Origin: Lytechinus pictus
Taxonomy: Eukaryota
Direction: 5' to 3'
DNA: 64,000 nt
NCBI RefSeq assembly: GCF_037042905.1
Contig: NC_087245.1
Coordinates: 310,001-374,000 of the forward strand
Of this stretch, positions 1-64,000 are shown in pieces (within the stretch, counting starts at the first letter, position 1; every line of letters starts with the position of its first letter). The position numbers were made by a program, and so were the translations under genes. Under the pieces are notes generated by a model. That model worked only from the letters and a program-made list of their open reading frames with translations, was not told where the DNA came from and did no database searches.

Positions 1-672
1 AATGCAAAATGCTGTTGATCAAAATCGGATAACAAATAACCGAGTTAATGAATTTTAAAGATTTGCATTATTCCGGTGAAACAGTTCTAGGCATGTCTTT
101 ATGAATATTCATTAGATGGGCTGATGATGTCATATCCCCACTTGTTTTTTTGTGTATTTTATTATATAAAATCAGGTTTAATAATTCAAATATTTTCGAA
201 CAAGAACTGAAACAATTGGTCTGGCAACTAAGTAAGTGCATTAGTTATTTATTGCCGCAACTTATTTTATCATAATGGAGACACATCATTTACTCATACT
301 GTAGAAGATAATTCATTAACAACCTCTTGAATTCATGATTGCTTCCTTTTAATATTTATTCATTTAATCTTTTTTTGTTAATAAGATTTTTGTACATGTG
401 ATATACAGTATGTCAATCTCACCCTTTGATTATTTCATGTAATAACAGAAGAAAAAGGAAAATGGGGATGTGACATCATCAGCCCACCGAATGAATATTC
501 ATGACGATGTGCATATAACTGTTTTCACAACATATTGATAAATTTTAAGATTTAATATCTTCGTTATTTGTTATCCGATTTTGATGAAATTTTCAGCATT
601 TTGCTCTGTGAATTTTACTCTGATTTATTTTAATATAAACTTTTATAAATATTTTCAGCCCGGACCATCCCT
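1..672. mobile_element. Kolobok-type non-autonomous DNA transposon, left end cut by the window
   Basis: Ends cccggaccatccct|TTAA; internally self-complementary; same family as 1096 and 39912-42899. AG..CT termini with TTAA flanks fit Kolobok (piggyBac would be CC..GG). Confidence 0.7.
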
Positions 673-1095
673 TTAACATGACTATATAGGCATGCTAGGA
701 GTATCCTGTTATTTTCATCCCGTCCATGCTTGAGAAATGAGTTTATACCAAGAAAGATGTAAAACGTAGTGATTTGATTTTGATTGGGATCCTTACCAAA
801 ATTCCCCATTTAGTAAAATGGTAAGGGCATGTATTTCATATCATTTACAATAAAACAATTTTAGTATGTACGTATTCATTATAATGATGAATCGGAATAG
901 TGACTTACGATTTTGTAGGCATTTGTCAAATATTCCTGGCTTACATGAACATGGGACGTTTTGCTGCCCCTTCCCTTGCTCCCCTACCTCTCTTTTCTCT
1001 CTCTCTCCCTCTCTCTTACTCAATAGAACCCCCTCTTTAACCCCCCCGTACTCTCTCTCTTGTGGATATTCATTTTCAGTACATCCCTTTATTAA

Positions 1096-1640
1096 AGGGA
1101 TGATCCGCGCTGACAATGATATGATTTAAACAGATAAAGAAAAATCTGACAAATAAAACACTGAAAATTTGATGAAAATCGGACAACGAATAACAAAGTT
1201 ATGGCATTTTAAAGATTTGCATTATTCCAGTGAAACAGTTCTAGGCATGTCTTCGTGAATATTTAATGAGCAAATTGATCATGTCATATCCCCACTTGTT
1301 CTTTTGTATTCAGGGGCCGCGGAACGGTTTTCAAAGTGGGGGGGGGGGGGGGGGCTGACCTTGCAAAAATTCACAATCGTATGGTCATTTTTACGTTTTT
1401 ATACATGGTTTTAGAAAAAAAAGGGGGGGGGGCTGAAGCCCCACCAGCCCCCCGCTTCCGCGGCCCCTGGTATTTTATTATATGAAATTAGGTTAATTTT
1501 GTTTTTCTACCAAGAACTGAAAAAATTAGATTTAAAACTGATTAGTGCATTTGATATATTAATTGCTGCAACTTATTTCATTATAAAGGAGATATATATT
1601 CACACATGTATGAAAAAATAAAACAATTATGATTTCATGT
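1096..1640. mobile_element. Truncated copy of the same Kolobok-type family
   Basis: TTAA|AGGGATGATCCG start; homologous to 1-400 and 39912-40110; interrupted by the MITE at 1311-1469. Confidence 0.7.
1311..1469. mobile_element. MITE with 14-bp TIR and 5-bp TSD (hAT5-like)
   Basis: TIR CAGGGGCCGCGGAA...TTCCGCGGCCCCTG; GTATT duplicated on both sides; internal poly-G. Confidence 0.8.
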
Positions 1641-4191
1641 AGGTCCAAGGTTTATACACATCAACATTTCACATTTTCAAAACGTCAACAACTCAATACA
1701 AACAATAATATTATACAATACAAATTTTCATAGATAAGCATAAATAAATATCGTAAAATATGAAATGTATACATAATATGAATATTACAAAGCTTATCGC
1801 AGCAACCATGAGCGGTGCTCATCAAAGTCAATGAATATACAGTCAATACATCTGGATTATCTTTGACAAATCACTCTTTATGCCAGATCAATAAAGCGCG
1901 AGAGCTTGATAAAAGAGGATCATTAATTGGTACATTAAGTATGGCCCAGTCGATCGTTTACCGTTTTACACTGTCCACCTGCAACAATAGGGAATCCCAT
2001 ACCCCCTTACCACAGTGTCCCTCATATACACCCCTATTAGAATCGTTGTCATCGTCGTCAAGGAGATGTTGATCACTCTCTGCCGTGAAAGGAAAGTGGT
2101 TACGTTGAAAGTGAGAGCACGTATAAATATAAACGTGTTATATTAAGAATAAAGGCGAATATAACAACTTACATAAAATAATAACAAATCAAGCTGATAT
2201 CATGATATACTGTAGGTAATTCACAAACCAAGTAAAGCAACAAGACTGTTAACCATTAATCTGTTTACTAATGTTATAATTGATTAGTGAACATGACCAT
2301 TCTATCAATGCAGTTTTCGTATACTGATTATTGTCACGTTGTAGGCCTACTCTAGCTATAAAACTGTGATCAGAAATTAGTTGAATGTTCAGCTAGAAAC
2401 GTATACAAGTTGTGAACCTTCTTCATTTTCCACTCAAAGGTTAATTTTTATTCCTATCACAGCTGCAACAAATCCAGAATCATTGATTGAACTCGTTTCC
2501 GTAACGATGCAAGAACCTTCCCCGTCTATATTACGGATATTACACTTTTCTGAATAGTTTTCTTGTGCAGTTCAGAATCAGAGATTCAAATTCATTTATT
2601 GGTCGATATAAAAAAAAACATAGAAATGTATCCTCCACTGGCAGTACACATAATATTAAGTATATGAATAAACTCTAATGACATATTAATTTGAAAATAT
2701 TAAAACATTGAGGGGTATATAGATGAACATTTATTGCCTTACAATGAAAAGGAATTGGCAAAATAATAATTACTCATACAGGCCCAGAATGAAAAACAGG
2801 TGGAGACACAAGAGCTCGCTATTGTTAATCACATCGCCGTCAAAAAAAGGGTAGGCATTTGTTGTTGAGATTAAAAAAGAGCGTGTCCCATGCCTCTTTG
2901 TGAACGTTGTGTGTCGATTCAATGGTCACTTTCCAAAGAAATAGACCCTCTTTACAAGGTAAGTAAACGTTATAATCTTTAACATGCACGGAGTTCTGTA
3001 GGATCCATGTCTGTTCTGAGACTCGGCATTTGCCAATTGATAGAAAGACGGTGGAAGATATTAAACTTGGATTACTAACAGTAACAAATGCATCTCATAC
3101 ATGCGCCTCGTTTTAAAGGGATTGTTTCCTGATACTAGTTTTATTGGAGTATGCCATCAGGTGAAGTAAGTTGAAAGTCAAACTTGTTTCTTTAATTTCG
3201 TGAGCCATGTTATCGTCGGTGAGCTATATCTCACCGGCATTAAGTGATTGATGGTACTGCTGTTGAACCGTGAACTAAATAGCTGTAATCTAACAAGTGT
3301 AAATTTCAAAGTACCAAATGTTTAATTAAAAATCATGTCTGATTGATATTGTGTATAAGGGACTATTTATGCTGTTAACTTTGATAAGCTCCTAAGTTGT
3401 ATTTTATGACGTTTTCACAATCTGATTTACATAAGACACAAACTTACACAATGTTTCATGGAAACATAATTCCTTGATGGTTTCAAGAACCCCCAATATT
3501 TGGTGCTTACCATTCTGATAATTATCATTCATGTCCTCTCAATAGCCTGATCAGATGGTTCGAGCGACATGTATCCTGTATCCTGTCGTCTATAGATATA
3601 ATTTGGAAGTGATCTTAAAATACGGTGTCAAGGTTTACATTTGTCGGCTGATATTCATGAAATATATTCTTATCTCTGACGGTTTAATAATTCAAAGTTT
3701 GATATAATAAAGAGGATGAATGCGATTTGACTATCAGATTATAACGGGGAACCAAGGGGCAATTTGGCAATTTGTCTCTCGGGCACGACTCTCAGCATAG
3801 ATGCCAAGGTTTAGGTTTGATCGGATCCCTACCAATTTCCCTAGCAGTAAGATAAAAATAAATGCAGGTCTGTAAATGAGAAATAATAACTTAGGATTCA
3901 GAGTGCTTCTTCTGTTAACTGCATGGGTAGCATTGATGCAGGATTCCCACGTCTTGCTGAATAAAATTCTAGTTTAATTTTGCTTGTATTATTTCCTCAT
4001 TTCGAAGATCTACTTAATTATAGTAATAATTGAGGATATATCTGGCGGGGTATACTCGATCCTTACCTTCAGACATAGACCTACTACCATGCTTCAGATT
4101 ACCGTATTATTACCAGGTCATGCTACACAATTTAACCGTACCATGGTCCATGATCGTACTAACCCTGTCTCTCGGGCAACGTCTTTCTTAA

Positions 4192-4585
4192 AGATAAATT
4201 CCAGTTTTGGTAACGATCTAAAAATGACTTTTTACAGAATCTAATATAATGACCACCTAAGTGTCTGTTTGTATGAATAAAAAATATGTGCCAAAGGATT
4301 CTGGAAGAAATTGTGTGATTGCTGAGAAATAAGCAAAATAAGCGCGGATTCGGTCACTTCCGTCGGGTCTTTATTTTAGCAATAATAATACACTGTCCCA
4401 CGTGTGCCTATCTGTGTTGGTGATCTTCAGTGTGAACATTTTTCAGCGTAGATTTCAAGATTTCACAAAGTTCAGTTTATGTAACTGTACCAGATCTAGA
4501 TCCTCGATGGTATACTGACAATTAAGCCTTGTTTTACAGACTTTCTCATGAAATCAGTGTTTACTGCAAATACTGGAATTTCTCT
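4192..4585. mobile_element. Kolobok-type MITE, second family
   Basis: TTAA|AGATAAATTCCAGT...ACTGGAATTTCTCT|TTAA. Confidence 0.75.
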
Positions 4586-5115
4586 TTAAATCAATTATAG
4601 ATCTAAAATGCTGTAGGGTCATGAGGGTCTTACGATGCATGATGTCTTTTCCCTTTCCGCTGACCAACTGTATGGAGAAATTGGGTTTGGTTTCTGACGC
4701 AGTCAAATAATCGAATCCAACGTACAATCAGTCGCTTGAGATGGTGTGATTGCTACATACCCAACCATATTAAATCGAAACATTACATAATTTCAATACT
4801 GTTACAGCATCTAAAGAATGCAACAACATCCCCCTTTCATCAAATCATCAAACACAACAGATCAATTTAAGAAATCTCTAAAAGCGTACCTCTTTTCTAA
4901 TTAGTCATTTTCTTTTTATCTCCTCTTTTCTAAGACTAAGATTTTTTTAAAGATAGCAAGAGAAAGAAATGGGACGGATAAACGATACAGTGTTCAGTGA
5001 TTTTTGTATTCATTCATTAAAACACATTCCCTAATACAACAGGACCAGTTACAGAATACTGGTTTTTATCTTTGTCCTGGAAAATTACAGTAAAAGTAGC
5101 TTATACAAACATTAA

Positions 5116-5444
5116 AGGAGAATGAAACATAACATAAATTGAAGTTATTGAATTTAAAGAAGATGTCCCACTTTCATTTTCTCATTACATAAACTGATGA
5201 TTATTTGATATTTTCATATAAGTGTTTATGATGTGTCTACCTTGTAAAAAAATTTAGATGCAGCGATGACTTTACACACTTCAGTTGCCAGTGCAGTTGA
5301 GAAGTTTTGCCGATAAAAATGGGAAACTGTAAAATGTAATAACCTTGTTCCTTGTTCGATTTTGATGAAAATTTGAGTGTTTTATTTGTCTGGTTTTACT
5401 ATATCTATTCAGATCATATTATTTTCAGCCTTGAGTGTACCTCT
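5116..5444. mobile_element. Degenerate Kolobok-type MITE
   Basis: TTAA|AGG...CTCT|TTAA; right half resembles 540-672. Confidence 0.5.
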
Positions 5445-6297
5445 TTAAGAGCCGTAATAGTTTGCAAATAATCTAAAATAACTCTAAAAATGGGGTCAAA
5501 CAAGTCCACTTTCACATAATAGTACCATGATTCACTAATAAGTATTTTAAAACACGTAATTCAAGTGCTAATGGCTATTCTATGGATTCATGATTAGGTA
5601 GCATCAGCATTTTTAATGCACTTATAGAAGCCACCTTGGATTTTTTTAAAGGGAAAGTTACCACCTTATTACTTGTGATATTTAACCCTTCAAACAATAT
5701 GGTGTACACATCAAAATCATTTTCAACTGGATATTGTATGAAACTATGAACATTTTAAGTGGGGGAGTCATTTTATAAACCATTTTAAAAGGCATGCATC
5801 TTTGATTTTTGTGGCTAAATGGACATTTGCATATCATTGTAACTAGTCCCAGAATGTTATTTCACCCTTGGAACCATAGTATAGACGCCAAACCCATATC
5901 TTCTAGGTGGATTTCAATAAAATGATGTATGTCCATATTTAAGTAACAACATCCATTTTTGTGGAAGCCATCTGGGATTTTCGGCAGCGGCATAACAGGG
6001 TCAGTGGCCAGGGGGGGGGGGGGGGTGGCAAGAGCCAAAAATTTCCCGGTCATATCATGGTATGAACAGGGGTAATGGTGTAATGAGGAGAATATTTTGA
6101 GAAGGCCAGATATTGCGTATCGGGCAGAATTTATCTTTAAAAAGCGAGCGAGCAAAAATTTTGACCTTTTTAATACAAAAATCAAATTTTTTGATGAATT
6201 TTGAAATGATATCCAGAGAATAATATATTTCACTCTTCTCTCTTTAGATTCCTTTTATTTGTGGTCTGTACGCCACTGTAAACAGGATTCTTTGCGG

Positions 6298-6662
6298 CAG
6301 TAGCGTGAAGAGTAAAAAAAACCAGAGGCGCAGTATAGCACATGTGCTAAAAAGCTGCTTTATATAAGTCCCGAGCGAGCGAAGCGAGCGAGAAAAATCA
6401 CCTTTTCATGATAGTAATAATACTACTAATAATACTTCTCTTATATAGCGCATAATAAACTGAAAGTTTCTCTACGCGCTTTACAATAAAGGAAAAAAAA
6501 TACACATACTGCAAACAAAGAAGAATCTAACTCTGAGCTATTTTTGACATATTCAGTAAATAAAATCATATTCTACACTTTTCCTTTGCTTTTCTTTCCT
6601 CCTTTTTTTAAATTGTTTGTAGAACTTTTGGGGGCCTTGGTCCAACCCTTCCATACGCAGTG
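6298..6662. mobile_element. hAT-like MITE
   Basis: CAGTAGCGT...TACGCAGTG ends; 8-bp TSD CTTTGCGG/CTGTGCGG; internal gcgagcgaagcgagc motif. Confidence 0.55.
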
Positions 6663-6932
6663 CTGTGCGGTTGGGGTCCGGGGCGGAGCCCCTGGAACTT
6701 CTTGATATCAAAGCCATTTAAACCTCGCAGATTGCCGCTATTTTAATCAAATCGCGGGCATATACAGGATATAGCTTTTACACAACACATTTATTCAACC
6801 CAGTTGCGTAATGAACCAATTATTTTGAGGGGGCAAAACATAGCAATGTGGGGGAAATCTGTAAAAAGTCGCCAGCGTGCAAAGCGAGCTGGAAAAAAAA
6901 TTGCCTATTGAAATTAAATAGACCAGTTCGTA

Positions 6933-7340
6933 GTTACTTCATGGACAATTTTGGTCAAATGACCTTTCATTTATTTCATTGTGATAGGCAGATTTCAAAG
7001 CAAGATATTACGTATGCATGCCTTACATAGCAGGATGAAGAAATTGAATAGACCAGGTGACTAGAATAGCACACCAGTAAACACTCCATGAAGGTATTTG
7101 TTGTATTTCTACTTTGAATGCATATTATAGCATTTCATGGTTACTTCATGGACAATTTTGGTCAAATGACCTTTCATATATTTCATTGTGATAGGCAGAT
7201 TTCAAAGCAAGATATTACGTATGCATGCCTTACATAGCAGGGTGAAGAAATTGAATAGACCAGGTGACTAGAATAGCACACCAGTAAACACTCCATGAAG
7301 GTATTTGTTGTATTTCTACTTTGAATGCATATTATAGCAT
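6933..7340. repeat. Near-identical 207-bp tandem duplication
   Basis: gttacttcatggacaattttgg... starts at 6933 and again at 7140, with only a few substitutions. Confidence 0.9.
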
Positions 7341-8073
7341 GCTGTACAATGTACTTGACAAACTGTGAAATACCATAAATACCTTATCATAACTTTGAAA
7401 GTTTATGGATAGAGTGAATGAAATGTGGACATGGGTGTAGTTGATAAGTCTTAAGTCACCGTTCAAATGTCATTTGTGGTCAATTAATGTGGTATTATTA
7501 TTATTATTATTATTATTTATTCGGCAAATAACATTCAAAAATGCATTTCAATGTAAACAATACAAAATAAGAAATATCAACCAGTGGAACGCCAGGGACA
7601 GAAAAAGTTAACTTAATTACTTTGGCATGAAGCCTCCTGTCCCAATTCCAATGGTTGATTTACAATTTATATTAATAACTAAACAATAATAAAATACTCA
7701 TAATTATAAAGGGGTGTAGCATGAGATTAATAAAATATATAAATAAATTTAGTTACTTGTAACTGAAAATGAGTGAAAATGACGGGGAAAGAGAATAAAG
7801 AAAGCTGAATGAAGGTGACAAAAAGAAAGGAAAGGAGAGAGTGGGAGAGAGGGGTGGGAAAGGAAAAGAAAAAGTGACACAGGCAAATGAATTGTGAACG
7901 CACCCAAAATGGTACAATAATACTTAAAATAAGACTTAACTTCTAAGGAAATTATGTCATTATATGAATGGTGTTTTTGTGAATGATTATTTTATAGTAG
8001 TTTTGAAAGTTAGCACTGCTGCTAAATTAAATCGCGTAATGCAGGCGAGACTGCCAGAGGCGTTCCACTTGTT
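7340..8073 (+). mobile_element. Fragmented HINE/Tsp-like element (3' end), interrupted by an AT-rich insertion
   Basis: catcataactttgaaagtttatggat core fragment, and the 3' end gcaggcgagactgccagaggcgttccacttgtt shared with 18250-18282 and 23324-23356. Confidence 0.55.
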
Positions 8074-8129
8074 CTTTTATTTTCCCGGTGTAATCCGCCA
8101 GGGGGGGGGGGGGGGCAACCCCCCCCCCC

Positions 8130-8880
8130 CGCCTGTTACGCCACTGATTTTTGGACATACTGTACAGCTGACTGTCCCTTTAACTTGAACCAATGTATTA
8201 CTTGACCCTTTACACCATGGTTAACTGGTTGAGACACCCACAAGATGATATTAGACGTACTAGGTCGGATTTTATTTAACGTCAGCCATTTTAGACTCAA
8301 CTATTGGAAGCCATGTTGGATTTTTGGACAAACTGGACCACTGACTGTCCTTGTAACCCATCCCAATGTATTACTCCACCCTTGAACATGTTTAAACCAT
8401 GGTTTAGACAGGCGGAAAAACGCATTTGACAGATTTTAATAAACGATTTTGGATGCACCGGGCCACTGAATATCCTTGTCACTTGTCCCAATGTACTTCT
8501 TGACATTCAAAACCACGAATAAAAACAAATTAAAAACACTAATATAGGTAGTGGATGATGGGTATTTTAGGCTTCGGCAGCCAATATGGAAGCCATCTTT
8601 GATTTCCAGCTACACCGAAATAGGATGTTTAGGGTGGACGAAGAGTCAGTTATGTTCATTTTCTGTGAATGTTGGCCATCTTGCACGACATCTTGAATCT
8701 AAACAACTTTCCCGGATTCGGATTTTGCCAGATTTTTAGGGGGGGGGGGGTCAAACCATATATTGACCAACTATTAGTCCAAAATAGGTGTAGAATGGCG
8801 GCTTTATGTTTTGCCAATTTGAATATTATTAACAAATTCAGCATATTTGGATTCAGCAGCCTTGAATTATGCTAAAACAT
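8130..8880 (-). repeat. Old interspersed repeat, inverted relative of 21100-22480 (further pieces at about 5470-5990)
   Basis: gggtcaaaccatatattgacc near 8748-8768 is the reverse complement of about 21115-21135; repeated gccatcttggatttt-type motifs. Confidence 0.6.
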
Positions 8881-11149
8881 TTCACAGGGGCAGCGGAACG
8901 TTTTTTAAATTGGGGGGGGGGGGGTGGCAGACCATGCAAAAACAAATCATAATTAGATGGTCATTTTTTGTGCACGGTTTAAAAAAAGTGCAGCCCCCTC
9001 CTCCCCCGTTTCCAGGGCCCCTGACTTAATTCAGCATTATCACGATTTGCCTAAAGCACCCATCACACTTTTTCGGAATCAGCAGGAATCAAGCAGAAGC
9101 TGGAAAGAAAAAATATTCAAAAAAATCTAGAAATTTTTTGGGAGGAACTTATGAATTCACCAAACTGGAGTTGAAATTCAGTAAATTGACCAGGTGTATC
9201 ATCATACACTAGTAAAAATGAACCGCAATGGAGTCAGATTGATAATTCGTGCTACGATCTTGGAAATATCCTGACTGCATTCTGAGTGCATTCGAAATAT
9301 TTCTGTCATTTCTTTTGGCCGTCCCGAAGGTTTTGGTCATGTTCAAAACATTCGAGGGATATTTTCGAACGGTGTTCGAAGTAGATTTAAATGACCAACT
9401 GGTGGTCAAACAAATAGTCCTTTCATTCAGGCCAATTCTGCTTGATTCGGAATAAGTGTGATGGGGGCTTTTGGCATTCTACTTTTTCTCAAGTATGAAC
9501 CTGTCTAATAACAAAAACAGTCCGCAACCACATTGTACTCGAAGTCAACCGAAGTTTTATGCTGTACAGTGGCGAACCTTGGGTCACGGCATTGGGGGGG
9601 GGGGGGGGGCACCAGTAAAAAAAATTGAGTCTCTAAGTGGGCGCACGAAGCGCGCTCAATAGCCAGGTATTCTGACCTAATATTTTAAGAAATTTGCCAT
9701 TAAACTGATGTATATCTTACTGATCAAATTATTTTTTTTTATAAATATTTTTTTTATATTCAGACATAGACATGATAGAGAAGGGATATAATAAGCAATA
9801 TTTTTATAATCATATACGCACCTGTCTCCCTAAACAAACAATGCGAGCGCAGAGCACGAGCTGAAATTTGTGACTTTTGATTCAGTGACCAAGATGCTGT
9901 ACATGTCATTTTATTTCTTTGTAATAAAGATAATCACGTCCTGTTGGGTATGTGATTACTAATGGATATTGCACCATACCTGTGTACAAAATTATTTATT
10001 TCTATGGGGTGAATTTTTGTGTGCAGCCTTTGAAAGAGTGGGTACTTTATTTTGCTGGCCAGTTTATATATATATATAACATATGTACAGTGTATGTATA
10101 TATGGCTCATGAGAAAGAGACACATATCTCACCAACAAATCAATGCGAGCAAACAGGAAAAAGGTTACCTGTTAGGACTGTTTGTAGTAACTCATGAGGA
10201 TACATATCTCACTACACAGATAATGCGAGTGCCGAGAGCGAGCTGAAATTTCTTTATATTCTGACCTGAGAGCTTGATATTCTAAGCATTTTTGGTACAA
10301 ACAATAGATGCGAGCGTGCGAGCTGAAAATTTTCATGTTTCGATCTGAAGTTTAATGGACGTTTTTAATAAAGAACAAAAGATTATTGCAAATCGAAGCG
10401 GGAGTTCTTTCGACGTTTAGAACTGAAAATGAGACATTCTATTCACCTATTTAATCATGAAAAGTAGGGGGGTTCTAAAGAAATGATGCGAACGCGAAGC
10501 GCGAGCTGAAATTTTTTTTAATTTCAATCTGAAAAGCGGACATTTTGAGCACGATTTTAAATAAAGAACGAGTTGTGTATCTCAATCTCGCTTGCCGATT
10601 TCCGTTTACAATTACAATCTTATTTTATTTTTGCACATTCGGAATTATTGGGGGAGCAAAACGATATGTTTGCCCCCCAATATTTTCATTGGTAGGGCGA
10701 TCGCCCTCCCCCTGCCCCCCAGGATCGACGCCTCTGCAGTCACAATCCACTAATGCGTACGTAAGCACAGACTGGAAATGTTTTATATTCAGACTTTAAG
10801 AGGGGGCAATCACTTTAAGAAGCAGGGATTTCTTAAGGTTTTTAGACTAAAAATCGGACATTCCATGCATTTTTTGTAATCATGAAAAGGAAGGGTATCA
10901 ATGACTGATGCGAGCGCGAAGCGAGCTAAAATTCTTTTATATTTTGACTTGAAAACTAAACACTTTTTACACGTTTTAAAGTAAGAACAAACTCAGATTT
11001 GGCATCTATAATTGAACAAGCTGTGTATCTCAATAAACATAATGCGAGCGCGAGCTGAGAATTTTTGACATTTTTACTTGAAAACTTAACATTTTTACAC
11101 GTTTTTATAGCAAGAACAAGCTGAGATTCGGCATCTGTAAGAAACATAT

Positions 11150-11416
11150 TCAATAATATAGGATTTGTATAGCGCACGTATCCACCTTGCTAGGTGCTCA
11201 AGGCGCTCCTATATTACCCCGGCTAAGCTAGTCTATGGATTCTGGTGTGCACAACTTTTTTGAGGAATTACTTCCTGCCGGTACCCATTTGCCTCACCTG
11301 GGTTGAGTACAGCACAATGTGGATAAATTTCTTGTTGAAGGAAAGCACGCCATAGCTTCGAATCGAACCTACGTCCTTCAGATTGAAAAACGGGAGTTTT
11401 AACCACTAGACCACGG
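11150..11416 (-). mobile_element. tRNA-derived SINE
   Basis: On the minus strand: A box TGGTCTAGTGG, B box GGTTCGATTCG, central cccaggtgaggcaaatgggtacc domain, AT-rich tail; homologous to the copies at 40792 and 55433. Confidence 0.85.
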
Positions 11417-11809
11417 CAGTGGCGGACCGTGACCCGGAGGCGACAATGATTGGAGGGGCACTGTATTGTTCGTGGACAATGTTGTGCCCCTCCAATGCCT
11501 CCAATGAGGGCGTATATATATATATATATATTTGGTGTATATTGACTTGAAATTGGGATGTTTTAATACCATTTACTCCCCTTGATGAGGATTATTTATA
11601 TCATTAAACAGACACTGCGAGCATCATGAGTGATGATCACAGAGGCCCAAAGCAAATTACGTTTCATAAAGTTATTAAAAAATGTATTTTTATGTAATAT
11701 AATATGACATGTATAATGTGATATGATATAATATAGTATGGTATAATATAATTATATAATAATTCCTCCTTCCCTCACTACGTTTCTATTCCCCCGTTTT
11801 CTTAGACTT

Positions 11810-12783
11810 AGGAATCCAAATGTCGTCCGTCCGTCCGTCGTCTGTCACCCGTCCGTCACAAACCTTATGACACATAACTCCACAACCGTAAATCACTTTT
11901 CAACCAAACTTGCATGGTAAATGGACTTGGGGGACCTGCATGTTATGCTGCAGTCGGAGGTCACATGGTAAGGTCAAAGGTCATGTTCTGGTCAACGTTA
12001 AAGTTTACATGCAAGACTCTCTTATGACACCTAACTCCGCAACCGTAAGTCAATTTTTAACCAAACTTGGATGGTTGATGGACTTGGGGGACCTGCATGT
12101 TAGGCTGCAGTCGGAGGTCACATGGTAAGGTCAAAGGTCATGTTCTGGTCAACGTTAAAGTTTACATGCAAGACTCTCTTATGACACCTAACTCCGCAAC
12201 CGTAAGTCAATTTTTAACCAAACTTGGATGGTTGATGGACTTGGGGGACCTGCATGTTAGGCTGCAGTCGGAGGTCAAATGGTAAGGTCAAAGGTCATTT
12301 TCAGGTCAGCGTTATAAAGTTGACATGCAAGACTCTTAATGACACCTAACTCCGCAACCGTAAGTCACTTTTCAACCAAATTTGCATGGTAGATGGACTT
12401 GGGGGACCTGCATATTATGCTGCAGTTGGAGCTCTCATGGTAAGGTCAAAGGTCATGTTCAGGTCAACGTTAAAGTTTATATGCAAGATTCTCTTATGAC
12501 ACCTAGCTCCGCAACCGTAAGTCACTTTTCAACCAAACTTGGATGGTAGATGTACTTAGGCGACCTGCTCGTTATGCTGCAATCGGAGGTCACATGCTAA
12601 GGTCAAAGTTCATTTTCAGGTCAACATGAAAGTTTACGTGCAAGACTCATATGACAAGTGTTATTCCATCCCAGTCATTTCAAAATGAAGTTTCGATACA
12701 ATTCTGTTGCGTACCCTTGCAAATCACGATATTTCTGGTAATTTTATAAATGGGCGAGACACAAAATCGCTTTTGCCTTGTTT
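11810..12783 (+). mobile_element. HINE/Tsp-like (Helentron-associated) element with five ~157-bp tandem monomers
   Basis: (GTCC)n microsatellite at about 11824-11856; monomers start at 11867, 12024, 12181, 12339 and 12496; 3' ggcgagac subterminal motif then cttgtttc into a T-rich flank. Confidence 0.75.
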
Positions 12784-13337
12784 CTTTCTTTTTGTGTCCA
12801 GCCGATGAGGATGGGGCACGTGCCCCTGTAGTTACACCGCTGATGCTGTACATCATAATTGTTTTGATAGTCCATATGACAACTAGCCGGATAAATATCT
12901 ATATTGTTTACAATGTTTCATCGATGTCCCTCCTTTTGTTTGTGAGTTATTAGATGTTTACCTTTTGGATCAAACTCTCAATGTTCACGATGTTTGCAGA
13001 AGAATGGATGGACACCAAACCTTTCAATCCCTACCATGTTCTTTATGTATCTTCTCGACTCTCTGAACTTTCCAACTAATGATACTCGTCTGGTAGGCTG
13101 GGTTATTCAGACAATATCCAAGGAGAATATCCACATCAGAACTGCTCTTTACTTCAAACCATCTTATTGCAAAGAGCTAGTAGTACCTTTGTCCACGATA
13201 CAAAATTAGAATCAAAGATTGATCTGCTAATTGAATATCTGAGGTCAGCCAGGAATGGCAAGAGGGTTCTAAGCCAAGTTGTCAGCTATTTGCGTTTACG
13301 GTACCAACATACTGGTAAGAATTCTTTCGGCATGCAT

Positions 13338-13576
13338 CACTGGCGTAATGAGCAAAAATATTCAGGGGGCAAGATATGGCGTAATACGCGTAAAAATATA
13401 TAAATAGTTGCGAGGGAGCAAAAATTTCGACATTTTTATTACAAAAATCAAATTTTGTGATAGATTGTGATATGATTTTCAGAAAATAATATCATATTTC
13501 ACCTTCTTTTGTTTATTTTTCTCTTTTTTTCTGGGTCGTGAAAAATTGGGGGGGGGGGGGGGTCTTTACGTAACTG
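13338..13576. mobile_element. hAT-like MITE
   Basis: CACTGGCGTAA...TTACGTAACTG; 8-bp TSD GCATGCAT/GCATGCAA; poly-G tract. Confidence 0.65.
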
Positions 13577-13640
13577 GCATGCAAGATCTTCTCGTCCATT
13601 GCGCTGGGACTCCCACGCGGTCTGCCTGATGGGTGCTCTC

Positions 13641-16600
13641 TATGAGGCGCCGAATGTACCAATATTATATAGAACAATTATTTGTTATATAATCATTATT
13701 TATTAAATAATAACTATTATTTATATATAATTTACATTTTATTTGTAAATAACTACTATTATATAAAATATCATTTCTAATTATTTATATATAATTCCAA
13801 GTAATACTTCATTATTTGTAAATAATAATAGTTCGACATTCCATTATTTATAAATAATGATTATTTGTTTTTCATTATTTATAAATAATGATTATTTGTT
13901 TTTCATTATTTATAAATAATGATTATTTGTTTTTCATTATTTATAAATAATGATTATTTGTTTTTCATTATTTATAAATAATGATTATTTGTTTTTCATT
14001 ATTTACAAATAATGATTATTTGTTTTTCATTATTTATAAATAATGATTATTTGTTTTTCATTATTTATAAATAATTTGTTGAGTTTTCCATTATTTATAA
14101 ATAATGATTATTTGTTAAATAATGAAAACGTCTACTTCATTATTTATAAATAATTTTTTCGAGTGCACCATTATTCTCATTATTTATAAATAATCATTAT
14201 TTAATGTTCGAGTTTTCCATTATTTATAAATAAAGATTATTTGTTAAATAATGAAATATCTACTTCATTATTTATAAATAATAATTTTGTTTCAATATCC
14301 CATTAATCATTATTTATAAACAATTTTTACAGTTTGCCATTATATACAAATAATCATTATTTATATACAAATAACCATTATTTATTAAATAATGCCATTA
14401 TTTATTAAATAATGCCATTATTTATTAAATAATGCCATTATTTATTAAATAATGGAAAACTCGCTATAACATGCAAATGTGGGACCGCCCATGATATGAA
14501 TATTCATGATGCGATTTCCTTTTTCGTGATTTTTCTTCACAAATTTTTGTCCATTTCCTCTTCATAATGACATTTCTTGAAGCAATTTTCTAGGGATATG
14601 GTCTGATTGTAATATTCTTCATTTTCTATATAACTTCGTCTTCGTAGAAATATCAAAAAGTGTAATTTTATACGATTTTTCCTACAGTTCACAATCCCCA
14701 TAGGCGCGCGTGTACGGTAGGGACAACCGGTGAATCGACGGAGTGCTCTTCATCGAAATACTACGTTGGTTGGTCCCCGGAAGTGGCGGGCGGAATTTAG
14801 CCCGAATCCTCGATGGAAGTCGATCAAGTGCATATGAGCTGAGAGAGTGAAATATCAGTGTACTTGTACAGGCCCTTCTACTTTTTATAAATATTTCTTG
14901 TTGCTTTTTTTGTTAAGTTAATTTTTCCTGGTGTAGAGATAAGTTTCAGTTCTAATAATGCACTTCAAATACATTTTGGAGTGTCTGTTTGAGGCGTTTG
15001 GGGCGATTTCACCCTGGCCCCAAAATGCTCGCAACGACAATACGGGGGCATGATGACCCCTAAATTTTTAAAAACTTATTTTTCTATTGAAAATTATCAC
15101 AAAATTTACCAAAAGTGTGCACGAAAGCCTTCGTATTTCACTTTTAAAACTCAAAAAAGTGCCCAAATGACAAGCTTGGTCGCTTCGCTGTGTCGCTTTC
15201 AACTTGAGAACGTTTACGCGTCTGCTTCCCCCCCCCCCCCCCTCCTCCGAAAGAAATTATGTATACGGCCATGCTCTAAAGAGCCTGGCACATTGATTTA
15301 TGTATACTTCATTTTCATTATTTTTATCTCATTATCATCATGGCCTTACGCAGAATTTTTTCCGGGGGGGGGGTGGGGGGAGCAGGACGCGCGTAAACTT
15401 TCTCATAAAAATCTTGAAAAAGCGAAGCAACCAAGCTTGTCATTTGAGCTTGGTCGCGTCGCTGTCTCGCTTTCAAGATTTTTTTGAGAAACTTTACGCG
15501 CGTCCTAGCTGCTCCCCCCCCCCCCCCCCCCCCCCGGTAAAAATTCTGTGTAAGGCCATGATGATAATGTGATAAAAATAATGAAAATGAAAAGTACATA
15601 TAAATCAATGTGCCATATGCTCTTTTGAGCATGGCCGTTCACAGAATTTCTTTCGGGGGGTGGGGGCAGACGCGCGTAAACGTTCTCAAGTTGAAAGCGA
15701 GACAGCGAAGCGACCAAGCTTGTCATTTGGGCTTGGTCCCGTGGCTGTCTCGCTTTCAAGATTTTTTTGAGAAAGTTTACGCGCGTCGTGCTCCGGCCCC
15801 GGCCCCCCTGGAAAAAATTCAGCGTAAGGCCATGTTGATAATGAGATAAAAATAATGAAAATGAAAGTATACATAAATCAATGTGCCAGGCTCTTTAGAG
15901 CATGGCCGTATACAGAATTTCTTTCGGAGGAGGGGGGGGGGGAAGCAGACGCGTAAACGTTCTCAAGTTGAAAGCGACACAGCGAAGCGACCAAGCTTGT
16001 CATTTGGGCACTTTTTGGAGTTTTAAAAGTGAAATACGAAGGCTTTCGTGCACACTTTTGGTGAATTTTGAGATAATTTTCAATAGAAAAATAAGTTTTT
16101 AAAAATTTAGGGGTCATCATGCCCCCGTATTGTCGTTGCGAGCATTTTGGGGCCAGGGTGAAATCGCCCCAAACGCCTCAAACAGACACTCCAAAATGTA
16201 TTTGAAGTGCATTATTAGAACTGAAACTTATCTCTACACCAGGAAAAATTAACTTAACAAAAAAAGCAACAAGAAATATTTATAAAAAGTAGAAGGGCCT
16301 GTACAAGTACACTGATATTTCACTCTCTCAGCTCATATGCACTTGATCGACTTCCATCGAGGATTCGGGCTAAATTCCGCCCGCCACTTCCGGGGACCAA
16401 CCAACGTAGTATTTCGATGAAGAGCACTCCGTCGATTCACCGGTTGTCCCTACCGTACACGCGCGCCTATGGGGATTGTGAACTGTAGGAAAAATCGTAT
16501 AAAATTACACTTTTTGATATTTCTACGAAGACGAAGTTATATAGAAAATGAAGAATATTGCAATCAGACCATATCCCTAGAAAATTGCTTCAAGAAATGT

Positions 16601-17529
16601 CATTATGAAGAGGAAATGGACAAAAATTTGTGAAGAAAAATCACGAAAAAGGAAATCGCATCATGAATATTCATATCATGGGCGGTCCCACATTTGCATG
16701 TTATAGCGAGTTTTCCATTATTTAATAAATAATGGCATTATTTAATAAATAATGGCATTATTTAATAAATAATGGCATTATTTAATAAATAATGGTTATT
16801 TGTATATAAATAATGATTATTTGTATATAATGGCAAACTGTAAAAATTGTTTATAAATAATGATTAATGGGATATTGAAACAAAATTATTATTTATAAAT
16901 AATGAAGTAGATATTTCATTATTTAACAAATAATCTTTATTTATAAATAATGGAAAACTCGAACATTAAATAATGATTATTTATAAATAATGAGAATAAT
17001 GGTGCACTCGAAAAAATTATTTATAAATAATGAAGTAGACGTTTTCATTATTTAACAAATAATCATTATTTATAAATAATGGAAAACTCAACAAATTATT
17101 TATAAATAATGAAAAACAAATAATCATTATTTATAAATAATGAAAAACAAATAATCATTATTTGTAAATAATGAAAAACAAATAATCATTATTTATAAAT
17201 AATGAAAAACAAATAATCATTATTTATAAATAATGAAAAACAAATAATCATTATTTATAAATAATGAAAAACAAATAATCATTATTTATAAATAATGAAA
17301 AACAAATAATCATTATTTATAAATAATGGAATGTCGAACTATTATTATTTACAAATAATGAAGTATTACTTGGAATTATATATAAATAATTAGAAATGAT
17401 ATTTTATATAATAGTAGTTATTTACAAATAAAATGTAAATTATATATAAATAATAGTTATTATTTAATAAATAATGATTATATAACAAATAATTGTTCTA
17501 TATAATATTGGTACATTCGGCGCCTCATA
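13641..17529. mobile_element. 3,889-bp foldback DNA transposon with ~1.7-kb TIRs and 6-bp TSD (IS3EU-like, non-autonomous)
   Basis: Ends TATGAGGCGCCGAATGTACC...GGTACATTCGGCGCCTCATA; TSD GCTCTC at 13635-13640 and 17530-17535. Mirrored coordinates sum to 31170 from the termini to at least 15050/16120, so there is no net indel over 1.4 kb. No transposase ORF. Confidence 0.9.
13842..14455. repeat. AT-rich 31-bp and 20-bp tandem repeats in the left TIR (mirrored at about 16715-17328)
   Basis: About 7 copies of tttttcattatttataaataatgattatttg, then degenerate copies, then 3-4 copies of tttattaaataatgccatta. Confidence 0.9.
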
Positions 17530-17647
17530 GCTCTCGGGCATTGTCTTCTTGTGATGCACGCCTTTGCGCTGAGCCACCCACGCTTTCTACCTGTTGGATG
17601 CTCTCAAGCGCTGTGTACGGCAAACCTCGATTATAATTTACTCCGGG

Positions 17648-18283
17648 TTTTGTCTCGCCGCTTTTCCGACGGCGGCGGCGGAGTAGTCAACGTTGAAACC
17701 TTAAGTTAAATTGTTGAAATGTCATCATAACTTAAAAAGTCTATGGATCTAGTTCATGAAACTTAGACATAAGAGCTATCAAGTATCCCTGAACATCCTG
17801 TGCTAGTTTCAGGTCTCATAACCAAGGCCAAAGGTCATTTAGGGTCATCGAACTTTGGTCATGTTGGGGTATCCGTTGAATTGTCATCATAAAACAGTTT
17901 GTGGATCTAGTTCATGAAACTTGGACATAAGCGCAAGCATGTATCCCTGAACATCCTGTGTGAGTTTCAAGTCACTTGACCAAGATCAAAAGTCATTTAA
18001 GGTCAACGAACTTTGGCCATGTTGGGAGTATTTGTTGAATTGGCATCATAACATAAAAAGTTTATGTATGTAGTTCATGAAACATAGACATAAGGGGGTT
18101 AAAGTATCACTGAGTTTTTTAGTCTTAGGTCACATGATCAAGGTCAAAGGTCAGGGTCATTTTGGGCCAATGAACGAAGTATATTGATTATCATGATTAT
18201 GAATGTTTTCTTTTGTGAATAATTAGTCAATAGTTGTGTTAAAAGTAATGCAGGCGAGACTACCAGAGGCGTTAAACTTGTTT
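17648..18283 (+). mobile_element. HINE/Tsp-like element with ~160-bp monomers
   Basis: 5' tttgtctcgcc and 3' ggcgagac subterminal inverted repeat, (GGC)n microsatellite, three core monomers, T-rich flanks without a clear TSD. Confidence 0.75.
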
Positions 18284-18375
18284 CATATATTTTAATGAGT
18301 TCACAGTAACGCTCTAGCAAGAAGAGAATTTGTCGGAGTGCAACACCACTCTGTCTTAAAGGATCGCGTACGTTT

Positions 18376-21084
18376 GAGTCCAGGATAGAAGGGATCGAAC
18401 CTTGTTTTTTTAGATATACAATGTTTTTTTATGTTTTTTTTTCAATTCGAGGGTGCTGATTCCGAATCTGAATGATGCCACTCATGTAACCTTAAGCATT
18501 TTCTGCAAATTGGCAAAATCCAATATGGCCGCCAAAATATTCAAATTACCCATGAAAATCATAAAATCGTCCACACATTGGCTATAAAGTACATGCAGTT
18601 GTGCTGCCGGAGTAAAATACTATGTGAAAAAAATATTTTTCACGAAATATTTATTTTCTTGATATTCAAAATGGCCGCCATAGACCCCTGTACAATATGA
18701 ATGGGGAAAATTAATTTTCACAAAAGTGCCAGCTCTGAAATGCAAGTAGTAATGATCTATGGGTAAAGTAATGTATGAAAACATGATTGCTAACGATATA
18801 TATCATTTGTTATGTCATGTATGTGATAAATCCTGTATTTTGATATTCAAAATGGCCTCCAAAAGCCCTAACACTATTATGTACAATGTGAATGGGGACA
18901 AAAAAAATCACAAGAGTGAACACAAAAATGCATTTTGTTAAGATAAACGAATGGAATACTGACTAAAAACATTATTGTTAACGAAATTTATTATTTAACA
19001 TGCCATGTATGTGATAAATCCTGTATTTTGATATTTAAAATGGCCGCCAAAGGCCCTAAAATTTTAATGTACAATGTGAGAGAGGACAAAAACAATCACA
19101 AGGTGAGCACTAAAACGCATGTTTTTGTGGTAAATTAGTGGAATACTGCCTTAAAATATACTTTTCAACGAAATATATAATTCGGGTTTCATGTTTGTGT
19201 AAACTATTGTATTTTTACTTTCAAAATGGCCGCCAAAGACATTGACTGTAGTATGTACAATCGATCTGGGAAACCAATTTTCACAGGAGTCAGCACCATA
19301 AAATGCATATAATTGTGATCTAAGAGTAAAGTATTGTCTGAAAACATAATTTCTAACAAGATATATCATTTATTCTGCAAGGAAGAGATAAATAATGTGT
19401 TTTGAAAGACAAAATAGCCGCTACAGGCCCTAACGGTAGGCCTATTATGTACTATGTGAATGGGAACATATAATTTTAACAGAATTTGGCTTTGCTTGAC
19501 TAAATGGTGTTGCATGTTTGAGTGTAATATCGTCTGAAAATATGATTTTTAATGAAATAGATGATTTTTTATGCTATTTAGTTGATAAATGCTATATATT
19601 TTAACATTCATAATGGCTGCAATGTGCTCTTTTTGTGTGGAAATTATCGTTCCCCATTCAAATTTTACATATTAAGATAAGGGACTATGGCGGCCATTTT
19701 TCAATTTCAAAATGCAGCATTTATCACCTTTATGACACAAGCTATGACATATTCGTTAGAAATCATTGGGTTTAGACAATACTTTACACTGTCCCCAGTT
19801 ACAATGTATATACTACTTTGGGGTCCTATGGCAGCCATTTTGAATTTCAAAGTAAGGTCTTTATCACCTTCTCGACCAATATGTGATGTATTTAGTTAGA
19901 AATCATGTTCAAGACAATATTTTACCTGTACATCACATAGTTCTCATTCTGGTGAAAATGAGTTTCCCTATACGCATGTTACATAATTTAGTTAGGGCTT
20001 GTAGCGGCCATTTTGATAGTCAAAATACAGCTAGTATTTATCACCTACATGGCAGAGGAAATGCTCTATTTCATTAAAAAAAAATCAAACAATGTTTTCC
20101 TTATACAACATAATAATATGGATTTCATAGTCAGGCAAATCCTAATTCTTTCAAAATTATTTGTCCCCATTTACATTGTAGATAAAAGTGTAAGTGCCCA
20201 TAGGGGCCATTTTGAATTTCACAATACAGCATTTATCTCATGCATGACAAAGGAAATGATATGTTTCGCTAGAAAACATGTTTTAGGCAATATTTCACTC
20301 GTAGATTACAAATACATTCATTTTATTGTTCTTACTCTTGTGAAAATTAGTTTCTTTATTCGCTTTGATCATAATACAAGTAGGGCCTATGGCAGCCATT
20401 TTGAATGTCAAAATACAGCATAATTACCGAAATGGCAAGGGAAATGATATGTATCGTTATAAATCATTGTAGTCAGACATCGTTACACCAATATTTCGCA
20501 ATTGTTGGCATTTTATAGTCAAGCATATTCAAATGTTGTGAAAATTATTTGTCTTCTTTTATATAGTGTACACAGTATAAGGGGTCTATGACAGCCATTT
20601 TGAAATACCGCATTTATCACATTAGATATACAAATTACATAGTTTTGTTAATAATCATGTTTTCAGACAGTAGTCTACTCGTAGGTCACAATCATATGCA
20701 ATAATAGTGCTCTTGTTTAAACATTATTTTCCCCCATTCATATTCTACATAATAAAGTATACAGGGGCTTATGGCGGCCAGTTTGAATATCAATAAAATC
20801 AATATTTGTTCAAATATCGCTTTTCCCAACGAGTATTTTACTTCTGCACAACAACTACATGTAGATGCATTTTATGTGTGGGCAATTTTATGATTTTCAT
20901 GGGTATTTGCATATTTTGACGGCCATATTGGGTTTTGCCAATTTGCGGAAAATGCTCAAGGTTACAAGAGTGGCATCATTCAGATTCGGAATCAGCACCC
21001 TCGAATTGACAAGAAACCATAAGTAACATTGTAAATCTAAAAAACAAGGTTCGACCCATTCTCTATGGGGCCTATCCTGTACTA
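18376..21084. mobile_element. 2.7-kb degenerate foldback (Academ-like, non-autonomous)
   Basis: GAGTCCAGGATAG...CTATCCTGTACTA ends with TTT on both sides; the outer ~300 bp are clear inverted repeats; ~185-bp internal modules with tcaaaatggccgcc flip orientation at about 19620-19690. Confidence 0.7.
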
Positions 21085-21099
21085 TTTATCACTATTTTT

Positions 21100-22480
21100 T
21101 GCAATCTTTAGACGGGTCAATATATGGTTTGACCCGGAACGAATAGCAACAAATGATTTTTAACTGTTTCTGGCAGTATTTGACCTCAGGAATAACATAC
21201 TAACAATCTACCAAATCCTCATACGGGAAAGTAGTTATTTTTAAGATGGCGTCCAAGATGGCCGCCATTCACTGAAAATGGATACAACTCATTATCCACC
21301 CTTGAATCCTACTCCGGTTCATATTCCATGGTCAAGTGGGTAAACGAGTTTATTGATACAAGATAGGGTGAATATTAGCACTCCAGTGTACCAGGAAAAT
21401 CCAAGATGGGGCCCAAAATGGCTGCCGTAGGCTAAAAAATCCACAATTCATCTATTAAGTAGCTTTAATTTGGATTCTCTTCAATGGTTTTAATGGTGAA
21501 GTAGTACATCGGGACAAGTTACAAGGACAGCAAGTGGTCTGGTGTGTCCAAAAATCCAAGATGGCTTCCAAAAATTGAGTTTAAAATGGCTGCTAATACT
21601 TAAAATGGACATAGCTCATATCATATCCACCTGTGAGATATTATTTTGGTGTCTAGACCATGGTTTCAATGGTCAAATAATACATTGGGATAAGTTACAA
21701 GGATATTCAGTGGTCCGGTATGCTCAAAAATCTAAGATGGCTTCCAAAAATGGAGTTAAAAAAATGCTGTTGCTACTTAAAGAAAAAACCCAACATAGTT
21801 TGTTCAATATCCGGGAATATGATTTTTGTGCCTATACCATGGTTGAATGGGTCAAATAATACATTGGGATAAGTTACACGGACGATGGGTGGTCAAGTAT
21901 GTCCAAAAGTCCACGGTGGCTTAAAAATAGTATAAATTAGCCGCTGGTATTTACAAATGGACATAGTGTTCATGTAATATCCGTCAAGGGCATATTATTT
22001 TGCTGTCTATATCATGGTTTTAAAAGTCAGAAAACTGGTAACAAGGACAGTCAGTGGTCCAGTGTGTCGAAAATCCAAGATGGCTTTCAAAAATCGGAGT
22101 CTAAAATGACTGCTGTTACTTTCAAAATGGACATAGTTCATATAAAATCCACCAAGGAGATGTGATTTCGGTGTCCACACTATATGGTTTCATGGATAAA
22201 ATCATACGTTTGGACTGGTTGTCCAGTTTGCCTAAAATTCCAAGAGGGTTTTCAAAAAAGGCATCTAAAATTACTCATATCACTCAATAAATGTCTGAGT
22301 TCTACAATATCTATCTGTAAGAAATAATGTTGGTGTCTAAATTGTTGGTGTCTAAATTGTGGTATGAAGGGTCAAATAATACATTCGGACAAGTAACAAG
22401 GATGGTAAGTATTACATTTTGTCAAAAATATCCATTGCGGATTCTAAAATTTCATCAAAATGGGTGCTGTTACCAACTCA
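21100..22480 (+). repeat. Interspersed repeat built of ~180-bp degenerate modules
   Basis: Recurrent aaaatccaagatggcttccaaaa...aaaatggacatag...ggtcaaataatacattgggataagttac motifs. Confidence 0.7.
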
Positions 22481-22484
22481 TGGA

Positions 22485-23357
22485 CCTAATCTTAACCGAA
22501 GGTTAAGTTTTTGAAATGACAGCATAACTTAGAAAGTATATGGACCTAGTTCATGAAACTTGGCCATAAGGTTAATCAAGTATTACTGAACATCCTGCCT
22601 GAGTTTCATGTCACATGACCAAGGTCAAAGGTCATTTAGGGTCAATGAATTTAGACCATGTTGGGGGAATCAACATCAAAATCTTAACCTAAGGTTAAGT
22701 TTTTGAAATGTCATCATAACTTAGAAAATATATGGACCTAGTTCATGAAACTTGGATATAAGGTTAATCAAGTATCACTGAACATCCTGCATGAGTTTCA
22801 CATCACATGACCAAGGTCAAAGGTCATTTAGGGTCAATGAACTTTGGCCGAATTGGGGGTATCTGTTGAATTACCATCATAACTTTGAAAGTTTATGGAT
22901 CTGATTCATGAAACTTGGACATAATAGTAATCAAGTATCACTGAACATCCTGTGCGCATTTTAGGTCACATGACCAAGGTCAAAGGTCAATGAACTTTGG
23001 CCATAATGGGGGTATATGTTGAATTACCATCATTACTTTGAAAGTTTATGGATCAGACTCGTGAAACTTGGACATAAGAGTAATCAAGTATCACTGAACA
23101 TCCTGTGCGAGTTTCAGGTCACATGATCAAGGTCAAAGGTCATGTAAGGTCAATGAACTTTGGTCACCTTGGGGGTATTTGTTGAATTACCATTATATCT
23201 CTGTAAGTGTATTGGTCTAGTTCATAAAACGTGGACATAAGAGTAACCAAGTATCACTGAACATCTTGTGCGAGTTATAGTAGTTTTCAAAGTCAGCACT
23301 GCTGCTATATTGAATCGCGTGATGCAGGTGAGACCGCCAGAGGCATTCCACTTGTTT
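22485..23357 (+). mobile_element. HINE/Tsp-like element, 5' truncated, about 5 monomers of 154-192 bp
   Basis: Same core as 17648-18283; 3' end gcaggtgagaccgccagaggcattccacttgtttc. Confidence 0.75.
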
Positions 23358-23688
23358 CATATATATACCATAGTTTTTGATGGTTTCTTGTCAATTCGAG
23401 GGTGCTGATTCAGTGATTCTGAATGTGCCACTCATCTAAACTTGAGCAGCTTCCGCAATTTGCCGCCAAAATATGCAAATTACCCATGAATATCATAAAA
23501 TTGCCCGCACATTGGCTATAAAATGCATGAAATTGTATGGCAGGAGTGAAACACTCTCTGAAAAAAAAAGATTTATGACAAAATTTTGTTTTCTTGATAT
23601 TCCAAATGGCCGCCATAGACCCCTGTATACTCTATTATGTACGATATGAATAGGGAAAATGATTTTCACAAAATTGAGCACTAATCTG

Positions 23689-24453
23689 TTTAGTTGAGTT
23701 TATGAATAACATTAACATATTTACATGAATGAATACATGTATAATACATATTTACAAGAATGTGTTTGTATAACATGAATCATATAAATGCAATTATAAC
23801 ATAACATAAGCATAGTATATATTAAAACATTATGATACCGCATGTGATATCAGCATATAATACGAAAGAGTAACATCATGTGGTTTGTCTTGATGCAGTT
23901 TCACCTGACAAGAAGCAAATACCATAAAAATTGATCGTATGCATGAACATAAATTATAAATCGTATGGGTGATTTTGTACCAAATGAAATGCTGTTAAAG
24001 GGAGAACCAAAAGTTAGCACAAGTGCTAGTCGAGAATGGTTCCCCAAAAGGATCAAAGTGCAATGTATCTACTCTACTAAAACAACTTTCTTTGATTTTT
24101 TATTCCAAACTCATATTAATCATCAAACTTCATTAATCAAGTGATTTTTCAGATTTTTACGAAATGAAAACCGTGTTCTTTTCTCTCAAATACTCTGGGG
24201 CAATCTATTCCAAAACTTCGCTCCAACAAAAGATATAGAAAAAGTGCCATGTGTCGTGTTACATTTGGGGAGTCTTAGCATGGAATGTTCTTTGCCTCTA
24301 GTTTTGTAACTATGATTTAACAACTCAAAGTATTGCTGTAAAGAATGTGGTAAATGTTCCTTGTGTAAATCATAAAACAAATGTTGATACTGCAAATCTA
24401 AAACCCCAGACTGACGAATAGTGGCCTATAGCTTGTTCTAAGTCGAGAAAATG
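23689..24453 (-). mobile_element. 5'-truncated LINE (CR1/L2-group) 3' end
   Basis: ORF 24186-24395 contains HSYKTRG...LRLPKCNTTHGTFSISFVGAKFWNRLP, typical of the C-terminal end of CR1/L2-group ORF2; 7-bp TSD TAATCTG at 23682-23688 and 24454-24460; simple-repeat tail. Confidence 0.8.
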
Positions 24454-25611
24454 TAATCTGCAAGTAATTGTGATCTATAGAACGAATTATTGTATGAAAA
24501 TCATCATTACTAACGAGATATATCACTTATTATGTCATGTATGGAAAAATTGCTGTATTTTGATATTCAAAATAGCCGCCATTGGCCCAAACAGTATTAT
24601 GCACAATCGCAATTGGGATAAGAAAAATCACAAGAGTGATCACTAAAATGCAAATTATAATGTATTCAAAGATTATGTATTAACATAAACGAGGGGAATA
24701 CTGACTAAAATTAAAATAATTGTTAACGAAATATATTAAGCGAAGTCAAATTCTGTCAAAATTATATGTCCCCTATTAGGGCCTATAAGGCAGCCATTTT
24801 GAATGTCAAAGTACAGCATTTATTACATTCATGATCAATATGTGATGTATTAGTTATAAATCATGTTTAATATGTTTAAGACAATATTTTTATTCGTACA
24901 TCACAGTTACATGCATTTTATGATTCTCACTCTTGTGAAAATAGTTTCCCTAAATGCATGTTACATAATTTTGTTAGGGCTTGTGGCGGCTATTTTTAAT
25001 GTCAAAATACAGTATTTATCACCTACATGACAGAAGAAATGCTATATTTCATAAAAATCATGTTTTCAAATATTATTGTACTCATAACAACAGGATTAAT
25101 GATAGATTTCATACTCAAGCAAATCCAAATTCTTACAAAATATATGTCCACATTTACATTGTAGATACTGTTCTATTTTTATTTTGACAATGCAGCATTT
25201 ATCACATGCATGACAAAAGAAATTATATTTTCTGCTAGAAAACATTTTCAGACAATATTTTAATCGTAGATCACAATTACAAGCGTGCATTTTATGGTTC
25301 TTACTCTTGTGAAAATTAGTTTCTCCTTTCTCATTGTACATACTAAATATAGGGCATATGGCGCCAAATTTGAATTTCAAAATACAGCATTTATCACATA
25401 CATTGCATATTAAACATCATAATTCGTTAAAAGGTATGTTTTAGTCAGTATTCCACTCGTTTATCTTAATAATATGCATTGTAGTACTCTTGTGATTTTT
25501 TTTGTCCCCATTGACATTGTACATAATACTGCTTGGGCGTTTGGTAGCATTTTGAATATCAAAATACGTCATTGAACACAAACATGACATAACAAATTAT
25601 ACATTTCGTTA

Positions 25612-25855
25612 CACTCTAAAAAAATATTGGGTAAACATGCTCCGTGGGGGTAATTATGTGTCCAACCAACACTGGGCATTTCTTTTGGGCATTTCATTTT
25701 TCCAGTGTGATGAAAATTTTGCCCATTCTAAAGTAATTGCTATTCATATTTTTCAATCTTACTGGACAATGCTTCCAGCATTGAGAAAATTCTGCCCCAA
25801 ATTTGTTGGACTCATAATTACCCTCGTGCTGGTTAAAATTTTGCCCAATACTTTT
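25612..25855. mobile_element. CAC-terminal MITE (EnSpm/CACTA-like)
   Basis: ta|CACTCTAAAAAAATATTGGGTAAA start; inverted homolog of 32736-32990. Confidence 0.65.
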
Positions 25856-26234
25856 AGCAATCATGTTTTTATTCATGACTTCGCTCAAAGATCACAATTA
25901 CTTGCATTTTAGTGCTCACTTTTGTGAAAAAATAGTTTTCCCTATTCATATTGTACATAAGAGAGTATACAGGGGTCTATGGTGGCCATTTTGAATATCA
26001 AGAAAAAAATTTCTCAAAATCATATTTTATAGCCAATGTGCGGGCAATTGTATGATTTTCATGGGTAATTTGCATATTTTGGCGGCCATATTGGATTTTG
26101 CCAATTTGTGGAAAATGCTTAAGGTTACACGAGTGGCATCATTTAGATTCGTACTCGGCACCCTCGAATTGAAAGGAAACCATCGAAAAATATTGTATAT
26201 ATGAAAAAAAAAGTTTTAGTCCATTTTCTATTGG

Positions 26235-28824
26235 GGGTCATTCCATCTGGATTCACCCAGTGGTTGCACCCGACCCTCTCAGTTTTTGTTGTAAATTGGT
26301 ACACATACAATTCCCCATGGCCCAAACACAAAACAAAAAAATTAGTCAAATCGGTCCGTCGGTTCTCGCGCTACGGCCAGCCCTTTTCTCATTGTTTTGA
26401 CAAAAATGGGCGTGACTTTCAACTTTCAATGGCCATTGCGTCGTAACGTGTTGACCAATTTTCACGAAACTGGTACCATTCAAAAGGAAATTAGAGAGAA
26501 ATCCCAAACATGCATCAAATAATGTATTGCAGCGATTTAAAAGGTCATGACCTTTGACCTAAACTTTGACCTTAAGTTTGACTCCCGGACAAATAATTTT
26601 TTTAACTTGATTTTCGTGTCTGTTAATTATTAGTATGATATGGATAAAATATGTTAAAACCAATGATGATATTTCATTCCTTCACCTTTTAAAACCCTTC
26701 CAAAGATACCAAGTATCTGATCTGAAATTTCACTCTAGTCCCACATACTGATATTCATGTTAGTAAAGTGTTTACCAGTCCAATGATATATGATTTCTTC
26801 CAATCTTAAGTTACAGTATGCAAACAGATGAAAAGAAATTAAGCTCATCAGTTAACAAATGAAACATTAAACACTTATGCTCATGAATAGGTATCTGTTT
26901 TATAGGCATTTTGATGTTGGGCAATATATAATAACTCATTATTAGAAAACTGCTGGGAACTGCAATATACTGCTTTCTAGCTCCCCCTAAGTGAAAACAC
27001 CCTTGAGATCCTTGAAGCATCAGCGTTGGATACATTCTGTATAATGATGATGCTAGAGATGGATGATCAATTGGACAGATAATATTGTATCTAGCTACCC
27101 AGCAGGTATCCTTTTCGCTGCCTCCCCATTGAAAAAAGACAATAACTTCATATTGCACAAGTTGAGATATTAAGCATTTTTTGTTTTTCCAAAGCTGCTC
27201 ATAACTATTTTATTTCTTTTTTACAATATTCTTTTATCATCAAATTGTTGAGTGTATATATGCCTATTTGTATTTAAGGCTCCCAAAACAAATATTTTGT
27301 TTCTTTTTTTTTTAGATATTGAAGAAATGTACCGTAGATAGGCCTCCTCTGGGAAAGTCAAAGCGAATGCTCGTTTTCTCCATGGAAAAAAGCTGTACAT
27401 TTACATGTATCTACAGGTGGACCAGAATTCCATTCAGTTTTATTATCACTTGCTTCATTACCATGAAATAATGTGTCATTGTGTACATGTATTTCAAGGG
27501 GAAAATAATACCTTAGATACACAGAGGGCGCCCTGATGAAAATAAGTTTAATACACATGTTCTTCATCTGTGGGTACTGCATTTAACTGAGTATTTGCTT
27601 AAATTCTACATTTACACCAATATGTCAAAACGTAACAACAAAATTTATATGGGGGTTTTGGCCTGAAATAGGCATTCTACAATTTGATGATAAAGGAATA
27701 CCTTAGAAATAAAATAGTATGGAGTGACTAATAAAAAAAGGTTTATGCTTAATATATTATCTTGTGCAAAATGTAGAAACTGCGTTTTGCCGATTTACTA
27801 AAAGTTACTTTTCAGAAAGCAATTAGGAAAACTGAATGTGTCATGTGAAAAAAAGTGGCTTACTGACTACTTTTCTGAAAAAAAAAACTGAAAAAAAAGT
27901 CAGACACTGCGTTTTTCCATAGGGGGTGCAGTGTACAGATGGATAAATGTACCTGCTGGATAGTTAGAAACAATATTGTCTCTCCAATCGATCATCCATC
28001 TCTAACATCATCATCATCATCAAGGATCTGAAGGATGTATCCACTTTGGGGGAGTACGTACAGCTTACTAGAAAGCAGGATATTGCAGTTCCCAGCAGTT
28101 TTCTAATAATGAGTTATTATATATTGCCCAACTGAACATCAAAATGCCTAAACAGATACCTATTCATGAGCATAAATGTTTAATGTTTCATTTGTTAACT
28201 GATGAGTTTAATTTCTTTTCATCTGTTTGCATACTGTAATTTAAGATTGGAAGAAATCATATATCAAAGGGCTGGTAAACACTTTACTAACATGAATATC
28301 AGTATGTGGGACTAGAGTGAAATTTCAGATCAGATACTTGGTATCTTTGGAAGAGTTTTAAAAGGTGAAGAAATAAAATATCATCATTGGTTTTAACATA
28401 TTTTGTCAATATTATACTAATAATTAACATACACGAAAATCAAGTTAAAAAATTATTTGTCCGGGGGTCAAACTCAAGGTCAAAGTAAAGGTCAAAGGTC
28501 ATGACCTTATAAATCGCTCCAATACATTATTTGATGCATGTTTGGATTCCTCTCTGAATTTCCTTTTGAATGGTTCCAGTTTCGTGAAAATTTGGTCAAC
28601 ACGTAACGAAGCAATGGCCGTTGAAAGTTGAAGGTCGCGCCCATTTTTGTCAAAACAAGGAGAAAAGGGCGGGCTGTAGCGCGAAAACCGACGGACCGAT
28701 TTGACTTATTTTTTTGTTTTGTGCTTGGGCCATGGGGAATTTTATGTGTACAAATTACAACGAATTCTGAGAGGGTCGGGTGCAAAATTGCACATTCATT
28801 GGGTGAATCGGCATGGAATGACCC
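26235..28824. mobile_element. 2,590-bp foldback with ~0.9-kb TIRs and 4-bp TSD (Sola2-like, non-autonomous)
   Basis: TTGG|GGGTCATTCCAT...ATGGAATGACCC|TTGG; arms 26235-27110 and 27950-28824 are inverted homologs; weaker symmetry continues inward. Confidence 0.85.
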
Positions 28825-29149
28825 TTGGGCCTATCCTAGATTATTACTTGCGCTATCATTAGAGGTCTAAATGTTGCATTAGTTTGAACTTCAGCATATT
28901 GAAGATATAAAGAACAAATACTAACAAGGCTGAGAACAAGGGGGAGACCAGATGAAAAAGAGGAAGAAGAAAAAGAGGAGGAGGGGGGGGGGGGAGAATA
29001 AAAATGCTGCGCTCCTGGATTATGCCAGTCATACAAGTATGTCTTCAATATCATGCAATTTTGATTTTTTTTTAAATAGCTATATAGTGGCTAACAACCC
29101 AGTATCCATCGCTTCCTACCCACTTCCAAATTAATCATGAAGAGACAGA

Positions 29150-29330
29150 AATAGAAATTGGCGCCATTCCCTTTTAATTCATCGTACGAAGCGAATGCTT
29201 ATTTGTACAAAAAACCGTGTGTGCACGTGGTTGCCTAGAGTTACTTCCAGCTAGATCACGTGATCGCACGCGATAGCGAATACAGGAAAAACGTGATCAT
29301 TGGGGAGAGGAAATCGAGATGCAGAAAATA
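29150..29330. promoter_or_regulatory. Candidate promoter/enhancer (E-boxes, RFX-like half site, CpG-rich)
   Basis: CACGTG at 29224-29229, GTTGCCTAG at 29230-29238, palindrome GATCACGTGATC at 29254-29265, local CpG enrichment at the start of the repeat-poor zone upstream of the gene. Confidence 0.4.
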
Positions 29331-29891
29331 AAAATATTTCATCGTTATTCGTCTGACGGTTTATATATATTGAAGAAAATAAGATGACAATTAGTATACA
29401 ACAATTTTTATTTTCATCGACGATTGCTCATAATGCAGTATCCGTTGGTATAGATAGCCCATAGCCCATAATATTCTAATGGATGCCGGTGTAAACATAA
29501 GATAAAATGCAAAGGAAATGGGGTCTACGGATAGTTTATGGCTACCTCTAGAGTTAATGGCAAGTAGTTCATGAATAGGTAAAATGTACTATAGTTTTGG
29601 ATAGACTTTATTATAATTATGATGAGAAAAGTCCCTGATCGTATATCATGATATGGAAATACATTTGTATTCACCATAAGGTCATTGTCCTATTCATCTT
29701 TCTCCAGTATTGCCTGGCTTCGATATTACTCAGTTATGGTTTACCGTAATGTGTCATATTCCATCAGTCTACGCATCATATTTCAATATTTGATGACCGT
29801 ACTCTCCCAAGAACACCAATATATTCAGCTCTGATTAAGTTTTTTATTATTTATTATGACTTACATTGCATTATTCCATCATTAAATCAAA

Positions 29892-30138
29892 CACTAAATA
29901 AAATATCCGTAATTACAGAAGGTAAATTTCTGGTCAACTTGCTGCGCGACTTCCAACCGTAAATTTTGCGGTGTGTCGTAAAATTTTGGGACTTTTACAC
30001 CGATTCTACCGTTGATTTCAATTTTTGGTAAATTTTACGCTATTTTCACCGTGAAATTGGGCCGGAAAAACTACAGTTTCCCCGTAAAGCATACGGTTTC
30101 TCGGTAAAAAAAAAATTACGGTAATTTTGTTTACAGTG
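29892..30138. mobile_element. Degenerate CAC..GTG MITE
   Basis: aa|CACTAAATAAAAT...ATTTTGTTTACAGTG|aa with internal accgtaa/ttacggt motifs. Confidence 0.55.
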
Positions 30139-30304
30139 AATGTTCCGGTAAATTGTTGCTTAATGCCAAGTTTTTTCTGATTAAGGGCGCATTGTTGGTA
30201 TGATATCAATTGGTTTCAATAATTGTTTTCATATTTATTTCTTTATAGAGCGCTAGGAGACATTACACTGTAATTTGCGCTTCATAAAAACTTAGTATTA
30301 CGCT

Positions 30305-30375
30305 ATACGACTATTACTACCACTACTACTACTGCTACTACTGCAATAGGCCTGCATGTACTACTACTGCTGCTG

Positions 30376-30429
<54 letters not shown>

Positions 30430-30480
30430 GCTACTACTAGTAGTGGTATTAGTACTAATACTACCACTATTAGTAGTATC
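30305..30480. repeat. (TAC)n microsatellite
   Basis: Long ctactacta run directly after a gagcgc...gcgcttcataaa retroposon-like tail. Confidence 0.95.
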
Positions 30481-32735
30481 ATTGCATTGGCACCAATTGG
30501 CGACAGTGCTTTGTTCTTGCTCCATATTCCTATTCCGCCGTAGGCTAATCATCATCACCTTCTTCCCCCAGATCTTATTCGTTTAACACGTGGTTCTTGT
30601 GTTCCCTGCCCAGGTCCCTTCCTCGTTTTGATGGCAATTACGCGTATCAGTAATTTTGTAATTCCGCGGTCCTTGATTTTATTTCCAACACGTTAAATAT
30701 CTTAAAATGATAGTGGTTTGTTGTTTATCCACCCTCCACACTTGAGTCGTTCCACTCGCTATGAGCATAAAAGCATGAGGGAGCTGAAATGAGAACGCTT
30801 TATCAAATACAGGAAACCGATCTGTGGTGAAAATGTCAAGATACTCGAGGGGTTCGCAGTGCCGGATAGGAGAGAATCGATCGTACTTATGTAGGGACTT
30901 TAGTGAAGCTATAAAGAGGCGCCATGGATGACTGTCTCTCAACAAGGTTTATACGACTATATTCACACAGTATAGCCCAATGATATCACGGGTGATAATG
31001 ATGAGGATGATAATAATCATAATTAAGGTGATAACAATACTAATGATTAAAACGGTAATGCAAATTATAACATTATACTACTACTAATGATAGTAAGAGT
31101 GATAATGCAAACTATAAAAAAATTTGTAATGATAAAAAATAATTATACGTTATTCAAACAATAATGATATTAATTGAAAAAACAACAATTATATAAATAA
31201 GGAGGATGCATCGTGGAAGGAATCTTCATCGCTAGTGAAATCTAAGACGATTATATTGTGTACATTAGTGATTCCAGACTGAATATTAAGTGCCCATATG
31301 ATCCTTGATTGATTTTGTCATTTATTCGCAGAATTAAAAGCAATGAACAAAAATATATAAATCTACAAACATAATAGTTGAAGGGAAAGTCCATCCAGAG
31401 GAAGACTCTCATGAGATACACGAGAGAAATATACCTGCCAATATGCCTTTGTCTCTTGATATTTATGCCTACATGATGGAGATACACAGATACTATTTCT
31501 AATCACCTAGAGTATTTCTAATAAACAGAGATATGGATGTTGATTGTATTGGGGACGATAAACAAGGTCAATTTCCTTCGATATGCCCTTCAGTATTTTA
31601 ATCAGTCAGAACGCGAGAGAACGATGCTTTTCAGAATACTGATGCATACAAATTTTGATGAGATATTTTGATTATGGTAGTAAACGCAAAATATAGATTC
31701 ATTTAAGTTATACATAGGCTTTATAGAGTAACCTAACTAGCACAAGACTTATAGTCGCTATATAATTATATATTGTATTGTATTCATTCCTTGGCGCAAA
31801 CTGCATTTCCATTACCATGATTATATTCGACCTTCTTTAGACAACTTATGGCGTTATACCAACGGGCTTCTGATAGCAACGCATCACGTCACTACGGGGA
31901 ACCCGATGGGCTATAAGCTGGCCAACATCACTGGGATATCGTGCCAATTATTTCTACTCCCGCATAATGTGCGTCCTTTTAACACAAATCATTGTAGCGT
32001 CACTCATCACATTTATTAGTTCTCTCAGATGATAAAGGAGTGAGATTTCCATTTTAAACACAATAGTGTTACATCAGTACCGCTCTGTTTAAACTTTCAT
32101 CACGCTAAAAGGTATGCAAATAGTGATTTTATTGCGAGTGCTAAAGGTGCATCTACTATCTGACTATTGTCAAATGTGGATTTTTAGACGTCTAAAACTC
32201 AAATGAACGCTTTGGTTTAAAAATTAGAATTGGAGAGCAATATTAGTAGTCATTTATTCATGTGATTGTCTGGCTATCATTCTCATAAAAAAGGAAGGTA
32301 AGTGATTTTTGCAAGAAGACGATGTAGCAGCGTTTCATGTTGTGACCGGACCGGAAAGGTGTTTCATAAAGCTGTTCGGAAGTTACGAAAGACTGATGAT
32401 CCTTACTTGAGGAAAGCTATGCGCGTAAAATTTATATTGGTGTGGATTTAGCTCGTACGACAGGGTCACCAGTCGTTTGTAAACTCGCTAAATGGTAATA
32501 GACGAACTGTTGATTAGACGAAGTGATGATTGAACAAAATGGCTATGAACCAAATGGTTGTTACTTGTTCGACAAAGTGTTGATGGACGGCATGACATTA
32601 GAATAAAGGAAGGTAGACCATGTGATGAGTGGATTTATGTATTATTGTTTTTTTTTTTTATTATTAATAGACGAATTGGCACGTTACCTTCATTAAACAC
32701 ATCCAAGACATAACAATGTCTGATGTAGAACGTAT

Positions 32736-32990
32736 ACTCTGTAAAAAAAATATTGGGTAAAATGTTTACCAACACGAGGGTAATTATGTGTCCAACCAAT
32801 TTGGGCAGTATTTTACCCAATGCGGGAAGCATATTGTCCAGTAAGGTTTAAAAAATAAGCAGCAAGTACTTTAGCATGGGCACAATTTTCATCACGCTGG
32901 ATAGATAAAAATGCCCAAAAGAAATGCACAATGTCGGTTGGACACATAATTACCCTTATGGAGCACTTTTACCTAATATGTTTTAGAGTG
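32736..32990. mobile_element. CAC-terminal MITE (EnSpm-like)
   Basis: Inverted termini ctctgtaaaaaaaatattgggtaaaa / ttttacctaatatgttttagagtg, TA flanks; same family as 25612. Confidence 0.65.
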
Positions 32991-34390
32991 TACCTGATAA
33001 ACTTGGTACTATACGTGTATTTGTTAATAAACAATACAATCAAAGAAAACGTCAATATTACCAGTAATGGCTTGGCACACCTTTAATTTCACTCCGTATA
33101 GAGAGAGAGGGGGGGGGGGGGAGCTTGGAGGTCCTGCATCCCTATAAAAAATCCATGACAAACTAAAAGGGAAATATATATAAATAATAAAGAAAAGGAG
33201 GAAAGGGGGCGAAGACGAATTAAGCAATGAAGGCACTTTCTGTGTAAAATTTATGAATTTCATAACTGAAATAATGTGTCAGTAATTTAGTGCATAAATA
33301 TATTGTCTTCGATGAGAATGCCCTATGTCCACGTGAAACATATTAATCACTTTCATTTTCTTTTTGTTTCTAAGTTTTCTAGCAATATAATAATATTTCT
33401 ATTGTTCGAACAGTGCGATCACGTTTAATCGTTTAATGAATAGATTTTAGAATAAAACCGAATGGCAAAATGAAAGTGGCTCACCAATGCATGACATACA
33501 CATATACCAAAATCTTTTATCAGACAGTGCTCCTGAGTCACAAAGTGACATTTTGACCTTATAGCACTACCTGCAAGTGATATATCTTTAATGCTCGAAA
33601 AATGCAACATATCGGCTGATATTGCATCACTGTGACATGCTTGTACTTGTACGTTCATGAGAAATAAAAAAATATGACGATTGAACACTCGCTCGCGTTG
33701 TTCGCGCATATCAATGTGTATGAATAAATTCCATGAATTTCACCATTAAATTTATTGCCTTGCTCAGAGGATTATTTCGATTAAAAATAGAATGCAACAA
33801 ATATGCCTCAGAGTGGCAGATATCGTGATATATAGCTCGCCAATTCCTAGCTGTAATTGGGTTGATTAAACTATGCCATGTATTTATGACCAAAATAACA
33901 ATAAAATAACGGTTTGATCTGGAACGTCAATGTCCGAACACGAACCATTATTTTTATCGTTCTTACATTATTTTTATCGTTCTTACATTATTATGAGAAA
34001 GTAATTGTAAATATTATGATAAAAGCACAAGTGTACAAATGAAATTGGAGGTTCTGTCACAGTGGTTAAGTGATCGAAGGAGCCTCACTTAACACATTCT
34101 GGTTTCGATTCCCTTAATGGCATGTACTAGCCTTGCTGTTTTATCATTTATTATGAAAAGACTTAAAGTATTATTCATATCGAGGTGTGCGCGCGTTTTT
34201 TTTACCCACTGCACGTACAGGCTATTTTCTCTTCATCAACAAATCAAAAAGGTAGAGACGCTATTTGACCGCATTGGCCTCAGTGTCCATAATTCCTTTA
34301 AATCATCCGTTGATAAACTATTGATGTTCATTTATCCATGATCGGTGAGCATATCATTTACTACGTTTATTTATTGTTTCTTTTATCCAG

Positions 34391-35004
34391 GTGATACTAA
34401 CGATTTCCACCATGCTACCCACGCGATTCTTACAAAGCATCAAACAGCCGCCTAATATATAATGGGAGGAAATCTTTGCCTGTCCAGATGATGTGATCTT
34501 CAGCCTCTAACACACATTCACGTCATTGCTAGATTTTGATGGGATAATTGAAGACAGTGTGCAGAAAGTATTGTAACGTGTTAAAAAATTGTCTTTTACG
34601 TCCGCCAACTTCTTGAACCTTTCGCCTTCTGGAAAAATAATCTTAGATACAGGCGATGGTGGTATGTCACAGGGAGTTTCCATGGAAATTATTGAAGAGT
34701 AAACTCCTGAGCATCGAGAAGGGAGCCGCTTAATCGTTCGAGATGTATTCTACTATGTTTCTATCGCTTTCCCATATTAATAGACAAAATATGGTTAATA
34801 GCATAATGTAATGAGTTGGATATGGGAATCTAATTGACTTGAGGATCAATTACGGAACTAATTTCGCAGACATCGGTTCTTGAAGAATCGTCATGCTCTC
34901 TTTGAATTCATGACAAACAGAGTCTACATACTGCTTCGTAGCTGAAGTTCGTCATCATACACCGCATCGTCGATATTCTCTTGTGGGATAGTCAATCAAT
35001 CACG
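34391..35004 (+). other. Putative 5' UTR part of the first coding exon
   Basis: Strong acceptor tttattgtttcttttatccAG|G at 34390, followed by non-repetitive sequence up to the ATG at 35005. No transcript evidence is available. Confidence 0.5.
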
Positions 35005-35673
35005 ATGGGTTTGCTAAAGAAACGATCGAGCAGCGGTTCGACACAGCCGATGGTTAGGAGTGTATCACCCGACATCGAGCTCAGCACCGTGATGGACACG
35101 GAGTTGGTCGCTAAGGCTTACGGGAAGCGAGACTTAGAGGGCAAGAAACCCCGACCTCGTCGGTACAATCCCTTCCACCGAGCCTTTGACTCAAGTGACA
35201 TGGAAACATCGTATCAAAAATTCTTTGTTCGACGTCGTCTTGAGACACTGCCTGTTATGATAGCCTTCTCATTCTTCTTTGACGTGGTGGTCTTAATAAT
35301 CTATTATCTTGATATAAACAATCCTAAGCGTGTTGTAGCTATTTCAATCATGGCTATATGTGCCGTCACTAATTTGATCCTCTTCTCCTTAGCGCGCTAT
35401 CGCCTTATCTCGGATTGGTCGCTTACGCGCATCATGCCATACCTTATATGGAGCCTGGTATGCGCACAGTCATTCTTGGACCTAGGGCTATACTATCAAC
35501 CGTTGATGCCAAGTGATGGGGCTGGCTGGCAAGTGTTTTTCATATTTGCCTCTTTCACCATGTTACCCGTGCCTTTGGGAGCCATGATACTCCTTAGTAC
35601 TATCGCTATCACCATACACTGCCTCATGGTTGGAGTACTCTCCTTGGCTAACACTGATTATATGGCTGAACAG
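35005..35673 (+). CDS. ADCY3: Adenylyl cyclase type 3-like, first coding exon (N-terminus and most of the M1 transmembrane cluster)
   Basis: ATG in strong context (cacgATGg) inside ORF 34981-35694. The peptide FDSSDMETSYQKFFVRRRLETL...IMPYLIWSLVCAQ...SDGAGWQVFFIFASFTMLP resembles vertebrate ADCY3 as recalled (LENLYQTYFKRQRHETL...VPYLLWLLISAQ...SDTVGWQ.FFVFSFFITLP). Ends at CAG|GTAAGC donor, phase 0, 669 nt. Confidence 0.93.
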
Positions 35674-36237
35674 GTAAGCAATTTATGTATCTAGCTCATA
35701 CTGCATTCTATTTTAAGTTAAATCAGCGACCTCGGAAACGCTAGGGGTGGGGTTGGGGGTTCGGTTCCACACACTTTTTTCAATAAATTTGTACAAAAAA
35801 AAACATAAAAGATATAAATTTGTTGTGATTTTCCGCATTGATCAGACCCCCCTCCTCCGGACGCAAATGTGAATATTTATGACTTCGGAATAAGAGTACG
35901 CATGCGCGTGGACTATATCTATATCTAGATCCAATTCGTGAACACTTATCAAATTGCCATTAATGACAAGATGAAGTGCTAGGCTAGACTTTAGGGCTAG
36001 CCTAGGCTACCGACTGCATTAACTTTATCTCAAATCTGGACCTGTCTTTTCATTAATGTACAAAGAATACCCAATTTTCTAACGGTTTTTTATAGGATTT
36101 TTTTTAAACAATAGACCAAAATCATTGTAGAGTTTATCAGGTGACAATGAGATAATATGGAAAACGCTGACCCTTACATAAAACCGCTGCTAATTTGTAT
36201 ATTTTTTGTTTTGGGTCATTTAACAAAAATTGTTTTA

Positions 36238-36483
36238 CACTGCAAAAACGCCGATGTTAATTCAACATCAGCCCGGAATTTATATATGTCCACACCAGAG
36301 AACAACAACAGTTTGGTTTTGGCCTAACACCACATAGGTATTTATACAACACCAATTAGTATTACGACAGCATCGGTTTGATTCCAAACTGGTGTTGTTT
36401 CAATACTTCTCTGATGTGGACATATATACTGTATATGTATACGCCGGGCTGGTGTTAAATCAACACCGAAGATTTTCGCAGTG
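36238..36483. mobile_element. CAC..GTG MITE with TA TSD
   Basis: TA|CACTGCAAAAAC...TTTTCGCAGTG|TA; long imperfect TIR including cagcccgg/ccgggctg. Confidence 0.75.
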
Positions 36484-37714
36484 TATATAACTCTATATAC
36501 GACCATTTCTTTCAGGTTTTGTAATCAGATTTCTGAAGAAAAAAATGCGAAAGGTTTTTTTCTATCAGGTGATATTGTTTTTGTTTTCTCTTTTAAATCT
36601 CAACAACCATTATTAAGCATTATCTTTCAAAAACATTATATATCAGTCCGATAGGTTCAGTGAATATTCATTTCATTAATTTCAAAGATAGTCTAGTCTT
36701 GTTTTTTCAGTTCAAAATTATTGAACCCCCGCCCCTCACACTTTTGGCATTAGCAAAATGAGTAACATTAGAACTACAAACTATTACCAAATCAATCAAG
36801 CGATGAACAAATTATTATAAAAGAAAAGATCAAGTTTTTAAATCATGGCCCATTATAACTTGAAAATGGAACAAAATAAAAGGAGATCGACATTATTCAA
36901 CCAATATGACCCATAACCCATGGGGACCATAACGATAATTCAAAAGACAAATGCGCAGGTTTTGAGGTGACTAATATTTGATTCATCGTCCACCGGCCAA
37001 AACCTAAGCAGCAGAATTCTGCAACCGTGTAGTCTCGTTCAGACAAAGGGCCCTAGTCGGAGTAAAATTCTATTTTGCATGGATTTAAATTACAAAGCTT
37101 TTGAGTCTTAGATAGAGGGGAGACATTTTTAACTAAAATATCATCGTATTTGTTTGAATCCATGATGCCTTCATCAACGAGGGGAAATTTAAGCATCACG
37201 GACCAACCACCGTACTCACTGTATTCAAGGCGTTTTGTCTTGGTTCGAAAATAACGCACCGACATTTTTTTTCTTTTTTAAAATGGTATTTTTCAATGCC
37301 TTAAAAAGTCACACCAACTAAACCAACTCCAGCCCTTTCAAATATTGACGTATCATCTGTCAGTGTGAACTTGGTTTTCTTAGTGTGACTGACTGTTAAT
37401 TAGGAAAATGCTATTACACAACAAGCACAACGAAACATCGGTTAAACCAGTAGGATCCTCAGTCAAACATACTTTCTCGTTATTCAGTCGTGGCCTGCTT
37501 CAAATGTCTCTAAAATGAGGGTTGTGTAGTGACGGTGTCAAACAACGTGCTATACTGTGTCATCGATATGGCTTCGACTATGTTTCCATGGATACGGCAC
37601 GCTGACTGCTGATATATTTTGCATCAGCTCCCTCTTTGAAGTCGTTATGTTTGTGTCATTTGAATATATTTTATCACACATTTGCTTTCAATGCGATCCT
37701 GTCATTTACTGCCC

Positions 37715-39410
37715 ACACATACTCAGATCACCCTCAGTGCCTTTGAGTCACACAACACCATTCTCATTCCCCCACACAATCAGTTTACCCTCAGTACCAT
37801 TTAGACACAAAACCTCACAACACGTCTCTCATTTCCCCCCACACACTCAGTTCACCCTCAGTACCTTTTAGACAAACAACCTTACAACACGTCTTCCATA
37901 TCCCCAAACACTCAGTTCACCCTGAGGGTGGCTCATTACCATTGAGACACACAACCTCACAACACGTCCCTCCTTTCCCACACACACTCAGTTCACCCTC
38001 AGTACCATTTAGACACACAACCTCACAACACGTCTCTCATATCCCCCAAACACTCAGTTCACCCTCATTACCATTTAGACACACAACCTCACAACACGTC
38101 TCTCATATCCCCCAAACACTCAGTTCACACTCAGTATCTTTTAGACAAACAACCTTACAACGCGTCTTCCATATCCCCAAACACTCAGTTCACCCTCATT
38201 ACCATTTAGACACACATCCTCACAACACGTCTCTCATATCCCCCAAACACTCAAATCACCCTCATTACCATTTAGACACACGACATCACAACATGTCTCT
38301 CATATCCCACACACACTCAGTTCACCCTCAGTACCATTTAGACACACAACCTCACAACACGTCTCTCATATCCCCCAAACACTCAGTTCACCCTCATTAC
38401 CATTTAGACACACAACCTCACAACACGTCTCTCATATCCCCCAAACACTCAGTTCACACTCAGTATCTTTTAGACAAACAACCTTACAACGCGTCTTCCA
38501 TATCCCCAAACACTCAGTTCACCCTCATTACCATTTAGACACACAACCTCACAACACGTCTCTCATATCCCCCACACACACAGTTCACCCTCAGTACCTT
38601 TTAGACAAACAACCTTACAACACGTCTTCCATATCCCCAAACACTCAGTTCACCCTCATTACCATTTAGACACACAACCTCACAACACGTCTCTCATATC
38701 CCCCAAACACTCAGTTCACCCTCATTACCATTTAGACACACAACCTCACAACACGTCTCTCATATCCCCCACACACTCAGTTCACACTCAGTATCTTTTA
38801 GACAAACAACCTTACAACGCGTCTTCCATATCCCCAAACACTCAGTTCACCCTCATTACCATTTAGACACACATCCTCACAACACGTCTCTCATATCCCC
38901 CAAACACTCAAATCACCCTCATTACCATTTAGACACACGACATCACAACATGTCTCTCATATCCCCCACACACTCAGTTCACCCTCAGTACCTTTGAGAC
39001 ACACAATCTCACAACACGTCTTTCATATCCACCACACATTCAGTTCACCCTCAGTACCATCGATACACACAACTTTACAACACGTCTCATATCCCCCACA
39101 CACTCAGTTCACACTCAGTACCTTTGATACACACAACCTCAGAACACGTCCCTCATTTCCCCCACACGCTTAGTTCACCCTACCTTTTAGACACACAACC
39201 TCACAACACGTCTTCCATATCCCCCACACTCTCAGTTCACCCTCATTACCATTTAGACACACAACCTCACAACACCTCTCTCATATCCCCCAAACACTCA
39301 GTTCACCCTCAGTCCCTTTGAGACACACAACCTCACAACACGTCACCCGTATGCCCACACGCACACACTCAGTTCACCCTCAGTATTATTGAGACACACA
39401 GTACGTGTCT
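37715..39410. repeat. 66-bp minisatellite, about 25 copies, in the intron after coding exon 1
   Basis: Unit cacactcagttcaccctcagtaccatttagacacacaacctcacaacacgtctctcatatccccca; ctcagttca recurs at 37987, 38053, 38119 and 38184. Confidence 0.95.
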
Positions 39411-40791
39411 CATATGCCCCACCCTCCTTTCCATCCGGTTACCTCTGTCTCTGGTATCACCACCCTACTCCACCCCCCCCTCTCTCTCTCTCTCTCAATG
39501 CATGGCCTAGGATATGACTAGATTTATCAGCTAAATCCTCGTAAATATCACCTTCCACAAAAATTGAATCTCGTATTGAATATCGGCAAAAATGGAATAC
39601 AGGACAGGTTATATTGATTTATAGATATTGGGCGCATGTACACCAAACGTGTTAAATTTTAACAAAGCACGCCCGGGGAGATATCACTTCCCAATATTTA
39701 TCATATTTTGTATTCAGAAGAGAAAAATCATGGATGACGGAGGGGATAAGTGAACTAGTATTACAATCGTGCTGAAACAAACGAAGTTATTCAACCAGTG
39801 CTGTTTGGAGCTTTCAACCGTTGAAGTGTTTTGCTTCAAGGCAAGCCTACAAATTCGATAAAATTTGATCTGAAATTCTTATTTGACCATGGTTAGTATA
39901 CGATCACATAAAGGGATGTTCCGGGATGAAAATAATACGATATAAACAGAGAAAAATCAGACAAACAAAACACTGAAATTTGATAAAAATCGGACAACGA
40001 ATAACAAATTTAGATATGTGTATTATTCCGGTGAAACAGTTCCAGACATGTCTTCATGAATATTCAGTGAGCAAATTAATGATGTCATATCCTCACTTGT
40101 TCTTTTGTATATCGATCGTTATCATTTATTTATTTTAAGAAAAGCAGTATACAAATGAACAAAGTGAAACAATGAAAGAGTAACAAGCAAAACCAGGTCC
40201 ATGAACCTATACTGGTTCAAGGCAGGTTGAAATGTACATAATAGTAAAATTACAAAGACATAAGATATTGATTGCAAACAAAAAGCAATCATACGATAAA
40301 ACTGAATAGGTGAATTTGCATTAACATAAAAATGGCTTTAAATAGAGACTTGCTTACATGAGCAAAGGCACAACATTTTTTATCAACAATGGAGGATTCC
40401 ATACATCCGTTATGGTAGCAATAATCATTATACATAACGTAGTATTTTACATTAAGGAAGGCAGACGAGAGAGAGAGAGAAAAAAAAAAACAGGTTCAAT
40501 AATTCAACTTATAAGTGGACTATCACACCAAAAAACCCAGATGGGTTGAATATTGGGGGGAAAAATATAACTTAAGATTTTGTACCTTATCCCAATGCTG
40601 ATCCTTCCTACTGTAAAAAATAACAAAAGATGATAACAGGGCATGCTTACTTATGATCTTTGTCAAATTCCTTGGTCTTATTAGATGTTCTCATTAGATA
40701 TATGACATCTTGCCCCTATTTCGATGGCATCAAAAGAAATTAGGTTTATTCAATTTATTTCTACCAAGAACTGTAAAAATTGGATTGACAA

Positions 40792-41102
40792 TAATAATAA
40801 TAATAATAATATGTCCATTTATCTAGCCCAGTTACTATGTGCATATACTCAACTGCGCTTTGATACTTGGTATCATATTATTACCGTGGCCGTAGCTGAG
40901 CCATCATATTAATAGGCGCTAAATCGTTCAAGAAATAAATCCTACAGGGTACCCATTCACCTCACCTGGGTCGAGTGCAGCACAATGCGGATAAATTTCT
41001 TGCCAAAGGAAATTACGTTATGGCTGGGATTCGAACCCACGACCCTCTGTTTCAAAGTCCGGAGACTAATCCTTTCGGCCACAACACTCCATCAACAACT
41101 CC
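40792..41102 (-). mobile_element. tRNA-derived SINE
   Basis: B box GGTTCGAATCC on the minus strand, same central domain as 11150-11416, (AAT)n tail, TSD ATTGACAA at 40784-40791 and 41103-41110. Confidence 0.85.
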
Positions 41103-41252
41103 ATTGACAACTGATGTAATGCATTAGATATTCATTGCTGCAACTTGTTTTATTATAAAGGAGACACCTTGTTCACACATGTATGAAAAAAAGAAACAAT
41201 TATGAGTCCATGTGATAACATAATAAAAAAAGGAAAGTGAAGATGTGAAATC

Positions 41253-42707
41253 GGCTCGGTGTAAAAATGGCAGAGGTAAAAATGGCAGAGGTAAAAATGG
41301 CAAAGGTAAAAATGGCAGAGGTTAAAATGGCAGAGGTAAAAATGGCAGAGGTAAAAATGGCAGAGGTAAGAATGGCAGAGTTAATAATGGCAGAGGTAAA
41401 AATGGCGGAGTTAAAAATGACAAAGTTAAAGATGGCAGAAGCAAAAATGACAGAGGTAAAGATGACATGCTACAGCAACAAGAGAGAGAGGGCCTTTTGA
41501 CCTTGAACGGACTCTTGTCGATGAAATGAGCTATATGAACTAATTACATATTATTTGTCTTGTTTTTCATTATTATATTAGGTTTATAATTTATCGTTGA
41601 TATGATTAAACTAAAAAAATTCTTGCCAAAATTATTTCAATTAGTGAGTAATGAAAGGATTTATTTTGGCCTGTTCGCAAGTAGAACAGCGCTTGACATG
41701 CAAACGCAACGATTTTAATGTAAACACCAATATGCGCTGCCATTAACCCACTGAAATATACAGGTTTGAGATTACACTTGCATAAATTGGATGACAGAAA
41801 AATAACAAACATTCTGTAATAAAAATAATTTTCTAACTTCCACATCATAATAGATCCGAATAGATATAAATATGACACATTGTTTAATGTAAATGAAGCA
41901 ATTATAGCAATTATTGTTCAGTGTTTTTAATAAGTAATAACTCATTGCAGCTAGTCCAAGTGAATATCAGGTTCCCAAACAAGTTTCTATGGTACGGATA
42001 CCGCATGAATTTCGAAATGTGTAGCGAATGAAATGTATGAGTGTTTCTTACCTTCTTAATAATGTTCGGCAACATACTTTCCACCCAACAATTGCTTAAA
42101 ACTTTATCCAATTCTGGGCAGTTTTAAACCAATAATGTGTGCTTTGGGTGAAAACTACACAGTATTTGTCAAAACTACCCAGAGTTGGCTATTTTTTTAA
42201 CCAATATTTGGTGTGGACAGTATGTTGCCTGACATTTTAAGAGTGAAGGAACTATTCTATCGACCTCTTTTGAAGGGGAAGTTCGCTCTGATGAATAGTT
42301 ATAAAAATTGCAGAAAAAATATATTGGTGAAGGTTTTAGGAAAATCCATTAAATATTAAGAAAGTTATTAGAAGTTTTTGATCCGTGATATATACATACA
42401 TATATATAATATACGAGCACATGCCCTATATTTTATGCACTGTAAAATGTATACTTTTCAATTTTTTAATGGTTCGTGATTGCTAAAAAATTCTTTAAGG
42501 AGCGGATGTGAAATGATTTGTCTGTTGATATACCGAAGGACAATAAAAACCGTCTTCCCTTTTTTTTTTGGAAAATGACATTTCATTGTTTTTTTTATCA
42601 CACCATATATGGAAAGCTACTCGCAAATGACGTTTTTACCTCTGCCATTTTTACCTTTGCCAATTTTACCTCTGCCATCTTTACCTCTGCCATTTTTACC
42701 CGGCACC
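41253..42707. mobile_element. TU-like foldback element with 15-bp terminal tandem repeats
   Basis: 8-bp TSD GTGAAATC at 41245-41252 and 42708-42715; about 14 copies of GTAAAAATGGCAGAG on the left and about 4-5 inverted copies on the right; GG..CC ends. Confidence 0.85.
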
Positions 42708-44635
42708 GTGAAATCATCAGCCCACCTAATAAATATTCATTATGATGTGCATATGACTATATTCACAAAATATTGCTAAACTTAGAAATTCAATAACTTC
42801 GTTATTTGGTATCCGATTTTGATGAACTTTTCAGCATTTTTTTCTGTGAATTTTACTCTTTCTATTTAGATATAAATGTTTTGAGCCCGGAGCATCCCTT
42901 TAACAAAGCCAACAAGAATTTGCTAGCCTTGTGACAATCAATGTAATCACAAAATTATGCTATGCGTAATTTATTCCATACGATTTATGTGATGTGAGTT
43001 TTGCCATGAACTTATTAGGTCCATGGTTTTGCAAAATGCTATTCCGTCATCACAGTATTCAGTTCTCCTGGTATCAGAGGTCTTTTTTGTGTGGGGGAGG
43101 GGTTGTGTTTTAATTTTTTATATATTAATTAGACCTTACATTTTGACAAATCTGGTATTTTAAAGCGGCTTGAAAATTATGTCGTTTAGGTCATGTCGGT
43201 TCATCTTTATTAAAACAAACTTCTTTTTTTCTTCTTCATGGTTTCAGGATTAAAACAATGATTAACCCTTTTTGTAATTCAAAGGGTACGTATCCTGATA
43301 TGCCCCTTCATTATTACCATGTATATAGACACCTGCTTAAAAGATAACGTTTTTAAATATAATGATGAACTCGAACTAAAAATAATTACTAGATGTGTGA
43401 CCAGTTTTATTATATATTGAGACACATTAGATATGTACGCAATTAATATGATTGATATAGACCTTTTGAAAAGTACAGTAAGCCTGTCATTATTGTATCC
43501 ATTATTATTTGGCCCTCGTTAACCAACCTATATTTATTTCTTTATGACCTCAATCACAGTTTCGTGATAATAATCCCCATTTAATTTGTCTACTGGGGAT
43601 AATTAGACTTTATAAAATAAAATATGATCCCTGCGATTACTCCTATGAGAAAACGTAATGATTGGGGAGAAAAGCTGAGTGAAATTCATGATTATTTCAA
43701 TCCTGTAAAGAGGACTTTAAAGAATAAAAACCAGAGAATAAAAATACAGATTGTTTTCATTATTATCGACCTGTTAATTCATTATATAAAGAACAAGAGA
43801 CCGCATGAAAACTGAATTAATGTCTGACTCTGTACCTTCTGTATTGATAACGAAATGATGAAATCGCTCAGTGATCGGTCGGAAATGGGGTGTAATTGTT
43901 TGGTCAGAAACGTGATTTTGCATGCATGATGTAGGCATCAAGGGATTTATAATCCCCCCCCCTGGTGCTTCCTGATTCAAGCAGAATTCTATACGTGTGT
44001 GTACTTTCTTGCTTTACTCCCCCTTATATTTTTATTCTTAGTTCTCATATTCCCCATTTGTGCTGTACAAAACTAGAGTTATTTTTCAGCGCCCCCAGAA
44101 AACAAATAAAAATAATAATAAATAATAATAATTAGAATGATAATGATAATAATGATATGAGCCCAACAATGTACACCCTTTTCTTTATTTCATTTGGGAA
44201 CCGATTTATTTTTATGTTTATATAGTCTCCTGTAAGGGGCCCCTGTTTCTCACCCCTCCCCTGGGGGTTATCCTTTGTGCTCTTTTTCCATCAATCATCT
44301 ACTGACATCTGACAAACATGCTGAAATCCATTTTAAGATTTTGAATGTCCAAATATGTAAAATATATACTGAATACTATTGATCTGTATTCTTTATACAA
44401 GTAAAACAATCAAAACTGCATTCATACGTATTTGCGTATTGCCATTATCGCAAGGGATATATAGAAAAAGAAAGATATAGATCAAATATAAAAGAGTTCG
44501 TAGACCTGAAGGTTGATCCTGGCAAAGCATGTGGTAACATATCAACTTATTTTCACTCTAAAACCTTGTTCTTGTTTATATTCTTGTTCTTGTTTATATA
44601 CCCCATGAAAGACCAGATGTGCTAGGCGCATGATT

Positions 44636-44880
44636 TAAGGTCAAGTCCACCCAGGAAAATGTTGATTTGAATAAATAGAGAAAAATCAGACAAGCACAAT
44701 GCTGAAAATTTCATCAAAATGAGAAAGTGATGACATTTTTAAGTTTCCCTTATTTTTCACAAAACAGTGATATGCACAACTCAGTGACGTGCAAATGAGA
44801 CAGACGATGATGTCCCTCGCTCACAATTTCTTTTGTTTTTTATTGTTCGATTTATATAATTTTTCATTTTTTACAGATTT
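44636..44880. mobile_element. Truncated Kolobok-type element
   Basis: ttaaggtcaagtccaccc start followed by sequence similar to 1130-1300; runs into the TAC microsatellite. Confidence 0.55.
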
Positions 44881-44906
44881 TACTAATTCTACTACTACTG
44901 CTAATT

Positions 44907-44970
<64 letters not shown>

Positions 44971-45220
44971 TACTACTACTACTACTACTTCTACTGCTAC
45001 TACTATTTATACTTTTACTTCTTTTATTACTTTATACTTCTTCTACTACTATTACTACTAATACTGCTACTACTTCTACTACTGCTGTTGCTGCTATACT
45101 ACTACTAATACTGCTACTACTACTATTACTACTTCTACTACTGCTTTTGCTGCTATACTTATACTGCTACTACTATTACTATTTCTACGACTGCTGTTGC
45201 TGCTATACTACTACTACTAT
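44880..45220. repeat. Compound (TAC)n/(TGC)n microsatellite
   Basis: About 340 bp of tac repeats ending about 135 bp before the exon 2 acceptor. Confidence 0.95.
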
Positions 45221-45355
45221 TCCAACTGTCAGTTTACCACGTTTTTCTTAAAGAGAAGTATACTGGAAACGAAACGGTTATTTTCTTTAAATAGTATGTT
45301 GTAAGTATGGTTATTACACCAGTTTCTTCTACTTTTTTGTGTGTCATCTTTTCAG

Positions 45356-45505
45356 ATCGGAGCAAACATCCTATTATATTTGTGTGCCATCATCTTGGGG
45401 TGTGTGTGTTACCTTGTATCAGATAAACAACACCGTATGGCGTTTCTTGAGACCAACGAATCCCTCAAGACGAAACTTACCATTCAAGAACAGGCGGCAC
45501 AGCAG
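45356..45505 (+). CDS. ADCY3: ADCY3-like coding exon 2 (last M1 helix and helical linker)
   Basis: Pyrimidine tract plus ttttcAG acceptor; 150 nt encoding IGANILLYLCAIILGCVCYLVSDKQHRMAFLETNESLKTKLTIQEQAAQQ (cf. ADCY3 ILANVFLYLCAI..DRKHRKAFLEARQSL..EEQSQQQ); CAG|GTAAGT donor; phase 0 at both ends. Confidence 0.95.
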
Positions 45506-46408
45506 GTAAGTAATGTATCACAGTGGTCTTTGAGAGAGATCCATCAAGGTCTATATATTCCTTTCAGCAGTTCAATCAACTAGCTTCAAACAGAGTATAG
45601 TTCTTTTGGCGTGATAATTCACAATTAACCTTGCATGTGTACTAACGCGTGCTGTTATGAACATTTATGCTTTCCTAAATAGTGCAGTTAGATACAATAT
45701 GCAACCTAAACGGTGCTGAGATGAATTCTTCAAAGAAGCTGCAAAATTTTAACACATCTGTCACGACTTTAAATACCACTCAATTATTATTTGTTCTGTT
45801 AACGTTTTGTGCATTCATTGTGTATTTGTAATGGTGAGCTCAATGATTTTGAGCTTAGGTGCAAGCAATGGAAAATAAACACTTTGTTTCGCTTAGGTAG
45901 CAAGAGTATGCCCCCTAAAGAGGTTGCCAGTTTGTCATTTACAGTTCAAACTTGAACTGGGTGTGTGATGGGATGATACCGTGGAATAAAGAATGTTACT
46001 TGCAATGCTAAATTATTCGTCATTCACCAAAAAAATGATTGCTGCGTTGACTGCAAATTCCAAACAAAGTCGCCTCCGATTATAGACGAGTTGAAACGGC
46101 GTAATATATTCTATTGTTAATTTCTTATGTGGCCTTATTTTTGAAGTTTGATTACCGTGCAGCAATCATTCCCTAAACGTCACGTCAAAATGTGCACGAA
46201 TACCACGATAGGTGTAACATTCATCCCAGAAGGCCATGAAGGCAGGAAATCACATTTGTCGTTTTTTGTGGTTTATAACTTTTCCCTAGTGATTTGGCTG
46301 GTAGTTTGCTAGATCTAGAGTTATATATTTTGATACTCGCTCAACTTCTTGACGTAGTTTCTGCATTCCAAAACAAGATAACTCTATATGGTATTTTTAT
46401 TGATGTAG

Positions 46409-46527
46409 GAAGGATTATTACTATCAGTACTACCCAAGCATGTCGCTGATGCTATGGTGATGGATATCGGGAAGAAGAATACTGGTCAGTTTAATCGCAT
46501 CTACATAAGACGCCATGAAAATGTCAG
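46409..46527 (+). CDS. ADCY3: ADCY3-like coding exon 3 (lead-in to the C1a catalytic domain)
   Basis: Not in the ORF track; read by hand. tgtAG acceptor; 119 nt encoding [39 protein letters not shown](S), matching the adenylyl cyclase motif LLLSVLP.HVA...F..IY..RHENVS; AG|GTGAG donor, phase 2. Confidence 0.95.
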
Positions 46528-47625
46528 GTGAGGTATCTCTTTAATTCGGTTCTTTGTCTTATTTTGTCTATTATAACAATATTCTTTTATAGATATATCG
46601 GCGTTAGTTTAAAGGGCAAGTCGAAAAATCAATAGCAACTACCAAAGTTACATTTAACAATTCTTCGGAATAGACACCAAACATGGAATCCAAGATAATT
46701 CTCATTTTCTCAATGGTTTTATCCCGCCCTTGTTACTCATACCACCATGTCGTCTGAATACCTCATAAACTTTAGAAATTCATTACATTCTTAATTTTAA
46801 CCGAGTTTAATGACCCGTTGGATAATTATTAACCTATAGCACCGACACTGAAATCATATTTGGAGATCTCTGCCTTTGATACGAACTAAATGATTAAACA
46901 TGGATGTATCCGTGTGTAGACATAATATGTGTGTGGAACATTATAGAGAGAGTGGGAGAGGGGACAGTGAGGGCCGTGTTGGATGCAGAGTACGTCAATT
47001 CAGATCTAAGTTAGATACTAGCATTCAATGGTTATCGAGCGCCATAATCACAACAGGTACCCCTGAATAAGCTCCGAGCTTTGTTAGGTCTACGTTGTTT
47101 ACTTTGGTAATTAATTATCAAGAATAGTCCAGAGTATTTGGAATAATTTAGAATCTTTTTCATACTGTTGGATTAAAAATTTGATTGGAAGTATGTAAAG
47201 AATTGATTGTACTGCTTATGCTCTTATTCTTATATCAATGAGATTACGTTACTGTCAAGATTATGAAGCATTAATGTATTATCTATCTTCTGTAACTAAT
47301 AGTTTGATGTACACAAAGATTTGACTACCTTTAAGTTTAACTTTGACATTCAGGATTAGAGTTAAATCACCACCTTGCAAAGTGTTGACATTTCAAAGCC
47401 GAAAACCGGACACGTATTTTATCACCAGCATCATGAGCATTGTGTGATCGTGTTCTCACCGACCAAGACATCCTTTACTTCTTTATATCATAATGTATAG
47501 TGCTCTGTAAAATATGCAGCTACGCATAGGGTAGTATATGTTACATCGTATATTCCGGGGATGCAACTTCCTACATTGTATTTTATACGTTCTATGTATA
47601 ATCTGTTATGGGTTTTATCCCTTAC

Positions 47626-47772
47626 CAGGGGCCGCGGAAACGGGGGGCTGCGGGTGCTTCAGCCCCCGCACGTTTTTCCAAAACCTTGTAGAAAAACGTA
47701 AAAATTACCATCTGATTATGATTTTTTGCATGGTCAGCCCCCCCCCCCCTTCAAAACCGTTCCGCGGCCCCT
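47626..47772. mobile_element. MITE of the same family as 1311-1469 (opposite orientation), 5-bp TSD
   Basis: CTTAC|CAGGGGCCGCGGAA...TTCCGCGGCCCCTG|CTTAC. Confidence 0.85.
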
Positions 47773-48126
47773 GCTTACAGGGATATTGATAGCGATACTG
47801 AATGCATACAAAGAGAGAGAGAGGGGGATGGGAGGTTGGGGGAAAGGAATGAGATACAAAACTTGTGGAAATAGATGAATTTGTAAAATAAGAGATTAAT
47901 CATATTTTCCTAGGCCATTGTCTAAGAAATGTACCGAACTGTTGGTGTGAATGTTGAATAATAATATACAACATATTTCGATCTGAGCAATGATAATTGT
48001 ATATACATTAGGAACATATAGTAATAACAATATTCCAAGATAGAAACTTTTTACTGCAATTGTCCCCATCATTTTCAGTACTATATAATCAGATATCATG
48101 TCAGCTTGGTGAGACAAACTCTGTTA

Positions 48127-48526
48127 AGGCCACCGCACACCTTACGACTGGTCTGCGACCCGATTTCAGAATAAAATGTAATAGAATTTGATGCTAATAT
48201 TGAGACTTGGAATATCTTACTGTGTAATGTTCGAAATCATCGTACGAATACCTATGATCAAATTTGTGACTATGCTTTCATCCTTCTTAGAATAAAAGCG
48301 AATCTAATATCTAGTCGTAATGACGTCATAGCAGTCTTACGATTGGCTACGATTTGAAACTAATTTGGACTTTACTCCAAAATAAGAGCTTGCAATCATT
48401 CAAAATTATTATAATATTATTATTTCAATTAATTTTAACCTCAAATAAAATGATATGTTCCATTCACATCTTCAGAAAATGTTCCAAAATCGGGTCGCAG
48501 ACCAGTCGTAAGATGTGCGGTCGCCT
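48127..48526. mobile_element. PIF/Harbinger-type MITE
   Basis: ~40-bp TIR AGGCCACCGCACACCTTACGACTGGTCTGCGACCCGATTT; TTA TSD. Confidence 0.8.
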
Positions 48527-48925
48527 TTAGCCCGCTCGATGTATAATGATTGTCGGATGATCGCTACAGCATGCGACCTCTTTTGTACTATTGCTATATT
48601 ACACATATCCATTTTCGTGGGTAATATATTCTTTAGTCCGTTTGGCATAATTCAGTAAGACCTTGAACGTAAATTTGGGGTATTCGTTTTCTTACATTGA
48701 TAGATTTTACATATGGTCCTTTTTATATTCAGTGATATAAGATTCGCGTTTTAATAGCCAAATTAAAAATGTATACTCTTAATGATAACATGATAATAAT
48801 TATGATTATAATAAAGAAGTAGAAAATAATGATAGTGATAATAATATTATCAAGAGCGAAGATGATGATTAGGCCTATGATGATGATGATGATGGTGGTG
48901 GTAGTCATTATTTCAAGTATCTATA

Positions 48926-50360
48926 CACAACAATAAAAGTACGTCCCCCCTTAAACAAACATCCATAATTTTCGAACCACTCGGAGTATTTTACATGAGC
49001 GTGTAGGTGATTTTTTAGAGCTATTCTCTGAGTGAATGTTACGGACGTACATTATGCCATGCTTCAGTAAGCACCACCAGAAGGCAAAATTGTCACTTTT
49101 TAAAAGTCACAAGCCAAATACCATGACTTTGATTCCATTTAATTGGAACGAATTACACATTCTCATCATGAAAAATCGTCAGAATGCTTGTAAATTTTTA
49201 TGAAAATCCCGATGTCTAAATATTCAGTGAGCACACAATATTCGAAAATTATGCAAATGAGAAGAAAGTTCAAGGCCTTGGCCCCACTCTGTGCCGTATC
49301 AAATGATTATTTTGGCGTGCGTACCTTCTGGATAGTGTCACTATGAAGCCATGTGCTAAGTTTCATGAAGAAAACTGTTGGCAGAAGTAAAAAAAAAAAC
49401 GTACATGAAACGAACCCTCATTTAACTTTTGATACAAATTTTGATTTCCTCTCTCATAGACATTGTGCTTGCTATGGATGCATATGTTTAAGAACAAGTA
49501 GCCCCTTATTCAATGTGGTGGAACTTAAAAAAAACTGTCTATCAATATCATTTGGCAGTAATGTTTATCCGCCTATGGGCAGAATTCTGTGCAAAAACGA
49601 AATCCATTTGTTTATTTATAGATAAGTGACCAGGCATCAAGGGGGAATAAATGGCATTTTCAACGACACAGACTCATTTTGAGGAGTTATAAAGTGAATA
49701 ATGGGGGCAAATTCAGTTTTAAATGTGACTTAATTGCTCTTGATTTTACATGATTTTGATCACCACACACTTACCGAACTTTTTACACTTTCATGGTAGA
49801 GCGAGCATACTTGAAAACTTAGGAATGAATACTCTCTATATTGCATAAATTCATTATTTTCCTAAAAATTTCTCAGGATCAGTTGCATTTATGGACAAAT
49901 CAGTGGTGGATCCAGAATTTGAAAATTGGGAGGGGAGCCACTGACATTTTCCAAATTTAATACGTTTTAAAAGTTATTGAGGATACTACCATAAACTTCT
50001 GTGATGATACGTCACCAAAAAAATACTCACTCAACCATGAACATACGTTATCAAAATTTTGTGTGGAGTGGCTAAATGATGGATAGTGAAACAGCATTAG
50101 CACCATAAAATTCACAAAAACAACCTTCGCCCAATTTTGTATTTACACAATCTGAAAAAACGACTCTTGTGACTTTCAAAAATTGTCATTTTTAATTCAA
50201 TCTTTGATTAATCATGCATGACTCAATCGAATCAATCTTATTTTTCTTCAAGAGTTGCTTAATGAGTGGAGAAAATCGCCTACGAACTATTATATCTCGA
50301 AACCATTTCGTTCATAAGTTACAGCATTTTGATTTAGGGGGGACTTACTTTTTTGCTGTG
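48926..50360. mobile_element. 1.4-kb non-autonomous TIR element
   Basis: CACAACAATAAAAGTACGTCCCCCCCTTAAA and TTTAGGGGGGACTTACTTTTTTGCTGTG are inverted termini; no ORF; superfamily (Tc1/mariner vs EnSpm) unresolved. Confidence 0.65.
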
Positions 50361-50840
50361 TGTGTGTATATAATGTATGTATGTATGTATATACAAATCT
50401 ACGTTTTTAATTATATTTTTTGGGGGGTTTGTAAATACGATAATCAAGAAGAGGAGCATATTTTGGATGTTAGGGAACTGTCTCTCTCACCATATTTTTG
50501 TTCTAAATTCGTCACATCGTTGAAGGTGCCTCCACAACGAGTGTGCAAATCGTAAAAACTTCGCTCTTTAGATGAAATGGAGTGATTTTATCTAGAAAGG
50601 AGTCGATGACTAGAGTTGATAACCTTTACCATGCACAACCTCCTTCCAGCGCACCACCCTTTGCATCTCAATCCATTATTCACTTGACTCTTCTTTCTTT
50701 CCTTTTTTTTGTAAGGATTCCAATTGCCATTTTGACACGGCTTTTCGTTATAAGAAGATAGTGCGACAGACAGTAATTACCTAGGCCTAAAAGATAAAAC
50801 AATGTTGTAATTATGTGTATCGTTTATTTTCTGTATACAT

Positions 50841-51049
50841 CAGGGTCGGATCCAGGATTTTCCAAAAGGGGTGGCACATTTCCCTGATGAAAATTTGAGA
50901 AGCAAAAAAAAAAAATTGTCCTCACTTTCAGAAGGTGAGCACACCTGGGTAAAACGGTACATTTACATTACAAATCTGATTATGACTCTCAAGGGGGGGG
51001 GGGGGCGGGGCACGGGCCGGCTATGCCCCCCCCCCTGGATCCACCTCTG
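50841..51049. mobile_element. hAT-like MITE
   Basis: CAGGGTCGGATCCAGG...CCTGGATCCACCTCTG with perfect 8-bp TSD GTATACAT. Confidence 0.85.
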
Positions 51050-52853
51050 GTATACATGTCCTATGTTTTGTATTAAGGTCACACATAATTATCGAGAGCC
51101 ATTTTAATCTGCTCTGAAATGCGTAATGGAGTAGAAGTATATATTAAAAAAATGGAAGAGTTACAGGTAAAGACCATCATGATTTGAAGAAAATAGGCAA
51201 GATGGCGTTTTGCGGTGCTACTGCTGATTTGTGAATTGGGAGGATAATTCCCTGAAAACCACACGTAAGCCCTTCGAATCAACCTGATATAGGTATAGAA
51301 TATGCGTTGAAAATCGAGAGGTTTGTCTTCTATACCTCTGCCCACCCCTACACACAGAGAGACTGGTGTCTATATATGGTATTAATCAATACAACCATCG
51401 ATCGATACATTTGCCCACTATTTGGACACCAGTCTCCAAGTAATTGGGAAGACGCGCATATAGAAATTGATTTGTTTGTATAAATTAAAGTAAGAATTTC
51501 GAGAGTCGTATCCCACCCGATGCTTCCAATTTGATCAAATTGAGCTGATTTTTAAACCACTTTTATGAGGGATTCGTCACGAACAAATCGTTCATATTTA
51601 GAAGATGAGTAATGCACAAGGTTTATCGGATATATTTTGTCATATGATAATGCCCGAGTAATTTATTGATGAATTTGTTAATCACTTACTCGGGCATTGT
51701 TGGATAAACCGAAATATATATAGAAAACAGAATATAGAGAAAGTATTATAAGTTGAAAAACAATGAAACCAAAGAATTTATCAGCGCCAAAATTTGTAGG
51801 GAAACCATAGAAACAGTGATAACACTGCGTCAGATGTTCTGATGGCCGCAGTTCTAAAATAGCTATTGTCATTGGATCTGTGTAGTCTAGATACACTACT
51901 AGTTAATCGCTTATAAGAAAAATTGAAATGAAAGATAATCACGAAAAAACAAACCACAAATAAACATCTCGATTAGTCGATAAATAAAATGTAGAACATG
52001 TTTTTAATTGTGCTTAACGACTTTAGGAAAAGGCTCTTTATTAATTTATTTAACTGCTTTATCAGCTGGAATGAAATGAGTTCATGATATCATCTTGAAC
52101 TCTGAACTACTGAATTAGAATATAATTATTCTCCCCGCTCACTTGACCAAATATGTTTAAGAAATCTGAGTAACAAGGCAAACCTTTCTATTTTGACTAC
52201 GATGTCATCCATGTGAGTTAAATTACCAGCACACAACGAAAAAACAATAGGAATTGCATTTTCCCTTATACTTAAGAGAAGCGTTGTGTCAGTGTACGCC
52301 AAACTTGTCGCCGTGAAAAGATCTGAGCCTGTTTAACTGTTATGTTGCATTCCTCTCGGACCAAACACAAAATCACCAGAATTCGTAGATGGAATGTCAA
52401 ACACACACATCTTTTTATACACCCAAAATGATAGATAGTGTAACTTTAGCAGGTTTTATTCGCAATTACCATGGCTATTCTAACCCTTTAATACCAGAGA
52501 CCTGGTAACGTCAACGTATTATAATTATGGTTTTGTTTGGTCGAGAGTTGATTTAAATGTGACTTTGAAATTATTAATGTGCTATTTTCAACTGTTGCTT
52601 CAGTTGCCTCTCTTCATTCCCCATTCGTGAGAACGAGGGCAGGTATATTGGATAAGTAAAACCTTTAATACTTTTGATAGTAGTAAAATGTATTAAAACA
52701 AACAGCATAATGCCATTGATAAAAATTCAAATTGATAAATATTCACATTTGTATAGTCGAACATTTATTGTTCAAATAGACACAATTCAATAATAGACTA
52801 GGTACAACTTAAAACTAAGGGTTGAGAGAATAGTATAAGAAAGAGAACTTGCA

Positions 52854-53028
52854 CACTCTTAAAATGTTGGGCAACATATTGTCCACACAACAATTGGTTA
52901 AAAAATGTATCCAACTCTGGTTAGTTTTCAACCCAAAGTACACATTATTATTTAAAAACTACCTCGAATTGGATAAAGTTTTAACCAATTGTTGTGTGGA
53001 CAGTATGTTGCTCAACATTTTAAGAGTG
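52854..53028. mobile_element. CAC..GTG MITE with 2-bp TSD (EnSpm-like)
   Basis: CA|CACTCTTAAAATGTTG...CAACATTTTAAGAGTG|CA, ~50-bp TIR; a degenerate relative lies at about 42050-42245. Confidence 0.8.
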
Positions 53029-55432
53029 CAGGAAAGAAGAGAAGAAGGGGAATGAAAGAGGATAGGAGTTACAGAGGATAGGAGATAGTGATGAACGAAC
53101 GATGATGAACGACATGGCTTGGATGAGCTGACAGGATGATGAAACGGGAAGAAATATGCTAAGTGTGAGAAGGTAAGAAAAAGGAAAGCTTCACAAAGAA
53201 AGGAGATCAGAGAAAGTAAGGGAAATGAAGGAGAAAAATAGATAAAAGATTAAGGGAGGAAAACCAAAAACAATGAAAAAGTAATTAATTGCATTGAATA
53301 GAATATCAAAAATGTTTGTATTACCGTCACATTCACAATATCATATAATAATGTATAGCAGAGCAACAATTAGAGGCACAGTGGAAAATATGGAAAGGAA
53401 AACAGTGACGGAAAAGAAAGAAAAAGAAGAAAGAGAGAATGCAAAGCATTCAAAACAATGTAATAATTAATGGAAAACGAAATTGAAAGAAAAGAAAAAA
53501 CCTGCGTGTACATGAAAAAACGTCTGAAGACACATATCGACATAGTAAATCATGCAAACATAGGATTGTAAATTATTAAAAGGATCTTGAGAAGTCTTTT
53601 AAGTTTGGAAAATTCAGTCAAATTCTGTCACATTCATTATTTTCCATCGTGATTGTAGCTCTAGAAAGGTGATATGAATCATGAATAAAATCTTTTTCTG
53701 TTCGTACTAATGAAGGTCAAAGTAATATTTTTCATGAAGTATAGACTCTATCCTAGCAATGAAATTGGTGAGCAAGGTAGAAAACGTATTAAATTTTACA
53801 CGAGATGGGTTTTATGCGTTGCTACCAGAGCTAAATAAAGCGAGGATAAATTGATTCGATCCATCGTAAAAAATGAAAATAAGATGAGCTTAAAACGAAT
53901 CCGTGGTCTTCTCGAAATTAACATCATTCCTCATTCGGTTGATGAGATCACACTAATTGCATTTGAAATCATATGCCATCTATAAGTGCAATAATCGCTT
54001 CTTCTTGAGTACTGAAAATGTAAAACAAAGGTATTTATTTTCAAGACATTGCTAGTAATTGACTTTTTCATTTTTCCCTTCACAATTTGCAACCCCCACA
54101 ATCTTCCACTATACCTTGGTATTTGAGTCAACCACCCCTCTATGTTCCAAGTTCAACAATATTATTGAGTACTTATTTTTTCAGCTCTTCTATAATCATT
54201 ATAAAAGATGCACATTTTGCTTCTATTTTCTTCCTTGCTTTTACCACACATATCCTCCCCTTTTCCTCCTACTCTCTTTAATTCGATTTATAATACACAC
54301 AAAGTCATTATGTAGACCAGTCCAGCCCCATTCTGCTTATTCGTAGTCAGGGTCTAATTAAAAAGATTGGAATAGTAATTAATTTGACAAACATCGTGTA
54401 CCGAAAGCCTCCCGTTGAATTATCTTCCCTGTCGCCATTCGCCATGCACTGCAAACTAAACTTACATGATAAAAGGGGCTTAAATTTAAGTAATTGGAAA
54501 TCCATTTCCACTGTCTGTATCGGTCTTCTTTGCATTAGCTGCGATAAAAGTCTCGTGGCATATAATGTATATACAGAGTTGGACATTATGTGCAAGTAAT
54601 TAGGACGTTGTACTTGCATGGATGATGAAATTAATCATAATTAAAATCTATATTAGTTCATTCAAGGTATGCATGATGTGAATTTCACGTGTTTTAAGAA
54701 ATGAAATGGGCCACTTATGTACGAAAGAATGAAATGCTATTGCTGGTCAATCATGTGCAAAGTATTGGTAAATAAAACCATTTAGATTGTATTGGGTGTA
54801 AATGAATTCCATAATATACATTTTAAACTATGTATAGGCCTTCTAGGTTGATGATTTTAATGTAAGAATAAAATATGACTGCTGATATGCAAAACTGTCT
54901 ATAATACACAATACCGATCACTAATGTCACGCATCTGTTTGTATGTACCAATTGCATTATTATTAACGATGAAAGCGACATCAGGGAAAGTCCACATAAA
55001 TCTTAAGGTACAGAAATGCGAAACCTAAAGTACATTTAGAAATCAAAAGAGCCAATGATATTGCCCTTTAATAGTTGATACTGATTTTTGTAAAAGTCAA
55101 TTATTTGCGCTTCATTTCCTTGATGTTCGTAGGCTTGTGGTTGCCAACAGCAACACCAAATGACTTGAAATCACGATTTTCCTGTCAAATACCAATTGTG
55201 ATACTCTTCTTAGCAGACGACATTTAACTTAAGATTTCAGTATAGGAACCGCCGGAAATACGGCATATTTTCCGAGGTCTATCCTAACACCAGCCACATT
55301 TCAAGTACGGCGTTATGACTGATGTTATTGGTGTAACAACACCAATACCATATTTTAACAATAAACCTGAAATCACCGGGTGTAGCTGGTATCGGCGTTT
55401 GTGTTATCACTAGGTTCTACATAGTGCTTAAA

Positions 55433-55898
55433 TAATTATTAATATAATAATATAGGATTTGTATAGCGCACGTATCCACCTTGATAGGTGCTCGAGGCGC
55501 TCGTATTATCCCGGCTAGGCTAGTCTACCGATTTTGGTGCGCACAGCTTTTTGAGGAATTACTTCCTGCCGTTACCCATTTACCTCACCTGGTGGGTGTT
55601 TCATAAAGCTGTTCGTAAGTTAAGAGCGACTTTAAGAACGACTGGTGATACTTTCTTGTGGAAAATGCGGGGGAAAATGGTATATTCATTGACGATGGTT
55701 ACGCGTGTAAGAAAGGTTCACCAGTCGTTCTTAAAGTCGCTCTTAACTTACGAACAGCTTTATGAAACGGCCCCAGGGTTGAGTGCAGCACAATGTGGAT
55801 AAATTTCTTGCTGAAGGAAAACACGCCATGGCTTTGAATCGAACCCATATCCTTCAGATTGAAAGACAAGAATCTTTACCACTAACCACGACGCCCCC
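55433..55898 (-). mobile_element. tRNA-derived SINE interrupted by a MITE
   Basis: Collinear with 11150-11416 on both sides of the 55592-55773 insertion. Confidence 0.85.
55592..55773. mobile_element. Harbinger-like MITE with ~55-bp TIR
   Basis: gtttcataaagctgttcgtaagttaagagcgactttaagaacgactggtga and its exact inverse; CTG/CAG flanks; degenerate copy at about 32358-32490. Confidence 0.8.
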
Positions 55899-58800
55899 AA
55901 ATGATTCATTGTTAGCCACATCTGGTGTTGATATTAGTGTTACCACTAGGTTGTACACAGTGCTGAAATGATTCATTGTTAGCCATCTCTGTGGTTGGTG
56001 CTGGTGTTATCAGTAAGTTGTACAGAGTGATTAAATGATTCATTGTTAGCCACCTCTGGTGTTGGTGTGTGTGTTACCGCTAGGTTGTACACAATGCTTA
56101 AATGATTCATTGTAAGCCACCTCTTGTGTTGGTGTGTGTGTTACCACTCGGTTGTACGCAGTGCTTAAATGATTTATTGTTAGCCACCTCTGGTGTTGTG
56201 TTAGTGTTATCACCGTGATCTACACAGTGCTTAAAACGTTCATTGTTAGCCACTTCTGGTGTTGGTGTTACCACTCGGTTATACACAGTGCTTAAATGAT
56301 TAATTGTTAGCCACCTCTGGGGTTGGTCCAGGTGTTATCAGTAGGTTGTACACAGGGATTAAATGATTCATTGTTAGCCACCTCTGGTGTTGGTATTAGT
56401 GTTTTCACTGGGTTGTACACAGTGCTTAAATGATTAATTGTTAGCCACCTCTGGTGTTGGTGTTAGTGTTATCACCATGATCTACACAGTGCTTAAAATA
56501 CTTATTGTTAGCCACCTCTGGTGTTGTGTTAGTGTTATCACCGTGATATACACAGTGCTTAAAATACTTATTGTTAGACACCTCCGGTGTTGGTGTGTGT
56601 TACCGCTAGTTTGTACACAATGCTTAAATGATTCATTGTTAGCCACCTCTTGTGTTGGTGTGTGTGTTACCACTCGGTTGTACGCAGTTCTTAAATGATT
56701 TATTGTTAGCCACCTCTGGTGTTGTGTTAGTGTTATCACCGTGATCTACACAGTGCTTAAAACATTCATTGTTAGCCACCTCTGGTGTTGGTGTTACCAC
56801 TCGGTTATACACAGTGCTTAAATGATTAATTGTTAGCCACCTCTGGGGTTGGTGCTGGTGTTATTAGTAGGTTGTACACAGTGATTAAATGATTCATTGT
56901 TAGCCACCTCTGGTGTTGGTATTAGTGTTTTCACTGGGTTGTACACAGTGCTTAAATGATTCATTGTTAGCCACCTCTGGTGTTGGTGTTAGTGTTATCA
57001 CCATGATCTACACAGTGCTTAAAATACTTATTGTTAGCCACCTCTGGTGTTGGTGTGTGTGTTACCACTCGGTTGTACACAGTGCTTAAATGATTCATTG
57101 TTAGCCACCTCTTGTGTTGGTGTGTGTGTTACCACTCGGTTGTACACAGTGCTTAAATGATTCATTGTTAGCCACCTGTGGTGTTGGTGTGTGTGTTACC
57201 ACTCGGTTGTACACAGTGCTTAAATGATTTATTGTTAGCCACCTCTGGTGTTGTGTTAGTGTTATCACCGTGATATACACAGTGCTTAAAATACTTATTG
57301 TTAGACACCTCTGGTGTTGGATTGTGTTACCGCTAGTTTGTACACAATGCTTAAATGCTTCATTGTTAGCCACCTCTGGTGTTGGTGTGTGTGTTACCAC
57401 TCGGTTGTACACAATGCTTAAATGATTCATTGTTAGCCACCTCTGGTGTTGGTGTGTGTGTTACCGCTCGGTTGTACGCAGTGCTTAAATGGTTCATTTT
57501 TAGCCACCTCTGGTGTTGGTGTGTGTGTTACCACTCGGTTGTACACAGTGCTTAAATGATTCATTGTTAGCCACCTCTGGTGTTGGTGTGTGTGTTACCA
57601 CTCGGTTGAACACAATGCTTAAATGATTAATTTTTAGCCACCTCTGGTGTTGGTGTGTGTGTTACCACTCGGTTGTACACAGTGCTTAAATGATTCATTG
57701 TTAGCCACCTCTGGTGTTGGTGTGTGTGTTACCACTCGGTTGTACACAGTGCTTAAATGATTCATTGTTAGCCACCTCTGGTGTTGGTGTGTGTGTTACC
57801 ACTCGGTTGTACACAATGCTTAAATGATTCATTGTTAGCCACCTCTGGTGTTGGTGTGTGTGTTACCACTCGGTTATACACAGTGCTTAAATGATTCATT
57901 GTTAGCCACCTCTGGTGTTGGTGTTAGTGTTATCACCGTGATCTACACAGTGCTTAAAATACTTATTGTTAGACACCTCTGGTGTTGGTGTGTGTTACCG
58001 CTAGTTTGTACACAATGCTTAAATGATTCATTGTTAGCCACCTCTGGTGTTGGTGTGTGTGTTACCACTCGGTTGTACACAATGCTTAAATGATTAATTA
58101 AAGCCACCTCTGGTGTTGGTGTGTGTGTTACCGCTCGGTTGTACACAGTGCTTAAATGATTAATTTTTAGCCACCTCTGGTGTTGGTGTTAGTGTTATCG
58201 CCGTGATCTACACAGTGCGTAAAATACTTATTGTTAGACACCTCTGGTGTTGGTGTGTGTGTTACCACTCGGTTGTACACAGTGCTTAAATGATTCATTG
58301 TTAGCCACCTCTGGTGTTGGTGTTAGTGTTATCACCGTGATCTACACAGTGCTTAAAATACTTATTGTTAGACACCTCTGGTGTTGGTGTGTGTTACCGC
58401 TAGTTTGTACACAATGCTTAAATGATTCATTGTTAGCCACCTCTGGTGGTGGTGTGTGTGTTACCACTCGGTTGTACACAATGCTTAAATGATTCATTGT
58501 TAGCCACCTCTGGTGTTGGTGTGTGTGTTACCGCACGGTTGTACACAGTGCTTAAATGATTTATTGTTAGCCACCTCTGGTGTTGTGTTAGTGCTATCAC
58601 CGTGATATACACAGTGCTTAAAATACTTATTGTTAGACACCTCTGGTGTTGGATTGTGTTACCGCTAGTTTGTACACAATGCTTAAATGCTTCATTGTTA
58701 GCCACCTCTGGTGTTGGTGTGTGTGTTACCACTCGGTTGTACACAATGCTTAAATGATTCATTGTTAGCCACCTCTGGTGTTGGTGTGTGTGTTACCGCT

Positions 58801-60242
58801 CGGTTGTACGCAGTGCTTAAATGGTTCATTTTTAGCCACCTCTGGTGTTGGTGTGTGTGTTACCACTCGGTTGTACACAGTGCTTAAATAATTCATTGTT
58901 AGCCACCTCTGGTGTTGGTGTGTGTGTTACCACTCGGTTGAACACAATGCTTAAATGATTAATTTTTAGCCACCTCTGGTGTTGGTGTGTGTGTTACCAC
59001 TCGGTTGTACACAGTGCTTAAATGATTCATTGTTAGCCACCTCTGGTGTTGGTGTGTGTGTTACCACTCGGTTGTACACAGTGCTTAAATGATTCATTGT
59101 TAGCCACCTCTGGTGTTGGTGTGTGTGTTACCACTCGGTTGTACACAATGCTTAAATGATTCATTGTTAGCCACCTCTGGTGTTGGTGTGTGTGTTACCA
59201 CTCGGTTATACACAGTGCTTAAATGATTCATTGTTAGCCACCTCTGGTGTTGGTGTTAGTGTTATCACCGTGATCTACACAGTGCTTAAAATACTTATTG
59301 TTAGACACCTCTGGTGTTGGTGTGTGTTACCGCTAGTTTGTACACAATGCTTAAATGATTCATTGTTAGCCACCTCTGGTGTTGGTGTGTGTGTTACCAC
59401 TCGGTTGTACACAATGCTTAAATGATTAATTGTTAGCCACCTCTGGTGTTGGTGTGTGTGTTACCGCTCGGTTGTACACAGTGCTTAAATGATTAATTTT
59501 TAGCCACCTCTGGTGTTGGTGTTAGTGTTATCGCCGTGATCTACACAGTGCGTAAAATACTTATTGTTAGACACCTCTGGTGTTGGTGTGTGTGTTACCA
59601 CTCGGTTGTACACAGTGCTTAAATGATTCATTGTTAGCCACCTCTGGTGTTGGTGTTAGTGTTATCACCGTGATCTACACAGTGCTTAAAATACTTATTG
59701 TTAGACACCTCTGGTGTTGGTGTGTGTTACCGCTAGTTTGTACACAATGCTTAAATGATTCATTGTTAGCCACCTCTGGTGTTGGTGTGTGTGTTACCAC
59801 TCGGTTGTACACAATGCTTAAATGATTCATTGTTAGCCACCTCTGGTGTTGGTGTGTGTGTTACCGCACGGTTGTACACAGTGCTTAAATGATTCATTTT
59901 TAGCCACCTCTGGTGTTGGTGTTAGTGTTATCGCCGTGATCTACACAGTGCGTAAAATACTTATTGTTAGACACCTCTGGTGTTGGTGTGTGTTACCGCT
60001 AGTTTGTACACAATGCTTAAATGATTCATTGTTAGCCATCTCTGATGTTGATGTGTGTGTTACCACTCGGTTGTACACAGTGCTTAAATGATTCATTGTT
60101 AGCCACCTCTTGTGTTGGTGTGTGTGTTACCACTCGGTTGTACGTAGTTCTTAAATGATTCATTGTTAGCCACATCTGGTATTGATGTAAGTGTTATCAC
60201 TAGGTTCAACACAATGCTTAAATGATTCATTGTTAGCCACCT
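55899..60242. repeat. 67-bp minisatellite, about 65 copies (4.3 kb), in the intron after coding exon 3
   Basis: Unit tgattcattgttagccacctctggtgttggtgtgtgtgttaccactcggttgtacacagtgcttaaa. Confidence 0.97.
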
Positions 60243-60419
60243 ATATCTGCAGTAGATATTAATGTACTATTTTATGTTATCATTATTTACTCAACTAGTT
60301 GAGTAGTCGTGACAGATGTCTTCAATTCTTTTACATTCTTGTATGCCTAACCAAACTCTCACAAACACTTTTTTTTTTAAACAAATGCACACCAAGTTAC
60401 CAATAATGCATATAGCATT

Positions 60420-60555
60420 TCCATTTATTTGAAATCAGGATAAAAGAGCATTGTACATTAAATGCCTTGCTCACGGGCATAGGTACCGCGGCCGGGGATC
60501 GAACCCCGGACTTTCAATGTATAGCCAGGCGCCTTAGACCACTCGGCCACGGCAC
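60420..60555 (-). mobile_element. tRNA-derived SINE head (different family)
   Basis: Minus strand gtggccgagtggtctaaggcgcc...ggggttcgatcccc A/B boxes, followed by gcccgtgagcaaggcattta CORE-like sequence. Confidence 0.7.
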
Positions 60556-63467
60556 ACACACGCACACCCTCACACACCCACACACGCATTTACATGCCTT
60601 CACAAGCGCAAAAACAGCATTAAAAAAACCCAAAACAGTAAAATACTAATAAACAATCTTCATACATATTTCTCCACTAATCCATCCAGACGTCTAAGTA
60701 ATTCATATATACATGTATCCCTGATAAGAAATGTCTTTCACAGTTTCATGTATTATTACATCTATTTTGTAGGATAAAGAAGTTAATTATCTTGCGGCCA
60801 ACGCAATTGTCATACAAACAAATACAAGCTTGAGAGTTATCAAGTATTCATCTAAGAGCTTATGTAAAATACTTATGAAGGGTTGTTAAGAAGCGAATTA
60901 CCGCTTTGTTTTATTTTGTGTGGTTGGGGATGTAGGTGCGTGTTAGCGCACCTTGTCGAAAAGGGTTCTATTGATACTTTCATCAATATCTTTAATGCTT
61001 TTTTTATTCTTTGTTTATATGCTTTGGCATGCTACGCATTTTAAACCCCATCATCTGTTCTTTCTGTCTTTGGATATCAGACATAAGGGACATGGAATAC
61101 ACATTGACGATCTTTGGTTTCCATGGTGATTCTTCTTTTTGAATTAGGCGGGATATTCACAGACACGTTCCAATTGCTCGCAGGCAATTTCCCAGCCTTT
61201 TGCCAAGTTGAAATCATAGAAATCAGAATGTAATTTCTGAGTATAATGAAAATATTAGAAAGAGGAGAAGACTCTTCCTGTCTTAACTATTTCTAATTCA
61301 TATCAAATTAATGTTTAATGTTAAAAAATTGTTCTATTTGGTTATTAGGCCGAGTAATAAACGTGCTGGACTGGCGGGCGGTAGCAAAGAACAGTGAGGA
61401 CCCATTCTGTCAAAGTTTAGCGTAGGAAATAGGAAACTAAGTTATTTTCGTCAAAACGTTTTAAAAACGTTACGCCATTTTGATTAAGGGGAAATTGATA
61501 TATGTTTTATGGTCATTTCAGCACCAAATTTATGTATAGAAACACTGAGTTAAAGGCCATCTGATTTATTTTGTGTATATTTTACGTTATAAAAAATAGT
61601 TGTATTCATACGACTCTATCCGTTTTTATTCATCTGCTAATCATGAATTATGAAATATGGGTCAATTTCATTTAATTATTATATATATCCTTTAATCGTA
61701 TTCTTTGTCAAAGCATTCGATGTGTTAAGAATAATTTGTATTTGAATAGTTGAACGGATCTGGAAAATTTAGTATTTTTTCTCAAATGTTTTTCTTTATA
61801 TTTTTTGCTGATTTAAACTGTGAAATTTGTTTAAATATAGTCTTGGGGATTTCTCTTCTAATCAAAATATTTCCAATTCGATTGGTTTCCATATGTTTTC
61901 ATTTGAACATCAAATTTTTGGATTTCAATCCGTTTTGTAGGTTCTTGGAAAAAAAATATCTTTTTTCTGTGATCCGACTGAAATTCTTGGTGAACGGGCA
62001 AAATATTTAAAAAAGCAAATCTTTCTTGCAACAGTATGTGTTTTTAGATGAGAAATTTGGAATAACAAATTACAATCAATGTACACTTGTATTATTTTGT
62101 ATTGAACGACTTTTATAACGCCATGGGAAATGATGGGTTAGTCAGAGAATTACGAGAAATTCTGTAACATGTGATCATAACCGACCTGTATGATTAGATT
62201 AACCTATGATAGTCAGTCTATGTATTTCCAAATTCCATCCACTATGCTTTTATATAAGTTTCAATGACGAAAGTCTGAGTTTCGCCAATACAGCGCCCCC
62301 CCCCCCCCTTGATTATTAAATTGAAAATTATTAATCAATTGAATGTGTAGTATGAGGAAGCTCATCTCATGTCCTAACTTCTTTGAAAATGTCATTGGTT
62401 TCGCTGAAGTGGTTTTGAATACACAGTCTATTATGTATAACGGTTGTGCTTTCCAACCCATTCCAAGTTTCCATACATGCAGCACTGTTACTATTGCTGT
62501 TCGTTCTGCACTGCCTAGCATATCAACCTTTGATGATTCAGAATCTGATCGGGGAATTCCCTTTAGCTGACAGGAAATCTGTATGATCTAACTAGGCTCA
62601 TCAAATCACAACCTTGCATGTTCAGAAGAGCAACAACAGTACCTGACAATTCTTCTCAAGTTTGATGAGAGATGCACAATGATGGAAACAACAGGCCATG
62701 TCTGTTTCATGCCTAATCCCAACAATATTGCATTGATGTTTTCATGTCTTTTTTATTACGAGTTTATTATGAGCTCAAGTTAGTTCACTGTCCTTTTTTA
62801 GTGAAAAAAAAATCAATTTTCACAAGTAATGTTCGCTTTCGCAAAGTGTGATACACTTGTGGTTTGCCCTTCATTGTTCAGCTTATTTACTTATCCATCA
62901 TTCATATTTTCTTGCATGTTGGTGCACTGATCCCCTATCAATCATTACAAAAACTTCATTTTTAATGAGTCTTACCCTTCTGCACTTGCTCAATTTTATG
63001 ATTTGATGAGCCTGGATAGATGAGAGAAATGTCCCTGCTCAGATCCTGGATGGTAGGTGGGTGTTAACATGCTAAAGACAATGTAGAAATACTACCACAT
63101 CTTGGAATTAATTCATCCCTTGTTTAGAGGGATTTTTTGGGGGGACGCGCTGTACCCCCAAGTGTTATTGAGATGGCGTCATCACAATCTTTGACATAAT
63201 TAACAAGCTTACGTGAATGACCACCGCTAAAGAGGGGGTAACGTCTATATTTACCTTGCTCTTCAAGACATTGTCTTCGGTTCAGAAGGTACAGCAATTT
63301 AATGCAAGAAAAAAATCATGTACTTTAGTGTCAATTATATACTCAAACCTCGATGATTGTTTTATTATAATCACAGAATCATCTCCCCTTTCTAACGAGC
63401 TCCTTACTGATATACCTTTTGCAGCCATTTGCACCCGCAGTAAAAGATTAACTGATATCCCGAAGAA

Positions 63468-63732
63468 CATGACCGTAAGCAGCCGGGGGCAGGGGCAGCT
63501 GCCCCCCCCCCCCCTTCACCGGAATTTTTGAAAATTTAATTTTTGCAGAAAATTTACACAAAATATACCAAAAGTATGCAAGAAATTCTTCAATTTCACT
63601 TTACCTAATTCAAAGACACCCAAATTACGAGTTTGCTCGCTTCGCTCCCTCGCTTTTGAGTTTTTCATAAAAGATTACGCACCCTGCCCCCCCCCCCCCC
63701 CAGCACTAAAAAAAAGTGAGCGTACGGCCTTG
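63468..63732. mobile_element. hAT-like MITE
   Basis: CATGACCGTA...TACGGCCTTG ends, poly-C tracts, gctcgcttcgctc motif; TSD degraded. Confidence 0.55.
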
Positions 63733-64000
63733 CTAAAAAAAATGCTAAAACATATATAGCGGTAAACCCTTACTTGTGTCTCATGTAAAGTATCCCTCTA
63801 TAAGTGACGGACAGAATGTTCGCTTTTCTTTTCTCTCTCTTTCTGTTCCTGTCTTTTGAAATGTCTCATTGAGATGAATAAAATATTTAAATCATAACCC
63901 CTTTTAATTAGATATTAAAGTACCTTCAGATTTTCAAAATTGTCCATACATTTAAGATGATTGGCATTTTTCTCTTTGTCCTCTCCCTCTTACCTACTAT

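Follow-up and report, generated by a model that had tools for sequence, protein, structure and literature searches.

A foldback element with IS3EU-type ends and a layered centre in the sea urchin Lytechinus pictus

The element and its genomic setting

The window analysed here, a stretch of 64,000 nucleotides of the Lytechinus pictus genome (contig NC_087245.1, positions 310,001 to 374,000), contains a single recognised gene. It encodes an adenylyl cyclase that is 97% identical to a Lytechinus variegatus protein, and its first coding exon lies at 35005-35679. A Pfam scan covered 74 of the 102 window frames of at least 75 amino acids, with the 28 frames within tandem arrays left out, and the adenylyl cyclase alone passed the curated cut-off. 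Located 17.5 kb upstream of this exon, amid other repeats, is a foldback element of 3,889 bp (13641-17529, 30% GC) that has TAT..ATA ends and no coding domain, and of which the window holds one copy. A perfect 6-bp duplication, GCTCTC, flanks it at 13635-13640 (+) and 17530-17535 (+), while a 6-bp direct repeat occurs between random position pairs of the window at a rate of 0.0005. The initial annotation had described a near-perfect palindrome of about 3.9 kb with TAT..ATA ends and a perfect 6-bp target-site duplication (TSD); both parts of this description are confirmed, with arms of 1,697 and 1,694 bp. The element is almost certainly a real mobile element, and its status as a non-autonomous foldback is supported by its ends, by the recurrence of its terminus in a related organism (see below) and by the absence of coding domains.

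No Pfam match at or above the curated cut-off was found in the eight element frames of at least 75 amino acids or in any of the 20 inner-domain frames of at least 25 amino acids (all 20 scanned), and neither a THAP domain nor a transposase remnant was seen in the scanned frames. A sub-threshold match to DUF6165 in one of the 20 inner-domain frames (E 0.028) was rejected. Eleven Rfam matches, all to miRNA-hairpin models and far under the gathering scores, were likewise rejected as effects of hairpin structure.

The DNA into which the element inserted is itself a degenerate direct duplication with a period of 70 bp, as the initial annotation had proposed for the empty site. Its first unit (13599-13640, +) is interrupted by the element and its second lies at 17564-17605 (+), with 36 of 45 columns identical and a score of 45, whereas no more than 25 was reached in any of 2,000 shuffles. 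Two units were found and no more. Its continuation across the empty site shows that both flanks come from one place, and no link between this duplication and the element is evident. A long open frame was not found at the reconstructed empty site, with or without the neighbouring miniature inverted-repeat transposable element (MITE).

Near-identical arms and a layered centre

The left arm (13641-15337, +; 1,697 bp) and the right arm (15836-17529, -; 1,694 bp) make up 3,391 of the 3,889 bp of the element. In a gapped alignment they show 1,688 matches, five substitutions and two indels (a poly-C tract of 15 versus 11 and one additional T), which corresponds to 99.7% identity. Compared without gaps from the ends inward, they run through 1,601 bp with no indel and five mismatches, and the only mismatch of the outer 1,458 bp is at 14610/16560. 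The earlier estimates by eye, no net indel over 1.4 kb and about one mismatch in the outer 1.45 kb, were thus accurate. Separate inverted-repeat detection placed the arms at 13640-15241 and 15929-17530. A smooth gradient of identity along the arm was considered as well (1/1,390 versus 4/296 mismatches, p 0.004), and was set aside since the boundary had been picked afterwards.

Each arm is modular. The outermost ~22 bp form a GC-balanced tip (13641-13662, +; mirror at 17508-17529) that has just two matches in the window, the element's own two ends, and that is likely the end at which a transposase would cleave. Inward of the tip follows an AT-rich outer domain (13663-14460, +; mirror at 16710-17507, -) built on an 18-bp self-complementary word, and the GC content of 13641-14460 is 15%. 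Within the element, the 9-base core of this word is found 68 times, compared with two occurrences in the remaining 60 kb. The domain holds a 31-bp array of ten copies (13808-14116) and a 20-bp array of six copies (14335-14454), mirrored at 17054-17362 and 16716-16835, and the repeat number is equal in both arms. By analogy with Galileo (described in PMC3573991), these arrays are likely secondary, putative transposase-binding sites. The tandem arrays, like the layered centre described below, are absent from the initial annotation. Next comes a unique inner domain of 570 bp and 40% GC (14461-15030, +; mirror at 16140-16709), in which a CpG-rich core at 14640-14860 reaches a CpG observed/expected ratio of 1.4, compared with 0.72 for the window. 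The innermost module of the arm is a copy of a dispersed MITE-like repeat (15030-15273, +; mirror at 15901-16140), with 72% identity, over 218 columns, to a copy that stands alone at about 63467-63733. Long arms that occupy most of the element, a modular build of tandem repeats and an inner domain, and the lack of coding capacity are features that the element shares with FB-type foldbacks.

The centre consists of halves of this small dispersed repeat, which meet in a fold-back with a 9-nt loop and were afterwards duplicated over 283 bp. With B and A as two versions of the right half of the MITE, S as a 65-bp spacer and lower case for reverse complements, the order of segments is B S a, A s b, A s b. 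Spacer S lies at 15274-15338 (+), and its inverted copies are found at 15836-15900 (98% identical) and 15561-15629 (87%). Two MITE half-copies form a central hairpin at 15339-15560. Within it, the fold-back junction (15430-15454) has 8-bp arms and a 9-nt loop and sits beside an 8-bp palindrome of the MITE. A second hairpin at 15630-15834 carries another copy of the junction at 15713-15737, so that the junction copies are 283 bp apart. This spacing matches a tandem duplication on the right side with a unit of 283 bp (15421-16006, +; 2.1 copies, 86% matches). The element as a whole is therefore palindromic around the first junction, with a tandem duplication of 283 bp added on the right side. 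As both the MITE-like repeat and spacer S are present in the two arms, one arm was very probably copied from the other as its mirror.

Had this mirroring happened once, the left unit should be equally distant from the two copies of the duplicated unit, the inner looped-out copy (U1) and the outer copy (U2). In 15163-15330, all 19 diagnostic events instead group it with U2 and none with U1, as read from a single three-sequence alignment with a boundary chosen post hoc and with several events in or beside a C-tract. Three further events in this interval are private to the left unit. Substitutions over the same interval number 1/164 between the left unit and U2, 17/158 between the left unit and U1, and 16/159 between U1 and U2, whereas in 15331-15432 all three pairs are 10-15% apart (10/102, 15/102 and 15/108). 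Spacer S taken alone repeats the contrast, with its 98% identity to the outer and 87% to the inner copy. Two layers are thus present, an old mirror and a recent recopying that extends from the tip to about 15337, and the arms have very probably been mirror-copied repeatedly, at least twice. It follows that arm identity dates the last arm-to-arm copying and not the origin of the element. The initial annotation had called the element young; the near-identity of its arms bears this out for the last copying, while the centre retains a layer that is 10-15% diverged. Because the flanking duplication is intact, the insertion is probably recent as well.

A simpler history would be that of a deletion derivative, in which a young insertion with long ancestral terminal inverted repeats (TIRs) lost its middle and its founder was mirrored once. 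The perfect TSD and the arm divergence of 0.3% would suit such a history, and derivatives reduced to two TIRs are described as common (PMC3573991). The centre, however, is not a leftover middle, as it is a 9-nt fold junction that is present twice, and the jump from 0.6% divergence to U2 to about 11% to U1 requires a second copying after the duplication. In the cut-and-paste model, moreover, transposition does not itself equalise arms. We regard a simple deletion derivative as unlikely.

That the second arm was created or homogenised by a fold-back read or by consensus polishing is very improbable. Palindromes are difficult to sequence (PMC4057610), and short-read polishing could remove a few true differences between arms. 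An artefact of this kind would nonetheless have to account for differing flanks that meet at the 6-bp duplication and continue the 70-bp duplication across the empty site, for arms that differ at seven places (one of them a homopolymer length) and for a centre that is asymmetric by 283 bp. In addition, polishing is not expected to turn a divergence of 10% into one of 0.6%.

The bases of the two central hairpins, at 15338 and 15835, are exactly where the recent tract stops. As single strands, these hairpins are predicted to fold with 97-102 and 72-73 kcal/mol. The predicted fold of the core consists of two separate domains on the minus strand, while a nested fold is favoured on the plus strand, and on either strand the two local hairpins come within about 11 kcal/mol of the best predicted fold. 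Such a boundary raises the possibility that arms are regenerated during transposition itself, whereby one strand is nicked at one end and replication folds back at the central hairpins to yield a palindromic copy. Enzymes of the IS3-like and integrase-like kinds nick a single strand at each end, which would suit a replicative model of this type, as would the position of the boundary and the two-domain fold of the minus strand. On the other hand, the plus strand favours the nested fold, and ordinary repair primed at MITE homology predicts the same tract boundary. We therefore consider regeneration during transposition quite improbable. Equally speculative is its generalisation, that sea-urchin IS3EU transposons rebuild themselves as palindromes while moving, with replication from a nicked end folding back or switching template at internal hairpins and each copy being a fresh mirror of one end. 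If this were true, the element would be a record of the cycle, in which an old junction, its duplicate and a newly made 1.7-kb stem ending at the hairpin bases can be read. The preferred reading remains that of an old mirror followed by a later recopying of the arm.

Terminus, target-site duplication and superfamily

Two abutted elements can be ruled out as the source of the palindrome, as it contains no internal terminus. A terminus of this kind does recur elsewhere. Nine public sequencing runs from one related organism share 0.04-0.10 of a query made of flank plus tip, and four of the nine, representing at most three samples, were aligned at 80% likeness to 12780-13838 only. In all four, the summed contig depth, which is not a measure of copy number, was 1,291-10,885 at 13644-13679 and 0 at 13572-13607; individual contigs, among those listed, had depths of about 11-96. 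Depth was also 0 over the unique flank at 12852-13211 in the four runs, which therefore hold the repeated terminus but not this locus and gave neither an empty allele nor a read spanning the element. The terminus is a repeated end with varied neighbours in the related organism. Sub-terminal contigs, among those listed, diverge from the window by roughly 5-12%. Contigs joined on opposite strands at 13690/13838 were seen in three of the four runs, in a part of the arm that consists of palindromic words. The terminal pattern had no match in viral contigs or in prokaryote genomes, and the array pattern had none in viral contigs. Two metagenome contigs that matched the terminal pattern were dismissed as chance, being GC-rich DNA (60% and 68%) with nothing alike beyond the pattern.

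The depth in the boundary bin amounts to 0.8-2.9 base equivalents, which fits a start near 13641 to within about two bases and does not separate TAT from CTAT. TSD lengths of 6, 4 or 2 bp only are compatible with the sequence. Among these, a 4-bp reading, with CTAT..ATAG ends and a CTCT duplication, had been noted in the initial annotation as an alternative and fits as well. The 6-bp reading is favoured over it with a likelihood ratio of 3.8, as calculated from local base frequencies at one insertion, because the 4-bp reading requires two chance matches and the 6-bp reading one.

Under the 6-bp reading, the element has the TA..TA termini of IS3EU/GingerRoot and, at this one insertion, also their TSD length. 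IS3EU families are described as having TA..TA ends with a usually 6-bp TSD and as forming one lineage with GingerRoot (PMC10045372), whose TSDs are GC-rich (PMC6839031) and are resembled by GCTCTC. Fungal IS3EU families have TAYGG..CCRTA ends and TIRs "longer than 30 bp" (PMC12730594). Among ten fungal IS3EU rows from the supplement of that paper, six start with TATGGAG, and the first eight bases of the element are matched, with one gap, by two of the six (8/9 columns). The Repbase rule for non-autonomous elements aligns positions 1-11 and allows at most one mismatch (PMC4455052). Without gaps, the ten fungal rows, which represent fungal families only, share TAYG with the element and stay short of this agreement (e.g. 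5/11 by eye). Judged from its ends and from one duplication, the element probably belongs to IS3EU/GingerRoot, and a transposase of the IS3EU type is its likely partner. The initial annotation had already recognised an IS3EU signature. The rule that it invoked, TAY..RTA ends with a 6-bp TSD, is correct in print (PMC10045372, PMC12730594), while its application here concerns a single insertion.

Other assignments were considered. Polinton/Maverick elements share the 6-bp TSD and have AG..CT-type ends, and Ginger1 and Ginger2 have TG..CA ends, neither of which agrees with TA..TA. Galileo, of the P superfamily, has a 7-bp TSD, whereas 6, 4 or 2 bp fit here. More generally, the same foldback could have CTAT..ATAG ends with 4-bp CTCT, or could depend on a transposase of another superfamily. 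We know of no superfamily that combines CT..AG ends with a 4-bp TSD. The 4-bp reading is nevertheless compatible with the sequence, and the depth boundary is not resolved to a single base. The foldback form, moreover, arises in several superfamilies, and Galileo turned out to be P-type (PMC3573991, PMC2775673). Against this stand the additional chance match, the published signature of TA..TA with 6 bp (PMC10045372) and the resemblance of the terminus to fungal IS3EU starts (PMC12730594 supplement), so that an origin of this kind is unlikely.

Proposed history and relation to known systems

Taken jointly, it is moderately probable that the element is a non-autonomous DNA transposon moved in trans by an IS3EU/GingerRoot-type transposase and that copying from one of its arms to the other took place two or more times. 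The starting point may have been a single transposon end in which two MITE-like copies stood head to head, about 1.4 kb away from the tip. DNA synthesis would then have folded back within one MITE, beside its 8-bp palindrome and leaving a 9-nt loop, and would have copied the end as a mirror. Subsequently, the 283-bp unit on the right side, junction included, would have been tandemly duplicated, possibly when the a and b halves, as direct repeats, underwent unequal exchange. Much later, the opposite arm would have served as the template for a new copy of the stretch between the tip and about 15337. Break repair or template switching that was primed at MITE homology is the most likely route, and the looped-out copy would have been left about 10% diverged. 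Precedents are found for the proposed fold-back behind the first mirror (PMC6007334) and, in the repair from the other TIR proposed for TIR extension in Galileo, for the recopying of the arm (PMC3573991).

Functionally, two identical ends with palindromic AT-rich word arrays could serve as a transposase substrate, with the enzyme supplied in trans and joining the TA ends, at a 6-bp stagger, to the target. We propose no function in the host. The cutting and joining reactions of IS3EU transposases are described as largely unstudied (PMC11934779). At 3.9 kb, the element is small enough for amplification and cloning and might therefore be used as a donor substrate in tests of these reactions. A search of the open literature, with Repbase, Dfam and subscription papers outside its scope, found no published description of a foldback with IS3EU-type ends. 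The element offers a clean example of this combination, and what is new here is a layered centre that records repeated recopying of the arms. Since near-identical arms can be renewed, as is seen within one locus, arm identity is unfit for dating such elements.

Knowledge of foldback elements, including those of sea urchins, goes back to the 1980s. The TU elements of Strongylocentrotus purpuratus (Liebermann et al. 1983) reportedly are foldbacks with an outer domain of tandem repeats and an inner unique domain. They are said to have 15-bp repeats and an 8-bp TSD and are likened to the present element by description only. Among the Drosophila foldbacks, FB, Galileo and Tetris are similar in their long modular inverted arms, which combine a flanking part, tandem repeats and an inner domain, and the repeats of FB are 27-31 bp long (PMC7642927, PMC3573991, PMC2775673, PMC4079207). 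The middle of Drosophila foldbacks is non-coding, as it is here. In contrast to them, the element has arms with equal repeat numbers and a centre that is a 9-nt fold junction in a captured MITE-like repeat. In Galileo, the TIRs are extended by recruitment of inner sequence, for which repair from the opposite TIR has been proposed (PMC3573991), but Galileo is P-type with a 7-bp TSD, unlike the TA..TA ends and 6 bp found here. Broken chromosomes and gene amplification are the contexts in which fold-back priming at short inverted repeats has been described, and it likewise yields an inverted duplication that has a short repeat and a small loop at its centre (PMC6007334). The product in the present case differs in that it is bounded by transposon ends and a TSD.

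The likeness to IS3EU/GingerRoot lies in TA..TA ends, a 6-bp TSD, a GC-rich target and terminal inverted repeats, and the start TATG is common to the element and fungal IS3EU families. The fifth base, however, is A in the element and G in the fungal families. GingerRoot TIRs are 100-150 bp long (PMC6839031), whereas the arms of the element measure 1.7 kb. A final difference from IS3EU/GingerRoot is that the element has no transposase and almost no middle region.

Tandem arrays and the adenylate cyclase gene

A gene resembling adenylate cyclase type 3 has forward-strand exons at 35005-35679, 45353-45484 and 46412-46525, the first showing 97% identity to the Lytechinus variegatus protein. Two long tandem arrays with strong strand skew were also found, one of 66-bp units (37769-39450) and one of 67-bp units (approximately 55386-60800), the latter within a presumed intron of this gene. 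Shorter arrays with units of 153-192 bp, adjoining microsatellite-like ends, occur at 11710-12770, 17697-18153 and 22494-23280 and resemble Helentron-associated repeats; in those near the main element, the non-coding foldback at 13641-17529, the unit measures 157-158 bp. In addition, a degenerate unit of ~185 bp forms a cluster at 18380-26234, where its presence in both orientations gives many inverted matches (65-85%). This cluster may represent a decayed foldback whose arms consist of satellite repeats.

Other transposon-like sequences

An older second foldback (26235-28824) has arms of ~870 bp, which align with 790 matches and 57 mismatches over 908 columns. Its GGG..CCC ends and 4-bp TTGG duplication form a signature that resembles Sola2. 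A MITE-like insertion (13338-13576) lies 64 bp to the left of the main element and is flanked by an 8-bp duplication matching at 7/8 positions; judged by its ends and duplication length, it is hAT-like. Parts of this insertion are very abundant in organism A, the related organism whose public sequencing runs contain the main element's terminus. The MITE-like repeat that makes up the centre of the main element also has a free-standing copy at 63467-63733, around which no target duplication was found.

Core and outer arrays of the main element's arms

The CpG-rich core of the arm (14640-14860) and its mirror have an observed/expected ratio of 1.4 and contain promoter-like words. Should the core be a transposon promoter, the copy in each arm would point towards the other, and hairpin or double-stranded RNA could result. 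In the outer arm arrays (13808-14454 and 16716-17362), the 31-bp period corresponds to about three helical turns and the 20-bp period to about two, and these periods may reflect phased protein-binding sites. Comparable to these arrays, repeats of 27-31 bp are also described for Drosophila FB.
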